Shown here: positions 1 to 64,000 of the stretch, piece by piece
Numbering within the stretch: the first letter of the stretch is position 1
Layout of the letters: the number at the start of each line of letters is the position of its first letter
IMG/VR virus record: IMGVR_UViG_3300024301_000012
Reading direction: 5' to 3' (one strand)
DNA: 64,000 nt
From: an uncultured virus (IMG/VR IMGVR_UViG_3300024301_000012)
Taxonomy: Duplodnaviria; Heunggongvirae; Uroviricota; Caudoviricetes
Notes under the pieces: model-generated
Told to the model about the DNA's origin: nothing
What the model saw: the letters and a program-made list of their open reading frames with translations, nothing else
Databases searched by the model: none
Made by a program: the position numbers and the translations under genes

Positions 1-73
1 CCGGTCTAGTTACTATTGTCGGCGCTTTTGCCTTCTTTGCGGTGGTTGGATTAGGTTATTTGTAAGAAACTGC

Positions 74-102
74 TTGACAAGGACGACAAGTGGTGTTATT
101 AT
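74..102 (+). promoter_or_regulatory. sigma70-like early promoter
   Basis: TTGACA (74-79), 17-nt spacer, TATTAT (97-102) with TGn extension. Confidence 0.75.
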
Positions 103-193
103 AAAGGAACACTTTGAGAAAGGTGTATAGTAAACTAAATGGGCCACAGTGCCAAATTAATCGGGCTTTATGCCAATACTATAGGAAATTATT

Positions 194-490
194 ATGATTG
201 ATAGCAAGAAAGTATCAAATATCGCATTTGTAAACGGAGTACGCATTTTAAAAATGTCTCCTCCTCCTCTAAAACGAATCCAGAAGTGGGATTGGAGCTT
301 AATTCCTGTAAACTCTGCTATGGAGATTCAAGCCAAGGTATGGCCTGCTGAAACCAAGCTGAAATCTAAGGGAACTTCTAATGTAGCATCAGCAGCATAT
401 CAATGGGCAAAGAAGAATGGTTTTAAGTTCCGTGCTCAACACTTATCAAACGGTAATGTGATGATCTACAACTTGGGTCCACGATCTTAA
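194..490 (+). CDS. hypothetical basic protein
   Basis: 98-aa ORF with AGGA RBS, directly downstream of the early promoter. Confidence 0.7.
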   Translation: MIDSKKVSNIAFVNGVRILKMSPPPLKRIQKWDWSLIPVNSAMEIQAKVWPAETKLKSKGTSNVASAAYQWAKKNGFKFRAQHLSNGNVMIYNLGPRS

Positions 491-504
491 TGAGGAGAAG
501 TATA

Positions 505-1695
505 ATGTCAAATATCAGTAATCTGTATTCAAAGAAGTTTTCTGCAAACAAGACAGACACTATTGTTTCATTCAAAGATCGTTTATCTGCCTTTCTGGAA
601 AAATACCCAGAGATTGAGACACGGTGCCGTGCATACGCCGAAGATTGGCGTATACGAAACCCTCAATACGAAAAATTCGAAGACATGTATGTTGATATGC
701 CGGGACTCGGTGAGAATCTCATGTCTATTTCTAATGCTTATGTTGATGATTCAATGCAGCGGGACATGAAGTTTTCTTTCGTTACTGAAAAAGTTGTGCC
801 GAACTTCGACCCTCACTTAGTGAACAGTGTACGATTTACTGCTTTTCAGGAAAAGGATTGTATCTGGGACGGACAGCAGACTTCTACTTCTATCGTACTT
901 GTCGCTATGTTCTATTTTGATATGTCACTTCAAGAGGCTATCGACCGTGTGAAGGTTCCATATGTTATGTATCCGAGCACAGAGCCAGCTAAGTTGCGTA
1001 CTCGATTTATTCGTAACAATGACGGGTCTCTCTCTTGCCCTCTGACAAAAGCTGATCTTGCAGAACAAATGATCTTTGCGGTCAGGATAGACAACTCTAA
1101 CGACTTGTTTCAACAACGTATTGAGGAAATCTATTCAGTGATGGAGAAGAACGATATGTTCTTTTCTGATGAGGACCGCCCGTGTGTTAACCAAGCTGGG
1201 GCTTTATCGAGATTTACTGAAATATGGAACGACAAGAAGTTTGCTACTGAAGATATTATAGCTGTAATCAAATACCACGGTCTGGCATGCTCTGATAAGC
1301 CAGTAGAGCCTTTGGAGATTGACAACTTAGCACATATCTTTATGTTTGCTCGTGAACAAGGCATTGAAGTAAATGACGAGTACATTAAACGGTTTGCCAT
1401 TAGCCTAAGACTAGCGACTAACAATACTTGGTCTAAGAAAGATCGAAGCAAGAAGTCTAAGCATATGGGAGCAATGAGAGCTTACAAAAAATGGCGTTCA
1501 GATAAAATACTTGAGAACGATGAGAACAGATTTATTATTTCTCCTCGCTGCAATCAGACTTTTTTCGGTCCAGCTTACATCTGTGCAGCTCTGAAGACGA
1601 GAGGCTTTAAGTTTCCTTTACCCAAGTTAAAAGGTAACTATCGCTTCAACATTGATACTACTGACCTTAATTTCAAGATAAGTGTATTATCATAG
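505..1695 (+). CDS. hypothetical protein with ParB/Srx (DUF262/DGQHR-like) motifs
   Basis: Motifs VDDSMQRD and IWDGQQT; GAGGAG RBS favours the start at 505 (ORF open from 490). Confidence 0.5.
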   Translation: MSNISNLYSKKFSANKTDTIVSFKDRLSAFLEKYPEIETRCRAYAEDWRIRNPQYEKFEDMYVDMPGLGENLMSISNAYVDDSMQRDMKFSFVTEKVVPNFDPHLVNSVRFTAFQEKDCIWDGQQTSTSIVLVAMFYFDMSLQEAIDRVKVPYVMYPSTEPAKLRTRFIRNNDGSLSCPLTKADLAEQMIFAVRIDNSNDLFQQRIEEIYSVMEKNDMFFSDEDRPCVNQAGALSRFTEIWNDKKFATEDIIAVIKYHGLACSDKPVEPLEIDNLAHIFMFAREQGIEVNDEYIKRFAISLRLATNNTWSKKDRSKKSKHMGAMRAYKKWRSDKILENDENRFIISPRCNQTFFGPAYICAALKTRGFKFPLPKLKGNYRFNIDTTDLNFKISVLS

Positions 1696-2129
1696 TGAGT
1701 AGTTTTAGAGATCGCAGTTTAGATTCTAACAAAACAGGAGCCGATCTCGCATCGGCTCTTGTTACTACTTGCCAAACACCTGGTTGCGAAAGTCATATCA
1801 GTGTGTTTACCGGCCCTAACTCTAACAAGTATTGCAGAAAGCATCAGCTAGAGTGCCATGAATACGGAGGTCTAGCTAAAGGTTCTAAACCCTATAGTTT
1901 TGCAAAGACTACCGTGTGCAGTAAGTGCGGAAAAGATGTTGCAGAGCTTCCTCAAGTCAAAGCTATTACTGACGAAGTGAAAAGAAACATAGCTATTCGC
2001 AGTCTTATTACAGTAGATCACATAGATGGGAATCACGACAACGATGATATTGACAATCTTCAAGGTTTATGTTTAGATTGTCATGCTATTAAAACTACTA
2101 TAAACGAAGACTATCTTAATAAGGGGTAA
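1695..2129 (+). CDS. HNH endonuclease-like protein with Cys zinc-binding motifs
   Basis: CSKC...ITVDHIDGNHDNDDIDNLQGLCLDCHAIKT is a classic HNH signature; GTG start overlaps the upstream stop. Confidence 0.8.
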   Translation: MSSFRDRSLDSNKTGADLASALVTTCQTPGCESHISVFTGPNSNKYCRKHQLECHEYGGLAKGSKPYSFAKTTVCSKCGKDVAELPQVKAITDEVKRNIAIRSLITVDHIDGNHDNDDIDNLQGLCLDCHAIKTTINEDYLNKG

Positions 2130-2132
2130 ATA

Positions 2133-2291
2133 ATGGAACCAGTAGATCCAAGTAAGAAGCATTTTTATATTAGTTTAGTTAAGAGCTGTGTGAGAGCATC
2201 TAGTGGGGGTGCCTTGTTAGGTGGTAATATTCCACTAGCTGGTTTGTTACTCATACTTGCTGAAATACTAGGCGTTGCAGAAGAACTTTAA
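2133..2291 (+). CDS. small membrane protein, 52 aa (not in ORF track)
   Basis: Read directly: MEPVDPSKKHFYISLVKSCVRASSGGALLGGNIPLAGLLLILAEILGVAEEL*; fills the gap between neighbours. Confidence 0.65.
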   Translation: MEPVDPSKKHFYISLVKSCVRASSGGALLGGNIPLAGLLLILAEILGVAEEL

Positions 2292-2292
2292 C

Positions 2293-2529
2293 ATGAAAGC
2301 GGATAAATTACTAAATAGAACTAAATGGACGGGTACTGTACTGATGGTGTTTGGTACTTTACTAAATAGTCTTGGAATTTATCCGTGGGGCCCAGTAGTG
2401 ATGGTTACGAGTGGCATCCTTTGGTCTATAGTCTCTATTGCATGGAGAGACAGGGCGCTTATCGTAACCAACATTACTGTGACCTCAGTTGGATTATGTG
2501 GCTTGTTATTTAAATTTATTGTATATTAA
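2293..2529 (+). CDS. small three-TM membrane protein
   Basis: Three hydrophobic segments; ATG at 2293 follows the upstream stop. Confidence 0.65.
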   Translation: MKADKLLNRTKWTGTVLMVFGTLLNSLGIYPWGPVVMVTSGILWSIVSIAWRDRALIVTNITVTSVGLCGLLFKFIVY

Positions 2530-3183
2530 ATGAATAAATGGTTAATTAAGTCAACAACAAGAACCGGAAGCCATCTAGTGTATAGTTTACTAGAGTCTTC
2601 TGGTCTTCGTTCAGAACATGTGAGCTGGAATCTTTATCGTCAGCAAAAAAGCCCACCTGTTTGGCCTTTATTGGCAAATCATGACAACTTACGATTAAGC
2701 GCCGACGACAACAATATTGTTGTTCATGACCATACAACATGGATGCCACCAGACCCTGAAAACTGGAATATTGTTCATACACAAAGATTAGATAAAGCGG
2801 CACAGACACTCAGCTCAATATTTGCAAGTAAAATTAATGAATACTTGTTAGATGGATTAGGAAGTTCCACATATTCTGAAAAACACATCACTCCATTCTA
2901 TCTTAATCCGAAAGACACACTTATAACACATCGCAAAAGAATCCATTACGAAAATAATATGAAGAATTTAATAGACTCTCGTATATGGAAATCTTATAAT
3001 CTAATGTATTTTGAAGATTTAATACTAGCGAATCCAGATATGATTGCTCATATATTTCAAATAGAATACGACAAAGATAAGTGTAAGTGGTCAGAACAGA
3101 AAAATCCTAGAAAAGCACAAGATATAATTCTAAACTACAAAGAACTATATAATGTGCTTTCAGAAGTTACTCAGAATCATTGA
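2530..3183 (+). CDS. sulfotransferase-like protein (Stf0-like)
   Basis: N-terminal STTRTGSHLV resembles the PAPS-binding loop; QRLDKAAQTLS; YFEDL; C-terminal IILNYKEL. Confidence 0.6.
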   Translation: MNKWLIKSTTRTGSHLVYSLLESSGLRSEHVSWNLYRQQKSPPVWPLLANHDNLRLSADDNNIVVHDHTTWMPPDPENWNIVHTQRLDKAAQTLSSIFASKINEYLLDGLGSSTYSEKHITPFYLNPKDTLITHRKRIHYENNMKNLIDSRIWKSYNLMYFEDLILANPDMIAHIFQIEYDKDKCKWSEQKNPRKAQDIILNYKELYNVLSEVTQNH

Positions 3184-3670
3184 GCGGGTTGTCTAGGATT
3201 CGCTCAATCTTTTCCTCTAAGTCGTCACGCATTTCACGCAACTCTCCGTCTAACTCTCTGAGACGGTCATTCAAAGAAGTCTCCATTGCATATACATCAT
3301 TACGCAAGTCTCTTTGAGTCTCGTTTGTTGACTCATCAATAGTACGAACGAATGTATCAACCTCATCTGCGTCTTCACGCACACGATCTAAGTCTTCTTG
3401 CATGCTATCAAGTAGTGTAGTTACAGTATTGAACTGTTGCTCTACATCTTCTTTGAGTGCGGCAACCATTTCTTCTTGTACTGCTAACTGTTGGTTGATG
3501 CCAGACATATCAGGCGCAACATAATTAGTTACAGCTTCTTCGGCATCAAGCAAACGCTGATACACTTCAAAGCCTCCCCACATTGCTCCTAATATAGAAC
3601 CTAGCAACGGTATGATTAGCAGCATTTTGCCGCCACTTACTTTTACATCACCAAATTCTACTTCTGCCAT
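3167..3670 (-). CDS. membrane-anchored coiled-coil protein
   Basis: N-terminal TM segment (LLIIPLLGSILGAMWGGF) followed by a long acidic heptad region. Confidence 0.7.
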   Translation of the reverse strand: MAEVEFGDVKVSGGKMLLIIPLLGSILGAMWGGFEVYQRLLDAEEAVTNYVAPDMSGINQQLAVQEEMVAALKEDVEQQFNTVTTLLDSMQEDLDRVREDADEVDTFVRTIDESTNETQRDLRNDVYAMETSLNDRLRELDGELREMRDDLEEKIERILDNPLNDSE

Positions 3671-3680
3671 TTATTTTCTC

Positions 3681-4784
3681 CTATGAAACTGGTAATAAAG
3701 GATCGTCATTTACAATATATGGATCTGGTACCACATCTAACTCGTCATTTCTATCTTCATACCAAGACGGCAATTCAAATGTGGCTGAACCAGTAGACCA
3801 TGTGTTTGTACCAGAGCTATACGATTTAGTGCTTCCAGATATTCTAGTAATTAATAGTTGCTGCATAAAAGTGTATTCAGTAGATATGGCACTTTCGCAC
3901 AAAGATGCTGCGCTCACCATTTCTGGTCCATAAGCAGCTATAATAGCAGGCTTATATTCCATATCGCTAGTGACTACTAATTCATTGTCGTCATTAAATG
4001 AAGCATCTCTTGCTGACAACTCACTTATTGCAGAACTATAACTTCCACTGCCGTTTGCTATGCTAGTATTAAAATTGATTGATTTTAATTTATTGACAAT
4101 AGATAAACTTTGAGCAAACTCTGCCCACTTGCCTATTTTATTCAAAACTGCTAACGCAAATCCCTCTGTATTATTTTTACTGCCTACAATATAGTATGAA
4201 CTTGGTGATGCCTGTACATCGTCAGTTACAAGCGAACCAACAGATGTATTACAGTTATATCTAGCCTTCAATACGCCACGAGCGAGTTCTTCAAACTCAG
4301 TGTTTATTTGATCTATGATTGCGTTTGCGTCACCCCTTAGAGTGGTAATCTGAGTATCTTTATTTTGTCTATATGATTCGTTTGTATTGTAGTTTGCAGT
4401 GGCAGTGCTATAGTCTGAAGTATAGTCAGGATCCAATGGATCTAAAGAATTTCTATATGACAACCATGCATTTCTATTTGCCTCATGCTGATTCATTCTG
4501 GCACAAAGTGCCTGTATTTTTGCATCAACTGCATTTTTATGAACAACAGCCTCTTGATACAGAGGAGCTACTGCATATTTAATTCTAGCCATTTCATCTG
4601 CGATTGCATACATGGCAGTTTCTGATACATCATTGTTTGATACTATGCTATCCTCTGGATGTATCTCTTCAAGATTTTCCAACAATCCCATGTTGTTTTT
4701 TAAATCCAACATCCAGTCAACAATGAAAGATTCTAAAGTTCCTTCAATATCTAAGATACCCCTGCTATTAGCACATGTAGCCAT
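3681..4784 (-). CDS. hypothetical late protein
   Basis: 367-aa ORF with AGGAG RBS and a late promoter just upstream. Confidence 0.7.
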   Translation of the reverse strand: MATCANSRGILDIEGTLESFIVDWMLDLKNNMGLLENLEEIHPEDSIVSNNDVSETAMYAIADEMARIKYAVAPLYQEAVVHKNAVDAKIQALCARMNQHEANRNAWLSYRNSLDPLDPDYTSDYSTATANYNTNESYRQNKDTQITTLRGDANAIIDQINTEFEELARGVLKARYNCNTSVGSLVTDDVQASPSSYYIVGSKNNTEGFALAVLNKIGKWAEFAQSLSIVNKLKSINFNTSIANGSGSYSSAISELSARDASFNDDNELVVTSDMEYKPAIIAAYGPEMVSAASLCESAISTEYTFMQQLLITRISGSTKSYSSGTNTWSTGSATFELPSWYEDRNDELDVVPDPYIVNDDPLLPVS

Positions 4785-4808
4785 TATAATCTCCTGTTCA
4801 ATAATTCA

Positions 4809-6833
4809 CTATTTATATTGTAAACTTATGAGGTCTTCATGTTTACTATCTGTGCCAATCAGTTGTAGCATAGAGTTTCTGTCATTCTGTACTCTTCCAC
4901 CAGGCATGCCTCTGTCTGTATAGAAACTAACATCTTGTAATTGTCCGTCATACTGTGAGAACGCACTGTTTCTACCCATCAAAAATATTGTCATACTTTG
5001 GTCAGTGAAACCACCAGAGTCTTGCAACTCGTCAGCAAACTCGTCTAAGTTTTCTGCTAACTGCTCATCGGTCATATTGTTTGCTTGTGCGTCTGCTTTC
5101 TGTGTCGTCTGCTGTTCTTGTTGTGAAGGTGGCGCAACATCAAACTGTGAGAAGTTTGGAGCTACATTGTTAAGAACAGCAGTGATGCTTTGCCCTGTTG
5201 AAAACGATTGATCTTGTTGAGCAGAGAATCCACTGTCAGTTGTAGGTGTTGACGATTCCATTTGAAAGTCTACTGTCTGCTCTTCTTGTGTTGCCTGTTC
5301 TGTTGGACTTTCAACTGCAACCGATACTTCTGCTACTGTCATTGAAGGATCTAACATCATGTCAAAGGTTGCGCTCTCGAAAGCAGAGTCAAGTGAACCA
5401 AAAGAAGTATAGGATTCAGAATTTTGAGCTTTGTCTTCAGCTTCTTGTGTCAAAGTATCCGAAACTGCACTCTGTGTTACCTGTTGTCTAGCTGTCTGTA
5501 CTGCTGCCGACTCCGCATTCGCTACAGTTGAAAGCGCAATTGATACAGCGTTTATCGGACTTCCGCTCGTACTAGGTTCGTCGGATGTGAGTAATTCTTC
5601 TTGATTATTACTCACATCTTCCTGGACATGTGTAATTTCTTCTTCAATATACTCATCTTCGACTACTTCTTCGAAGACCTCAACCGTTTCTTCCACAAAG
5701 ACCTCTTCTACTATCGGCTCTTCGACTACTGCAACGACTTCGAACACTTCTTCGACAAAAGTTTCTTCTACGACAGGCTCTTCTATAGTGGCCATGCCGC
5801 TAGTGTCTTCCATCGTGTCGAAATCTTGTTCTTCTGTAAACATATCAGTTTCGTTTACACTAGAAAAGAAAGCTATCGGCTCTTCTATAGGTTCAGGTTC
5901 TGTGTCATAGAAGTCAGAAATATCATCACCGAATATAAAATCTGTTCCGGCCGCATCTTGTGCTGCAATCGCTCCTTGATAACCAGGACATCCTTGATCG
6001 TATAAATCGTCATATGAACATTGTTGGTCATAGTATGCTTGCTCATAACCTTGACAACCATAATCATATAATGGATCGCTTGAACACTGTTGCTCGTAAT
6101 AGGCTTGTTCATATCCTGGACATTGAGGATCATTCAAAGCGTTTGAACAGTCTAGTGTGGATTCGTATCCGCCGTCTTGACCGTACCATATTCTACCGTT
6201 AGGACCCCAGGCGCTGTGAAAGTCTATATCAAACTCAGTCACTCCATTTTGATAATATCCAAGCTGATTGATTTCATTTTTAGTTATATCACCCGTAAAT
6301 CCCATAAACACACTATGCTGTGTCACATCAACCTCGTCATATAAAAAGTCAAATGAACCATCAGGCCATAAGTTTGCTTGAAACGTGTTTAAGTTACTAG
6401 TTCCAAATTCTGTAACATTGTACCAAAGAAAAGATGATACGCCTTCATTTGTCTTATAGTAATAGCCATCATCAGGCGTTAGGTTAGCATCTCTCAAATC
6501 AGTCCATAGTGGAGCAAGCATAAAGCTAAATTGATCCCCTTGCCATGACTGCCAATTAGTTAAATCATAACCGGAACAGCACATAGAATTTCTGGTATTC
6601 CAATTACCGAATTGTGTTGTGGGGTCGTACAGAATAATAACACCGTTACTACTCATCCAAGCATCGGTGAATATCCCGCCATAATAAGGAAAGGCATGAC
6701 CCAAAGAAACGTGGAAAGTACCATCATCGACACCCTCCATTACTTTGGTCATACCATCTGGTGTTAGCCAATCAGCATCGGCATAAGCGTTTATGCTGAA
6801 TAAAGCTAATATTGTAAAGAGTAATTTCTTCAT
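4809..6833 (-). CDS. secreted protein with NIDO-like N-terminal domain, Cys/Tyr repeats and acidic linker
   Basis: Signal peptide MKKLLFTILALFSINAYA; FPYYG..F..AWMSSNG, LAPLWTDL and NTFQANL resemble nidogen-like domains; repeated C..D.LY..GC.GY; Glu/Val-rich stretch. Confidence 0.6.
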   Translation of the reverse strand: MKKLLFTILALFSINAYADADWLTPDGMTKVMEGVDDGTFHVSLGHAFPYYGGIFTDAWMSSNGVIILYDPTTQFGNWNTRNSMCCSGYDLTNWQSWQGDQFSFMLAPLWTDLRDANLTPDDGYYYKTNEGVSSFLWYNVTEFGTSNLNTFQANLWPDGSFDFLYDEVDVTQHSVFMGFTGDITKNEINQLGYYQNGVTEFDIDFHSAWGPNGRIWYGQDGGYESTLDCSNALNDPQCPGYEQAYYEQQCSSDPLYDYGCQGYEQAYYDQQCSYDDLYDQGCPGYQGAIAAQDAAGTDFIFGDDISDFYDTEPEPIEEPIAFFSSVNETDMFTEEQDFDTMEDTSGMATIEEPVVEETFVEEVFEVVAVVEEPIVEEVFVEETVEVFEEVVEDEYIEEEITHVQEDVSNNQEELLTSDEPSTSGSPINAVSIALSTVANAESAAVQTARQQVTQSAVSDTLTQEAEDKAQNSESYTSFGSLDSAFESATFDMMLDPSMTVAEVSVAVESPTEQATQEEQTVDFQMESSTPTTDSGFSAQQDQSFSTGQSITAVLNNVAPNFSQFDVAPPSQQEQQTTQKADAQANNMTDEQLAENLDEFADELQDSGGFTDQSMTIFLMGRNSAFSQYDGQLQDVSFYTDRGMPGGRVQNDRNSMLQLIGTDSKHEDLISLQYK
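4810..4817 (-). promoter_or_regulatory. T4-type late promoter
   Basis: TATAAATA on the minus strand, about 25 nt upstream of the ORF starting at 4784. Confidence 0.7.
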
Positions 6834-7903
6834 CGTGGCATATTAGGAGAAGAATCTATTCTTCCTCTTTTAACGTCCTTTTCTTTCACGCCAGGTATAT
6901 CAGTGAGATTCTCTTCCCACGCAGCTCCTGCTTCGTCACCAATCATGCCTTGGAAAGGACATGGAGTACCTGCCATCTTCATCGCAGTCCATACACGCTC
7001 GTCTTGACACATGAGAGATACAGCAGCAACACGCATGCCCATGTCATACAACGTCTTAGAGAGTTTGATTCTTTCACAGTTATTATCAGTGATTGACTTG
7101 CCACCAGAAATACCAAATATCTGAGTCTGTACAGCACCGCTCACGCCTGTAGTACACAAGTCTTGTGAATACGAACTACCAATACTAGGAGCAATAGCAG
7201 AAGGAGGAGGCGACTCAATCTTCTGATTGATGTTCTGAGTCTGTGTGCTCTCGCTTACGCTTCTGTTTTCGTTTATATTAGTATTGTTATTAGTATTTGT
7301 GGCAGTAGACTCACTAACACTTTCTGACTGATTAATGTTCGTGTTCGTGTTATCACTAACCGTATTGTTGTTGTTTGTGTTAGTGTTCACTGCTGTGCTG
7401 CTACTTTCTACTGTGTTGAAATTCGTGTTCGTATTATCACTAGTAGAAGTGTTTACATTAGTATTAGAATTCGTAGCATTGATTGTAGTATCATTCACAT
7501 TGGTATTATTATTAGTATTATTGCTAACACTTTCATTGTAGTTGTTATTTGTATTATTGTTTGTCGAAGTACTAGTGCTAACATTTGTGTTGTAGTTGGT
7601 ATTTGTATTATCAGTACCACCAGACAAAATGTTATTGTTAGTGTTCATATTTGTGTTGGTTGAAGTGCTCGTATTAGTATTAATATTAGTGTTCGTATTG
7701 TTACTAGTAGAGGTACTTGTGTTAGTATTTAAATTTGTGTTTGTGTTTGTGTTTGTAGAAGTAACAGACGAAGTTGAGTCTGTAGTCCCGTTAGTTTCCA
7801 CATAGGTAGTTGAATCAAAATTGCCATCGGCATCATTTTGAACTTGACCATAAGAGATATAGGGAATCATCAGAAGCATCATAAAGGATCCAATCTTTTT
7901 CAT
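6830..7903 (-). CDS. secreted Asn/Thr-repeat protein with Cys-containing C-terminal domain
   Basis: Signal peptide; about 170 aa of NTNTN repeats; C-terminal PPPSAIAP...DLC...NCERIKL...MCQD...TPCP. Confidence 0.7.
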   Translation of the reverse strand: MKKIGSFMMLLMIPYISYGQVQNDADGNFDSTTYVETNGTTDSTSSVTSTNTNTNTNLNTNTSTSTSNNTNTNINTNTSTSTNTNMNTNNNILSGGTDNTNTNYNTNVSTSTSTNNNTNNNYNESVSNNTNNNTNVNDTTINATNSNTNVNTSTSDNTNTNFNTVESSSTAVNTNTNNNNTVSDNTNTNINQSESVSESTATNTNNNTNINENRSVSESTQTQNINQKIESPPPSAIAPSIGSSYSQDLCTTGVSGAVQTQIFGISGGKSITDNNCERIKLSKTLYDMGMRVAAVSLMCQDERVWTAMKMAGTPCPFQGMIGDEAGAAWEENLTDIPGVKEKDVKRGRIDSSPNMPR

Positions 7904-7936
7904 GGTAGGTCCTTTATTGGTGTGATATGTCCAGAC

Positions 7937-7944
7937 TATTTATA
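7937..7944 (-). promoter_or_regulatory. T4-type late promoter
   Basis: TATAAATA on the minus strand upstream of the ATG at 7903. Confidence 0.75.
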
Positions 7945-7952
7945 ATATATGC

Positions 7953-7981
7953 TTGACAACCGACCTTCTTTATTGTATAAT
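7953..7981 (+). promoter_or_regulatory. consensus sigma70 promoter heading the modification-enzyme operon
   Basis: TTGACA (7953-7958), 17 nt, TATAAT (7976-7981). Confidence 0.85.
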
Positions 7982-8001
7982 ATCGGTATATTTAGAAAAA
8001 G

Positions 8002-8322
8002 GTGACTGCTATGTATATGAATCTCGGTAATTCCCTCAACTATACTACTTCTGGCAGAAAGCGCCGCAAACTTCCGGCAAAAAAAGCCGCACCTAAACGC
8101 AAGTTTGAGCCTTATATACCTAAGACTACATATATAAGAGATACTCCTAATTATCCTAGCGTGACATCAGCCCCTTCTGCTGATTCTTGTGCTAAGCCTA
8201 CTAGGGTATCATATACAGGTACGCTTGTCAAGGGCATAGCGACAATGCACAAGTCTAATGCTGTGCCTATCATCAATGACCAAGAAGCAAAAGATATATC
8301 CAACATGAGGCGTGGTTCGTGA
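8002..8322 (+). CDS. hypothetical basic phage protein
   Basis: ORF with C-terminal YTGTLVKGIATMHKSNAVPI; exact start uncertain. Confidence 0.7.
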   Translation: MTAMYMNLGNSLNYTTSGRKRRKLPAKKAAPKRKFEPYIPKTTYIRDTPNYPSVTSAPSADSCAKPTRVSYTGTLVKGIATMHKSNAVPIINDQEAKDISNMRRGS

Positions 8323-8927
8323 AAGTAGATTTTGACTTAGTATCTAGATGGATGATTGAGATACGAGACAATCCTAGAATGTTAGATTGTTTCTGGCAAA
8401 GTCAAGTACAAAGTAAGAAGTGGATAATTGACACGCTAGTAAAAGAAGCATACTGGCGTGGCCACATGGGAGACATTGTAATCTTCGGTGGTTGGTATGG
8501 CGTACTAGCACAATTATTGCATCAAGAATTCGGTGGAAAATATATCAGTGTTGACAATGATCCTTCTTGCAAAGAGGTATTTGATAGAATCAATACTAGC
8601 AATAAAATAGTATTTAAAACTGGATGTATGTCTGAATATGATTACAGCGATTCTGTTTTTTTAGATATGGTAATCAATACAAGCAGTGAGCATGTTAGTC
8701 AAGAAGTCTATGCACAGTGGTGGGATACCATTCCTAAAGGAACTAAATACATTGTACAGGGCAATAACTTTTTTGAGTCAGATGAGCATGTGAGATGCAC
8801 TGATACACTCGAAGAATTTATTACTATTAACTATCTAGAAAGCGCAACCGTAAAAGACACTTTGAATTGTGGAATGCGACCCGACGGTTCTCCTTTTTAT
8901 CGCTTTATGGCAATTGGTGTAAAATAA
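8319..8927 (+). CDS. class I SAM-dependent methyltransferase-like protein
   Basis: Motif I IVIFGGWYG, acidic SVDND, VINTSSEH. Confidence 0.7.
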   Translation: MKVDFDLVSRWMIEIRDNPRMLDCFWQSQVQSKKWIIDTLVKEAYWRGHMGDIVIFGGWYGVLAQLLHQEFGGKYISVDNDPSCKEVFDRINTSNKIVFKTGCMSEYDYSDSVFLDMVINTSSEHVSQEVYAQWWDTIPKGTKYIVQGNNFFESDEHVRCTDTLEEFITINYLESATVKDTLNCGMRPDGSPFYRFMAIGVK

Positions 8928-10381
8928 TGAAATTAAAACATGGCGGCGTTGAAAATATCAAGAGTATTGAAATACTTGAAGATAAGAGAGATTATATAAA
9001 CAATATAAGTCCTTCTTTTTGTACTGCGAAATGGTTGCAAACAACTCTGTATTTGCAGAACGGATATAATCATTCTTGTCACCATCCATCTCCTCATAAA
9101 ATTCCCATAGAAGAAGTTGAAGCAAATCCTGCTGCTCTTCATAATAGTAATTTTAAAAAACAGCAAAGAGCAAAGATGCTCAAAGGTGAAAGACCTGCTG
9201 AATGTGATTACTGTTGGAATATTGAAGATTTAGGGAAAGGATATTTTTCTGACAGACACACAAAAACAGCAGACTACTGGGCTTGGCATAGAGTAGACGA
9301 AGTTGCACAGTCTGATCCTGAAGAAGATGTGTATCCTTCCTATCTAGAAATATCTTTTTCCAATGCATGCAATTTTGCCTGTGCGTATTGTACTCCAGAA
9401 GCAAGCTCTAAATGGATGAAAGACATAAAGAAGTATGGCCGATATCCTGTAGAGTTTGGTAGTCACGATTTAGAAGGCATGAAAAATTTAGAAAAAATTC
9501 CTTACAAGACAGATGAATACAATCCATATGTGAATGCATTCAATAAATGGTTTCCAGACGCATTGCCACATCTTAAAGTATTTCGAATAACAGGCGGCGA
9601 GCCTACTATGAGCAAAGACTTTTGGAAAACATTAGATTTTATTATTGAAAATCCTAGAGAAGATTTAGAAATTTCAATTAATACTAATTTAGGAGTTCCA
9701 GAAGAACTGATTGATAAATTAATTACATATGCCAAAAAAATAGATTATCTATGTAAAGAGTGTGTCATATATACTAGTGGGGAGGCACACGGCGAGCAAG
9801 CAGAATATGTTAGAGATGGTTTAGATTACAATTATTGGATTAGTAACGTAAGAAAAATTCTTACCGAAACAGATTGTAAAGTAGTTACAATGACTACTAT
9901 AAATGCATTAAGTTTACCTTCTTTTACAAAATTTTTAGGAGATATTATACAGCTTAGAATTGATTTTAACGAGTTGGGTTATATAAACAGAAGCCCTATT
10001 AGTTTTAATTATCTAAGATTTCCTCCTCATTTACAGGTAACTATTCTTCCTGATTATATTAGAAGCAAATATGCGAAAGAAATACTCGAATTTGTTCAAA
10101 GCTGGGACGAATTTAACACAAAATCAGATCACGCTAAATTCTATTTAGAAGAAATAGATCAAGTTAAAAGATTCTGTGATTATATGAAAAAAGATACATC
10201 TTCTGGACCTAAGTATATAAAAAACTTTATGCAGTTTATTCACCATTACGATTTGAGACGAGATAAAAACTTTGTAGAAACTTTTCCAGAGTACGAAGGA
10301 TTGTATGAAGAATGGTTCGAAGAAAACAAAAATTTGTTAGCATCCGATTTTAATTTCTTCAATGAAACACATAGAAAATGA
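8927..10381 (+). CDS. radical SAM protein with N-terminal twitch/SPASM-like domain (1 of 7)
   Basis: CNFACAYC, TGGEP, N-terminal FCTAKW..SCHHP..ECDYCW; ATG at 8927 overlaps the upstream TAA. Confidence 0.9.
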   Translation: MKLKHGGVENIKSIEILEDKRDYINNISPSFCTAKWLQTTLYLQNGYNHSCHHPSPHKIPIEEVEANPAALHNSNFKKQQRAKMLKGERPAECDYCWNIEDLGKGYFSDRHTKTADYWAWHRVDEVAQSDPEEDVYPSYLEISFSNACNFACAYCTPEASSKWMKDIKKYGRYPVEFGSHDLEGMKNLEKIPYKTDEYNPYVNAFNKWFPDALPHLKVFRITGGEPTMSKDFWKTLDFIIENPREDLEISINTNLGVPEELIDKLITYAKKIDYLCKECVIYTSGEAHGEQAEYVRDGLDYNYWISNVRKILTETDCKVVTMTTINALSLPSFTKFLGDIIQLRIDFNELGYINRSPISFNYLRFPPHLQVTILPDYIRSKYAKEILEFVQSWDEFNTKSDHAKFYLEEIDQVKRFCDYMKKDTSSGPKYIKNFMQFIHHYDLRRDKNFVETFPEYEGLYEEWFEENKNLLASDFNFFNETHRK

Positions 10382-11808
10382 GTAAAGACCTAATAGACTA
10401 TAGAAAAAGAGTCTTAGATTCTAAATCTCCTTCTTTTTGCGGTGCTAAATGGTATAATGCTACTACTTGGTTAGGTAGTGGTACTACTGCTTCATGTCAT
10501 CATCCAACGGCGCACAAAATTCCTCTTGTTGAGTTGCGTGATGACTATACTGCAATTCACAATACTAAACACAAGAAAGCTGCTCGTAAAATGATGCAAG
10601 AAGGCGAGCGTCCTCTTGAGTGTGAATATTGTTGGCGCATAGAAGACATGGGCAAGGACGCTGTTTCTGATCGTGTATTCAAATCTCAGATTTATAGTGA
10701 ACAAGACTTACAAGAAGCATATGATAAGTCTTGGGAAGACAGTGTTAATCTAAAAACATTTGAGATTGCATTTGACAGAACTTGTAATCTTGCATGTTCA
10801 TACTGCAACCCTTCTTTTTCTACTACATGGGCACGAGATATAAAGAAGAATGGTCCTTATCAAAATTTGCTTTCAGATGGAGCCGGCGCATTTGAGCAAG
10901 ATGGCTCTTGGACTGAGCCATATGGTAGAGATGAAGAGAATCCATATATTGAAGCGTTTTGGAAATGGTGGGACAATGGACTTTCAGACAGTCTAGAAGA
11001 ATTGCGAGTTACTGGTGGCGAACCTCTTATGTCAGGCAATACTTGGAAACTTTTTGATTGGTTTGAAGAACAAGACAGTGACATGCGTTTTTCAATCAAT
11101 AGTAATCTGATTGCAAAGGACGAGATTGTTGATAGACTAATTGAAAAATCACATCGTGTCAAAAACTTCGAGTTATATACTAGCGCCGAGTGTTTTGGTG
11201 TACACCAAGAATATCTACGAGACGGATTTAATTGGGAAGTCTGGCATCGCAACATGTTAAGATTTGCAAATGAAGGCAACTATAATAGTATTAATATTAT
11301 GATGACTATTACAGGACTTTCTTTATTCAGTACTGCTGATTTTTTAGATGAAGTATACGAAATGAAAAAGCATAGCAAGTCAGGTCATCATCCTGTTGTA
11401 AGCGTGAACATACTTCGCTTTCCTAGCTTTCAGAATATCCTTACTTTGCCCAAAGAAATTCGAGAAACTTGTAGACAAGAACTTGTTCTTTGGTTTGAAG
11501 AGAACAGAACTAAGCCACAGTGGCTTCAGTTTGAACTTGCAAGTATTGAAAGATTGATTGAATATCTTGCAACTGATGAAACGCCACATCGAAATGCTAG
11601 TAATAGAGATACTTTGTGGCAAGATATGAAATCTTTCTATACTCAGTACGATGAACGAAGAAACAAAGATATAAATGTGTTTCCTAAAATATTTACTGAC
11701 TGGTACAACACGATAAATAGTGGCTATAAGAAAGCAGAATTGCACTCAGGCGACAACACAATATTTTTAGATGATGATCGACTAATTGAACTCAAGGATA
11801 TATTATGA
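10378..11808 (+). CDS. radical SAM protein with N-terminal twitch/SPASM-like domain (2 of 7)
   Basis: CNLACSYC, TGGEP, FCGAKW..SCHHP..ECEYCW. Confidence 0.9.
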   Translation: MSKDLIDYRKRVLDSKSPSFCGAKWYNATTWLGSGTTASCHHPTAHKIPLVELRDDYTAIHNTKHKKAARKMMQEGERPLECEYCWRIEDMGKDAVSDRVFKSQIYSEQDLQEAYDKSWEDSVNLKTFEIAFDRTCNLACSYCNPSFSTTWARDIKKNGPYQNLLSDGAGAFEQDGSWTEPYGRDEENPYIEAFWKWWDNGLSDSLEELRVTGGEPLMSGNTWKLFDWFEEQDSDMRFSINSNLIAKDEIVDRLIEKSHRVKNFELYTSAECFGVHQEYLRDGFNWEVWHRNMLRFANEGNYNSINIMMTITGLSLFSTADFLDEVYEMKKHSKSGHHPVVSVNILRFPSFQNILTLPKEIRETCRQELVLWFEENRTKPQWLQFELASIERLIEYLATDETPHRNASNRDTLWQDMKSFYTQYDERRNKDINVFPKIFTDWYNTINSGYKKAELHSGDNTIFLDDDRLIELKDIL

Positions 11809-12848
11809 GTAAGCATGTAATATTGACATTACAAAATCCCTTAGATGAAGCAGATACTTTAGACATTAAGTTTAATGTAATGGATACTGATATTGGAAAT
11901 GATTGGTTTGATTTTGCTTCAACTGCACTTAAAAACAATCCTCGTTTAGAAAAAAACTTTTGCTGGTTGGGATGGCCGGACCCAAATCGTACAGTAGAGT
12001 ATCTCGCAAAAAGACTCGAAGAATGCGTAGATGGTATCAATAACTTTGCAGATAATAATGTTGAACTGTGGGAAGGGTATCGTATTGATAAAAACTGGGA
12101 CGATATTACAAGTGAAGATGCTTTAAATCAACTTCATCATCATTTTGAAATATTAATGGGCCAAGTGTGGGATGTTGCAAAGTATATGATACGTGCAGAT
12201 GATCCTACTTCATACAATATTAGACAATTGAACAATTTGGTTCATGAACTTGCTGCAAGAAAAGTAGCAACTACTAACAAAGGAATGACAATTGGTAGCT
12301 ATTTGAATCCACATCGAGAATTGTTTAAAGAAGATTACTACGATAATTTTTCTTTAAATAGAGAATTTGGTGATGTGTTTTTGCACTATGCACAAACTGG
12401 AAAAACTCCCATAGAAGCATTTGAAGATAATGATGACTATGTATTTAATAATAATATCAATGCATTGCGCTATATGTCTGGAGAGTTTAACATTTGGTGG
12501 TGTGATGCAATATCAGAACTAGAAAATAATAGAAGAAAAACAGAATTAAAAAACTGGCTAAAGGAAAGAGACGTAATCTTTGAAGAACAAGATAATTTTT
12601 GTTATTATGTCGATCCCGAAGGAAACAAACAAGGTATAGGATGGTTAGTCGTTGCTAAGTTAGAAAATCAGTTTGATAGCGACTCTAAACTAGCAGAAGA
12701 AATTGCAAAAAGATTGAACATATATAGTATGTCATGTTTTGAAAACGATGATTTAGTATCATCATATACTTGGAATTACAAGTGGACAGATGCCGACTAT
12801 ATAGAAAACGAAATTAAATTCTTAAGCCCACTTTTTCCGAGAAAATAA
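11805..12848 (+). CDS. hypothetical protein within the radical SAM cluster
   Basis: 347-aa ORF overlapping both neighbours; LNQLHHHFE and LNNLVHE motifs. Confidence 0.75.
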   Translation: MSKHVILTLQNPLDEADTLDIKFNVMDTDIGNDWFDFASTALKNNPRLEKNFCWLGWPDPNRTVEYLAKRLEECVDGINNFADNNVELWEGYRIDKNWDDITSEDALNQLHHHFEILMGQVWDVAKYMIRADDPTSYNIRQLNNLVHELAARKVATTNKGMTIGSYLNPHRELFKEDYYDNFSLNREFGDVFLHYAQTGKTPIEAFEDNDDYVFNNNINALRYMSGEFNIWWCDAISELENNRRKTELKNWLKERDVIFEEQDNFCYYVDPEGNKQGIGWLVVAKLENQFDSDSKLAEEIAKRLNIYSMSCFENDDLVSSYTWNYKWTDADYIENEIKFLSPLFPRK

Positions 12849-14245
12849 TGTCTGCTCATTCATATAATTTATTAGATTTAAAAGATGTAACAGAAGAACT
12901 TAATACTGTTGGTAAAGGCTTTTGTCTTGCCAAATGGTATCATGTGAGTATGCATCTACACACTGGACAGAATCATAGTTGCTACCATCCAGCTCCTCAT
13001 AAGATTCCTCTAGACTTAGCTAAAGAAGATGCTAATGTTCTTCATAACAGTCCTTTCAAAAAGAAAGTTCGTAAAGAGATGCTTGAAGGCGGTCGACCTG
13101 CTGAGTGTAGTTATTGCTGGAATGTTGAAGACTTAGGCGAAGATCAAATCTCAGACAGAATGCTTAGATCATCTGAGCCGTGGGCATTACCACTCATTCA
13201 AGAAACAAAAGAGATTGATTGGCAAGCAGATGTTTATCCTCGCTATCTTGAACTTAACTTTAGTAATAGATGTCAGTTAAAATGTAGCTATTGTGCGCCA
13301 ATGGCAAGTTCTAGTTGGTTACAAGAAACAAAGAAGTGGGGAAACTGGCCTTTAGAAAATTATATCAATGTCAGACAATATGATAATGCTTCATTTGAAA
13401 ATGAAGGTTCTATTTATGGAGAAGAAGATACTAATCCCTATATTAAGATTTTCTGGGAATGGTTTCCTGATGCATATCCACATCTACATACATTAAGATT
13501 TACTGGCGGTGAACCTTTACTCAGTCCAAACGTATTTAAAGTATTAGACTATGTTTCAGATCATCCTAAGCCAGAGTTAGAATTTGCAGTAAACAGTAAC
13601 ATGATGATTCCTGAAAGAAATATTATTCGTTTTATCTCTACTGCAAATGATTTAATTTCTAACAAAAAGATTAAAGGGTATTCTCTCTTTACAAGCGTAG
13701 ACACATGGGGTAAACAAGCAGAGTGGATTCGCAATGGACTCAACATCGAAACATACGAAAGCAATCTACACTACTACATGGAAAATTCTGAATCAAAGTA
13801 TTTCAGTTTTATGGTCACGTTCTGTTTGCTTGCAATACCAAACTTTACTGAATTCTTGGATAAAGTACTAGAGTTCAGAGAGAAGTATAACGTAGATGAT
13901 TCATATCAACGAGTAAATTTTGATACTCCATATACAGTTGAGCCTCCTCATCTTACTGCTCGCATTGCTGATGATTGGATGATTGATAGACTTGAATATA
14001 CTTGTAACTACTTAAAAGAAAGAGTAGACGATACTGATATTAGAATGTTCTCTTCGGTAGAACACAAAAAACTGATTCGTGTACTAGAATGGGTAAAACA
14101 AAACAGATATCAAGGCGAAGAGCTTGCTGTGAACAGAAGAGACTTTGCTAAGTTTGTAGACGAACATGATCGCAGGCGTGGAACTGATTTTCACGCAGCA
14201 TTTCCTGAACTAAAAAATTTCTATCAGATGTGTAAGGAGTCGTAA
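12848..14245 (+). CDS. radical SAM protein with N-terminal twitch/SPASM-like domain (3 of 7)
   Basis: CQLKCSYC, TGGEP, FCLAKW..SCYHP..ECSYCW. Confidence 0.9.
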   Translation: MSAHSYNLLDLKDVTEELNTVGKGFCLAKWYHVSMHLHTGQNHSCYHPAPHKIPLDLAKEDANVLHNSPFKKKVRKEMLEGGRPAECSYCWNVEDLGEDQISDRMLRSSEPWALPLIQETKEIDWQADVYPRYLELNFSNRCQLKCSYCAPMASSSWLQETKKWGNWPLENYINVRQYDNASFENEGSIYGEEDTNPYIKIFWEWFPDAYPHLHTLRFTGGEPLLSPNVFKVLDYVSDHPKPELEFAVNSNMMIPERNIIRFISTANDLISNKKIKGYSLFTSVDTWGKQAEWIRNGLNIETYESNLHYYMENSESKYFSFMVTFCLLAIPNFTEFLDKVLEFREKYNVDDSYQRVNFDTPYTVEPPHLTARIADDWMIDRLEYTCNYLKERVDDTDIRMFSSVEHKKLIRVLEWVKQNRYQGEELAVNRRDFAKFVDEHDRRRGTDFHAAFPELKNFYQMCKES

Positions 14246-14904
14246 TGAATATAGTGATAGTAGGTCCTGGTAATGACCCAAAAAGATTTGGAACAAATTT
14301 TGTCAATAAGGCAGAAAATGCCGGACATTCAATAACAAAATTTTCTTATAGGCTTGACAATGATGATCCAGATACTATTGAAAACAACTTTAAATTAGCT
14401 ATTGAAAATTTAGATCATATAGATATTTTACTTTATAATTCTATTGGAGGGTTTTATCCTGGAGACTTTAATCACTATCATAGTGGTCACTCTGTAAAAT
14501 ACAAAGAATGGCAACAAGGAATTTTAGTAAATGCTGCTATCCCTCATATGATGACACTAGCATGTTTAGAAAAAATGGACTCAACTAGTAGAGTTATTTT
14601 CTTAACATCTTCTGCTTCTTATTTAATAAACAGAGAAGATTACTTACACCTAGCAGGATATTTTGGTACTAAAAATGTTATGAATCATTTGATGCGGGCC
14701 TTGTCAACATATAATGATAAAGGTGTTACGGTCTGCACTCTGGCCCCTCACATCCCATATGAAGATGAAGTTATGGCAGAAAAGATTATGTCTAAACTTT
14801 ATGAGACGGTAATAAATTCTAGTTCGAAAGATAATGGCAAAATAATACAGTGTTATCCCCCAGAAGCAGAAACTTTCTATCATGAAGGGGGAGTTAACCC
14901 TTGA
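14245..14904 (+). CDS. short-chain dehydrogenase/reductase-like protein
   Basis: IDILLYNSIG, RVIFLTSS and catalytic YxxxK (YFGTK). Confidence 0.7.
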   Translation: MNIVIVGPGNDPKRFGTNFVNKAENAGHSITKFSYRLDNDDPDTIENNFKLAIENLDHIDILLYNSIGGFYPGDFNHYHSGHSVKYKEWQQGILVNAAIPHMMTLACLEKMDSTSRVIFLTSSASYLINREDYLHLAGYFGTKNVMNHLMRALSTYNDKGVTVCTLAPHIPYEDEVMAEKIMSKLYETVINSSSKDNGKIIQCYPPEAETFYHEGGVNP

Positions 14905-16163
14905 TAAGTAAAAATAATAAGGCTTTTTGTATTCTGCCTTTTGTCCATACACATTTAAATACAGAAGGAGATGTTTTTCCTTGCTGCATTAGTTGGTCAC
15001 CTGATAGGTCTTCACACTTAGGGTATTTAAAAGACAATACACTAGAAGAACTTTTTAACTCCGAAAAAATGAAAAAATTGAGAGTTGACTTAGCTAATGG
15101 TGTCCGGCGTGAAGATATTTGTGGTCAATGTTATCAAAGAGAAGATAATGGTTTTGTTAGTGCTAGACATGGTAATAATTTAGACTATCTTGACGTAGAA
15201 GACGAAATAGTTTCAAGAATGCATGAGGACGGATATCTAGAACCAATAATAAAAAGCTGGGACATACGTTTCAGTAATCTTTGTAATTTGAAATGTAGAT
15301 CGTGCGGGAGTGTGTATAGCACTACTTGGGCACAAGAAGACGCAAAATTTGATGGATTCTCTAAGTTTAAACAATTGACTTCAATACCAGAAGGAGCGCC
15401 TGATCCTCTAGAAAACCAATACGACAATGTAGACAAAATATATTTTGCTGGCGGCGAACCTCTTATTATGCCAGAGCATTTTAGAACACTTCAAAAAATA
15501 ATTGATAGTGGCAGAGCACATGAAGTGAAGCTCCTCTACAACACAAATATGACCAAACTTAATTACAACAAACATGATTTGATTGAATACTGGAAAGAAT
15601 TCAAATATGTTGTATTGGGGGCAAGCATTGATGCAATGGGAGAAAAGGCAGAATATATTAGGAATGGTGTGAAATGGTCAGTGATAGAAAACAATTTAAA
15701 AACTTTATCCGAAGCAATCAAAACACACAAAAATATTAATATACATATCGCACCAACTGTGAGCATCATGAATGCACATTCATTGACAGACATGCACAAA
15801 TATTTTGTTGAACATGGTTATATTCAAGATTCAAATGCAATTATATTGAATATACTTCTTGGTCCGAGTCATTATGAAATGAGAAATTTGCCTGATACTT
15901 TAAAAGATGAAATAAAAGAAAAGGTAAAACTACACTGTGAGTGGTTAAAAGAAAATAATACTAGAAACGATATAATTGAAAATTTTTATAGTATAATTTC
16001 TTATATAGACAATGATTCAGATAATTCTGATATCCTTAGGTTTGTGTCTGAAACAAAAAAAATAGACGCTAGAAGGAATCAAGATTTTGAAAAAACCTTT
16101 CCAGAATATGCAGACTGGTGGAAATCTATAAAAAACAATATCATAAGCTCAACTTCTATATGA
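14901..16163 (+). CDS. radical SAM protein with N-terminal twitch/SPASM-like domain (4 of 7)
   Basis: FCILPF..VFPCC..CGQC; CNLKCRSC; AGGEP. Confidence 0.9.
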   Translation: MISKNNKAFCILPFVHTHLNTEGDVFPCCISWSPDRSSHLGYLKDNTLEELFNSEKMKKLRVDLANGVRREDICGQCYQREDNGFVSARHGNNLDYLDVEDEIVSRMHEDGYLEPIIKSWDIRFSNLCNLKCRSCGSVYSTTWAQEDAKFDGFSKFKQLTSIPEGAPDPLENQYDNVDKIYFAGGEPLIMPEHFRTLQKIIDSGRAHEVKLLYNTNMTKLNYNKHDLIEYWKEFKYVVLGASIDAMGEKAEYIRNGVKWSVIENNLKTLSEAIKTHKNINIHIAPTVSIMNAHSLTDMHKYFVEHGYIQDSNAIILNILLGPSHYEMRNLPDTLKDEIKEKVKLHCEWLKENNTRNDIIENFYSIISYIDNDSDNSDILRFVSETKKIDARRNQDFEKTFPEYADWWKSIKNNIISSTSI

Positions 16164-17461
16164 AAAACAATAAAGACAAATATCCCTCAGATACCTTTTG
16201 TGTGTTTCCATGGATACATTTACACGCATGGCCAGAAGGCAAAGCAATGCTTTGTTGTAAAGCTAATAGCGGAGAAAACGGCGGCGATGTTGGAGATTTT
16301 TCAACAAATACATACGCTGAAATTATGAATAGTGAAAAGATGAAACAGATTCGTCTTGATATGATTGAGGGAAAGGAAATACCACAATGTAACGCATGTA
16401 CTAATGATGAGAGATTGAATAAAAATAGTTTTAGATGTGATATGAATGAATCTTATTCAGATTTAATTCCACATATCATCTCTGATGACTATACAGCAGC
16501 AGATGGGACTCTTGTTGATCCTAAAATGTATTATATGGACTTCCGGTTTAGTAACCTATGTAACTTAGGATGTCAAACATGCGGAAGTCCTCTGAGCAGT
16601 ACAATAGCAAATAATAGAGAAGACAACACAAGGGAAAATATACCCCTAATGAAAAAGGGAGTATTGTCAGAGAGAGGTACAATCACTTCATTTGTTTATG
16701 CTAGACCAGATTTTTTTAAAACTGATGTTCTTCCTTACATAGACGATGTTAGATTATTCTATTTCGCTGGTGGCGAGCCTCTTATGCACCAAGAGCATTT
16801 AGATATTCTTAATTACTTAAATGAAAATAAAATATACGATAAGCATATAACATACAGTACTAACTTGTCTCTTTTAAAGTGGAAAGGAACAGATTTTTTA
16901 GAAATCTGGAAAAACTTTAACAGTATTAATTTCTTTTGCAGTATAGACGGCGATAATGAAAGATTAGAATATATACGAGAATTTTCAAAACACGTAACTA
17001 TATTTAAAAATTTAAAAAAACTTATCCAACTTAAAAAAGAAAATCCTTCTAAAAGACTTACTGTATCCATATGTTACACTCATAGTATTTTCAATTGTTA
17101 TTATACTAAAGAATTTTTCAAATATCTTGTTGATGAAAATATTATTAATGATATAGATCACATAGAATTTAATTATTCATTTGGAGATAGTAATTCTCCT
17201 GCTATTTTGCCAGATTTTGCAAAAGAAGAATTGAAAATAAAGAGAGACGAGGACAGAAATTCTGAAGAAATGCAAATAGCATTCCGTTTATTTCCAGACC
17301 TTAAACACTACTTTGATAGTATCGATTCCATACTTTATGAGAACAAAAAATCAGATGAATTTGATCGACTTATAAGCAATCAATTGATGCTCAAGATCGA
17401 TAAAATAGAGACATCGCTTCCTTGGCTATACAGTGTAATAAAAAGATATAGGGTACTATAA
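16160..17461 (+). CDS. radical SAM protein with N-terminal twitch/SPASM-like domain (5 of 7)
   Basis: FCVFPW..LCC..CNAC; CNLGCQTC; AGGEP; ATGA overlap start at 16160. Confidence 0.9.
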   Translation: MKNNKDKYPSDTFCVFPWIHLHAWPEGKAMLCCKANSGENGGDVGDFSTNTYAEIMNSEKMKQIRLDMIEGKEIPQCNACTNDERLNKNSFRCDMNESYSDLIPHIISDDYTAADGTLVDPKMYYMDFRFSNLCNLGCQTCGSPLSSTIANNREDNTRENIPLMKKGVLSERGTITSFVYARPDFFKTDVLPYIDDVRLFYFAGGEPLMHQEHLDILNYLNENKIYDKHITYSTNLSLLKWKGTDFLEIWKNFNSINFFCSIDGDNERLEYIREFSKHVTIFKNLKKLIQLKKENPSKRLTVSICYTHSIFNCYYTKEFFKYLVDENIINDIDHIEFNYSFGDSNSPAILPDFAKEELKIKRDEDRNSEEMQIAFRLFPDLKHYFDSIDSILYENKKSDEFDRLISNQLMLKIDKIETSLPWLYSVIKRYRVL

Positions 17462-18679
17462 ATGACTAAATGCATAAACGTGTATAAATCTATAAGATTT
17501 ACAAATTCAGGCGATGCAGCGTTTTGTTGTAAAAGCGAAAATTGGTTAGACGATACTGCAGGCAATAGGTGCAATATATCTACACACTCAATGGATTCAG
17601 CACTAAATGGTAACCTAGCTACTGAAATCAGAAATGATCTTGATAATGGTGTGCGACATTCGAATTGTAAAAAATGTTGGGACGAAGAAGACGCTGGAAT
17701 TCCTAGTAAAAGAATTCTAGACAATGATAGGGCAATAGAGTATTGGGGCAAAGATTTTTTAACGGACAATATTGTTGAACCGGCAATAGTTGAACTAAAT
17801 CTAGGAACTCTCTGTAATTTAAAATGTAGGATATGCGGACCGTGGTCAAGTAGTCAATGGGTCAAAGAACATTTTGATGTCAATACTGAAAAAGAACATC
17901 AGACAAAAGAAAGAAAAAAAGAGTACATGCAACAAGTTAAATTGTGGCAAGGAAATTTTGAAGATGAAAGCCCTACTTGGAAAAATATAGAAGATAGTTT
18001 GTCACATTTAAAACAAATCGATATATACGGCGGCGAACCTTTTATGGTAGAGAAGCAATGGGAAGTCCTTCAAAAGAGTATTGATCTTGGCTATAGCAAA
18101 AATCAGACCTTACACTTTAATACAAATACCACATTATATTCTGAAAAGTATGTTGAGATTCTAAAACAATTTAAAAATGTTTTGATTAGTCTTTCGATTG
18201 ACGATATAAGAGAAAGATTTGAATATGAAAGACACCCTGCAAAGTGGGAGTTAGTTTCTGAAAATATAAAAAAATTTTTAAAACTTAATTCTGAGAATCA
18301 TAACATATCAGTTGTTGCTTGTATTACTGTAAATAATTTCAATGTTTTTTATCTTCCAGAGATCATTGATTACTTTGATAGTATTGGGTTAGGATATTAT
18401 ACTAACATATTGCATGGGCCTCCTCATTACAATGTAAAAAATCTTCCTCAAGCACTTAAAGATATAATTACTGATAAATATAAAAAATCACAACATTTTT
18501 CTAATCCATACAAAAAAGAAAGATTGTCTCAAGTTATGGATTTTATGAATTCATTCATAACAACTAACGATGAATGGAAAAATTTTATTTCTTTTACAGA
18601 AAAAAAAGATGAGTATAGAAAAGAATATTTTTCAAAAACATTTCCTGAGTGGAATGAAAAAATAAAGGAGCTACAATGA
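17462..18679 (+). CDS. radical SAM protein with N-terminal twitch/SPASM-like domain (6 of 7)
   Basis: FCC..CKKC; CNLKCRIC; YGGEP. Confidence 0.9.
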   Translation: MTKCINVYKSIRFTNSGDAAFCCKSENWLDDTAGNRCNISTHSMDSALNGNLATEIRNDLDNGVRHSNCKKCWDEEDAGIPSKRILDNDRAIEYWGKDFLTDNIVEPAIVELNLGTLCNLKCRICGPWSSSQWVKEHFDVNTEKEHQTKERKKEYMQQVKLWQGNFEDESPTWKNIEDSLSHLKQIDIYGGEPFMVEKQWEVLQKSIDLGYSKNQTLHFNTNTTLYSEKYVEILKQFKNVLISLSIDDIRERFEYERHPAKWELVSENIKKFLKLNSENHNISVVACITVNNFNVFYLPEIIDYFDSIGLGYYTNILHGPPHYNVKNLPQALKDIITDKYKKSQHFSNPYKKERLSQVMDFMNSFITTNDEWKNFISFTEKKDEYRKEYFSKTFPEWNEKIKELQ

Positions 18680-19296
18680 AAATCGTTCAACCCTTTGCTA
18701 ATCATCCTTTATGGGAGTTTGAAGACGTTGAACTTCCTGAATTAGTGTTTGACGAATCTCTGTTTATAAAGAAAAATCCAAAATATAATAGAGACCCACT
18801 TTCTAATAGTGAAGTATTTAATGAAAGAAGTAAAATTCATGGAGTTTCTCAGTATGAGATTAATAACAAATCTCTCGAAATATTAAGAGACGTAGTTCAT
18901 AATATTATTCGTACTATTAGAGATAATGCATCAGAAGAAGCTAATGAAAAAGTAATAGATTTATACTGTCTAAATCCATGGGATATGAAAGATGCGTATC
19001 CGGATGTAATAACAGACCATGCTGGGTTTTACATGGGAGAACATTTAGATAACAGAAATGTAAAATGTAACCTATTTATCAATTTAGAAAACAATATATC
19101 TTCTACTGAGTTTAAGATACTAGAAAATCCTAATCCACACAACTACAAGGAATATATTCCTTCACTAGTAGAATGGAAATCACCTACACAAAAGGGAGCT
19201 GGATTTTTTTATTTTAACACTCCTGAGCTTTGGCATACTATAAGGGTGAGTGAACCAGAAAGAAAAATAGCGATGTTAGGTGTAACAATTGAGTAG
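18676..19296 (+). CDS. 2OG-Fe(II) oxygenase-like protein
   Basis: HxD (EHLD), distal H (WHTI) and R (ERK) in the facial-triad spacing. Confidence 0.55.
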   Translation: MKIVQPFANHPLWEFEDVELPELVFDESLFIKKNPKYNRDPLSNSEVFNERSKIHGVSQYEINNKSLEILRDVVHNIIRTIRDNASEEANEKVIDLYCLNPWDMKDAYPDVITDHAGFYMGEHLDNRNVKCNLFINLENNISSTEFKILENPNPHNYKEYIPSLVEWKSPTQKGAGFFYFNTPELWHTIRVSEPERKIAMLGVTIE

Positions 19297-20410
19297 TGAT
19301 ACAAAGGATACTTTTTGTGTTCTTCCTTTTATACATGCTGTATATAATCCGTTTGACACAGAGACAGAAAATTGTAATATCTTGCCTTGCTGTAGGTATG
19401 ATTTAAATTTTCATACTGAAACAAAAGAACATATAACTCCAATCAAAAATTCTGAAATTTTTAAAAAATTACAGAAAGAACTTTCTAATGGAATTAAATC
19501 TGAGCCTTGCTGGAGATGCTGGAAAGATGAAAAAATAGGCGTAAAAAGTTATAGGCAAGGAATGAATGAAAGTTTTTCTGAGTTAATACTAAGTGGTGAA
19601 TATAAAAATAAAAATTTAAGATTTTTAGAAATAACCCCCAGTAATTTATGTAATCTTGCATGTAGAAGTTGTAACTCTAGTTTTTCAAGTAAGTGGGTCC
19701 CTATAGATAATTTTATTGCTTCTGACAGAAACCAAAGTAAAACATCTTTTCCTAATTGGAAAAATATAGATGTGTCTGGTCTTATAGAATTAAAATTAAT
19801 GGGCGGCGAGCCTATGCTTTTACAAGAAAATATTGATTTTCTAGAGCATTTAGATCAAAAAAATAAATTAAAAGATATTACACTTACTGTGATAACAAAT
19901 TTGATGCGCCCATTAACAAAAAAATGGAAAGAATTGTTCACAAAATGTAAAGAAGTACACTTGTATGTTAGCATCGATGCGATAGGAGATTTAAACGATT
20001 ACATCAGAGAAGATTCTTCTTGGCCGACAATAGAAAAAAACTTAAACGAATTTTGGGAATTTTCCAATACCCATGGCATACACATGTCTGTCAACACAGT
20101 CATCACAATATTGAATGTAAATGTCTCAAGAGAAATAGAAAAATATTTTAAAGAAAAAGGCATACCGGCATATCAAGATGTTACCAGTTTTCCACCTCAT
20201 TTAGATTGTAAACAATTACCAGAAAAAATTAAAAACAAATTGTTAATACAGGGCGTTTCTAGCACTGTTGAAAAAAATATATTTTCTCTTGGAGAAAAAG
20301 AAAACATAGTTGAAGAATTCTATAATCATACATCTCGCTTAGATCAATATCATAAAAAAAGTTTTAAAGAGTATAATTCAAATATGAACGAGTTACTATT
20401 ATGCAGTTAA
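19289..20410 (+). CDS. radical SAM protein with N-terminal twitch/SPASM-like domain (7 of 7)
   Basis: FCVLPF..LPCC..CWRC; CNLACRSC; MGGEP. Confidence 0.9.
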   Translation: MSSDTKDTFCVLPFIHAVYNPFDTETENCNILPCCRYDLNFHTETKEHITPIKNSEIFKKLQKELSNGIKSEPCWRCWKDEKIGVKSYRQGMNESFSELILSGEYKNKNLRFLEITPSNLCNLACRSCNSSFSSKWVPIDNFIASDRNQSKTSFPNWKNIDVSGLIELKLMGGEPMLLQENIDFLEHLDQKNKLKDITLTVITNLMRPLTKKWKELFTKCKEVHLYVSIDAIGDLNDYIREDSSWPTIEKNLNEFWEFSNTHGIHMSVNTVITILNVNVSREIEKYFKEKGIPAYQDVTSFPPHLDCKQLPEKIKNKLLIQGVSSTVEKNIFSLGEKENIVEEFYNHTSRLDQYHKKSFKEYNSNMNELLLCS

Positions 20411-21243
20411 TTATTAACAACACATTAGTTGAATTTGAAAAAATAGTTGCGTTTGGGTGCAGTTTTACTGCTGGTTATGAAACTAGAGATCACATTTTTT
20501 TAAATATAAGTGAATCTGAACTAGATCAAATGAAAAGAGAGAGAAATGAAACAAACGGGTACAACTTTTATTACGAACTCGATCTAAACTACGATAGCTG
20601 GGAAAAATTGTGTGATTACAACAAAGAAGGATCATATGTTAAATTCTTAGCAGACAAATTTTCTGTTTCTTGGGAAAACTTTGCTGAGCCTGGGAGTAGC
20701 TTAGAATTTTCTATTTGGAAGTTAGAAGAATATTTAAGTAATAATAAACATTCAAATGATCTTATTATAGTAGGAATAACTTGCCCTAATAGATTACTGT
20801 ATCTAACAGATCATGGAAAAAACAATAAAACAAGCCCTTCTCACTTACAATTAAACACAAAGTTTAATTGGCCAGATGATGATTTTTATAATACATATAT
20901 AACTACTTTAGGAACAGGTAAAAATTTAGCTTGGAAATATTATTTACAATTAAAATATCTAGACATGCTAAACAATAAACTTGGAAACAGGGTGTTATTG
21001 GTGCCGATGCAAACACATCCTGCAAACTGGATTAATATGGTAGATAATACTTTTTTTAATACTAGAGAAATTAAAGAACTGCCGTCTATCTTTCCGGATT
21101 GTATGGATAATTATGTAAATATGCTAAATAATCCAACAAATAATAGCAAGGTACACCCTTTCCTTCACCCTAGGATTTCTGTGCATCAAGAATTTGCCGA
21201 AAATATGTACAAAATTTTAATGGATACTTCCAATGATAAATAA
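20401..21243 (+). CDS. SGNH/GDSL-like hydrolase/acyltransferase-fold protein
   Basis: AFGCSFTAG block I, NFAEPGSS block II, C-terminal LHP...HQ.FA. Confidence 0.55.
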   Translation: MQLIINNTLVEFEKIVAFGCSFTAGYETRDHIFLNISESELDQMKRERNETNGYNFYYELDLNYDSWEKLCDYNKEGSYVKFLADKFSVSWENFAEPGSSLEFSIWKLEEYLSNNKHSNDLIIVGITCPNRLLYLTDHGKNNKTSPSHLQLNTKFNWPDDDFYNTYITTLGTGKNLAWKYYLQLKYLDMLNNKLGNRVLLVPMQTHPANWINMVDNTFFNTREIKELPSIFPDCMDNYVNMLNNPTNNSKVHPFLHPRISVHQEFAENMYKILMDTSNDK

Positions 21244-21337
21244 AATAAAAACCCTATATAAAAACTGGAAAAAAAAGAGAGCATTGAAAAAAAGACTGAG
21301 AGAACTAAAGGACCAGGATCCTTTTATATATGATTAA
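21233..21337 (+). CDS. 34-aa basic peptide overlapping the carbamoyltransferase start (not in ORF track)
   Basis: Read directly: MINKIKTLYKNWKKKRALKKRLRELKDQDPFIYD*; overlaps both neighbours. Confidence 0.55.
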   Translation: MINKIKTLYKNWKKKRALKKRLRELKDQDPFIYD

Positions 21338-22754
21338 ATGGGGTATTTCTGCCGGTACACATGATGCATCTTTGACTGTAATGAATGGCAACAATATATT
21401 ATTTGCTTCTCATGCAGAAAGATACAGCGGTATAAAAAATGATAAAGACTTGAATGCTGATCTTATTGCAGCAGCACTCAAGCATGGCTCGCCTGAAATT
21501 ATATTCTGGTACGAGAATCCTTATACGAAGGCATTGAGAAAAATCTATGCCGGACAACCTAACGCATGGATGAGCCCTAGAAAGTACTTGGACAAATATG
21601 GACTAGGGTGTGCCCATGTCGAGTATGGCAATCATCATGCGAGCCACATGGCTGCTGGTTACTACACCTCTCCCTTCGCAACAGCAGCAACCCTTGTAAT
21701 AGATGCAATAGGTGAGTTCAATACCGTCTCTATCTGGAAAGATACAAAGAAAATCTGGACAGCAAATTATCCCGCTTCTCTCGGTCTATTCTACTCTGCG
21801 ATGACAGCACGAGTAGGTCTAAAGCCAAACGAAGATGAATATATTCTCATGGGTATGGCAGCATACGGCAATCCAGATAGATTCTATAAAGAATTAAAAG
21901 AACTTTGCTTAGACGGTACAAATTTTCACAGAGGATGTCCTTGGTGGAAACCTGAACTTACTGAAGAAGATTACTTTGATGTTGCAGCAGCTACACAAAA
22001 ACTCTACGAACGATACTTTGCTAGTTTGTTGAGAATGACAAAAGACATGACAGGAGCAGATAATCTCGTTTTCATGGGTGGGTGCGCTCTTAACTGTCTT
22101 GCAAATAGAATTATACCTCAGCACTTTGAGAATCACTGGATCATGCCAAATCCAGGTGACGCAGGTTCTTCACTCGGTGCTATACTTGCACACACAAAAC
22201 AGAAAATAGATTTCGACAATGCTTTTCTGGGCGAAGAAATTGAAGGACATTATCCAGTTGACAAGGCACTAGAAAATCTGTTATCATGTGGTATAGTAGG
22301 AGTTGCAAGTGGTAGAGCAGAGTTTGGTCCTCGTGCATTAGGTAATCGTAGTTTACTAGCTGATCCTCGTGGACAAGAAATGAAAGACAAAGTAAATGGC
22401 ATCAAGCAGAGACAAGAGTTTAGACCTTTTGCTCCCGTTATACTAGAGTCAGATGTTCACGAGTATTTTAATGTAAGCAAAGGCTTTTCGTCTCCGTTTA
22501 TGCAACAAGTAGTGAGATGTAAATATCCTCTAAAGTATCCTGCTATCGTACACAAAGACGGCACGAGCAGAGTACAGACAGTGACAGAATATTCGCATCC
22601 AGGATTATTTACATTGTTGACAAAATGGAAAAAGAAAACTAAGTGTCCTATGCTTCTGAACACGAGTCTGAACATCAAAGGGAAACCTATTGTCAATAAT
22701 TTACAAGATGCAAAAGATTTTCAGAATAAGTACGGAGTTGAAGTCGTAAGTTAA
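21330..22754 (+). CDS. carbamoyltransferase (NodU/CmcH/TobZ family)
   Basis: HDAS, HHASH, VIDAIGE, GGCALNC, PGDAGSSLG, EFGPRALGNRS, FRPFAP, LNTSLN. Confidence 0.95.
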   Translation: MIKWGISAGTHDASLTVMNGNNILFASHAERYSGIKNDKDLNADLIAAALKHGSPEIIFWYENPYTKALRKIYAGQPNAWMSPRKYLDKYGLGCAHVEYGNHHASHMAAGYYTSPFATAATLVIDAIGEFNTVSIWKDTKKIWTANYPASLGLFYSAMTARVGLKPNEDEYILMGMAAYGNPDRFYKELKELCLDGTNFHRGCPWWKPELTEEDYFDVAAATQKLYERYFASLLRMTKDMTGADNLVFMGGCALNCLANRIIPQHFENHWIMPNPGDAGSSLGAILAHTKQKIDFDNAFLGEEIEGHYPVDKALENLLSCGIVGVASGRAEFGPRALGNRSLLADPRGQEMKDKVNGIKQRQEFRPFAPVILESDVHEYFNVSKGFSSPFMQQVVRCKYPLKYPAIVHKDGTSRVQTVTEYSHPGLFTLLTKWKKKTKCPMLLNTSLNIKGKPIVNNLQDAKDFQNKYGVEVVS

Positions 22755-22766
22755 ATAAATAGATGC

Positions 22767-23075
22767 ATGGGAGACATAATACAGTTTAAGACAAAAGAAA
22801 GAATCGAGTCTGAAGATAGAGTCATTGGGCATCGTATATCTTTCTACACCGAAGAAGAGCTAGACATTACGCTTATAGCGTTAAATGTTTATGGCTTTGA
22901 AGAAGTCAGATTCTCACGCACGAATCTGAAAGACCTTGACCCACTTTATATAAAAAGATGTTTGATTAAGATGAGAGGTTCTAGTCTTATTTCGACACTA
23001 GGATTTAGAGTGATAAATAATATTATAGCCAACATTGAAGAAGTAACGGAGAATGATTATGCCGATGAAGTTTAA
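22767..23075 (+). CDS. hypothetical protein
   Basis: 102-aa ORF preceded by a late-promoter-like AATAAATA. Confidence 0.65.
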   Translation: MGDIIQFKTKERIESEDRVIGHRISFYTEEELDITLIALNVYGFEEVRFSRTNLKDLDPLYIKRCLIKMRGSSLISTLGFRVINNIIANIEEVTENDYADEV

Positions 23076-23238
23076 ACCATCCACATACAAGCGAGTAGGC
23101 GGCATCAAGCGTGGCACACACTCGTACATGTCAGGAGCATCTACTGAAGCACTTAAAGAAGCTGCTCATGCGACTCTAACAACGCCTAAGATGCGAGACA
23201 AGATCATGAAGGAGCTTGTCAGGAGAGGCGTGATTTAA
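23053..23238 (+). CDS. hypothetical small protein
   Basis: ORF overlapping both neighbours; start may be 23059. Confidence 0.6.
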   Translation: MIMPMKFKPSTYKRVGGIKRGTHSYMSGASTEALKEAAHATLTTPKMRDKIMKELVRRGVI

Positions 23239-23555
23239 TGCCTACGTACAACTTTGAGAACACCGAGACCGGTGAAATTACACAAGAGATTATGAAAATT
23301 TCTGAACGTGATGAGTATCTAGAAAAAAATCCACATCTCAAAAGCGTCATGTTGTCGGCACCAGGAACTGTAAAGGCAACTGGTGACCGAACTAAACCAC
23401 CTGGTGGTTTTAAAGAAGTTCTGTCAAAAATCTCAGAAGCAAATCCAACTAGTGCGTTGGCTGGTGATTATGGTCACAAAGATCATAAGTCAGTCACAAC
23501 TAGAAACATCGTCCAAAAACACAGAGAAAAAGCAGGAGGTAGTATTTCAGAGTAA
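23238..23555 (+). CDS. FmdB-like T4-type hypothetical protein
   Basis: MPTYNFENTETGE...YLEKNPHL...GFKEVLSKI; typical position before phoH. Confidence 0.6.
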   Translation: MPTYNFENTETGEITQEIMKISERDEYLEKNPHLKSVMLSAPGTVKATGDRTKPPGGFKEVLSKISEANPTSALAGDYGHKDHKSVTTRNIVQKHREKAGGSISE

Positions 23556-23602
23556 GTTTTATATTATGGTTCTTTAACTTTAACCCAACATAGGATATTT
23601 CT

Positions 23603-24352
23603 ATGCCAAAGAAGAATCTTCAGTTAGTACAAAACGAAAAAAATGAAAGACGCCCATCTAATAGTCTCAAGATTACTCTTGACGACATGATTACGATCTC
23701 AGCAAAGACGGAAAATCAAGGCCAGTTTATGTCTCAATACAGACACAAACCGGCCTTTTTATTGCACGGCTGTGCTGGAACGGGAAAAACTTTCATTGCC
23801 TTATATCGTGCGCTTGAAGAAGTACTAGACAAGCAGAACGGTTATGGTAAAGTAGTTATTGTACGATCAGCAGTACCAAGTAGAGACATTGGACACTTAC
23901 CAGGAAACGAAGAGGAGAAGACAGAAGTTTACAGTGCGCCTTATCAATCTATGTGTCAGGAATTTTTTCCCACAAAAGATAAGCCTTATCAAAGATTAGT
24001 AGAACAAAAGCACTTAGAGTTTATGTGTACATCTTATGTAAGAGGCATTACATTAGACCATGCTATTGTTATCGTTGATGAGTGTCAGAACTTGAACGAT
24101 ATGGAACTCAATAGTATCATGACGAGAGTAGGCATTAATACAAAGATCATTTTTTGCGGAGACTTCCGGCAAACAGACTTGTCTAAACGCTACGATATGT
24201 CAGGCATGCGTCAATTTATGATTACCACCGAAGCTATGCCATCATTCTGCTCCGTCGAGTTTGGGACAGACGATATTGTCCGATCCGAGCTAGTTAAAGA
24301 GTATATATTAGCCAGAATGCAGTATGAGGACGACTATGGCGTAAGTGCTTGA
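23603..24352 (+). CDS. phoH: PhoH-family ATPase
   Basis: GCAGTGKT, RSAVPSRDIGHLPG, VRGITL, VDECQN, GDFRQTDL, IVRS. Confidence 0.95.
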   Translation: MPKKNLQLVQNEKNERRPSNSLKITLDDMITISAKTENQGQFMSQYRHKPAFLLHGCAGTGKTFIALYRALEEVLDKQNGYGKVVIVRSAVPSRDIGHLPGNEEEKTEVYSAPYQSMCQEFFPTKDKPYQRLVEQKHLEFMCTSYVRGITLDHAIVIVDECQNLNDMELNSIMTRVGINTKIIFCGDFRQTDLSKRYDMSGMRQFMITTEAMPSFCSVEFGTDDIVRSELVKEYILARMQYEDDYGVSA

Positions 24353-24384
24353 TTTAATTGAAGTAATTATTTTTCAATTATTTT

Positions 24385-24425
24385 AGAGTTCCTAAGGAAA
24401 TCAAGTACTTAGGAACTCTTTTTTT
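24385..24425 (+). terminator. intrinsic terminator
   Basis: 12-bp perfect stem AGAGTTCCTAAG/CTTAGGAACTCT followed by a T run. Confidence 0.75.
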
Positions 24426-24427
24426 GC

Positions 24428-24456
24428 TTGACATTTAGGCTAATAGGTGCTATAAT
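24428..24456 (+). promoter_or_regulatory. consensus sigma70 early promoter (repeat copy 1)
   Basis: TTGACA, 17 nt, TATAAT with TGn extension. Confidence 0.9.
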
Positions 24457-24487
24457 GTAAGCATAAACTGAAAAAAGGAACTAAATT

Positions 24488-24808
24488 ATGAACGATTCAA
24501 TCCAAACTCTAATCACTAAAATCAACGAAGACTGGGATCGCTGGACGAAAAGCGCAGATATCACCAACGTCCCTAAGTCGGAGATTCTGGTCCAAGAAGG
24601 CTCTAAGTACATCAAAATCGTCCGAAGTGATTCTCAGGATATGGTTTGGGGTTTTATTGTCAAGACTGATACGGACAAGAAATTCCGTAAAGGTGACATT
24701 CTCAAGGCTGCCAGCTGGGCAGCTCCTGCCAGAAACAAGGCTCGTGGCAATATCTTAGAAGGTGACTTCTCATGGGTTCGTTGGACTGGCCCAGAATATC
24801 TAAGATAA
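24488..24808 (+). CDS. hypothetical early phage protein
   Basis: GSKYIKI...GDILKAASWAAPARNKARGNI; AAGGA RBS. Confidence 0.75.
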   Translation: MNDSIQTLITKINEDWDRWTKSADITNVPKSEILVQEGSKYIKIVRSDSQDMVWGFIVKTDTDKKFRKGDILKAASWAAPARNKARGNILEGDFSWVRWTGPEYLR

Positions 24809-24811
24809 TGC

Positions 24812-24840
24812 TTGACATTTCATCTGGTCGGTGTTATAAT
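24812..24840 (+). promoter_or_regulatory. consensus sigma70 early promoter (repeat copy 2)
   Basis: TTGACA, 17 nt, TATAAT; flanks match copy 1. Confidence 0.9.
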
Positions 24841-24878
24841 GTAAGCATAGAATGTAAAAACAGTTGTGAGGACTGAAT

Positions 24879-25097
24879 ATGTGGAATCTAGAAGGCATGC
24901 AAATCGAAGGCACTTATCTTGATGGCACGGTAGAGGTTAGTGGTCGTGTTACCCATAGCCGTGTCGCTTACGGTGGCGGTGTCGAGCACCATGTTAAGAT
25001 AGACAACGGCTTTTCTGCTGTTGGTGGTCGAGTTCGCCGTGATGCAGGCGAAGTAATCATTGTTGAGCATAAGTATATTACAGGAGTGGGTGATTAA
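24879..25097 (+). CDS. hypothetical early protein
   Basis: 72-aa ORF with GAGGA RBS. Confidence 0.7.
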   Translation: MWNLEGMQIEGTYLDGTVEVSGRVTHSRVAYGGGVEHHVKIDNGFSAVGGRVRRDAGEVIIVEHKYITGVGD

Positions 25098-25240
25098 TGT
25101 TAATATTAAGTAACGGATCAGTCCAGCAGTTTTTTTCTTGTTATCAGGAAATCGTTGACTTTATTGGCAACGATGAATTCAATGCCGTACTCGGTGGTGA
25201 CCATTCGCAGTATAGCATTTCATTTTTACCAATCACATAA
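25097..25240 (+). CDS. 47-aa hypothetical protein (not in ORF track)
   Basis: TAATG overlap, AGGAG RBS; MLILSNGSVQQFFSCYQEIVDFIGNDEFNAVLGGDHSQYSISFLPIT*. Confidence 0.55.
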   Translation: MLILSNGSVQQFFSCYQEIVDFIGNDEFNAVLGGDHSQYSISFLPIT

Positions 25241-25246
25241 ATCATT

Positions 25247-25323
<77 letters not shown>

Positions 25324-25441
25324 AATTGTTATATATAATATGTCTCGTAATGACAATAAACTTGTACTGGTCGGGACAGCGAAGAGTTCTGTTTCTCTTT
25401 TAAAATAAACAAGCAGATGGTGCCCAGAAGTAATTTTTAGG

Positions 25442-26107
25442 ATGATAATGTTTAGTAAAGTAGAAGTTGAAATTGAAGAAGCAGTAGCAAAGTCTACGCC
25501 TAATGGCAGAATGTACGAAACTCCTGATGGTGCTTCGTATCCTTCGGTCACTACTATCATGTCTTATATGTCTCAAGACAGCATTAAGGCATGGCGAGAA
25601 AGAGTAGGCGAAGAAGAAGCTAATAAGATTAGCAACCAAGCTGCTACTCGTGGAACAAAGATTCACGATTTGTGTGAGCAGATACTTCTTAATAACGAGG
25701 TGTCGTATGACAAACTCAGTTTGCTTGACAAAGAGATGTTCTTTAAGTTTCGTCCTGTATTAGATAGAATTGATAACATACATGCGCTTGAAACGGCATT
25801 GTATAGCCATCACTTACGACTAGCAGGACGAGTAGACTGTATTGCTGAATTTGATGGCAAACTGTCTGTGATAGACTTCAAGACTTCTAAGAAGCCTAAG
25901 CGCAAGGAGTGGATTGACAATTACTTCATGCAATGTACTGCTTACGCTATTATGTTCGAAGAGAGAACAGGTATTCCGATTCCTACAATCGCTGTTCTTA
26001 TCTGTGTTGAAGGCGATGAGCCTCAAGTGTTCATCGAAAAGCGTGATAATTACGCCGAAAAGTTATTAAATTTAAGGCTTGACTACGAACGTAGTATTAA
26101 GCTATAA
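25442..26107 (+). CDS. PD-(D/E)XK exonuclease (T4-like phage type)
   Basis: YPSVTT, RGTKIH, AGRVDCIAEFDG..SVIDFKTS, YFMQCTAYA. Confidence 0.9.
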   Translation: MIMFSKVEVEIEEAVAKSTPNGRMYETPDGASYPSVTTIMSYMSQDSIKAWRERVGEEEANKISNQAATRGTKIHDLCEQILLNNEVSYDKLSLLDKEMFFKFRPVLDRIDNIHALETALYSHHLRLAGRVDCIAEFDGKLSVIDFKTSKKPKRKEWIDNYFMQCTAYAIMFEERTGIPIPTIAVLICVEGDEPQVFIEKRDNYAEKLLNLRLDYERSIKL

Positions 26108-26115
26108 TATAAATA
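26108..26115 (+). promoter_or_regulatory. T4-type late promoter
   Basis: TATAAATA 21 nt upstream of the ATG at 26137. Confidence 0.7.
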
Positions 26116-26136
26116 ATGAATATTTAGGAGAAACAC

Positions 26137-26526
26137 ATGAGAACATTACTTTTTATAGCAGCATTAGTACCATCAATCGCCTTTGCTCAGATTGAGATAG
26201 TGTCAAAGCGACCTTACTATGTTATGGTAACTCGTCAGGAGTGTGAGACCCGAGAAGTATATGTCGAAAACACAACAGGCGCATCTATAGTAGGCGGTGT
26301 TATCGGAGCAGCTATTGGTAACGAGATTGGTGGCGGTTCTGGCAAAAAGATTGCTACTGTAGTCGGAGCGATTACTGGCGCTAACGTGGGCAGAACACGA
26401 GCACAAAACAACGGCAGAATTGAATACAGAAACATTTGCCGTGATGTGCAAGTACAAGAACAACGTGGCGAATACGTCACTATGCGATACAATGGCAAGT
26501 TGTTCACTCAATTATTTGATTTTTAG
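26137..26526 (+). CDS. glycine-zipper 2TM protein (YcfJ-like)
   Basis: Signal peptide; GASIVGGVIGAAIGNEIGGGSGKKIATVVGAITGANVG. Confidence 0.85.
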   Translation: MRTLLFIAALVPSIAFAQIEIVSKRPYYVMVTRQECETREVYVENTTGASIVGGVIGAAIGNEIGGGSGKKIATVVGAITGANVGRTRAQNNGRIEYRNICRDVQVQEQRGEYVTMRYNGKLFTQLFDF

Positions 26527-26758
26527 AATTCGTTGAAGTAAGAGATAGGAAGTTTGGACAGGGGTGCAACTCCCCTCGCCTCCACCAATAAAACATATGG
26601 GGGCGTTTTAGATTCGACAGACGACTGAAAGCTTATGGAGAATAGGTGCGGAAGCTACCTTAAATGCAACAAAACTATAAATGCCAACGATGAAGCATTT
26701 GCTCTAGCCGCATAGGTTAGATGAGGTATGGGTACCGCCTTATAATCAAATGGGCCCA
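26527..26758 (+). ncRNA. ssrA: circularly permuted (two-piece) tmRNA, tag ANDEAFALAA
   Basis: Acceptor piece ends GGACAGGGGTGCAACTCCCCTCGCCTCCACCA (26587). After an 11-nt intervening segment, the coding piece starts GGGGGCG..GATTCGAC (26599). 7-bp acceptor stem with G3-U70; tag ORF at 26683-26715. Outer ends approximate. Confidence 0.92.
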
Positions 26759-26791
26759 TTTTTGACACACAACACACACAAGGAGATAGAT

Positions 26792-27022
26792 ATGTCAAAT
26801 CCGTATGAACTAAGATTCAACATGCTTATGGAAGCAAAAAACCTACTCGTAGAAGAGTATCATGCTGAAGTGGATCGACTCACAAACAGATACTTTGCGT
26901 TAAAAGACGCAGGAGAGACTGTTGAGTATCCTACTTTACCGCAGTATCCTACCTTTGAAGGCATTCAAGATTTATGTAAAGAAATGAATGCCTTTGTAAG
27001 CAATTCTGGTGGTAAGCACTAA
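26792..27022 (+). CDS. hypothetical phage protein
   Basis: AGGAG RBS before the ATG at 26792; MSNPYELRFNML...YPTF...MNAFVSN. Confidence 0.75.
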   Translation: MSNPYELRFNMLMEAKNLLVEEYHAEVDRLTNRYFALKDAGETVEYPTLPQYPTFEGIQDLCKEMNAFVSNSGGKH

Positions 27023-27077
27023 GTAGTTTAAGGGTATGGGCACCACCCTAACGGGCCTAAACTAAAGGAAGACAATC

Positions 27078-27668
27078 ATGTACATAGTAGAAGATACACT
27101 TGCTATGTTAGTCGCAGTAGTTACACTAACAGCAGTAAGTATGTTCGCTTATAATGAAACTGATGAAGTCCCTACAGAAGAAGTACCCGTGGTAGTAGAA
27201 GTAGAAAGAAGTCCCTCGTTTTATGAGATAGCACAGCGAGAGACTCATTGTTTAGCAACCAACATATATTTTGAAGCTCGTGGAGAATCGCTTGAAGGTA
27301 AGAAGGCAGTAGCTTTTGTTACACTCAATCGAGTTGAAAGCGAGTCATTTCCAAACGACATATGTTCAGTCGTATATCAAGCGCAGTATTCGTCATGGTG
27401 GAAAGAGAAAAGAGATCGACTTGTGCCTATTAGAAACAAGTGCCAGTTTAGTTGGTATTGTGACGGCAAGTCTGACTCTATTCGAAACACCAGAGAATAT
27501 GAAAATCTCTATCGCCTAGCTAGTGAAGTTATTCTTGGCAAACACAAAGACAACACAGGCGGCGCTGAATATTATCATGCAGATCATGTTAAGCCAGATT
27601 GGCGATTAGCATTTAACAAAACAACAAAGATAGATTCACACATCTTTTATAGAAAACTTGACATCTAG
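27078..27668 (+). CDS. cell wall hydrolase (SleB/Hydrolase_2 family)
   Basis: CLATNIYFEARGE, VTLNRV, FPNDICSVVYQ, CQFSWYCDG, YYHADHVKP.W, IDSHIFY. Confidence 0.93.
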   Translation: MYIVEDTLAMLVAVVTLTAVSMFAYNETDEVPTEEVPVVVEVERSPSFYEIAQRETHCLATNIYFEARGESLEGKKAVAFVTLNRVESESFPNDICSVVYQAQYSSWWKEKRDRLVPIRNKCQFSWYCDGKSDSIRNTREYENLYRLASEVILGKHKDNTGGAEYYHADHVKPDWRLAFNKTTKIDSHIFYRKLDI

Positions 27669-27685
27669 TCTCAATAGTGTATAAT
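27658..27685 (+). promoter_or_regulatory. sigma70-like promoter
   Basis: TTGACA, 16 nt, TATAAT. Confidence 0.65.
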
Positions 27686-27691
27686 GGTATT

Positions 27692-28552
27692 ATGACTGAC
27701 GAAATAGAAGCAAAAATTGTAGTAACTGGTGGCTGTGGATTTATCGGTTCGCACCTTGTAGATAGACTATCTGATATTGGATTTCATGTTTATGTCGTTG
27801 ATGATAAGCGCCAAGGTAAGTATGTCATTGATAGACCTAACGTAGAATACTTTTTTGAAGATGTTTCTACTTGCAAGCTAACGGAGAAGATTACACGGCC
27901 ATTAGCAATTATGCATTTAGCAAATAGTCCTCGTGTTAGGCGTTCGCTTGAAGAGCCTAGAGACACTATAGATAATAACATAACTACAACAACTGCTGTT
28001 GCTGATTGGGCAAGACACTGGCACACATTCTTGTTCTTCGCAACATCTTCAAGTACACAGTATAAAGATTCAGTCAATCCGTATACTTGGAGCAAAGCAG
28101 CGTGTGAAGGAATATTGGAATTGTATAAAGAGTTGTATGATCTTAAATACATGAAAATGTTCTTTTACAATGTGTATGGTCCTAGAGAAGCAGACTACGG
28201 TCCATACAGCACAGTAATACGAAAGTTTAAGAAAGATTATTTGAAAGGAAATCCTCTTACTATTTTTGGTAATGGAAGTAAAGAGAGAGATTTTACTCAT
28301 GTAGATGATGTGGTACAAGGCATATTGCAGTTGTTAGTAGACCCTAATCACCACGAAGAAGTACATTTCGGCAAAGGTGATCCTAAGACTATACTATCAA
28401 TTGCTCAAGCATTTAACACCTCAATCGTTCATAGTTTTGATAAACCGGGCGAAGCGCAAACAACGATTTGCAAAAAGCCTTATATAGAATGTCCTAATGA
28501 TGTCTTCAGTTACATTGATAACTGGTTGAAGGAGAACACGATTGACAATTAG
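27692..28552 (+). CDS. NAD-dependent nucleotide-sugar epimerase/dehydratase
   Basis: VTGGCGFIGSHL, YTWSK, FYNVYGP, RDFTHVDD; start moved to the ATG downstream of the promoter. Confidence 0.9.
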   Translation: MTDEIEAKIVVTGGCGFIGSHLVDRLSDIGFHVYVVDDKRQGKYVIDRPNVEYFFEDVSTCKLTEKITRPLAIMHLANSPRVRRSLEEPRDTIDNNITTTTAVADWARHWHTFLFFATSSSTQYKDSVNPYTWSKAACEGILELYKELYDLKYMKMFFYNVYGPREADYGPYSTVIRKFKKDYLKGNPLTIFGNGSKERDFTHVDDVVQGILQLLVDPNHHEEVHFGKGDPKTILSIAQAFNTSIVHSFDKPGEAQTTICKKPYIECPNDVFSYIDNWLKENTIDN

Positions 28553-28832
28553 AGTAGTAAACGAATTTATGGCTAACCCAGAAAAATTAACAGACGTTTT
28601 TGTGATAACAAAAAAGTTTAATACTCCCTCTGAGTTTTCTCAGCATATTGAAAGAAGAGCGGTACACACAAATTCTACTTGCATGGATATTCTATTAGAA
28701 TACTGTGTTAAAAATGATATCGAAATTGAGAGTGTAAACAAACTTCTTAGTTCTAGTTTGAAAGACAAATTAGAAGCTGAGGCTCAAGACTTAAACTTAC
28801 TCAAGGTGAAGGCAAATAAACTACCTTTTTAA
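28542..28832 (+). CDS. gp33: late promoter transcription co-activator gp33
   Basis: FSQHIE...MDILLEYC..NDIEIESV.KL.S.SLKDKLEAEA..LNLLK...KLPF; synteny with gp59 and gp32; start may be 28569. Confidence 0.85.
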   Translation: MTIRVVNEFMANPEKLTDVFVITKKFNTPSEFSQHIERRAVHTNSTCMDILLEYCVKNDIEIESVNKLLSSSLKDKLEAEAQDLNLLKVKANKLPF

Positions 28833-28833
28833 T

Positions 28834-29424
28834 ATGGAACCTTTTGACGTTTATAAAGTGTACATGGCACTCAAGTTACACTTTACAACCAAGAGTTACG
28901 ACATCACCCAAACTAAAGGTGCTGTTCGTGCTAAGAAAGAAACTTTCCTAAAGCGAAAAGATATAATGTCTTTTCGTAAGTTGGCAAGGGACTTTAAGCG
29001 ATCTGAAATTATCGACATCTTAGTTGCTAACTTTGTTAGTGGTGACAAGTGGGGCGGCATCTTTGATGCTAGTCTACTAGAAACCCATAAAAAGTGGTTG
29101 ACAAACAAGAAAAGAATGTTGTATAATTTCAATACAGACTTAGATAATATTCTATTTCGAATGGAAAAAGATGGAATCAAGTCTGCGATATTTGAAGGAG
29201 GTCATCCTCTAATTTTTAGAATGATTATGGGACATGATATCAACTTGGAAACAGTAGTTATGTTAGAAAAGTTGCGTCCCTTTGTGAGTAAGTACAGTGA
29301 TGATTTCGTACTTGAGGATACTTGCCTTCTTGTATCAAAATATAAACCCTTTGTTCGTTTTGACAAAGATAGTATTAATTCACAGTACATGGAGAAATTG
29401 ATTTCAATTTACGGTGATGAGTAA
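28834..29424 (+). CDS. gp59: helicase loader gp59
   Basis: VYKVYMALKLHFT...YD, F.KRKD...F.KLA, LVANF, INLETVVML, KYKPF. Confidence 0.88.
   Translation: MEPFDVYKVYMALKLHFTTKSYDITQTKGAVRAKKETFLKRKDIMSFRKLARDFKRSEIIDILVANFVSGDKWGGIFDASLLETHKKWLTNKKRMLYNFNTDLDNILFRMEKDGIKSAIFEGGHPLIFRMIMGHDINLETVVMLEKLRPFVSKYSDDFVLEDTCLLVSKYKPFVRFDKDSINSQYMEKLISIYGDE
29098..29127 (+). promoter_or_regulatory. intragenic sigma70-like promoter upstream of gene 32
   Basis: TTGACA, 18 nt, TATAAT inside gp59. Confidence 0.5.
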
Positions 29425-29569
29425 ATCTAATAAGTTTAAACCGCAAGAAAAGCGCATCAAGCGCATCGAAAAACGCCCTGAAAAGAAAATTGACAGGGAA
29501 CTAAAGAGTATAAATAAGATTGATACATCGAAGTTAGATGATGTATTCGAAAACTTTTATACAAAGTAA
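29417..29569 (+). CDS. 50-aa basic hypothetical protein (not in ORF track)
   Basis: MSKSNKFKPQEKRIKRIEKRPEKKIDRELKSINKIDTSKLDDVFENFYTK*; overlaps the gp59 end. Confidence 0.55.
   Translation: MSKSNKFKPQEKRIKRIEKRPEKKIDRELKSINKIDTSKLDDVFENFYTK
29509..29516 (+). promoter_or_regulatory. T4-type late promoter upstream of gene 32
   Basis: TATAAATA. Confidence 0.65.
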
Positions 29570-29622
29570 TATAACGCTATATATCGCAATACAACTATAC
29601 AACGCATACAAGGAGAAATCAT

Positions 29623-30543
29623 ATGTCGTTTAATTCACTATCCGATCTACGCAAGGCCCGTGGCAACTTCGATTCACTTATGAAGGAAGTTGAAAAACTC
29701 GATTCACCTCAACAAGGTAACAAAGGTGATGACCGAGAGTGGAAGCCTACAGTAGACCAAGCAGGTAACGGCTACGCTGTTATTCGTTTCCTCCCTGCTC
29801 CACAAGGCGAAGACATGCCGTGGGCACAACTTTGGAATCACGGTTTCCAAGGTCCAACTGGTAAGTGGTATATCGAAAACTCACTTACTACACTCAAGCA
29901 AACTGACCCTGTATCAGAACTCAACTCAGAGCTTTGGAACAGCGGTGTAGAAGCTAATAAAGAAATTGCTCGTAAGCAGAAGCGCCGTCTCTCATACTAC
30001 GCTAATATTCTAGTCGTAGAAGATTCAGGCAATCCTTCTAACAACGGTAAAGTCTTCCTTTACAAGTTTGGTAAGAAAATCTTCGACAAGATCAAAGACG
30101 CTATGCAGCCTGAGTTCCAAGACGAAGATCCAATGAACCCATTCGACTTCTGGGATGGTGCTAACTTCAAACTAAAGATTCGTCAAGTAGAAGGCTATCG
30201 CAACTACGACAAGTCAGAGTTTGCAGCTCCTAGCCCTGTCGCAGCAACAGACGAAGAGATTGAAGCGATCTGGAATAAGCAGCACTCACTTGCTGAAATT
30301 ATTGCTCCAAGCAACTTCAAGTCTTATGATGAACTCAAGAAGAAGCTAGACTTTGTTCTAGGATCATCTTCACGAGTCGGTACAGCAGAAAGCATCTCTG
30401 CAACTACTGGCGACTCATCTGATGATGCCTTTTTGAAGGACGTTACAGCAGCAGTAGAAAGCAGAAAAGAAACTGTAGCGGCTGTTGCTGACGATGAAGA
30501 CGATACAATGTCTTACTTTGCTAAACTAGCACAAGACGACTAG
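29623..30543 (+). CDS. gp32: single-stranded DNA-binding protein gp32
   Basis: GNGYAVIRFLP, HGFQGPTGKWYIENSLTT, YKFGKKIFDKI, GANFKLK, NYDKSEF, acidic tail. Confidence 0.97.
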   Translation: MSFNSLSDLRKARGNFDSLMKEVEKLDSPQQGNKGDDREWKPTVDQAGNGYAVIRFLPAPQGEDMPWAQLWNHGFQGPTGKWYIENSLTTLKQTDPVSELNSELWNSGVEANKEIARKQKRRLSYYANILVVEDSGNPSNNGKVFLYKFGKKIFDKIKDAMQPEFQDEDPMNPFDFWDGANFKLKIRQVEGYRNYDKSEFAAPSPVAATDEEIEAIWNKQHSLAEIIAPSNFKSYDELKKKLDFVLGSSSRVGTAESISATTGDSSDDAFLKDVTAAVESRKETVAAVADDEDDTMSYFAKLAQDD

Positions 30544-30553
30544 TAATTAGTCA

Positions 30554-30583
30554 AAAGAAAAGGGGCTTATGCCCCTTTTCTTT
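30554..30583. terminator. bidirectional intrinsic terminator
   Basis: AAAGAAAAGGGGC-TTAT-GCCCCTTTTCTTT between convergent genes. Confidence 0.9.
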
Positions 30584-30594
30584 ATCTTGTGTTA

Positions 30595-32463
30595 TTAATT
30601 ATTCTTGTGTTGATAAAATCTAAAAGAATTGTTATTGTTTCTAACAGAAGGTGAAGACACAAGAATAGGTTGTGATCCAATTCCATTATTGTTTGTATTA
30701 GTGTTAAATATATTAGTTACAGTATTGTTTATTATTTGTTGATATTTATCTGTCGTTTTATCGACCGCATCGGCCGTAGGCGTTACTAGTATTTCCGGAG
30801 ATGTTTGATTCATAATCGGTGCATCTTGTATACCAAATCTGCTTTCATCATTATAATTAGGATTTGCTTGTCCTGCTATCACTCCAGAAGTTATTTGTGC
30901 TATTCTTTCTCCCACTAGAAATTTGTCACTAGTACTTATATCGTTATCATTTATTATAGCATTCAATTGTTGTATGTCATTAGTATTCGCTAATAAATTT
31001 TTATCGACTTGACTTTTACCAAAAGTAATCTCTCTATATAAACCACTTTCTTTTGCTTCTTCTAATGCTGCTTCTTCGGGCGTAGTAACAAACGCATCCC
31101 CTACTGCTTGTCCTGCTTTGTACATTCCGAAACCAATTGCTCCCACGGCGCCAGCAGTAGCTAAAACAGGAGCTCCTATTGCTGTTAGAGCACCTGCAGC
31201 AACAGTGCTAGCAGCAATTCCTAATGCTGTACCTGCTAGTTGTCCTGTAGTAGTATTCTTTTTATCATCAATTATAGATTGACCTTCTTCTGGTGATATT
31301 TGCCCTGCTTGAACAGCATTTTCTACTTCTTCAATAGTAGTAGATTGACTATAAAGATCCATGCCGACTGTTCCTGCTGCAAGAGCAGGTCCTAAAAACC
31401 TCGATGCGCCGCCTAATCCACGAGATAGTTTAGGGAATCTAGATGTAGATCTAGATGCGTTACCTGTATTTTTTCCACTACCATTACGATTTCCCTTACC
31501 TTTATTTGTTCCACTACCATTACGATTTCCCTTACCGCCACTGCCACCGCCACCGCTTCCGGTAGGAGAACCAGGAGGAGGAAAGGGGCCATCGGGTAAA
31601 AAATCTAATAAGCCTGCAGAAGTGTTCTCACTTATCTGTTTAAGTTCTTTTAAAATGTCTTCTAGTAGTTCAACTTTTTTGTTGTCTAAAGATTCTCTAT
31701 CAATACCAGATCTGAAAACTTTGCCTCCCTGTGCATTTTCTTCATTTTTAGAGGATATTTTTTGTACAGAAGTTTTTTGTGCAGAAGCTTCAGATTCCGA
31801 TGATATCGACTCGACAACTGCTCTTTGTGCAGAACCTTTATCACCAGCTTCAATCTCTGATTTAACTTGATCTTTTAATTTACTTAAAGTGTCTTTAGAG
31901 CCTCCGTCCAAACCAAACAGTTTTTCAGCCGAAAATGCACTTGACGCCTTTTCGGTTCTAAGATCAACATTAAATAATTTTTGAAATATAGCGCCCCCGA
32001 TTGATTGACGACCAAGTTGCTTGCTTAAATTTTCTTGTACTTGATTTAGATTTAGTGCCTTATCAACTTTATTTGGATTGTCTGAAGAAAGTTTTATTCT
32101 CTCTATCTGTTTAATGGCTTCTCTAATTGCCATCACACTAGCTTCCCCAGATTTTTCTTGAGCCGCTGCCATAATTTCTATTAATTTTTTAAATTCTTTT
32201 TCAGTTTCTATATTTTCTTGTAATACTTCTTGCGCTGCTAAAGTATTTTTTTCAATAGTCTGCATTAAATTACTTGACGCAATAGATATAGCATTTTTAT
32301 TAGTCTGAGATTTGTCAAAGTTTACAGGCGCTATTGCTTTTTTTATAGTTTCAGCTATAAATTGAGCCCCTTCTTTAGAAAAACGATTTTTGTTTTCAGT
32401 GTCTATGACATTAGCACCGCTGAAACCTTCGTCACCTATATTTCTACCTGTAAATTTAAGCAT
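30595..32463 (-). CDS. probable tape measure / baseplate hub protein (gp29-like)
   Basis: 622-aa helical protein with Gly/Ala-rich hydrophobic segments; located downstream of gp26 and the gp51-like ORF. Confidence 0.55.
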   Translation of the reverse strand: MLKFTGRNIGDEGFSGANVIDTENKNRFSKEGAQFIAETIKKAIAPVNFDKSQTNKNAISIASSNLMQTIEKNTLAAQEVLQENIETEKEFKKLIEIMAAAQEKSGEASVMAIREAIKQIERIKLSSDNPNKVDKALNLNQVQENLSKQLGRQSIGGAIFQKLFNVDLRTEKASSAFSAEKLFGLDGGSKDTLSKLKDQVKSEIEAGDKGSAQRAVVESISSESEASAQKTSVQKISSKNEENAQGGKVFRSGIDRESLDNKKVELLEDILKELKQISENTSAGLLDFLPDGPFPPPGSPTGSGGGGSGGKGNRNGSGTNKGKGNRNGSGKNTGNASRSTSRFPKLSRGLGGASRFLGPALAAGTVGMDLYSQSTTIEEVENAVQAGQISPEEGQSIIDDKKNTTTGQLAGTALGIAASTVAAGALTAIGAPVLATAGAVGAIGFGMYKAGQAVGDAFVTTPEEAALEEAKESGLYREITFGKSQVDKNLLANTNDIQQLNAIINDNDISTSDKFLVGERIAQITSGVIAGQANPNYNDESRFGIQDAPIMNQTSPEILVTPTADAVDKTTDKYQQIINNTVTNIFNTNTNNNGIGSQPILVSSPSVRNNNNSFRFYQHKNN

Positions 32464-32651
32464 TATTGTTTACTCTGTTGTTTCTCTGCTTTCTTTTTTA
32501 AATGTGTTATTAGCATACCAACATAAACTTCTCTTTCCCAAGGCATCATATTTTCCAATTCACTCAAACTATAATGATGCTCTTGCATTAACAAAAAATT
32601 CGTTTTATAATAATTTTCAATCGAATCCTGAGAAAGAGTTAGCCGAAAAAA
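32463..32651 (-). CDS. gp51-like baseplate hub assembly ORF (not in ORF track; possibly reached by -1 frameshift)
   Basis: Frame reads FFRLTLSQDSIENYYKTNFLLMQEHHYSLSELENMMPWEREVYVGMLITHLKKKAEKQQSKQ*; first ATG is at 32588; stop overlaps the next ATG. Confidence 0.75.
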   Translation of the reverse strand, partial: FFRLTLSQDSIENYYKTNFLLMQEHHYSLSELENMMPWEREVYVGMLITHLKKKAEKQQSKQ

Positions 32652-33343
32652 TGATCGTAACCATTTATTAATATTTCATTTTTAGTGCCACATTCTGTGC
32701 ATTCATAATCTACTTTATGCAATAGTGTTGGTATATTTTGAAAAAACTCTGCTGATTCGTTCAATACACTCAAAGGTAAATTTGATACAAATTCTAGCAT
32801 TTCCTCAATCGTCTCTTCTTCTGGTGTTACGATTTCTTCATCTTGATAAATGTAAGATATTGAATTTAATAGTAATTCAATATCGTCTAATTGATCTTTT
32901 TTAATTTGAACTTCTGCTGATGGATACTTTAACACAATACCTGTCGTTTCAGAAAGTTCTATTTTTTTCTCAGATGTTTCGTAATCTCCTACAATTTCAA
33001 AGTCAGATAAATTCATATCATAGTTAATTTTATTTTCACACTTGCCACAACTCAAAATAAAAGACTGTGTGTCTCCAATAGATTTAGAGCGCAAGCGTAT
33101 GAATATCCATTGTATTTGATACATTGCCAAATCTTTAGAATTTAATTCACCAAAAGAACAATTTTCTATAACTTGACAACATGCAGAATACATGTCTTCT
33201 ATTATTTCTGATGCTGCTGCCAGTGTTAAAATCTTATTTTCTTTTACTAGAAAAGGTCTAAATTTAATCTTTTCTTTTATTCCTGGTACTTTTAAATCAA
33301 AAGTTGGTACATCAATTATCGGTAATGCCATTATATTCTCCAA
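32639..33343 (-). CDS. gp26: baseplate hub assembly protein gp26
   Basis: MALPII..P...KIKFRPFLVKE.KIL, IFIRLRSKSIG, two CxxC motifs, ends G...FF; start likely 33331. Confidence 0.85.
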   Translation of the reverse strand: MENIMALPIIDVPTFDLKVPGIKEKIKFRPFLVKENKILTLAAASEIIEDMYSACCQVIENCSFGELNSKDLAMYQIQWIFIRLRSKSIGDTQSFILSCGKCENKINYDMNLSDFEIVGDYETSEKKIELSETTGIVLKYPSAEVQIKKDQLDDIELLLNSISYIYQDEEIVTPEEETIEEMLEFVSNLPLSVLNESAEFFQNIPTLLHKVDYECTECGTKNEILINGYDHFFG

Positions 33344-33366
33344 TCACTATGAATTAATTTTAAATA

Positions 33367-34041
33367 TTAACTGTTTGGTTGCTTCGGTCCCTGCTGCTTG
33401 CTAAAGAAGTCACTTTTCCCGCTTAGAGCATCAAACCAAGACTTAGCTTTTTGTTCGTCGGTATACTGTGCTGGATCGCCTATCGCTTCAATACCTACTT
33501 CATCATAAACTCTTTCCCACCTCTTAGCAGCAAAAGACACTGACATTCTGATAACTCCTTGATTACTCCAAGAGACAGGAATTAGATTGATTAATTTAGG
33601 TGTGGCTTCAATGACTTTCCAAGACGCCAATACATCATCTTGAGTACTCAATGACTTTACTGTTATATCTGCTACATAATTCTCGTAAAATCCAACTTCT
33701 TTGCTATTAGTATTTGCAGCAAGCGCTATCCAGTCTTCAAAAACTTCTCTGCCAGACCAAAGCTCATCACATAAAAACGTGAAGGAAAGTTCTGTTGTTA
33801 AAAATTCAACATTCTGAGTTCTATACTCAGTCCAAGCTCCTATTTTAATAGGTAGATTAGTAGCGGCTAATCCCGGTATTTGAGCCTCCTCGCAATAAAT
33901 ACTCAGTGACCGTGTAAATCCTGGAGATCCTTGAAGTCCTGGGGGCAAATTGAATACGACTTCAAACCTGTCGGACCTAGGAGTATTCTGAGTTCGTATT
34001 TGAGATAAAAAGTTTTGTAGTTTTGTGTGTGACTTAGCCAT
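33367..34041 (-). CDS. tail tube-like / baseplate-tail tube initiator (gp54-like)
   Basis: R.DRFEVVF, CEEAQIPG, SFTF, FEDW, YENYVADITV, EATP: gp19/gp54 fold pattern. Confidence 0.65.
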   Translation of the reverse strand: MAKSHTKLQNFLSQIRTQNTPRSDRFEVVFNLPPGLQGSPGFTRSLSIYCEEAQIPGLAATNLPIKIGAWTEYRTQNVEFLTTELSFTFLCDELWSGREVFEDWIALAANTNSKEVGFYENYVADITVKSLSTQDDVLASWKVIEATPKLINLIPVSWSNQGVIRMSVSFAAKRWERVYDEVGIEAIGDPAQYTDEQKAKSWFDALSGKSDFFSKQQGPKQPNS

Positions 34042-34609
34042 TGATTATGTCTCTACTGTCTCTGTATACTTTTTGTTGTGAAGCGCCTTCGAAGTTTTGA
34101 GTTGGCAAAAATATTGCTGCTTTCCAATGTTCTGGATTTATCTTAAAAAATCTACTATTCACTTGACTATACAAATACTTCTTTACTGATGGCTTTACTT
34201 GTGGGAACTTACCAAAGTTTTTTAGTACGCTCCAGCTCACTTCTATTTTACTTTTCTCGCTTATATTCTTGTCAGTGTAGTTTAACAATTCGCCCAACAA
34301 CTTTGCTCGTTGTAGATAAGGCAAATAGTGCATGTTGATTCCTACAAACCCGCCTGATATATCATCGAAAGGTAGACACAACGGAAACTGATCCCAGTAC
34401 GGAAGTGAATCTTTGTACTTGGGATCGTAAACATACATGTACATGTTTCCAGGTTCGAGTCTTGTTACAAACTCTCCTAGATCAGACTTTGACGCATTGC
34501 TGAACGAAGTAATGTTACTCGCAACTTTACGAACATTGTCCTGATACCAGCGAAAAGAACGATCTTGTTCGCCTGCGTTTGTTCTTATATTTTCAAAAGG
34601 ATTAGCCAT
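34034..34609 (-). CDS. gp2: DNA end protector protein gp2
   Basis: PGNMYMYVYDPKYK..LPYWDQFPL, GINMHYLP, VKKYL, W..AIFLPT..F. Confidence 0.92.
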   Translation of the reverse strand: MANPFENIRTNAGEQDRSFRWYQDNVRKVASNITSFSNASKSDLGEFVTRLEPGNMYMYVYDPKYKDSLPYWDQFPLCLPFDDISGGFVGINMHYLPYLQRAKLLGELLNYTDKNISEKSKIEVSWSVLKNFGKFPQVKPSVKKYLYSQVNSRFFKINPEHWKAAIFLPTQNFEGASQQKVYRDSRDIING

Positions 34610-34614
34610 GTGAC

Positions 34615-34622
34615 TATTTATA
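34615..34622 (-). promoter_or_regulatory. T4-type late promoter
   Basis: TATAAATA on the minus strand just upstream of gp2. Confidence 0.7.
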
Positions 34623-34623
34623 A

Positions 34624-35070
34624 CTAAATACCGAGTTCTTTCTCAGTTATAATCATAAACTCCCAGTTGCGATCAAGACAGAATTCTTTGGCGGCTTCCC
34701 ATTTAGCGAGATTGACTCCCCATTGTTTGACTTCGTTGATAAATCTTTTTGTTTTACGAGAGGGCTTTTTAGGCTCTTGTGTGAATCGTTTTGGCTTCAC
34801 CTCAACAAGACACATTCTTACTTTATCTTTGCTGCGTATCTTTACAATAAAATCTACAAAGTAACGATGTATTTTATTGTCTAGCGGAGAACGATAAGGT
34901 ATGACTATCTCTTCACTGCCCCATTCTAACACAGAATCGCTGAGGTCACACCAGTTCATGAATTTTAATTCATAACTGGAGCGATAAGTAATTTGTCTAA
35001 CATTGCCTTTATACTTCGCAGGATTTCTCGGCTGGAATCTTCCTGAATAAACTTCTTTTGAATATGTCAT
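34624..35070 (-). CDS. gp4: head completion nuclease gp4
   Basis: F.P.NP.KYKG, YRSSYE, W.SEEIVIPY.SP.D...HRYFVDF, VEVKP, KWEAA, ITEKEL. Confidence 0.95.
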   Translation of the reverse strand: MTYSKEVYSGRFQPRNPAKYKGNVRQITYRSSYELKFMNWCDLSDSVLEWGSEEIVIPYRSPLDNKIHRYFVDFIVKIRSKDKVRMCLVEVKPKRFTQEPKKPSRKTKRFINEVKQWGVNLAKWEAAKEFCLDRNWEFMIITEKELGI

Positions 35071-35089
35071 CTACTGAATCTTTTTCTGT

Positions 35090-35097
35090 TATAAATA
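35090..35097 (+). promoter_or_regulatory. T4-type late promoter
   Basis: TATAAATA upstream of the ATG at 35140. Confidence 0.75.
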
Positions 35098-35139
35098 ACT
35101 TAAAATAATACTCTATTTATCTAATAGGAAATTAAAAAT

Positions 35140-35613
35140 ATGGCTACTATTGTCAAAAGAGAGGATCTTGACCGGGCTCTCACTACAGAAGAAATGGATG
35201 CTAACTTTGAGAATTTGAACACAGACAAAATTGAAAATGGAAGCGATGTAACTTTTGGTGATATTACAGGCGATCTTAAAGGATACGGTGAGGTTATGCT
35301 CACTACAGATCCTGCTACTGGCTCTATAAATTTAGATTTATCAGCAGCAAACATCTTTAGATTAAATCTCACTGGAGATACAACTGTCACGTTTACTAAT
35401 CCTCCTGCTGCTGGCAGCACTTCTGTAGCAACGATTGTAGCAATACAAGATGGCTCAGGCGGGCATACGATTACTTGGACAGATGGTGCATTTGCAGGCG
35501 GAGTTGCACCCCCTGCTTCTACGGGAGCAAATGAAGTTGATATTTGGACTGCATTTACATACGATCAAGGTACATCGTATGTAGTATCTTTATCGATGAA
35601 GGATGTTAGCTAA
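35140..35613 (+). CDS. putative virion structural/adaptor protein
   Basis: Late promoter; N-terminus LTTEEMDANFENLNTDK is shared with the ORF at 61401; QDGSGGHTITW domain resembles fibre-associated domains. Confidence 0.65.
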   Translation: MATIVKREDLDRALTTEEMDANFENLNTDKIENGSDVTFGDITGDLKGYGEVMLTTDPATGSINLDLSAANIFRLNLTGDTTVTFTNPPAAGSTSVATIVAIQDGSGGHTITWTDGAFAGGVAPPASTGANEVDIWTAFTYDQGTSYVVSLSMKDVS

Positions 35614-38225
35614 TGCCAATTGGTAAGTTTGGACTAGAGAAGACTTGGAGAGCAAGCGGAACTGGTACATTTACCTTTAACGCTCCAGGAAATGTTGCTG
35701 TTCCTTTCGGCAAGAACTCTATCACAGTAGAGGGAAAAGGTGGCTCGGGCAATGCTGAAGTTGCTGGTACTATCGCTGGATATAATGCTCCTGTACCAGG
35801 CAATGCCGCTACATATAACCCTCCTGGTCAAAGTAATGTAGCGACATACAATGCTCCAACACCAGGTAATGTAGCGTCATATAATTCAGGTTCTTCTAGT
35901 AATCCAGCGACATACAATTCTCCAACACCAGGTACTGTAGCGACATATAATTCTCCAACAGGAGGTAATGCAGTTTATAATTCTCCAGATACTGATGTCA
36001 CATATAATCCAGTTACTGGCGGAAATGCTATATATGGGCCAGGGGGAGAGGTCCTTGTAGGTTATAATCCACCTGGTGAAGGAGATCCTGTGTATGGTCC
36101 AGGCACGTATGGAGTTGTGGGCTTTAATACTTCTGAGGATGGAACTGCTATATATGAACCAGGCGAAGAGGAACTTATAGGCTACAATCCAATAATCGGC
36201 GGAAACTTGGCTGGATACAATTCGCCCACAGCAGGTAGTGCAACAGGATATAATGCTCCATTTTACCATCCAGGAATTGAATACGGCGATCCTTTCATAC
36301 CACCAGATCCGCCATATTACGACCCAGGAACACCCACTGGATACAATTCTCCTACTCCTGGAACTGCTAACTATAATCCTGACAGTGGCGGAAATGCTAT
36401 TTATGAAACCGGCCCACCGGTACTTACAGGCTATAATGCACCAAGCGGCGGAAATCCTATTTATGGTGAGATTGGACCATACCCAATCGTAGGGTACAAT
36501 CCCGGACCACCAGGTACTGCTATTTACGAACAAAGTGAGGGTGAACTTATAGGTTATAATCCAATAGGCGGTGGAAATTTCGCTGGTGTTGACTATTATC
36601 CTGGAAATCCTACAGGAAATTATAATAGTTCTGGTTCAAGTAATCCAGCGACATATAATGCTCCAACACCAGGTAATGTAGCAACCTATAATTCAGAGTT
36701 ATCAGGAAATCCTGCTACATATAATGCAGATGTTGACGGTACTCCTGCTACATATAATACTTCTGGTTCAAGTAATCCAGCGACATATAATGCTCCAACA
36801 CCAGGTAATGTAGCGACATATAATGCTCCAACAGGAGGGAATGTTTCATCGTATAACACTGGATCTTCAAGTAATCCTGCAACATATAATCCACCTGATG
36901 AGGGAGATCCTATATATAGCCCTAGTGGTATACCGCCTGATCCTGAGCAATATTATCCTGGAACTCCTGCGACATATAATCCAGATATTCCAGGAACTGC
37001 AAATTATAGTACACCCGATGCAACCTATAATACGCCTACTCCTGGCAATGTAGCTTCATATAATTCTCCTACATATGTTCCTGCAGTTAATTATCCGCCT
37101 ACAATTACAGGATACACTTCGCCTACGCCTGGAAATGCTATTTATGGTCCAGGCACGTATGGAGTTGTAGGTTATAATCCACCTGGTGATGGAGAGATTG
37201 CTTACAATGCTCCTACTCCTGGAACTGCTATATATGCACCGGGAGACGAGGAACTTATAGGCTACAATCCACCTAGTGGTGGAAACTTAGCTGGATACAA
37301 TGCTCCTACATCAGGTAATCCAACAGGCTATAATGCTCCATTTTACTTTCCAGGGATTGACTATGGCGATCCTTTCATACCACCAGATCCGCCTGTTTAC
37401 GATCCAGGAACACCCACTGGATACAATTCTCCTACTCCTGGAGATGCTAACTATAATCCTACTAGCCCAGGTGATGCTATATATGGACCAGGCGATCCTG
37501 TACTTACTGGTTACAATTCACCCACTAACGGCACTGCTTTCTATAATCCTGGAACAGATGGTAATGCTATTTATGGTGAGGTTGGACCATATCCAATCGT
37601 AGGGTACAATCCACCTGATGGGGGAGATCCTATATATAGCCCGAGTTTAATTCCGCCTGATCCTGCGCAATATTATCCCGGAAATGCTAACTATAATCCA
37701 CCTGTTCCAGGGCCTGTTACTTACAATTCAGGTCCTATAGCAAACTATAATTCTCCTACTCCTGGCACTGTGGCGACATATAATGCTCCAATATATGTTC
37801 CTGCAGTTAATTATCCGCCTACAATTACAGGTTATACTTCGCCAGTCGAAGGCACACCAGCAACATATAACTCAGAGGCAGCTGGTAATCCTGCAACATA
37901 TAATGCTCCAACACCAGGTAATGTAGCGACATACAATGCTCCAGCACCAGGTAATGTAGCGACATATAATGTAGAGGAAGGAGGAACTCCTGCAACATAT
38001 AATGCTCCAACACCAGGTAATGTAGCAACATATAATGCTCCTATTGCAGCGCAGCCAGGGCAGCCCGCTACTGCATTAGGTATTACTTTACCAGGTTCAA
38101 ACGTAGGAGGCACTGAAGCAACATTTACATCTGCATCTGAGGTATCATATTATGATTATCCAGACGACAATACTTATCCAGTAGATGTTCCTGATGGAGG
38201 GGAAGTTACAATCAAAAAGAATTGA
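35613..38225 (+). CDS. Pro/Tyr/Asn/Gly-rich repeat protein, putative virion fibre or decoration
   Basis: 870 aa of roughly 12-aa repeats such as PGNVATYNAPT, with short non-repeat ends. Confidence 0.8.
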   Translation: MPIGKFGLEKTWRASGTGTFTFNAPGNVAVPFGKNSITVEGKGGSGNAEVAGTIAGYNAPVPGNAATYNPPGQSNVATYNAPTPGNVASYNSGSSSNPATYNSPTPGTVATYNSPTGGNAVYNSPDTDVTYNPVTGGNAIYGPGGEVLVGYNPPGEGDPVYGPGTYGVVGFNTSEDGTAIYEPGEEELIGYNPIIGGNLAGYNSPTAGSATGYNAPFYHPGIEYGDPFIPPDPPYYDPGTPTGYNSPTPGTANYNPDSGGNAIYETGPPVLTGYNAPSGGNPIYGEIGPYPIVGYNPGPPGTAIYEQSEGELIGYNPIGGGNFAGVDYYPGNPTGNYNSSGSSNPATYNAPTPGNVATYNSELSGNPATYNADVDGTPATYNTSGSSNPATYNAPTPGNVATYNAPTGGNVSSYNTGSSSNPATYNPPDEGDPIYSPSGIPPDPEQYYPGTPATYNPDIPGTANYSTPDATYNTPTPGNVASYNSPTYVPAVNYPPTITGYTSPTPGNAIYGPGTYGVVGYNPPGDGEIAYNAPTPGTAIYAPGDEELIGYNPPSGGNLAGYNAPTSGNPTGYNAPFYFPGIDYGDPFIPPDPPVYDPGTPTGYNSPTPGDANYNPTSPGDAIYGPGDPVLTGYNSPTNGTAFYNPGTDGNAIYGEVGPYPIVGYNPPDGGDPIYSPSLIPPDPAQYYPGNANYNPPVPGPVTYNSGPIANYNSPTPGTVATYNAPIYVPAVNYPPTITGYTSPVEGTPATYNSEAAGNPATYNAPTPGNVATYNAPAPGNVATYNVEEGGTPATYNAPTPGNVATYNAPIAAQPGQPATALGITLPGSNVGGTEATFTSASEVSYYDYPDDNTYPVDVPDGGEVTIKKN
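36168..37520 (+). repeat. internal DNA duplication with 1080-nt offset
   Basis: About 36168-36440 aligns with about 37248-37520, e.g. GGCGATCCTTTCATACCACCAGATCCGCC in both. Confidence 0.85.
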
Positions 38226-38250
38226 CATGTTCTAAATAATTATATATAAT
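38222..38250 (+). promoter_or_regulatory. consensus sigma70 promoter for the oxygenase-glycosyltransferase genes
   Basis: TTGACA (38222-38227, overlapping the upstream TGA stop), 17 nt, TATAAT (38245-38250). Confidence 0.85.
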
Positions 38251-38268
38251 GTAGTATTATAATATACT

Positions 38269-38877
38269 TTGAGTGAAAATATTATGCCAAAAATTGCAAA
38301 ATATAATGCTCCTCTGCAATGTTATGCCCATATGACTCAGGCTTTCAGTGCAGAGGAAGTTGAAAAAATTAGAGAAATAGAAGAGCTGCAAACATTTCAG
38401 CAAGGAACTGTAGGCTCTTCTACAATGAGTCCTGAAGACATGAAAAAGGCAAGAGACTCTTCTGTCTTTTTTATGAATCATGATGAGAACACCAATTGGT
38501 TATACCAGAAAATGGGATCCCTCATAGGAACCGCCAACAAAGATCATTTCATGTATGATGTAGATGATTTTGGTCCTATGCAATATACCAAATACGAACT
38601 CAATGGCCATTATACTTGGCATTGGGACGTTTTCTTTGGATATCAAATTAAACAAAGAAAAATATCTGTAGTCGTTATGCTAAACGATCCAGAAGATTAC
38701 GAAGGCGGTGATTTTCAAATTTGCATCAACGGCAATCTCGATGAAATTCAAACTATTCGGCCAAAGAAAGGCGATGCACTTTTCTTTGCCTCCTGGATGC
38801 CTCACAGAGTCACTTCAGTAACTTCTGGCGAAAGAAATACACTGGTTACATGGGTAACTGGTCCTAGAGAATCATAA
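38269..38877 (+). CDS. 2OG-Fe(II) oxygenase, prolyl-4-hydroxylase/PKHD-type
   Basis: QYTKY..GHYTWHWD, RKISVVVML, YEGGDF, FASWMPHRVTSVTSGERNTLVTW. Confidence 0.92.
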   Translation: MSENIMPKIAKYNAPLQCYAHMTQAFSAEEVEKIREIEELQTFQQGTVGSSTMSPEDMKKARDSSVFFMNHDENTNWLYQKMGSLIGTANKDHFMYDVDDFGPMQYTKYELNGHYTWHWDVFFGYQIKQRKISVVVMLNDPEDYEGGDFQICINGNLDEIQTIRPKKGDALFFASWMPHRVTSVTSGERNTLVTWVTGPRES

Positions 38878-39605
38878 TGTTTAATTTTTTGAAGAAAAAA
38901 GAAACTCCTATCATAGAGTTTTATTGTCATCCTAGTGTTCAAGGAATAATACCTGAGCCACGACCTGCAAACAAACATGTACCAGAGTGGTTCAAAAGTA
39001 TACCTCCTACTATGCCGTCAAAAGATAATGTCAATAGGCCTAATATGACTGCAAAAAAATGTATGCCTATGTTAGATGCTATGACATTAGGTTATGTTAT
39101 TCCTCTTTGTGGGGATCTAGGACTAAAGTCTTCGGAGGACTTGAGACAAATTGAAGTTTTTAATCCCCCCCAAATCAAATTAGCAGAGTTTCATAATCTA
39201 GAACAGTTAGGACCAAAAGCTCCTGGTATGCCAGCTCCTCCTGTTAAGTTTATAAATCATTGGGTAGTAAAGACTGCTCCTGGATGGAGTACACTGTTCA
39301 TGCCTCTTGTGAATAACAACTTACAGAATCCACACTTTACTTGCTTAGGAGGATTAGTAGACACAGATACTTATCCAAAAGAAGTAAATTTTCCTGCTGT
39401 TTGGCATACTCCAAATTTTGACGGTCATCTTCCAGCAGGAACTCCTCTTGTAGTAGCAATTCCTGTTAAAAGAGATTCTGTTCCTAGAGACTGTTCTGTT
39501 AGACCTATGTCAGATAAAGAATTTAAAGCTATTGATGACATTCGAAAACAACAAAATACTAGAGTTCGTGTTTATACTGATGAGTTGAGAGAGAAAAGAA
39601 AATAA
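38877..39605 (+). CDS. hypothetical protein (DUF6065-like, tentative), paralog A
   Basis: PEWFK, KKCMPMLDAMTLGYVIP, W.VKT.PGWS.LF, GLVDTD, GTPL...IP. Confidence 0.6.
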   Translation: MFNFLKKKETPIIEFYCHPSVQGIIPEPRPANKHVPEWFKSIPPTMPSKDNVNRPNMTAKKCMPMLDAMTLGYVIPLCGDLGLKSSEDLRQIEVFNPPQIKLAEFHNLEQLGPKAPGMPAPPVKFINHWVVKTAPGWSTLFMPLVNNNLQNPHFTCLGGLVDTDTYPKEVNFPAVWHTPNFDGHLPAGTPLVVAIPVKRDSVPRDCSVRPMSDKEFKAIDDIRKQQNTRVRVYTDELREKRK

Positions 39606-40327
39606 TGCCTTTATTTTTTAAAAAGAAAAAAGATATTGAGTTTGTTGATGTATCTAGAAACGCATACCTGGATTTTCCTGTACAGTTAGCGAAAGACGTA
39701 GAAGTTATAGGAAAAGATGCCAGAATAGCAAAAACAGGAGCAAACATTTTTCCACATTGTCCTGGTATGGCAGACTATGCAAAACTTGGATATGTAATAC
39801 CTGCGTGGGTAGACATAAAGATTAAAGCAAATAAAGCTGGTGTAGTGTCTACTATAGGTTCTAAACAACGAGGAGCTAGGGGCTTTTTACAACCAAGAAA
39901 AATGGATTCTAATATTGTAGAAGGAATCATAAAAATAGAAGACAATGTTCCTCTCACTGTATTACACATAGGTGCACCTTGGAATATTTTTGTTAGTAAA
40001 AATATATCAGCTCTTATACTTCCTGCAATTTATCACAATGATGTTTTTGATGACTTGCATATATGGCCAGGGGTAGTGGACTATAAAAACTTTTCTACAG
40101 CAAATCTAATTTGTACACCAAAGAGAAAGTGCGAGATAAATATAAAGGCAGGAGAACCTTTGTTACATATAATACCATTTTTAAATACTGATTTAATAGG
40201 TGGTTATGGACCTGGAACAGATCAACAAGTTGATAAGAGTCGAAATTCAATACTTAGCGGTGATAGTCAATACTATAGAAAATTTCTTTCTGTCAAAAAA
40301 CTGTTCACTTTGGATAAAAAAGAATGA
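39605..40327 (+). CDS. hypothetical protein (DUF6065-like, tentative), paralog B
   Basis: HCPGMADYAKLGYVIP, PW, PGVVD, AGEPLLHIIPF. Confidence 0.6.
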   Translation: MPLFFKKKKDIEFVDVSRNAYLDFPVQLAKDVEVIGKDARIAKTGANIFPHCPGMADYAKLGYVIPAWVDIKIKANKAGVVSTIGSKQRGARGFLQPRKMDSNIVEGIIKIEDNVPLTVLHIGAPWNIFVSKNISALILPAIYHNDVFDDLHIWPGVVDYKNFSTANLICTPKRKCEINIKAGEPLLHIIPFLNTDLIGGYGPGTDQQVDKSRNSILSGDSQYYRKFLSVKKLFTLDKKE

Positions 40328-41271
40328 AAATTTTTGTTAGTGTAGTCTCTTTTCGTGATCCTTTATTAAAATATACCGTTAAAAGTTTGTTAGATGAACG
40401 CTCCGATGATAACGAAATAACTATAGGTGTCTTTGAACAAACGTGTCTTGAAGACAGTCTTGTTACAGTTGAGCCAGACCTAGTCAACCATCCAAATGTA
40501 AAATATAAAAGAATAGATCCTGAGTATGCAGATGGAGTAGTTTGGGCTAGAAAAATAAATGCTGCTCACATCGAAGACGAAGATTTTATATATCAAGTAG
40601 ATTCCCATATGCTTTTTAACAAAAATTGGGATCGTTACTTATTGCAAGATTGGGAATTGGGAAGACAAAAAGCAAAAAATACTAGAGTCATTCTAACTGC
40701 TGCTTGCCACAACTTCAAACTAGAAGATGGTAAGCCATTTAAAATGTATGATCCAAATCATCATAAAACTAGCAGAGGAAGATACTTTACATTTCAAAAA
40801 CACATTAGAAGACCTGCCGCTCATGGTGAACACATTGATAGCACCGAAGACGTAGAACCAGCTATACATATCTTTGCAGGAAATTTCTTTGCTCCTACTC
40901 GCTGGGTCGATGAAATAGGATACGATTCAAGAATATTTTTTGACGGCGAAGAACACTATATGGTATTGAAGTCATTCATTAATGGCTGGTCTCTTTTTAA
41001 TCAAAGAGAGATGCATTGTTTTCATTTTTTGGGAACACACGATTATGTTACTAAGCATTGGGTTGATCCAATCACTGACAAATATGGTCCTCTTAGTAAT
41101 CGTGGTCAGAAATACTGGAAAAAGTTTATTGAAAGTATTTCTGAAGAAGATTTAAAGAAATATCATGAATACTCTGGTGTCGATTATATAAACGGAATAA
41201 TCGAAGAAAAGGCATTCACTCGCCAAATAATAGATCCGAAAGCAACTGGCACTCCAGACTCAGAAGATTAG
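40324..41271 (+). CDS. GlcNAc transferase, Skp1-hydroxyproline GlcNAcT (GT60/Gnt1)-like
   Basis: KIFVSVVSFRDP, GVFEQ, GVVWAR, YQVDSHMLF..NWD, AGNFF, FFDGEE. Confidence 0.8.
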   Translation: MKIFVSVVSFRDPLLKYTVKSLLDERSDDNEITIGVFEQTCLEDSLVTVEPDLVNHPNVKYKRIDPEYADGVVWARKINAAHIEDEDFIYQVDSHMLFNKNWDRYLLQDWELGRQKAKNTRVILTAACHNFKLEDGKPFKMYDPNHHKTSRGRYFTFQKHIRRPAAHGEHIDSTEDVEPAIHIFAGNFFAPTRWVDEIGYDSRIFFDGEEHYMVLKSFINGWSLFNQREMHCFHFLGTHDYVTKHWVDPITDKYGPLSNRGQKYWKKFIESISEEDLKKYHEYSGVDYINGIIEEKAFTRQIIDPKATGTPDSED

Positions 41272-41290
41272 TATATCCTCAATTTCCTGT

Positions 41291-41298
41291 TATAAATA
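41291..41298 (+). promoter_or_regulatory. T4-type late promoter
   Basis: TATAAATA upstream of gp48. Confidence 0.75.
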
Positions 41299-41328
41299 AA
41301 GAAAACAATTCTTTACGCAGGAATTAGA

Positions 41329-42591
41329 ATGTCATTTGAATCAGAACTCTCATCTATCAGAGCAACCGGTGCCAAACTAACCGAGCAAGACGTAGTCGTA
41401 CTCAGACAAAGGTACGAATCCGATGTACAAGATACATTTAATATGGCGGGTGCTGTATCTTCAATATTCGATGGAAAAAATTCTTACGAAACGGAAGAAG
41501 TATCTGATATCCCACAAGAAGAAAAAGACGCTCTAAAAAAATATGTTTATACTTCTGCGATTTCTCTTGAGTATCCTTTGAAAGTCGGCGAACGAGATTC
41601 AAAAAATCCAGAACAACTTCATAGTGTACGCTTCAGTATCTTAGCTAGAGAAAACAGTCGTGTAGCTCAACTTACCAACGATGGAATAGGGTCTAGCGGA
41701 GTCCTTAAGAACGCCGGTGGATCACTTGAGGTAGTAGAAAAAACTGAACAAAATAATTTTACCGCAGATCAGGATCGAACTATATCGTTACTATCTGCGT
41801 CAGTCGCAGGAGCCGCTATTGGGTTTTCTCTTGCAGGGTCAAAAGCAAGCGGCGCTGGCAAATTGTTGTCTGGTTTTTTAGGAGGTAGCGTCGGTGCTGG
41901 CTTAGCTTCTGCGGTAGTAGAAAGTGTTAGAACAGTTAGAACTCTAGGACAAATTAATTTACATATCTCACAGCCTCCTGTTGCTAGATATAGCGCAAAT
42001 TGGGAAAACAAAGAGCTAGGACCTTTAGCTGGAATGAAAGGCACTGAATTTAATGCCTCTGACTTACTGGAATCTGGAACAGGTGTGGGAGAACTAGGAA
42101 TAAGAGGCGCAATTAAAGCCGCAGCTAATTTACCATCTTCTTTTGGAATAGGAGGAGAACTAGGTTCTGCTGTTGATTTAGCGTCTGCTAAAGTAGCTAA
42201 TCCGTATAAAGAACAATTGTTTACTAGCATGGGCTTTCGTCAGTTTGCATTTAATTACAAATTTGCGCCCAAGAACGAAACAGAATATAATAATGTAAGA
42301 AGAATTATTGATCTATTTAAATATCATATGCATCCAGAAAATGATCCTACTGGTTTGTTCTTAGAATATCCTTCTGAATTTGAAATAGAATACTGTTACA
42401 ATGGAAGCAGAAACGAGCATCTAAACAAGATATCTCAATGTGCGTTGACTGATATAAAAGTAACATATGGCAATCAAGATGCCTTTACTACTTTTATGGG
42501 AACTAACGGTGCTCCTGTTGAAATTAATTTGGAGTTAGCATTCACCGAACTTGAAACCCTCACTAACAACAGAATAGCGGACGGATTCTAA
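41329..42591 (+). CDS. gp48: baseplate tail tube cap gp48
   Basis: NPYKEQLF..MGFRQF.F.YKFAPKN..E, FKYHMHP, YPSEFEIEY, CALTDI.V.Y, L.FTELE. Confidence 0.88.
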   Translation: MSFESELSSIRATGAKLTEQDVVVLRQRYESDVQDTFNMAGAVSSIFDGKNSYETEEVSDIPQEEKDALKKYVYTSAISLEYPLKVGERDSKNPEQLHSVRFSILARENSRVAQLTNDGIGSSGVLKNAGGSLEVVEKTEQNNFTADQDRTISLLSASVAGAAIGFSLAGSKASGAGKLLSGFLGGSVGAGLASAVVESVRTVRTLGQINLHISQPPVARYSANWENKELGPLAGMKGTEFNASDLLESGTGVGELGIRGAIKAAANLPSSFGIGGELGSAVDLASAKVANPYKEQLFTSMGFRQFAFNYKFAPKNETEYNNVRRIIDLFKYHMHPENDPTGLFLEYPSEFEIEYCYNGSRNEHLNKISQCALTDIKVTYGNQDAFTTFMGTNGAPVEINLELAFTELETLTNNRIADGF

Positions 42592-43193
42592 TGTTTTTCA
42601 AAGCAATGCCAAGAATAACGTATAAGGCAAATGAAAAAACGATATTAACTAAAGATATTTTCAGAAGAGTTGGTCTCGATAGAAGAATAAACAGCAAGTT
42701 AGCTGTTAATGCTTACTATGTTAAAGACGGCGAAACACCTGAAATGTTGGCTAATAACTTCTATAGTACACCAAAATATCATTGGGTAATATTGACCGTC
42801 AACGATATTGTAAACGTAAATGAAGAGTGGCCTAAAAATCAATCATTGCTTTTTGATTACACTGAAGCAAAGTATGGTCAAGGCAATGCATTGAAAGATC
42901 ATCATTATGAATTGGCTTATCGTTATGCACTAGCAGACGATAGTACTATTCTTGTTCAGTATGATGCTGAAAAATTAGCAGCAGGCGAAATACAAGCGGT
43001 TGCTGTAGATCCATCAGAACCTCCTATTATTGTAGATTATGATGTAGCTGCAATTGCTGCTGGAACAATACAAGCAGTATCAAATTTAGATTTTGAGATT
43101 TCAGAGAACGAAAAGAAGAGACAAATATTTGTATTGAAGCCAGAGTTTTTGGCACAGTTTGTTACAAGTTACAAGAGTTTGATGGCGAAATAA
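42591..43193 (+). CDS. gp53: baseplate wedge protein gp53
   Basis: YYVKDGETPEMLA...Y....YHWVIL..N, EWP, HHYE, NEKKRQI..LKP. Confidence 0.9.
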   Translation: MFFKAMPRITYKANEKTILTKDIFRRVGLDRRINSKLAVNAYYVKDGETPEMLANNFYSTPKYHWVILTVNDIVNVNEEWPKNQSLLFDYTEAKYGQGNALKDHHYELAYRYALADDSTILVQYDAEKLAAGEIQAVAVDPSEPPIIVDYDVAAIAAGTIQAVSNLDFEISENEKKRQIFVLKPEFLAQFVTSYKSLMAK

Positions 43194-43194
43194 T

Positions 43195-44556
43195 ATGGAA
43201 GATGAAGTTCTCGTACAAGCCGGTGATTTTAAACTAGAAAAGCTAATTATAACAAGTCCTACGACTGAAGAATTTGCTGACATCACCGAGTTTATGATAG
43301 AGATAAATTTGTACGAAGATTTGTTTTCTCCGTGCATGACTGGCAATGTCGTGCTTGCAGATGCAACAAACCTAATATCTAATCTTCCTATTCTGGGAAA
43401 TGAGTATATTACAATTAAACTCAGAACTCCAACACTAGAAGATAATCCAGATAATGTAATAGAAAAGACATTTCAAATATATGCTATCTATGATAGAGTT
43501 CTTAATGATGATAGGTCACAATTTTATAATATTTCGTTCATGTCAATTGAAGGATACGAACAACAAACAACGACAATAAGAAAATCTTACAATGATACTA
43601 CAGATGCCGTTGCAAAAAGTATATACGAAGAATTTTTAGAAGTCGATAGACCATTAGTTATTCTTGATGCACCTCATACGAGAAAAGTTAAGTATGTATC
43701 CAATCACTGGTCTCCTTTTAAAAATATGAATTATCTATCTAAGAAAGCAAAAGGCGCCTCTCTTCTAGGCTCTGATTATCTTTTCTTTGAGTCGAACAAA
43801 GCGTTTTATTTTGCAAGTATAGAAAGTTTAATATATGTACAGAGAAGAGATGCAGTATTTGACGAATATGTTTTAGAAAGAGATGGCGCTAAAATGCCAA
43901 GAAGAATTAGTGACGTTGGTTTTGTTGGCAACAGAATGCCAGACGAGATAACACGTATTGAAAATTTGAAAATGCTTACTACTATTGATGTAATGGATGG
44001 AAACAATAAAGGGGCATTTTCTTCCAGTGTAGATGGATATGATTTGTACACCAAAAAAATTATTCATAAGAATTTTGATTTTACGAAAGATATGAATAAG
44101 TTTTACAAGACCGGTCCTACAAACATACTGCCTTCGAATATAAAAAGAAATCCTCTAGCAAAAAAAGACTTCTATTCTTTCAATACAGGACTTTTTAATG
44201 ATTATGGATTGACAGATGAAGAAGATTTGCCAGATGGTTCAACTTCTAATTACACAGCAGATAGAATTCTGTTTAGACAAAGTTATCTGAATTCGTTTGA
44301 TAATAATAAATTTCTCATGACAGTTCCAGGTCGAACAGATATACAAGTTGGAAATTTAATAAGTTTATTGCATCCTTCACCTGAACCACCGTCGGATGAT
44401 TTGACTACTGTTCTTGATCCTTTGCTTTCTGGTCTATATATTATATCAGCAATACATCACAAGATAACTTCAGATAGACACGTTATGGAAACAGAATTGA
44501 TAAAGAATGGACTTTCTTCTTCACCAGAGAATGCCGCTTTGGAAGGAGAAGAATAG
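43195..44556 (+). CDS. putative baseplate hub protein (gp27-like)
   Basis: Lies between gp53 and gp5; INLYEDLFSP..TG, YLFFES, VPGRTDI.VG, SGLYIISAIHH. Confidence 0.6.
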   Translation: MEDEVLVQAGDFKLEKLIITSPTTEEFADITEFMIEINLYEDLFSPCMTGNVVLADATNLISNLPILGNEYITIKLRTPTLEDNPDNVIEKTFQIYAIYDRVLNDDRSQFYNISFMSIEGYEQQTTTIRKSYNDTTDAVAKSIYEEFLEVDRPLVILDAPHTRKVKYVSNHWSPFKNMNYLSKKAKGASLLGSDYLFFESNKAFYFASIESLIYVQRRDAVFDEYVLERDGAKMPRRISDVGFVGNRMPDEITRIENLKMLTTIDVMDGNNKGAFSSSVDGYDLYTKKIIHKNFDFTKDMNKFYKTGPTNILPSNIKRNPLAKKDFYSFNTGLFNDYGLTDEEDLPDGSTSNYTADRILFRQSYLNSFDNNKFLMTVPGRTDIQVGNLISLLHPSPEPPSDDLTTVLDPLLSGLYIISAIHHKITSDRHVMETELIKNGLSSSPENAALEGEE

Positions 44557-46047
44557 ATGTATCCTAATTTTAAGTGGTGGATAGGTGTAGTAGAAGATAG
44601 AGCGGATCCTGCTCAATTGGGCAGATGTAAGGTTCGTATTATTGGTTATCATACCGAAGACTTAGGAGAACTTCCTACTACAGAATTGCCTTGGGCAGTT
44701 CCTATTATGCCGATGACTTCTGCGAGCATTTCTGGAGTAGGCGAAACTCCTGCATATGTTGAAGGAACAACTGTAGTTGGCTTTTTCAGTGACGGAGAAG
44801 ATGAACAAGTTCCAATTATTTTTGGAACATTGCCAGGTAAGCCAAGAAATAAAAGAACAGATTCCAAAAAAGGATTTGCTGATCCACATGGGGTGTATCC
44901 TAGAGAAGGAGAAAGCGGTCTAAATGGTCTACAGGAGCCTGATCTTTCACGACTAGCAAGAAACGCAGTTGCAGAGGGACATCAATCTCTTATTAACAAA
45001 AGAGCTACTCGTCAAGAAGCAATACCAAGAGCCGCTGCTCCTCATATTGAATCCATACAAGACGACAAAGCAGGAGCAGTATACGATAGAGAGATTTGGG
45101 AAGAGCCACATCCTCGCTTTGGCGAAGAGGGATGGCAGTATAATGCGCCAAATCAAGCGCCAAATGTTGATAACAAAACTTCAGCATATCCATACAATAA
45201 AGTAACTGAAACTGAAACCGGTCATGTGTTTGAAGTTGATGACACTCCAAACAACGGTCGCATTCACGAGTATCATAACGCTGGTACTTTCTATGAGATA
45301 CAAGCAGACGGCTCAAAGACTACGAAAGTTGTTGGTGATGAATACGAGATAACACTAAAAGACAAAAAAGTCTACATTAAAGGCACGTGTGATGTAACAA
45401 TCGGCGGCGATGCAAGAATGCTCGTAACTGGTGATATGTATCAAGAAATTGGCGGCAATCTTTTCACTACAGTTGGTGGTGATAGAATAACAAAAGTTGT
45501 CGGCAATGATATGACAGAAGTATTGTCTGGTCAAAGTACGAACGTCTCTCGTAGCAGTTCGTTTAGAACTGGAGGCAATCATACAGACACTATCATTGGA
45601 AATAATACTCAAACTGTAGGCGGGGACAAGTTTACTACGGTAGGTGGAAGTATTTCAGCAATATCTGTTGGCTCTACTAGTCACACTTCTATACTAGGAT
45701 TCAAAATAATGAGTACTACAGGAAGTGTTAGTGCGAGTGCGCCTATAGGAAGTTTTAAAGCAATGTCCTTGAACATGTCTCTAGCAGCCGCAGTCAATCA
45801 AACATTAACTGGCGCAGTTCAGTTAGTAGAAGCTACAGGGTTGCAAACTTTGTCTTCAATTGGCGCACAAGTGTTAAAGTCCACAGCACAGAATACAATC
45901 GCTCCTGCTAGAAGTATTATTGGAAATACTACACATACAGGCAATTACACCGTAGTCGGCGTTGCAAGTGGCACAATCGTGAGACAAGGACCTATTGTTC
46001 TTGGAACACATAAGCATCCTGCTAACATGACTCCACCAGTACCATAG
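44557..46047 (+). CDS. gp5: baseplate central spike gp5 without lysozyme domain
   Basis: OB-fold WWIGVVEDRADP..LGRCKVRIIGYH, LPWA; YPYNKV.ET.TGH.FE.DDTP; beta-helix repeats; C-terminal THKH. Confidence 0.9.
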   Translation: MYPNFKWWIGVVEDRADPAQLGRCKVRIIGYHTEDLGELPTTELPWAVPIMPMTSASISGVGETPAYVEGTTVVGFFSDGEDEQVPIIFGTLPGKPRNKRTDSKKGFADPHGVYPREGESGLNGLQEPDLSRLARNAVAEGHQSLINKRATRQEAIPRAAAPHIESIQDDKAGAVYDREIWEEPHPRFGEEGWQYNAPNQAPNVDNKTSAYPYNKVTETETGHVFEVDDTPNNGRIHEYHNAGTFYEIQADGSKTTKVVGDEYEITLKDKKVYIKGTCDVTIGGDARMLVTGDMYQEIGGNLFTTVGGDRITKVVGNDMTEVLSGQSTNVSRSSSFRTGGNHTDTIIGNNTQTVGGDKFTTVGGSISAISVGSTSHTSILGFKIMSTTGSVSASAPIGSFKAMSLNMSLAAAVNQTLTGAVQLVEATGLQTLSSIGAQVLKSTAQNTIAPARSIIGNTTHTGNYTVVGVASGTIVRQGPIVLGTHKHPANMTPPVP

Positions 46048-46056
46048 GAATAAGAA

Positions 46057-46686
46057 ATGAGTTTATGCGGAGCTACTGAAAAACTAGTAGAGCTTACTCA
46101 GTCTCTAGGAACAACAGATGAAATTATTGACGGTATTGTCGATAAGATTCCCATTCGTCCAGAGATTTCTCAAGCAGTGAAAGACGCTGCGGCTATCATT
46201 GCAATGGCACAAGACACTGCTCAGATTGAGGCTTTAGTTACTTCTAAACTAAAAGAATTTTTACCAGAGATTGAGGTTCCAGAAGAGATAAAAGGTCTTC
46301 AAGCTGACATCGAAGGATTTGCATCAGATATATTAGCAGCCAAACTAGCAGTCGATGATATAAAAAATGAAGTTTATAACTTGAAAACAAAATACGATGG
46401 ACTAGATTTAGGCGATGTTGCTATTGATGATATACCCAACTTATTGAAACAAGGGGCTTTAGATTTAGATAATCTCTGTAAGAAGATTCCAAATTTTGAA
46501 GAAGATGGAGCAGGATTTGTTTTGAAAGGAACACCTATAACTACTCCTAAGAAGAGTGCAATTGCTGATCTATTGGGTATACAAATACCAGAAATTAAAG
46601 ATTTTGTATACGATATACGAGAAGTTAAGCAGGCAAAAGAAAAATCATTTATAAACGTAGATTTACCAGATTCTATCGGACTATAA
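46057..46686 (+). CDS. hypothetical protein
   Basis: 209-aa ORF between gp5 and gp25. Confidence 0.7.
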   Translation: MSLCGATEKLVELTQSLGTTDEIIDGIVDKIPIRPEISQAVKDAAAIIAMAQDTAQIEALVTSKLKEFLPEIEVPEEIKGLQADIEGFASDILAAKLAVDDIKNEVYNLKTKYDGLDLGDVAIDDIPNLLKQGALDLDNLCKKIPNFEEDGAGFVLKGTPITTPKKSAIADLLGIQIPEIKDFVYDIREVKQAKEKSFINVDLPDSIGL

Positions 46687-46696
46687 CAAAACGAGT

Positions 46697-46704
46697 TATA
46701 AATA
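46697..46704 (+). promoter_or_regulatory. T4-type late promoter
   Basis: TATAAATA just upstream of gp25. Confidence 0.75.
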
Positions 46705-46709
46705 CTAAG

Positions 46710-47114
46710 ATGGCAAACGACACTCTTAAAATATCTAGACTTTACAAAGATTTGGATTTAGCATTCACTGCAAATCCATTGACAGGTGATGTCTCTAAAA
46801 AATTAGATGTAAACGCAGTAAAACAATCAATAAAGATATTGATGCTTACTAACTTTTATGAGCGTCCTTTTGCTCCTCAGAAAGGAGCAAATTTAAGAGG
46901 ACTATTATTTGAGCCAATGAGTTCAAATTTTGCAAGCATCATTCAGAGAACTATATTAGATTTGATTACTTCTTATGAGCCTAGGGCAAGAGTTGAAACT
47001 ATAGTAGTAAGCCCTAATTTTGATACTAATTCATATGAAGTTACGTTGACATTCTTTATTGTGGGTATTGCTAGACCTCAGACACTTACGGCCAACTTAA
47101 AAAGATTAAGGTAG
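46710..47114 (+). CDS. gp25: baseplate wedge subunit gp25
   Basis: YKDLDLAF..NP.TGDV, AVKQSI, ERPF.P, LLFEP, YEPR. Confidence 0.95.
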   Translation: MANDTLKISRLYKDLDLAFTANPLTGDVSKKLDVNAVKQSIKILMLTNFYERPFAPQKGANLRGLLFEPMSSNFASIIQRTILDLITSYEPRARVETIVVSPNFDTNSYEVTLTFFIVGIARPQTLTANLKRLR

Positions 47115-47118
47115 AACA

Positions 47119-49032
47119 ATGGCACAACTTAATGTATCCGAATTAGATTTCGATCAAATCAAACAATCTCTAAAAACCTTCATGCAAGCGCAAGATGAGT
47201 TCAGAGATTATGACTTTGAAGGTTCTGCGTTGTCTGTCTTGCTGGATACTCTAGCATACAATACACACTATAATGCAGTACTTGCTCACATGCTTGCTAA
47301 TGAATCCTTTTTAGACTCTGCTATTAAAAGAAACTCTGTGGTTTCTATTGCTAAGTCTTTGGGTTACACACCAAGATCAACAAGAGCAGCCACAGCATTT
47401 GTAGATTTTTCTGTTGTCCCTTCTTCTTCATATACTGAGTCTACTCTTACTCTTTCAAGAAACACTATATTTTCTTCACAGAGCGGTGGAACAAGTTTTG
47501 AATTTTACCCAGAATCAGATGTCACTACCACAATCCAGACTATTGATGGCGTAGAAAAATTTGTTTTTAATAATCTAGCGATTAAAGAAGGCACAAGAGT
47601 TTCAAATAGATTTTTCATAGATTCAAATACTGTATCTGGTCCTCTTACTATACCAAATGATGGAGTGGACACTTCTACACTACGAGTTAGAGTTCAAGCA
47701 TCTAACTCTGATCTAACTCTAGAGACTTATCAATTATCTACTGGAGTTTTAGATTTAAAAACTACTACCAGTGCGTATTTTCTAGAAGAAGGACATGACG
47801 GCAAATACATCATAAGATTTGGTGACGGAGTATTTGGCAAAAAACTAGAAACTGGAAACATTGTAATTATAGATTATCTCGTAACTTCTGGCGCAGAAGC
47901 AAATGGTGCGAGAGGCTTTCAAGTTGGAGCAACACTCACAAATGGAACTGACGAAGTTAAAAGTTTTGACACAGCAAACACTGTCAAGGCATCAGGCGGC
48001 GCAGCTAGAGAAAGTATTGATAGCATAAGAAAGACTGCTCCTATCTATAATCAAGTTCGAGAAAGAGCAGTATCAGCATCAGACTATAGAAGTCTTATTC
48101 TTGCCGACAATCCTAGTGTCCAATCATGTTCTGTTTGGGGAGGAGAAAATAACGATCCTCCTATATACGGAAAAGTTTTCATCTCGTTAGATCCTGTAGA
48201 AGGACAAATAATAACAGACGAAGTGAAAGACAGAATCATAAACACTTTGATTTCTCCACGAGCACCGGTTGCTATATTGCCAGAATTTGTTGATCCTGAG
48301 TACACTTACATAGGACTCAGGGTTGGTATCGTTTATGACTCTTCAAGAACATCGTTGACTTCAGGACAGATATCACAAGCGGCCAGTACCGCAATTACAA
48401 ATTACTTTAGTACTGATCTCAATCAACTAAACAAAAACTTTTATTATTCTACTGTACACAATGCCGTAAAATCTGTATCAAATTCTATAGTATCTGTGAA
48501 CATAACTCCAACTTTGCAGAAAAGAATTACTGCATTGACAGGATTAAACAGCAACTATAATTTTACTTTTAATAGTAGAATTCAACCTAGAGAATTGCAT
48601 AGTAACTGGGCAAATATTAGTGTAACTGGAACTACATATAAAGTTAAATTCCAAGATACTCCTAATACAGGGGTTGTTCCTCCTGCTTATAATGGAACAG
48701 GCATTGTTTCTATTGTGGATACTAGTGGAACTAAAATTGCAAATGTAGGCACTATAGATTATAGCACTGGTGCAATATCTTTGAATGGTGTAACAGTAGT
48801 TTCTCTATACGGCAATGATACTGAATTAAAATTCAGAACAAGACCGCATGATGATTCAAAGGATATTGTTACTAGCACTCTAACAAGACAGTCTGATATA
48901 TCGACTGCGGCAGTTGTTGCAAAGCCTGCTAAAAATACAATACTTACACTAGATGACAGCGTTGTTAATTCTGTTACTGGATCTAGAAAAGGCTTAGAAA
49001 TAGTAGTATCTACAGAAGTCGAAGGCTATTAA
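47119..49032 (+). CDS. gp6: baseplate wedge subunit gp6
   Basis: [62 protein letters not shown]. Confidence 0.95.
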
Positions 49033-51677
49033 TGTCACATCAAATACCAGAGTTTTTAAAGTATGTTTCTAGCATCACTATTGAAAATGGTGGTTCTGGA
49101 TACAGCGCAGAGTCAGCAACTCTTCCTACTATAACAATATCAGGAGGAGGAGGAACTGGTGCAACTGCAACAGCAAGTGTTCTTGGTGGTGTAATAACTA
49201 CAGTAAACGTAACAAATATAGGCAGTGGCTATACTAGTGCTCCCACGGTAACTGTAACAGATTCAACTGGTGGAACTGGTGCGGTTTTAACTGCTGTGCT
49301 TGGTTTTGCAACTGGCACTCCTACTGAATACGAAGAACAAAGCTCTATAGGGGTCAAGTACACTGTTCCTGAATTTATACGTGATGATTATACTCGATTT
49401 ATTACTTTCATTGAAAAGTATTATGAGTATATGGATTCTGATGGAAATCCTGCCAATCTTCTTTTGAATAAAAACTATTCAGATATAGACGATATTAATG
49501 ACGAAGAACTTAACAAAAGAGCATTAGAACTTGCTAAAGAGTTTCCTCAACTACTGCAAGCAGACAGAAAAACTTTACTCAAAAAAATAAAGAACATATA
49601 CGAATCTAAAGGTTCTGTTAGATCGATTAAAGCATATTTTAAGCTAATTTATGATGAAGAAGTTGATGTATATTTTCCAAGTAAAAACATACTTAGGGCT
49701 TCTGACGGTATATGGATACAAGATAACTTCGTATATGCGACTGCCGGTTATGATAATTTCGATGTACAAAATTTAAATGGAACTATTGCAGATTTAATAT
49801 ATTATGAAACAATTGGATCTGTTACTATTCCTAGAACTGTTCCCATAACTATTCCTAAAGTTTCTAAAATAGCATATACTTCTCCTCAAGTATATCAGAT
49901 TCAGATAAAATTACCAGAAGGAATTACTTCTATTCCTGGTCCAGGTGCTGGAGCAGCGGCAAAAGCTACCGTATCTGGTGGAACTGTAACAAATATTGAA
50001 TTGACTGATGGTGGTTTACAGTACACAGCAGCACCTACTATAGTGCTGTCTGGCGCAGGTTCTGGCATAGACTTTTCAGCTAGAGCGGTTGTGTCGGATG
50101 GAGTTGTCACTTCAATCATTAAAAATGATGGAGGAACTGGATATACTGATGGTGAGTATGATCTTTCTTTTGATACCTCTAATGTAAGAACATTTATTCT
50201 TGAGAGAGGAGCAACTGCGGAAGAAGAAAATATAAGAGCTTATTTAGACAGATGTATTTCTTCTGTTTCTGCTTCTGAATATCCTATTATTATTCCTGCC
50301 AAGAATATTGTTGTTGGCAGAGAATACAAAATTGTTCTTACAGGCGATACAGATTACACTTTGCTAGGAGCAGCAGATAACAACGTAGGAACAATTTTTG
50401 AAGCGACGGCAACAATCGATGCCGAGGACTACAATAGCGGCCTTGTGATTCGAATAGGAGATCTTAATGCAGGATTCTCCGTTGGTCAAATTTATACAGT
50501 CAATGAACCGGGCGGAAACAATAACGGCATCATAAGAATACAAAATATTGATACTAGAAATGCTCCTACTTCGTTTTCAATTATAAATCCAGGTAGAAGA
50601 TTTACTGAGGCTGAATTTAACATTGGTATAGGTTCTAGTATACGGGAAGCTGTACGTCTTACAATAACTACTGGATATCTTTTTGTTGAAGAAGGAAAAT
50701 TTAAAGACGATAGAGGAAAATTATCTGACGCCAATAAAATACAAGATAACTACAGATATCAGAGCTATTCTTATATAATTAAATCAACTATGCCTGAAAG
50801 TAGTTGGAAGAAGCGATTCAAAGAAATAATGCATCCAGCAGGCATGGAAGTATTTGGCGATCTAATTATTAAAAATAATGTTGGCTTTGCTCCGTTCTTT
50901 ACAATAGAAACTGAAGGATTACATCTACACGAATTTAAGACTGAAGATATTGTTACTTCGCCAGATGTTGTTACGATTGTTGTTGAATGGTTTAGAGACT
51001 TTAATGATGTCGCATCAACTACTCATGCAGAAGTATTTGATTTTGACAAAAATCATTCAGATGTAGCGACAACACTTGATGAGTATGCAGATGATTTATA
51101 TGTAGAATCAGACTATCTACCTTTTGCATATCATGGTCCTGGAGTATTTAAGACAATAAACAAAGTACTAGAATCACAAGCATCTGTAATAGAATCTTTT
51201 GAAAAAGAAATTTCTTTCTTGCGAGCATTTGCAGAAAGTTTATCTACGTCTGATTATTTTGCGATTGGCGTAGAATTGCCAGTTACTGATATTTTATCTA
51301 CATCTGAACTATTCGAGTATCTGTATGTCTTTGGTTTGCCCGTGTTTGAAACAGTGGGAGCATCTGACGACTACGATAGTTCCCTATATGTAGAAACGGG
51401 GTATTTGCCTGGTTTCTATCATGGACCAGGAGTATTCAAAACTTTAGAGAAATCAATCTCTAATATTCTTACAGCCTCTTCTGTTTCTGTTATAAATACA
51501 ACTAAGCCTCTGACTGATTCTTCAAGTGTTTCTGAAGCAGTTAGTAAATTATCTACAACTTCACAATCTGATTCTGCTACAACTTCAGACAGTGGAACAA
51601 TAACCGGGCCGCAAAATTATGCCCCAACATACTTCGCTGAAGATTATGTTACAGGCATTACTTTAGGCACATTCTAA
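49032..51677 (+). CDS. gp7: baseplate wedge initiator gp7-like
   Basis: [53 protein letters not shown]; synteny. Confidence 0.8.
51491..51498 (+). promoter_or_regulatory. T4-type late promoter (intragenic)
   Basis: TATAAATA near the 3' end of gp7. Confidence 0.55.
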
Positions 51678-51680
51678 TAT

Positions 51681-52136
51681 TTGGAGACAAAAATGCTCAA
51701 ATCTGAAAGAACAAAAGCTACAGGTAAAGTAAACATTGTAGTTAGAGATAAAAACGGTAAAGTCAAAGAAGATTTTACTGTACCAAATCTAGTAGTAGAC
51801 ACTGGTCTAGCTTTCATTGCTTCACGCATGGAAGACGCATCTTCCGGTGTAATGTCACACATGGCAGTTGGTACTGATACCACAGCAGCCGCCAGCACCG
51901 ATACTGCTCTTGGCACTGAACTTGCTAGAGTTGTTTTGGACGGTGGAGCAGCTAATGGTGCTAACATGGTTTATACAGCGGAATTTGAACCAGGAACAGG
52001 AACTGGTTCATTGACAGAAGCAGGAATCTTCAATGACGAGTCTGGAGGTACTATGCTTTGTAGGACAGTTTTTGCTGTAATCAACAAAGGGGCAGCAGAT
52101 ACAATGACGGTCACTTGGACCATTACCATCTCTTAA
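51681..52136 (+). CDS. putative virion structural protein
   Basis: NLVVDTG, MSHMAVGT, DTALGTE, TEAGIFN, MLCRTVF.VINK; start may be 51693. Confidence 0.7.
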   Translation: METKMLKSERTKATGKVNIVVRDKNGKVKEDFTVPNLVVDTGLAFIASRMEDASSGVMSHMAVGTDTTAAASTDTALGTELARVVLDGGAANGANMVYTAEFEPGTGTGSLTEAGIFNDESGGTMLCRTVFAVINKGAADTMTVTWTITIS

Positions 52137-52148
52137 TAGGTAAAAATA

Positions 52149-53888
52149 GTGGCTATCTTATTGACTAGACTGGCTAGGGTTGAACTAGCGAGATCATTTG
52201 TTCGAGAAGTAAAAAACGTAATAGACTCTGATACTAATAAGTTATACGACTATTACAATTTTGCGCTTGCAAGAACAACCGCATGGACAGACGAAGAGAG
52301 TCCAGAAACTGCGTATGATTCTCAAAAATACATTAACCAGTTTAGAAATAATATTCTCTTTACTCAAAAAGTAAATCCTTCTGATGTTTGCAATTTAATC
52401 AGAAGAGAGGACTGGGCGTCTGGTACCATCTACGATGCGTATGATGACGATTATTCTGAAAATAATCCAGCGCCTTCAGGAGCTACTACTTTAACAGATG
52501 CTAAATTTTACGTATACACTACTTCTACAAACAGGGTATACAAATGTATTGATAATAGAAATGCAGCAGGAATAGTTATAAAAAGTACAGATGAACCTAA
52601 TCTTACTATTACAGATATCTTTCAGACTGACGAAGGATATAAATGGAAGTTTATGTATGAGGTTTCAGAAGCCGATCAGAATAAGTTTTTAGATACGCAA
52701 TATATTCCTGTTAGAAAACTCACCACAGATAGTCCAGCATATGGAACTCTTGTTGGTGAAGTAAAATCTATTACTGTAACCAATGGCGGCGCAGGTTATA
52801 CTTCTGCTCCAACTGTATACATACAAGGTGATGGAACAGGAGCTAGGGCGAGTGCAACAATTAATGAAAGCGGCGAAGTTGTCTCAGTTGATATAGACAG
52901 TGAAAATGGCGAAACATTCGAAGGATTAGGCTACACTTTTGCATTTATTCAATTTGAAGGCGGCGGAGACGAAGAAGATGAAAACTTCAGAGTCGCTGAG
53001 GCAATTGTTACTCTCGGTGATGCTGATCCAGAAAATACTGTATTACAAAAAGCAGTAGAAGACGCTGCCATCGAAGGAACAATAGAAAGAATACTTATTG
53101 AAGATGGCGGAAGAGATTATGTTGCCGGAGATACTTTTGTTAAGATAACTGGAGATAGTGTATTGTCAACAGATCAAGCAACAGCTACTGTTACGATAGC
53201 AGAAGGCACTGGAACTATTACTGCAATAAAAGTAGATGATGTTGGTGCAAATTATAATTACGCAGATATAACTTTTGTTGATTCGAATGGAGATGAAATT
53301 CATACCGCTGAAGATGATTTGTCTAAAAAGGCAACAGCGAGAGCAATCATTTCTCCTATACACGGACATGGTAGTAATCCAGTACGAGAACTCTTCAGCA
53401 CAACAGTAGGAATAGTCTCTTCGTTATCAGATAACACAAATAGAGATTTGATGGTAGATAATGATTTTAGACAAATAGGCTTAATGAAAAATATTTATGA
53501 TTATGACGAGCAAAACATATGGAGAGAAGCAACCGGTACCACATGTTTTATAGCTAACGTAAGCAGTTCTGATAATTATGCAATTGATGACATAATAGTT
53601 ACTGACGAAGGTGATGCAGATGAAGGACGATTTAGAGTTATACAGATAGTAGAGTCAACTGCAACAGAGGGAACTTTTGACATACACTTGCAATCGATAA
53701 TACCAAATATAAAAAACGCAAGCGTGTTAAAAAACGTCACACAAGACATTTCCTCACTGACTATAAATAGTGTTAAAGATCCAGAAATAAGCACTGCTTA
53801 TGGAGAAGTTATTTACATTGAGAATAGAACATCTATAGCTAGATCAACAGATCAAGTAGAAACAATAAAAGCAATAGTACAATTTTAG
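52149..53888 (+). CDS. gp8: baseplate wedge subunit gp8
   Basis: RREDWASGTIYDAY, VYKCIDN, GYKWKFMY, GHGSNP..EL, NDFRQIGL, YIENR..I.R..DQ.E.IK. Confidence 0.88.
   Translation: MAILLTRLARVELARSFVREVKNVIDSDTNKLYDYYNFALARTTAWTDEESPETAYDSQKYINQFRNNILFTQKVNPSDVCNLIRREDWASGTIYDAYDDDYSENNPAPSGATTLTDAKFYVYTTSTNRVYKCIDNRNAAGIVIKSTDEPNLTITDIFQTDEGYKWKFMYEVSEADQNKFLDTQYIPVRKLTTDSPAYGTLVGEVKSITVTNGGAGYTSAPTVYIQGDGTGARASATINESGEVVSVDIDSENGETFEGLGYTFAFIQFEGGGDEEDENFRVAEAIVTLGDADPENTVLQKAVEDAAIEGTIERILIEDGGRDYVAGDTFVKITGDSVLSTDQATATVTIAEGTGTITAIKVDDVGANYNYADITFVDSNGDEIHTAEDDLSKKATARAIISPIHGHGSNPVRELFSTTVGIVSSLSDNTNRDLMVDNDFRQIGLMKNIYDYDEQNIWREATGTTCFIANVSSSDNYAIDDIIVTDEGDADEGRFRVIQIVESTATEGTFDIHLQSIIPNIKNASVLKNVTQDISSLTINSVKDPEISTAYGEVIYIENRTSIARSTDQVETIKAIVQF
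53762..53769 (+). promoter_or_regulatory. T4-type late promoter (intragenic)
   Basis: TATAAATA near the 3' end of gp8, upstream of the VrlC-like gene. Confidence 0.6.
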
Positions 53889-53897
53889 GAAAAAATA

Positions 53898-56800
53898 ATG
53901 GCCCTTAATTTAAATTCTTCACCTTATTACGATGATTTTGATCCTCAAAAGAATTACCATCGGGTACTTTTTAAGCCGGGGGTTGCTGTTCAAGCTAGAG
54001 AATTGACTCAGCTTCAAACAGTTCTTTCCGATCAATTATCACAATTAGGTAGTTTTAATCTTAAAGAAGGTGCAGTCATTAGTGGCTGTGAGCAAAAAAT
54101 TGAAAACTTTAAGTTCGTTAAAATCCTCGATGAGGATGCTAATGAAGATCCTATTGCTAATGCCGATCTCGCTTCTTATGATGGTGCAATTCTAGTCGGA
54201 GCAACTACTGGACTAAGGGCAAGAATTATTACACACAAGACTGGACAAATCACAGTCAGCGATTCAATTAATACAAAAGCATTATATATTGTTTACATAG
54301 ATGAGAATGGCCAAAACGCAGACTTAACAACTAATCAATATCAAAGATTCCAACAAGGAGAAACATTAACAGTAGAGTCTGTAAACACGGAAATAAAAGG
54401 ACACACTTTTGTTACTCAAACTACTGAGGGGGGAACTTTTGGTAAGAGAGACTTTTATGCAGGCATAGCTCCTCATTTAACTATGTCTCCTGGCATAATT
54501 TATGCTCTTGGCAATTTTATTCGAACTAAAAATCTCTCTGTTTTTATTGATAGCTTTAGTCCTTATACAGATAAAAAGATAGGATTCTTAGTAAATCAAT
54601 CTATCAAACAAGCGTCTGTTGATGGTACTCTATACGACAACGCTAGAGGAACTTTTAATGAGGGAGCTCCTGGTGCAGATAGATTGCAAAATACTGTATC
54701 ATTAATATCTTATAACAGAGATTCTTCACCAGCAGATAACTATTTCCAGATTGCAACATTCTCTAACGGAAAAATTACAAGAGCAGATATACAAACAGAT
54801 CCTTTAGGCGGAATTAGAGAAATTCTGGCTAGAGAAACATTTGATAGACACGGTAATTATGTTTCAAAAGGATTGCAGGTTTATTTTACAGAGCATTTGC
54901 GATCTTATCGTGGAAAAAACAACGGAAGATTTACGCCAAATGGTATAGGTGATGCTACTAAACTTATTCTAGGTGTTACTGCTGGCTCAGGAAATGTTGC
55001 TGGATATCCTGTAGAGTATTTGAAAGAAACTGAATTTTCTTTTCCTAAACCAAGTGCTACTCAAATAGAAAATACTGTTTCTCAATCTACTTCGTTTGGT
55101 AACTATGTAATTGTCAATGATTTATGTGGCGCATGGGACACGGATGGCGCAGATACAAGTGCTAATGGTATTGTAAACCTACACAGCGTTGTATCTAATG
55201 GAGTTTCAGGCGGTGCGTATTCTAACACTTCTGTGCCAGGAAACATAGTAGGCACTGCAAAAATTAGATACATTGAATTATCGTCTGGTACACCTGGAAC
55301 TGCAACCGCTGAATTCAAACTGTATTTGTTTGATATAAAAATGTTTGATGGAGAATTTGGTGCAGTAAGATCGATCTCTTATGAGAATGCCGAAGCAAAC
55401 GCCTTTGCAGACATCGTACTCAACTCAGCAGGCGATGCACAAGTATATGAAAAGAATTCAAATAAATTTCTTTGGAATTTACCATATAAACATTTAAAAA
55501 CTTTACAAGCCTCTACTGCTGGAGTTTTTGATTATAATTTTAAATTTATTAAAGAATATGATAAAATTGCACCTTCTGACGGTAATATAAATCTTGCAGC
55601 AGAAGGAGATCATACTTTCTTTTTTGGTAATGGCCCAGTATCGAATTCCGATGTCGCTAGTCATATTAAATTAGTAGCAAGAGAATCTTTTGAACTAGAC
55701 GGCACTGTGATTGAAAAAGGAGAATTTATTGATCTCACTGGTAAAGTAGTACAAGGCGAAATTAACTCTTTGACTATTAATTTAGGTAGTTTGAACGATA
55801 TAGGAGGAGCTCCTTTTGCGGTTAGAGTCTATGTCAATATGCAAGTTTCTAACGATGGTCCTATCACTAAGAGCCTAGAGAAAACAAAATATGTCAAAAT
55901 AGAAGCAGATACAAATGAAAACTTTGCTAATAATAGATTCTGTCTCGGTGTGCCTGACGTATTCAGAGTAACAAGAATTACAGCCACATCAAACGCAGAT
56001 TATACTACTGGTGCTAGAAATGTCTCAACCTTGTTTAATGTAGACTCTGGTCAAAGGGATAATTTTTATGGATTATCTTATATCGAAAAGAAAACTAGCA
56101 GCGCAATAGACCTTACTGTTGAAAAATATCTTACAGTAGAATTTGATTACTTTGATAATGGCACAATTGACGGGCCAACTTTTGCTTGTATAGATTCATA
56201 TCCTGTCGATGATACTGGTTTAACTGGAATTAGAACAGAAGAAATTCCTATATATGTGTCTAAGTCATCTGGTAAAGTATTTGATTTAAGAAATGCTATT
56301 GATTTTAGACCTTTCATGGAGGCAACAGAAACGCCTGGCTCAACAGAGGCAACAGCTCCTGTCAATCCAAGTTCTTTTGAACAAATTAAACGTCCCCCCG
56401 GAGGACTTACTAATCCTATTCCTTCGGCTACATTTACAACAGATTTAGAATTTTATTTAGCTGAAGCATATAGAGTAGTTATTACTCCTTCTGGTAAAAT
56501 AGATATAGTTAAAGGTGTTGCTTCGGTTTCACCTAAACTTCCTCCTCCTCCTGAAGGATCGATGACTCTAGCCACTGGAGTATTGCCACCGTATCCGTGT
56601 CTTTCGCAAAGAGCTGCAACAAATTATGGCCGAGAAGATTTGGCCATGACAATTGTTCCTGTAAAGAACAAAAAGTATACAATGAGGGATATAGGTGCTC
56701 TTGAACAAAGAATATCAAATCTGGAATACTATACTACACTTACTTTGTTAGAAAAGGAAGCAGGAAAAGTAGTCATCCCTGACTCTGACGGTATAGACAG

Positions 56801-59800
56801 ATATAAAAACGGTTATCTTGTTGACTCTTTTTCGAACTTTAGTGTAGTTCAGGTTAATAATCCTGACAACACATCTTCTATTGATGTTAAGAAGAGGGAG
56901 CTTCGAGCGGCCTTTAAGACTTCTCAAATAGGATTCAAACCAATAGCAACTGGAACTACTGCTGGTCAGTCTGGTTATTTCTGGCATGTTCCTTACAATG
57001 AAGCAATTTATACACAGCAAACTCAAGCTAGTTCTTATCGTAATGTGGTGGGAGAATTGTTTATAACTCCGCCTCCTGCTACAGAACAAGAAGCAGAAGA
57101 AACTGCTACAAATAATGGTGGTACAGGACAAGATCAGACAGAGACAGAACCTTCAACTAATGATACTGAAGCAAGTCAGAGAGGTACAACTCCAACTTCT
57201 CCTAGTTATCATCTTATCAGATCAAAAACAACAGTTAATGAAGGTGACACATTTACTATAACATTAGAAACAACAAATGTTCCAGAAGGTACAGTTCTAC
57301 GTTATACAGTCTTTGGTGTAACTAGCGATGATTATAGTACTGTTCCTACGACAGCAGCAGATGGAACAGGAACTCTTACTGTAGATTCAACTGGTTTTGC
57401 GTACTTAAGAGTTACTATCGCAGAAGATTTGACTACTGAAGGGACTGAAACATGGGGGATTACGCTGAGTGATATAGGAATAACAGCAAGCACTTCAGTG
57501 ACAATCAATGACACTTCAGTTACACCTAGTGATAACAATAATAACAATAATAATAACAATAATAATAACAATAATAAAATCGCAACTGGTCCTTGGATAG
57601 GTAGCGCAGATGTACAGCCTCCTATTTCTAATTTCATAGATACTAATTACGAGGGAGAGCCTCTTCAAAATGACAATGGAGAATATGACCATTTATTAAG
57701 AAGCAGCGGATTTAATAGTGAAGGATATTCATCTGGTTGGGAGTTGCAATGGGGTAACTGGGAATTTGCAACAGGTACGATTGGAGCTTTAGATCCAGGT
57801 GTAAACTTTGGAACTTCAGCAGATCCAGCCAATGCCATTGATCTCGGCGAAGACGGTTTATACATTCCAGAATACAATGCCACTTGGGTGAATCCAGAAG
57901 CTATAGATCCTAACTCAACTACTGTATGGGATTATCGGGAATATGATTATCTTTGGAATGGATCTAAAGAAGCACCTGTTTATGAAGACACGGCAGATCT
58001 TCGTGTTAAAACATTAGCAAGACAAGAAAATCTTCAGGTTCAATTTTGGGGGCTCAAGCCTGATACACCACACACCGTTTTTGTCAATGGTACACCATAT
58101 GGATCTAATGGAGGAGCTCCTCGAGTGAGTTTTGCGAGCGGAAGATTTACTGTAGGTGTACTCTTGAATCCTGGACAATGGCCCGCTAATGAATTGATTA
58201 GGATTGAAGCCGCAAATCATAATGATCCGTCTCAAGCAGATTCTCGTGCTGTTGGATATTTTTTACCTAATCACTCAGTAAGACGAGACGTAATAACGAA
58301 TTTGTCTACTAGATTTCCTAAACCGGCATACGATGTAGTATCACGACAAGTGAAAAGTAGTCGTCCCAGCTTAGAGAATGTAGTCGGAGTGAAAGGGCTT
58401 GACTTCGCAGGCTATAGACATGTTAAACTTACTAATGGTACAGAAGATCCTTGGGTATCAGTTAATCGTCTCGACGGTCAAGGCATGGTTCGTGCAAATA
58501 GGGTTCCAATTGAACAATTGGATCTTAATGATACTGTTCTCGGGGTTGAATGTGACCCTATATTCGGTGATAGTGGAGTATCTAGATCAGTTCTTCAAAG
58601 AGCCGATGGTACTAGATATGGAGTAGAAATAATAGATCCAGGGTGTGCTACATATAATGATTATATACAATCTCAGGCTACTCCTTCTATTCCTGAACAA
58701 GGGAAAGTTTATACTGAAATAGATTCAGTAAATACTGGTACAGTACAAGTTGAAACTTCACAAATACTTATTCTTGACGACTCTGGCACTGTAGATACTG
58801 AAACAGGAACAGTTCAAACTATTGACGCATCTCGTTATACTCACGGAGATGCTGATGAGTCTACTGCTGATATTAACACAAGTGCGACTTCCAGTAGTTT
58901 GGGTGAAAGTAATATAAAACTAGACTCTTCTCTTACAAATAAAGATTTAGAAAAAACGGAAGTCATTAATGCTTCTAACGCTCTTTCTGTGTCTGGTGTA
59001 GATGATATAGATTCAGCTAAATTAGCTGAAATTGTTGCTGCGCTAGACTTTGATTTTTCAACACCAGAATTATGTATAGGCGAAACGCAAGATCCGTTAG
59101 CACAGTCTTTCTTTGTTGAGGGAATGGAAGGAGGAATGTTCATTACTTCTGCTGATATATTCTTCAGAAATAAATCAGCAGAGGAAAATAATAACGGCAT
59201 TACTCTACAGATCAGAGAAATGATAAACGGTGTACCAGGACCATATATTATAGCTGAATCTCATAAAACAAGATCAGAGTGTTTGGTATCTACTGAAGAT
59301 GCTTCTGGTAATGTAACATTTAACTCTACTAACTTTAAATTTGATGGCCCTGTCCATCTTCAAAATAATACTGAATACTGTATGGTACTTAAGCCAGATG
59401 CAAATGATCGTGGCTATGAGGTTTGGTTAGGTAAACTAGGCGAGACTAGAAAAGGTTCAACTGAAGTTATAACAGAGCAAACACATTCAGGAATTCTATT
59501 TACATCTGCAAATAACAGAACTTGGTCTGCACATCAAGATGAAGATTTAATGTTTGTTGTAAGACGAGCTAAGTTTGAAGTTAATCAAGATTATATTATA
59601 AACACAGTAAATAAAAATATTGATTGGATTAAATTCGATGCAGATGAGTGGGATCGAACTCCTAATGCAGCACTTGGATTTGACTCTGATAACAATCCAT
59701 TGACTCCTGCAAGTTATTTTCCCGCAGGCAATTTTGTACACGGATTTAAACTTACAATAACCAGCGCAGGCTCTTATGCTGAAGCCGAAGATGATGCTAC

Positions 59801-61148
59801 TTATGATTTAGTGTTTAATGATACTGGAACTAACGGCTCTAATGCTGCAGGAACATATACTGTTTCTGGTGGGGTAGTCACTGAAGTTACTTTGACTAAT
59901 CCAGGATCAGGATATACTTCAGCTCCTACAGTGAGCCTACCTTCTGGTAATCCAACAACTGCTGCAAATGTGTCAGTAACTCTCAATCGTGCAAAAGTTT
60001 CACGGTATGATAGAGGAGTTTCCAGTTATGAATTAGAAGTAAATAGTGGAAGTTTTGTAGTTGGTGATCTTGTTGGTAACGGGTTGACATCTACTAGGAT
60101 TTCTGCTATCGAAGATAGAGACCTTAGTACCTATGTTGTTCAATATCACTCGATCAATCCTGACCAAATAGGAAAAATCACTCCAAAGATTGCATTGACT
60201 ACTTCTGGATCTGCTTCAGCAAACACTACACTGAGCGAGGCTGTTTTGCAAGCAACTGTAGAGCTTCCTGAACTCAAAACTGTGTACAGTTATTCAAATG
60301 AAATTGCTAGAGATGGAGAAAAGACTGCTAGAATACAATTTACTCTGAGAACTCCTTCTAACAATATCAGTCCAATTATAGATTTAGCGGCCATGGATAT
60401 GTTAGCAGTAGCTAACAAAATAAACTATCCTAAAGATATTGACGGAAATTCTATAGTAGAAGAAGAAGTTCGCACTGGCGGCAATGCTCAATCTAAGTAT
60501 ATTACAAGAAAAGTTGTTCTTGCAGAAGGACAAGATGCAGAAGACTTGAAGATATTCTTAGATAATGCTATTCCTTCTAATGCAGCGGTTGAAGTTTATG
60601 CTAAACTACAAAATGCTGAAGACGATGGCGAATTTGCAAGTGATATCTATTGGAGAAAACTAGAAGTAGAAACATCTCCGTTTATTCCGACCAGTGGTTT
60701 CGCAGAATATTCTTATAAGATTCCAGAAAAATCTACTGGCACATGGGGCGTTGATAGTGCAACTGGTATTTTCGAATATGATGTTACTAGAGTTGCCTCT
60801 ATTCCAGTAGTTTCGGGTGGAACATATACCTCTGCTCCGATTATTAAGATAACTGATAATGCTGGTGTTGGATATGGAGCTTCTGCTAAAGCAATAATGA
60901 ACGGTAATACAATCTCTGAGATTAGAATCACTAATCCTGGAAGATATTATTCTGCAGGCAATGTCAATGCAGAGATAGTATCAGGTACTGGTGGCGAAAC
61001 AGTAGCAGGAACGCTAGGTACACCTACCACTTCAACTGTTACATATAAATCTTTCAAGCATTTTGCTATAAAGATAGTACATTTAAGTGACAATAGAGCA
61101 ATTATTCCTAAGACTAAGACGCTTAGAGCATACGCACTACAGGTATAA
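53898..61148 (+). CDS. VrlC/DUF4815-like large virion structural protein
   Basis: PYYDDFD..KNYHRVLFKPG.AVQARELTQLQT; YTMRDIG.LE.RI.NLEYYT; DPLAQSF; internal Calx-beta-like segment. Confidence 0.85.
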   Translation: MALNLNSSPYYDDFDPQKNYHRVLFKPGVAVQARELTQLQTVLSDQLSQLGSFNLKEGAVISGCEQKIENFKFVKILDEDANEDPIANADLASYDGAILVGATTGLRARIITHKTGQITVSDSINTKALYIVYIDENGQNADLTTNQYQRFQQGETLTVESVNTEIKGHTFVTQTTEGGTFGKRDFYAGIAPHLTMSPGIIYALGNFIRTKNLSVFIDSFSPYTDKKIGFLVNQSIKQASVDGTLYDNARGTFNEGAPGADRLQNTVSLISYNRDSSPADNYFQIATFSNGKITRADIQTDPLGGIREILARETFDRHGNYVSKGLQVYFTEHLRSYRGKNNGRFTPNGIGDATKLILGVTAGSGNVAGYPVEYLKETEFSFPKPSATQIENTVSQSTSFGNYVIVNDLCGAWDTDGADTSANGIVNLHSVVSNGVSGGAYSNTSVPGNIVGTAKIRYIELSSGTPGTATAEFKLYLFDIKMFDGEFGAVRSISYENAEANAFADIVLNSAGDAQVYEKNSNKFLWNLPYKHLKTLQASTAGVFDYNFKFIKEYDKIAPSDGNINLAAEGDHTFFFGNGPVSNSDVASHIKLVARESFELDGTVIEKGEFIDLTGKVVQGEINSLTINLGSLNDIGGAPFAVRVYVNMQVSNDGPITKSLEKTKYVKIEADTNENFANNRFCLGVPDVFRVTRITATSNADYTTGARNVSTLFNVDSGQRDNFYGLSYIEKKTSSAIDLTVEKYLTVEFDYFDNGTIDGPTFACIDSYPVDDTGLTGIRTEEIPIYVSKSSGKVFDLRNAIDFRPFMEATETPGSTEATAPVNPSSFEQIKRPPGGLTNPIPSATFTTDLEFYLAEAYRVVITPSGKIDIVKGVASVSPKLPPPPEGSMTLATGVLPPYPCLSQRAATNYGREDLAMTIVPVKNKKYTMRDIGALEQRISNLEYYTTLTLLEKEAGKVVIPDSDGIDRYKNGYLVDSFSNFSVVQVNNPDNTSSIDVKKRELRAAFKTSQIGFKPIATGTTAGQSGYFWHVPYNEAIYTQQTQASSYRNVVGELFITPPPATEQEAEETATNNGGTGQDQTETEPSTNDTEASQRGTTPTSPSYHLIRSKTTVNEGDTFTITLETTNVPEGTVLRYTVFGVTSDDYSTVPTTAADGTGTLTVDSTGFAYLRVTIAEDLTTEGTETWGITLSDIGITASTSVTINDTSVTPSDNNNNNNNNNNNNNNKIATGPWIGSADVQPPISNFIDTNYEGEPLQNDNGEYDHLLRSSGFNSEGYSSGWELQWGNWEFATGTIGALDPGVNFGTSADPANAIDLGEDGLYIPEYNATWVNPEAIDPNSTTVWDYREYDYLWNGSKEAPVYEDTADLRVKTLARQENLQVQFWGLKPDTPHTVFVNGTPYGSNGGAPRVSFASGRFTVGVLLNPGQWPANELIRIEAANHNDPSQADSRAVGYFLPNHSVRRDVITNLSTRFPKPAYDVVSRQVKSSRPSLENVVGVKGLDFAGYRHVKLTNGTEDPWVSVNRLDGQGMVRANRVPIEQLDLNDTVLGVECDPIFGDSGVSRSVLQRADGTRYGVEIIDPGCATYNDYIQSQATPSIPEQGKVYTEIDSVNTGTVQVETSQILILDDSGTVDTETGTVQTIDASRYTHGDADESTADINTSATSSSLGESNIKLDSSLTNKDLEKTEVINASNALSVSGVDDIDSAKLAEIVAALDFDFSTPELCIGETQDPLAQSFFVEGMEGGMFITSADIFFRNKSAEENNNGITLQIREMINGVPGPYIIAESHKTRSECLVSTEDASGNVTFNSTNFKFDGPVHLQNNTEYCMVLKPDANDRGYEVWLGKLGETRKGSTEVITEQTHSGILFTSANNRTWSAHQDEDLMFVVRRAKFEVNQDYIINTVNKNIDWIKFDADEWDRTPNAALGFDSDNNPLTPASYFPAGNFVHGFKLTITSAGSYAEAEDDATYDLVFNDTGTNGSNAAGTYTVSGGVVTEVTLTNPGSGYTSAPTVSLPSGNPTTAANVSVTLNRAKVSRYDRGVSSYELEVNSGSFVVGDLVGNGLTSTRISAIEDRDLSTYVVQYHSINPDQIGKITPKIALTTSGSASANTTLSEAVLQATVELPELKTVYSYSNEIARDGEKTARIQFTLRTPSNNISPIIDLAAMDMLAVANKINYPKDIDGNSIVEEEVRTGGNAQSKYITRKVVLAEGQDAEDLKIFLDNAIPSNAAVEVYAKLQNAEDDGEFASDIYWRKLEVETSPFIPTSGFAEYSYKIPEKSTGTWGVDSATGIFEYDVTRVASIPVVSGGTYTSAPIIKITDNAGVGYGASAKAIMNGNTISEIRITNPGRYYSAGNVNAEIVSGTGGETVAGTLGTPTTSTVTYKSFKHFAIKIVHLSDNRAIIPKTKTLRAYALQV
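57534..57575 (+). repeat. AAC/AAT microsatellite encoding 14 Asn
   Basis: In-frame (AAY)14 inside the large virion protein. Confidence 0.85.
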
Positions 61149-61396
61149 TGATGAGTATAAATAAGTTTGTACGTGTTGAAGACGATAAGACGATTGCCCG
61201 AGATACTGAATCGAAGGCAATCGTCAATATAGACAGTGCTTCATTGGCAGAATATAAAAAAATAAAGCAAAAAAGAGTTAAAAAGAATCAGAAAATTCTT
61301 GAATGTGAGAATGATATAAATACATTAAAAGATGAAGTCACAGATATAAAAGACTCGTTGAGATTAATTTTAGACAAGCTGAATTCTCGGGATTAA
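61148..61396 (+). CDS. hypothetical coiled-coil protein
   Basis: RDTESKAIVN...INTLKDEVTDIKDSL; contains TATAAATA at 61156-61163 and 61315-61322. Confidence 0.7.
   Translation: MMSINKFVRVEDDKTIARDTESKAIVNIDSASLAEYKKIKQKRVKKNQKILECENDINTLKDEVTDIKDSLRLILDKLNSRD
61315..61322 (+). promoter_or_regulatory. T4-type late promoter
   Basis: TATAAATA upstream of the ORF at 61401. Confidence 0.6.
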
Positions 61397-61400
61397 CTAG

Positions 61401-61883
61401 ATGGCTACAATTACATTAAGAACAGTTAAAGGAAGTCCTCTAACTAATACCGAGGTCGATGATAACTTTACTAATCTAAATACTGATAAGTATGAGTCTG
61501 GTGACAGTGTTGATGTCCACGATCTTTCAGTCTCTGGCAATACTATTTTTAGTATTGCATCTTCAATAGAAGCAGCAGGAACGACACAAGAAACTGCCAC
61601 TAGCTTAACAACTAGTTACAGTATAGTAACAACTGCAACAACAAATCAAGGAGTGGTGTTGTCACTAGCAGAGACAGGCAAGAATGTCAAAATAGTAAAC
61701 GCTACATCAGTAACAATCAAAGTATATCCAGCATCATCAGAAGAAATAGATTCTTTAGGAGTAAATACCGCAAAATCCCTAGCACCTGGTGCTAGTCTAG
61801 ATTTAGTATGTATATCAAACTCACTTTGGAAAACATTACTATCTGTTGTTGTGTTTGACTCTTCTGGAACTCAATTAAACTAG
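61401..61883 (+). CDS. putative virion structural/adaptor protein
   Basis: N-terminus LTNTEVDDNFTNLNTDK is shared with the ORF at 35140. Confidence 0.65.
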   Translation: MATITLRTVKGSPLTNTEVDDNFTNLNTDKYESGDSVDVHDLSVSGNTIFSIASSIEAAGTTQETATSLTTSYSIVTTATTNQGVVLSLAETGKNVKIVNATSVTIKVYPASSEEIDSLGVNTAKSLAPGASLDLVCISNSLWKTLLSVVVFDSSGTQLN

Positions 61884-61893
61884 GAACAACGAG

Positions 61894-63261
61894 ATGAACC
61901 CAATACGAATTAAGGCATCAGCCACTCCAATTGGATCTGCAAACTTTCAAGGTTTGCAGGAAATGACAAATAACGAAATCAACCAATATCTTTCTGCGGT
62001 AATTACTCAGAAGTTTGCTGATGATACAGATGGAACTGGAACTGCGGAAATTAATGTTGATACTACAAATTCTCTTTCTGGTACTTCTATAGGATCATGG
62101 ACGAATCAAATAAGAAATGATGCAATTGGAACTCATCCAACTGACGGATCTACTGTAAATACCACGTATTATTTCAAGCAAGTAACTTCTTCGGCTACTG
62201 AAAATATTACTACTAGACCTGTTGGATATGATGCTGGCATTAAAGAATTTTCAGATGCTGGTATCGATACTGACATACTTGATAATGTAATTGAAGATAT
62301 GGTAATTGGATCTGGTTATACTGTTGGACAGTATCACTTATCTGCATCGGCGCCTGCAGGCGGTACTTGGACTGCTAGATATACTATTACTGATAGCACA
62401 CAAGGAGGAAATAATACAGTTTATTTGTGGCAAAAAACCGCTCCTTCTTTATCCGGCAATGCAGACTTAGCATCACTCAAACTTGATGGCACAAACGTAA
62501 AGATGATGTCTGATGCAGAAATTGAACAACTTGTTCCTAATTTTAGAAACAGAATTATTTCTACTGGAATAGGTACGTATAAACTACAAACTTCAATTCC
62601 TTCTAGCGCAGGAACTTGGGTTCAGGCGGGAGATGCTCTCGTTGATACCAGACAAGAAGTTGCGTCAGAAAATTATTCTGGAACATACACTGGAAACTAT
62701 ACTGGAAACTATACTGGTAATTATAGTGGCAATTATAGTGGCACTTATTCTTCGTATTACACAGGTTCTTTTACTGGAAGTTATACTGGCTTTTATACTG
62801 GACCAGATACTTTTGTTAGTTCTTCGTCATCGTCCTTCTCTGGAACATATTCAGGAACATATGCAGGCTCTGGTTCTTATGCAGGAGCTTATTCCAATAC
62901 TTTCGTCAACTGGAACCCGGTATATTATAGCGGATATGTAGCTGGATATTATGCAGGATTCTACACGGGATATTTTACAGGATTCTACACAGGGACAGCT
63001 AACTATACTGGTTACTATACTGGTTCATATGATAGAACATACATAGGTTATTACGAAGGAACATCACAGTACGCAGGAACTTATACTGGATATTACTCAC
63101 GCAGTTTTTCTAGTAGCTTTGTTGGATCATACACTGGAGCATACACTGGAACATATTCTGGAACATATTCTGGAGACTATGCTGGTACATATGCCGGAGA
63201 TACTATTCAAGCAACTACTGAAAACACATCAACAGTAAGACTTTGGTTAAGAACTGCTTAA
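61894..63261 (+). CDS. putative virion protein with C-terminal Y-(T/S/A)-G-x tetrapeptide repeats
   Basis: About 175 aa of YSGT/YTGN/YAGF-type repeats, roughly 62673-63200. Confidence 0.75.
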   Translation: MNPIRIKASATPIGSANFQGLQEMTNNEINQYLSAVITQKFADDTDGTGTAEINVDTTNSLSGTSIGSWTNQIRNDAIGTHPTDGSTVNTTYYFKQVTSSATENITTRPVGYDAGIKEFSDAGIDTDILDNVIEDMVIGSGYTVGQYHLSASAPAGGTWTARYTITDSTQGGNNTVYLWQKTAPSLSGNADLASLKLDGTNVKMMSDAEIEQLVPNFRNRIISTGIGTYKLQTSIPSSAGTWVQAGDALVDTRQEVASENYSGTYTGNYTGNYTGNYSGNYSGTYSSYYTGSFTGSYTGFYTGPDTFVSSSSSSFSGTYSGTYAGSGSYAGAYSNTFVNWNPVYYSGYVAGYYAGFYTGYFTGFYTGTANYTGYYTGSYDRTYIGYYEGTSQYAGTYTGYYSRSFSSSFVGSYTGAYTGTYSGTYSGDYAGTYAGDTIQATTENTSTVRLWLRTA

Positions 63262-63267
63262 ATTGAG

Positions 63268-63296
63268 TTGAAATTGATACTATATAGTTATATAGT
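63268..63296 (+). promoter_or_regulatory. sigma70-like promoter
   Basis: TTGAAA, 17 nt, TATAGT immediately after the YxG-repeat gene. Confidence 0.5.
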
Positions 63297-63319
63297 TTTT
63301 TAAATAATGGAGTTAAGAT

Positions 63320-63808
63320 ATGTCAAATCTAGAAGTTGCAGTAGACACCTCTGTACAACAAGTGTCTACATCTATTCGCAAAAAGAAATATAAAAATCCT
63401 TACTGGTCAAATAAAGATAATCGTCATCTTATTGTTACTATAGAACATGAAGACGGAACTAATTCTATGGCTTCTATTATGGATCCTGATAACACAAATA
63501 AGGACATGAAAGAAGTTTTAAATCAATTCACCGAAGAAGAGATTGATGCGAATACTAAAGAAGGCCTAGAACGCCGAAACCAGAACATAAAACTTGAAAT
63601 GGAAAGAAGAGAATCTCAAGCAGCTCGGAATATGCAGGAAGCATTGTTTAACTGTAAACTTGAAGCATTTGAGGTTGAAGCTATCAAGAACTCAAAAAAT
63701 ACAGAACTGAAGCGTATGATTCGTAAGTCTAAGTCAATCATGGAAGTTCAAGCATACGCTACTATTTTGTTAATGAAGGAACTTGAGAATGGCAAAGAAG
63801 CAGACTAA
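63320..63808 (+). CDS. hypothetical protein
   Basis: 162-aa ORF with GGAG RBS. Confidence 0.7.
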   Translation: MSNLEVAVDTSVQQVSTSIRKKKYKNPYWSNKDNRHLIVTIEHEDGTNSMASIMDPDNTNKDMKEVLNQFTEEEIDANTKEGLERRNQNIKLEMERRESQAARNMQEALFNCKLEAFEVEAIKNSKNTELKRMIRKSKSIMEVQAYATILLMKELENGKEAD

Positions 63809-64000
63809 AGGATTTGTCATTGTTGCTTCTGTCAAAAAAGGTTTTTATCGTTACGCAAAAGTACTAGCAGAATCAGTACGAGATTTTTATCCAGAAGCTA
63901 ACATAACATTTTTCACATACGAAGAATGGGTTGAGCCCGAAGATTATACACTGTTTGATAACATTATAACTGAAGGCATTCCTCGGCACATCCGTGCTAA
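63789..64000 (+). CDS. putative glycosyltransferase, N-terminal part (truncated by window end)
   Basis: MAKKQTKGFVIVASVKKGFYRYAKVLAESVRDFYPEANITFFT resembles a GT-A fold start (beta1, helix with S.R, P..I..FT). Confidence 0.5.
   Translation, partial: MAKKQTKGFVIVASVKKGFYRYAKVLAESVRDFYPEANITFFTYEEWVEPEDYTLFDNIITEGIPRHIRA

What the first reader, a model, noticed from the sequence alone, without database searches (positions are those of the whole stretch)
35140..41271. Candidate phage hydroxyproline-O-GlcNAc glycosylation system for a Pro/Tyr-repeat virion protein
Seen: a late-promoter unit (adaptor plus an 870-aa Pro/Tyr/Asn/Gly repeat protein) is followed directly by a P4H/PKHD-type 2OG-Fe(II) oxygenase, two paralogous unknowns and a glycosyltransferase with IFVSVVSFRDP / GVVWAR / QVDSHM / DGEE motifs. 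The block sits between gp4 and gp48. Known: in Dictyostelium, Skp1 is hydroxylated by prolyl hydroxylase PhyA and the hydroxyproline is then GlcNAcylated by the GT60 enzyme Gnt1. Inference: this locus encodes substrate, hydroxylase and glycosyltransferase together, producing an extensin/mucin-like glycosylated virion fibre.
Basis: partly seen in the sequence, partly recalled or inferred. Interest (0 to 1): 0.88.

Follow-up and report, generated by a model that had tools for sequence, protein, structure and literature searches.

The report
Phage fibre-protein hydroxylase-glycosyltransferase tailoring cassette
An uncultured T4-like marine phage encodes a fast-evolving repeat protein next to its own hydroxylase, two unknown nucleotide-enzyme-like proteins and a protein-type sugar transferase, a gene set shared by many phages that probably decorates a host-binding fibre chemically, though no chemistry has been shown.

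Summary
The window encodes, on the + strand, a 157-aa tail-fibre-like protein, an 870-aa repeat protein, a P4H/PKHD-type 2OG oxygenase, two paralogs and a PF11397 (GT60) glycosyltransferase.

- The GT model is closest to the polypeptide GalNAc-transferases and keeps the GT27/GT60 DxH motif.
- The oxygenase profile hits only PKHD and prolyl hydroxylases in the PDB.
- The genes travel together. Of 64 distinct cassettes, 57 of 61 evaluable have the repeat gene just upstream of the oxygenase. Paralog A is in 61 of 61, paralog B in 58 of 61 and the GT in 54 of 61.

New here:
- The two unknowns have a dUTPase-like fold (DUF6065-related).
- The obligatory core is oxygenase plus paralog A, not the GT. 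Some GT-less cassettes carry a sulfotransferase.
- The constant repeat motif is aromatic-Asn, not Pro. The GT tracks that motif.
- A perfect sigma-70 promoter separates the enzyme genes from the repeat gene.
- A prophage in an Undibacterium isolate carries the core cassette.

Hydroxyproline-O-GlcNAc chemistry remains unproven. This scan found the same cassette before on other DNA (three genomes).

The parts
35090..35097 (+). TATAAATA, a T4-type late-promoter-like motif 43 nt upstream of the first gene of the block
   Evidence: In 3 of 4 RNA-library runs laid, the leftmost contig starts 17-67 nt downstream of it (weak hint only).
35140..35613 (+). 157-aa minimal tail-fibre-like protein ('adaptor'), homologous to the C-terminal domain of long fibre proteins that precede the repeat gene in relatives
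   Evidence: PHROG tail-fibre families phrog_7760 and phrog_9017, E about 2e-8, matched at their C-termini. Homologous domain at the C-terminus of 400-2400-aa ORFs in 47 of 80 loci (example L109).
35613..38225 (+). 870-aa hypervariable repeat protein: conserved N-domain (~45 aa), aromatic-Asn/Pro/Gly/Thr repeats (11-aa unit xPxxGNxATYN), conserved C-domain (~55 aa). Presumed substrate.
   Evidence: The 489-aa version in the near-identical phage L082 shows the window copy has a duplicated central block.
38222..38250 (+). Perfect sigma-70-type promoter (TTGACA-17-TATAAT) in the gap between the repeat gene and the oxygenase gene
   Evidence: A score of 11/12 or better lies in the intergenic gap of 18 of 64 distinct cassettes, against 37 of 3000 random 160-nt windows.
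38284..38877 (+). 2OG-Fe(II) oxygenase of the PKHD/prolyl-hydroxylase superfamily (197 aa from ATG 38284; the ORF opens at TTG 38269)
   Evidence: PF13640 E 1.9e-18; phrog_61; profile versus PDB: PiuC 4e-13, chlorovirus P4H 2.5e-8, PHD2 about 1e-6 to 1e-5; invariant H113, D115, H174, R184.
38877..39605 (+). Paralog A, a dUTPase/dCTP-deaminase-fold protein (phrog_7084, DUF6065-related) with many invariant polar residues
39605..40327 (+). Paralog B, same family as A but more diverged (18% identity)
   Evidence: Present in 58 of 61 evaluable cassettes. Tandem two-domain forms of the family exist.
40324..41271 (+). GT-A glycosyltransferase of PF11397 (GT60) with a DxH motif (D93-S94-H95)
41291..41298 (+). 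TATAAATA upstream of gp48, marking the start of the next late unit and the right boundary of the block

Best explanation
This is a conserved, mobile 'fibre-tailoring' module of tailed phages. A hypervariable repeat protein is encoded immediately after a tail-fibre gene, or here after a minimal 157-aa version of that fibre's end domain. It is post-translationally modified in the host cytoplasm by the enzymes encoded just downstream. The obligatory core is a PKHD/prolyl-hydroxylase-type 2OG-Fe(II) oxygenase working with a DUF6065-type dUTPase-fold protein (paralog A, usually with paralog B, probably as a pair). This core most likely hydroxylates residues in the repeats, with Pro the family-level best guess. 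An optional second step then conjugates a group. In this window it is a retaining, Mn-dependent GT60/GT27-like polypeptide HexNAc-transferase; in some relatives it is a sulfotransferase instead. The enzyme genes have their own sigma-70-type promoter, so they can be made before the late-expressed substrate. Shown: gene content, family and fold assignments, synteny, promoter motifs, hypervariability. Inferred: that the repeat protein is the substrate, the residue, the sugar, the order of steps, the virion location and the role of A and B.
For: Family and fold: PF11397 E 5.2e-24 and PF13640 E 1.9e-18. The GT model (pLDDT 94.8) matches polypeptide GalNAc-transferases best: Foldseek lists only such enzymes in its top rows, E 2e-12, and VIA-align gives Z 21.7 with 275 residues aligned and Z 20.2 with 266, against Z 18.5 or less for generic GT-A. 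The D-S-H motif is invariant in 36 homologs, and DxH is the GT27/GT60 hallmark (PMC7185993, passages). In the oxygenase profile search every PDB hit with E < 1e-4 is a PKHD or prolyl hydroxylase, while TET-like DNA dioxygenases reach only E 0.37-0.5. Synteny from the GT side: of 80 loci, 62 have the 2OG gene, 64 have A and 65 have B, mostly in the order 2OG-A-B-GT. The 15 loci without B are 2 cut at the contig end and 13 with GT identity of 39% or less. From the A side: 2OG in 76 of 76, B in 75 of 78 and GT in 69 of 78 evaluable loci. Deduplicated, there are 64 distinct cassettes. In 57 of 61 a repeat-protein gene ends within 1700 nt upstream of the 2OG gene, and in 54 of those within 100 nt. 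A is in 61 of 61, B in 58 of 61 and GT in 54 of 61. The backbones differ: gp48 is present in only 6 of 80 loci, and a podovirus-like prophage in Undibacterium also carries the core. Two GT-less cassettes carry Sulfotransfer_2 genes instead, E 4.8e-10 and 1.2e-5. That fits a hydroxylation core followed by alternative O-conjugation steps. Hypervariability: enzymes are 95-99% identical between the window and L082, but the repeat protein is 870 versus 489 aa. For the promoter. RNA-library contigs cover the block in 4 of 4 runs laid (presence only).
Against: No chemistry is shown anywhere. Pro is not in every repeat unit and falls to 4-6% in some relatives. GT presence goes with aromatic-Asn density (median 6.8 versus 1.6 per 100 aa; n = 43 versus 7; p 6e-5, not corrected for relatedness) and with lower Pro (11.3% versus 19.3%). 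That is not what a simple Hyp-O-sugar model predicts. The closest solved oxygenases are PiuC-type enzymes, and I could not find their substrate in print. The separate sigma-70 promoter allows an early role unrelated to the late substrate. The dUTPase-like fold of A and B and the position of distant family members beside ribonucleotide reductase genes in halovirus HF1 and cyanophage S-RIM4 point to nucleotide chemistry, which the model does not explain. The repeat protein has no family hit, and its virion location rests on gene position alone.
Confidence: 0.55

Rival explanations
1. Two independent modifications. The GT acts like the Trypanosoma cruzi GT60 enzyme or the mucin-type GT27 enzymes and puts HexNAc directly on Ser/Thr, or on another residue of the aromatic-Asn units (xA[S/T][Y/F]N), without needing prior hydroxylation. 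The oxygenase plus A/B perform a separate modification.
For: GT60 includes a Thr-directed polypeptide GlcNAc-transferase (PMC6939170, passages). GT60 and GT27 share a polypeptide Ser/Thr O-glycosylation mode (PMC7185993, passages). The best structural matches are Ser/Thr GalNAc-transferases. GT presence tracks aromatic-Asn density rather than Pro. The GT is dispensable while the oxygenase and A are not.
Against: Ser+Thr content is the same in proteins from GT+ and GT- cassettes (16.0% versus 16.1%). The residue before the aromatic is not always Ser or Thr (GYN, NYN, QNFN). The GT clade at 41% identity or more is never seen without the oxygenase where the DNA allows a judgement.
Confidence: 0.25
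2. The enzymes are early host-takeover genes that hydroxylate or glycosylate host proteins (for example translation factors, as the bacterial prolyl hydroxylase PPHD does with EF-Tu) or host surface precursors. They sit beside the fibre genes only because that is a hot spot for accessory genes.
For: A perfect sigma-70-type promoter lies directly upstream of the enzyme genes and is conserved in 18 of 64 cassettes. The profile hits PPHD (4iw3) at E 4.9e-7. phrog_61 oxygenases are widespread in marine phages and are annotated as auxiliary genes (PMC12774648, passages).
Against: The oxygenase gene starts within 100 nt of the repeat gene's stop in 54 of 61 distinct cassettes, across unrelated phage backbones. 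That is far tighter than a hot spot would give. Many clades have only a ~20-nt gap and no promoter of their own there.
Confidence: 0.08
3. The cassette modifies nucleotides, nucleotide sugars or DNA bases (oxidation followed by glycosylation), with the dUTPase-fold proteins as the nucleotide-handling enzymes.
For: A has a dUTPase/dCTP-deaminase-like fold: the top 22 VIA-align hits are all from that superfamily, Z 9.8 to 5.7, and the next hit is 4.3 (Foldseek E 7e-4). Distant family members lie beside ribonucleotide reductase genes. Oxygenase-plus-glycosyltransferase DNA hypermodification systems exist in phages and kinetoplastids (recalled, not checked here).
Against: The oxygenase is of the P4H/PKHD type, and TET/JBP-like enzymes score only E 0.37-0.5. 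The GT's nearest structures are polypeptide transferases. A and the oxygenase stay together with the repeat protein even where there is no GT at all. The module lies inside structural gene blocks. No dUTPase or DCD Pfam model is matched even at E 10.
Confidence: 0.07

Closest known systems
Skp1 prolyl-hydroxylation/glycosylation pathway of Dictyostelium and Toxoplasma (PhyA P4H, then the GT60 enzyme Gnt1 adding alpha-GlcNAc to hydroxyproline)
   Same: A cytoplasmic pairing of a P4H-superfamily 2OG oxygenase with a PF11397/GT60-type polypeptide transferase (PMC6939170, passages).
   Different: Skp1 is modified at one Pro of a globular protein, followed by further sugars from other GTs. Here the candidate substrate is a hypervariable repeat protein, no further GT is present, and two DUF6065 proteins are obligatory. 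The GT is optional or replaced by a sulfotransferase, and the oxygenase is closer to PiuC than to PhyA/PHD-type enzymes. The Hyp linkage is untested.
Polypeptide GalNAc-transferases (GT27, mucin-type O-glycosylation) and the Trypanosoma cruzi polypeptide alpha-GlcNAc-transferase (GT60)
   Same: These are the best structural matches over the whole catalytic domain. The DxH metal motif is shared. The acceptor is a repeat-rich polypeptide.
   Different: There is no lectin domain and no signal or membrane anchor, and sequence identity is only about 15%. The PDB sequence searches find nothing. The acceptor residue and the sugar are unknown.
Viral and algal prolyl 4-hydroxylases acting on Pro-rich repeats (chlorovirus P4H, PDB 5c5t; Chlamydomonas P4H, 2jig)
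   Same: A virus-encoded P4H-superfamily enzyme with a repeat protein as likely substrate. Profile E-values are 2.5e-8 and 1.9e-6. That these enzymes act on Pro-rich repeats is recalled, not checked here.
   Different: The nearest relatives are bacterial PKHD/PiuC enzymes at E 4e-13. Pro is not constant in the repeats.
Mycobacteriophage virion glycosylation by phage-encoded glycosyltransferases (Freeman et al. 2023, seen only as a reference entry)
   Same: Phage-encoded GTs that decorate the phage's own structural proteins.
   Different: The GT families differ and the targets are capsid and tail-tube C-termini (recalled). There is no hydroxylase, no DUF6065 pair and no dedicated hypervariable substrate gene.
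gp38-type adhesins of T-even phages, encoded after the distal fibre gene
   Same: A small, fast-evolving, Gly/Pro-rich protein encoded directly after the fibre gene, with conserved ends and variable middle segments.
   Different: No sequence or family match was obtained here, no structure was predicted, and gp38 has no dedicated modifying enzymes.
dUTPase/dCTP deaminase superfamily; Pfam DUF6065
   Same: The fold of paralog A. A cellular homolog passes the DUF6065 threshold, E 1.4e-10. Atlas neighbours carry DUF6065 in 11-23% of members.
   Different: The protein is about 100 residues longer than dUTPases and hits no dUTPase/DCD Pfam model. Its genomic partner is a protein hydroxylase rather than nucleotide enzymes.

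Membership tests
GT60 / Pfam PF11397 (Gnt1-like polypeptide GlcNAc-transferases) | Sequence match to the family model above the curated threshold | tested here: met
   PF11397 E 5.2e-24, 85.8 bits against a cut-off of 21. All 120 listed homologs carry PF11397.
GT60 / Pfam PF11397 (Gnt1-like polypeptide GlcNAc-transferases) | GT-A fold close to GT27 polypeptide transferases | tested here: met
   Model pLDDT 94.8. GalNAc-T1 Z 21.7 with 275 residues aligned; the Foldseek top rows are all ppGalNAc-Ts, E 2e-12.
GT60 / Pfam PF11397 (Gnt1-like polypeptide GlcNAc-transferases) | DxH in place of the DxD metal-binding motif | tested here: met
   D93-S94-H95 is invariant in 36 sequences. The motif rule comes from PMC7185993 (passages).
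GT60 / Pfam PF11397 (Gnt1-like polypeptide GlcNAc-transferases) | UDP-GlcNAc donor, retaining alpha-transfer to a polypeptide hydroxyl (Hyp or Thr) | not testable with these tools
   Needs an enzyme assay and linkage analysis.
Prolyl 4-hydroxylase / PKHD-type 2OG-Fe(II) oxygenases (PF13640) | Family model match and relatives among solved prolyl hydroxylases | tested here: met
   PF13640 E 1.9e-18. Profile: PiuC 4e-13, 5c5t 2.5e-8, 4iw3 4.9e-7, EGLN1 about 1e-6 to 1e-5, 2jig 1.9e-6.
Prolyl 4-hydroxylase / PKHD-type 2OG-Fe(II) oxygenases (PF13640) | HxD...H iron triad and a basic residue for the 2OG C5 carboxylate | tested here: met
   H113, D115, H174 and R184 are invariant in 33 homologs. The role assigned to each residue is recalled from the family.
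Prolyl 4-hydroxylase / PKHD-type 2OG-Fe(II) oxygenases (PF13640) | Peptidyl-proline as the substrate | not testable with these tools
   The composition data are ambiguous. Pro is 4-25% of the repeat proteins and is not in every unit.
Skp1-type hydroxyproline glycosylation pathway | The GT needs prior prolyl hydroxylation of the same residue | not testable with these tools
   Only co-occurrence is shown. The GT tracks aromatic-Asn density rather than Pro.
Skp1-type hydroxyproline glycosylation pathway | Skp1 as substrate, with further elongating glycosyltransferases | tested here: not met
   There is no second GT in the block, and the neighbouring gene is a repeat protein with no family match.
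dUTPase / dCTP deaminase superfamily | The fold | tested here: met
   Model pLDDT 90.3. The top 22 VIA-align hits are all from this superfamily, Z 9.8-5.7, and the next is 4.3. Foldseek E 7e-4.
dUTPase / dCTP deaminase superfamily | Sequence membership and the five dUTPase motifs, including the C-terminal P-loop-like motif | tested here: inconclusive
   No Pfam hit even at E 10. 'GLVDTDTY' resembles dUTPase motif III, but only by recall. The C-terminus is helical in the model.
Pfam DUF6065 (PF19541) | Family model match | tested here: inconclusive
   The window's A and B do not hit it. A 37%-identical cellular homolog does, at E 1.4e-10 against a cut-off of 26.6 bits. Atlas neighbours carry it in 11-23% of members.

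The most novel reading that the evidence does not exclude
The oxygenase and the DUF6065 dUTPase-fold pair together form a previously unrecognised protein-modifying machine. It installs a new kind of modification on aromatic-Asn/Pro repeats of a phage host-recognition protein. Interchangeable second-step enzymes (HexNAc-transferase or sulfotransferase) then turn the hypervariable fibre tip into a glyco- or sulfo-adhesin. This would be a widespread way for uncultured aquatic phages to diversify host recognition chemically as well as genetically.
Probability: 0.3. Interest if true: 0.9.

Novelty: new variant of a known kind. Interest (0 to 1): 0.77.

Why it matters
Enzymatic decoration of phage particles is known from only a few systems, and hydroxyproline-type glycosylation is regarded as a eukaryotic (and eukaryotic-virus) trait. 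A self-contained cassette of substrate plus hydroxylase plus transferase was found here in 64 distinct versions among the fetched loci. The DUF6065-type family it carries has thousands of members. If the cassette works as proposed, many aquatic phages tune their host-binding appendages by post-translational chemistry. It would also give a first functional context to DUF6065 and to the abundant marine-phage '2OG-Fe(II) oxygenase' genes. The hypothesis can be tested in a culturable host, because the core cassette sits in a prophage of an Undibacterium isolate.

Tried and rejected
- Megablast of the block against 50,697 phage records: no match.
- tblastn of the GT against the same collection: only two jumbo Xanthomonas phages at 23% identity. 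No cultured phage in that collection carries the cassette.
- PDB sequence searches with the GT profile and with the single GT sequence (E up to 10): nothing. Fold search was needed.
- Pfam (E up to 10) and NCBIfam (E up to 1) for A, B, the adaptor and the repeat protein: nothing meaningful. The Shiga-toxin-B model rows for the GT at E 0.16-0.18 are chance and were not followed.
- Complex prediction of the adaptor with the repeat protein of the closest relative L082: 'no answer', score 0.00 in two runs. This is neither for nor against binding.
- The search for homologous proteins with lengths 'longer' for fused forms of A: none. The exhaustive profile search did list 13 proteins of 420 aa or more, 12 of them with two domains, so the first result was a sensitivity miss.
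- Whole-genome tools: no genome is held for this window.
- Literature: 'DUF6065' gives 0 papers. 'GT60' plus 'phage' gives nothing relevant among 6. The four-term search phage/prolyl hydroxylase/glycosyltransferase/tail fiber gives only the Phold paper. The PiuC search listings gave no substrate.
- Earlier-findings look-ups by place and by words: nothing.
- Tyr as the universal modified residue was rejected, because a whole clade uses Phe-Asn.
- Aromatic-Asn as strictly universal was also rejected, because L096 uses F/Y-Thr units.
- RNA-library contigs: no claim is made from parts without cover or from depth.
- The context of the Acidimicrobiia homolog L165 was uninformative.
- Supplementary files of the papers were not consulted.

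Full report
WHAT IS THERE.

The window is part of an uncultured T4-like phage. The region around the finding encodes gp26-, gp19-, gp2- and gp4-like proteins on the minus strand. On the plus strand it encodes gp48-, gp53-, gp5-, gp6-, gp7- and gp8-like baseplate proteins. The best cultured relative of gp48 is Pelagibacter phage HTVC008M, at only 35% identity. Megablast of the block finds nothing among 50,697 phage records, and no whole genome is held for the window.

- 35140-35613: a 157-aa protein.
- 35613-38225: an 870-aa repeat protein.
- 38269-38877: a 2OG oxygenase. ATG 38284 is the likelier start, because homologs begin MP..IPKY.
- 38877-39605 and 39605-40327: two paralogs.
- 40324-41271: a glycosyltransferase.

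The repeat protein is 16% Pro, 15% Gly, 11% Asn, 11% Thr and 10% Tyr. It has 49 Tyr-Asn dipeptides, mostly 11 residues apart.

THE ENZYMES.

The transferase matches Pfam PF11397 at E 5.2e-24. Sequence searches of the PDB find nothing. A confident model (pLDDT 94.8) is closest to the polypeptide GalNAc-transferases by two aligners. Foldseek lists only such enzymes in its top rows, at E 2e-12. VIA-align gives Z 21.7 with 275 residues aligned and Z 20.2 with 266, ahead of generic GT-A enzymes at Z 18.5 or less. D93-S94-H95 is invariant in 36 homologs.

The papers agree with this placement. PMC7185993 (passages) says GT27 and GT60 are sister retaining families that share a polypeptide O-glycosylation mode and replace DxD by DxH. 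PMC6939170 (passages) says Gnt1 is GT60 and depends on PhyA-made hydroxyproline. It also says GT60 contains the Trypanosoma cruzi polypeptide GlcNAc-transferase.

The oxygenase matches PF13640 at E 1.9e-18. A profile of 33 cassette homologs hits only PKHD or prolyl hydroxylases at E < 1e-4:
- PiuC, 4e-13
- chlorovirus P4H 5c5t, 2.5e-8
- PPHD 4iw3, 4.9e-7
- PHD2, about 1e-6 to 1e-5
- Chlamydomonas P4H, 1.9e-6

TET-like DNA dioxygenases reach only E 0.37-0.5. H113, D115, H174 and R184 are invariant. One qualification: the nearest solved relatives are PiuC-type enzymes, not canonical P4H.

THE TWO 'UNKNOWNS'.

Both belong to phrog_7084 and share 18% identity. A model of paralog A (pLDDT 90.3, pTM 0.83) has a dUTPase/dCTP-deaminase-like fold. 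The top 22 VIA-align matches are all from that superfamily (Z 9.8 to 5.7) and the next hit is Z 4.3. Foldseek gives E 7e-4. No dUTPase Pfam model is matched.

The family links to Pfam DUF6065 in two ways. A 37%-identical cellular homolog hits it at E 1.4e-10, and atlas neighbours carry it. I found no paper on DUF6065.

The family is large: 3186 representative clusters at E 1e-3 or better and 570 at E 1e-30 or better. Of the 150 best hits, 13 are 420 aa or longer, and 12 of those contain two such domains in tandem. That fits A and B acting as a pair.

Distant members in halovirus HF1 and cyanophage S-RIM4 lie beside ribonucleotide reductase genes. The family may therefore have a nucleotide-related ancestry.

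CO-OCCURRENCE, THE KEY TEST.

From the GT side I fetched 80 viral loci. Of these, 62 have the oxygenase, 64 have A and 65 have B, mostly in the order oxygenase-A-B-GT. The 15 loci without B are 2 cut at the contig end right at the GT and 13 whose GT is 39% identical or less.

From the A side, 243 stretches in viral contigs encode a relative, and the best 80 were kept. Among these, the oxygenase is present in 76 of 76, B in 75 of 78 and the GT in 69 of 78 loci with enough flanking DNA.

After removing duplicates there are 64 distinct cassettes:
- In 57 of 61 evaluable, an ORF carrying the repeat protein's conserved C-terminal domain ends within 1700 nt upstream of the oxygenase gene. In 54 of those it ends within 100 nt.
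- The four misses each have a repeat-type ORF elsewhere in the locus.
- A is present in 61 of 61, B in 58 of 61 and the GT in 54 of 61.

The phage backbones differ. gp48 is nearby in only 6 of 80 loci. A scan of species-representative genomes also found the core (fibre, repeat protein, oxygenase, A, B; no GT) in the chromosome of an Undibacterium isolate. There it sits inside a prophage structural block with a major head protein, tail fibres and an internal virion protein.

THE REPEAT PROTEIN FAMILY.

The upstream proteins are mostly too diverged in their repeats for phmmer, which links 27 of 80. They nevertheless share two conserved ends:
- an N-terminal domain of about 45 aa (..KTW..GTTTFNAPGN..IPYGR..VSG.GG.G);
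- a C-terminal domain of about 55 aa (..LGV.FPGG..YW.YPDNATYPV.VP.GG.I.VK).

Between these lie repeats with periods of 7 to 36 residues, often around a central non-repeat segment. The full proteins range from 213 to 854 aa.

The window's closest relative, L082, has enzymes 95-99% identical and an adaptor 96% identical. Its repeat protein is 489 aa against 870 aa here, because the window copy has duplicated its central block. Hypervariability of this kind next to a fibre gene is what host-recognition proteins show.

The 157-aa 'adaptor' matches the C-termini of tail-fibre PHROGs. It is homologous to the last domain of the long fibre proteins that precede the repeat gene in 47 of 80 loci.

WHICH RESIDUE?

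The only near-constant repeat feature is an aromatic residue followed by Asn. One clade uses Phe-Asn in place of Tyr-Asn, which rules out the Tyr hydroxyl as a universal target. One GT-less lineage uses F/Y-Thr units. Pro ranges from 4% to 25% and is not in every unit.

I compared 43 distinct full-length repeat proteins from GT-containing cassettes with 7 from GT-less ones. Figures are medians; the p-values are not corrected for relatedness, and the 7 GT-less proteins come from about 5 lineages.

| Feature | With GT | Without GT | p |
|---|---|---|---|
| Aromatic-Asn per 100 aa | 6.8 | 1.6 | 6e-5 |
| Length (aa) | 601 | 312 | 6e-5 |
| Pro (%) | 11.3 | 19.3 | 0.0036 |
| Ser+Thr (%) | 16.0 | 16.1 | 0.54 |

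The GT therefore tracks aromatic-Asn arrays rather than Pro. Two GT-less cassettes carry Sulfotransfer_2 genes instead. That fits a hydroxylation core followed by alternative O-conjugating second steps. It fits equally well a GT that acts on its own.

EXPRESSION SIGNALS.

TATAAATA lies 43 nt upstream of the first gene and again before gp48, with none in between. The motif is not enriched in the window overall.

A 12/12 sigma-70 consensus (TTGACA-17-TATAAT) sits in the 58-nt gap before the oxygenase gene. A match of 11/12 or better occurs in 21 of 64 distinct cassettes. Three of these overlap the start codon and cannot serve the gene, leaving 18 of 64 in the intergenic gap. The background is 37 of 3000 random 160-nt windows. 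Other clades have only a ~20-nt gap. In this phage the enzyme genes can therefore be transcribed on their own, plausibly before the late substrate.

Eleven salt-marsh metatranscriptome runs hold 72-91% of the block's sampled words. In 4 of 4 runs laid, contigs cover the block at 99% identity or better. The leftmost contig starts at 35114, 35164, 35033 and 35127 in the four runs. Contigs also bridge the repeat-gene end, the gap, the oxygenase and A. These are contigs from RNA libraries, so they show presence, not transcription.

VERDICT.

The best reading (confidence 0.55) is a mobile fibre-tailoring module. The repeat protein is modified by an oxygenase plus DUF6065 core, with a GT60-type HexNAc-transferase as an optional second step. 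The specific hydroxyproline-O-GlcNAc chemistry is one possibility within that reading and is not shown.

The rivals are:
- independent Ser/Thr-type glycosylation (0.25);
- early host-directed enzymes (0.08);
- nucleotide or DNA chemistry (0.07).

My searches found no description of this cassette in print. Phage virion glycosylation as such is known from mycobacteriophages (Freeman et al. 2023), which I saw only as a reference entry.

Earlier agents of this scan described the same cassette in three other genomes. I had reached the fold and synteny results before reading those notes, and my tests agree with them.

Added here:
- the aromatic-Asn constant and its link to the GT;
- the sigma-70 promoter;
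- the tandem two-domain DUF6065 forms;
- the DUF6065 link;
- the prophage in a culturable host.

Noticed in passing
window 8867-20410 (+): A run of seven radical-SAM-domain ORFs (8867-10381, 10378-11808, 12848-14245, 14901-16163, 16118-17461, 17462-18679, 19289-20410; PHROG E 1e-7 to 1e-16), interspersed with unannotated ORFs. This is an unusually dense radical-SAM array for a phage.
   Followed up: no
window 21330-22754 and 27677-28552 (+): A Nol-like carbamoyltransferase (phrog_1601, E 5e-98) and a nucleotide-sugar epimerase (phrog_540, E 7e-44). The epimerase could supply the sugar donor for the glycosyltransferase.
   Followed up: no
window 53898-61148 (+): A 2416-aa protein of phrog_358 (unknown function, E 4e-256) downstream of the baseplate genes. 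It is probably a giant structural or fibre protein.
   Followed up: no
L164 (Undibacterium sp. isolate, contig NZ_JBMPPC010000001.1) 5685-9436: A prophage in a culturable bacterium carries fibre, a 210-aa repeat protein, oxygenase, A and B without a GT. It lies between a major head protein and an internal virion protein. This is a tractable experimental system.
   Followed up: partly
L096 6307-7008; L142 5658-6365: Sulfotransfer_2 (PF03567) genes are inserted in GT-less cassettes (E 4.8e-10 and 1.2e-5). L096 also has a Peptidase_S74 intramolecular-chaperone fibre just upstream, at 3394-4020.
   Followed up: partly
proteins P0135, P0148, P0160, P0193, P0206, P0216, P0225, P0239, P0249, P0250, P0258, P0265: Natural 450-500-aa proteins with two DUF6065-type domains in tandem. 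Both halves score better with the A profile than with the B profile.
   Followed up: partly
L081 (halovirus HF1) 5917-6801; L162 (cyanophage S-RIM4) 6995-7789: Lone, distant phrog_7084 members lie next to ribonucleotide reductase genes, without an oxygenase or a GT.
   Followed up: partly
literature (PMC12801897): A cyanomyovirus virion proteome is reported to contain a 2OG-type 'prolyl 3,4-dihydroxylase' (passages). I did not check whether it is related to this cassette.
   Followed up: no
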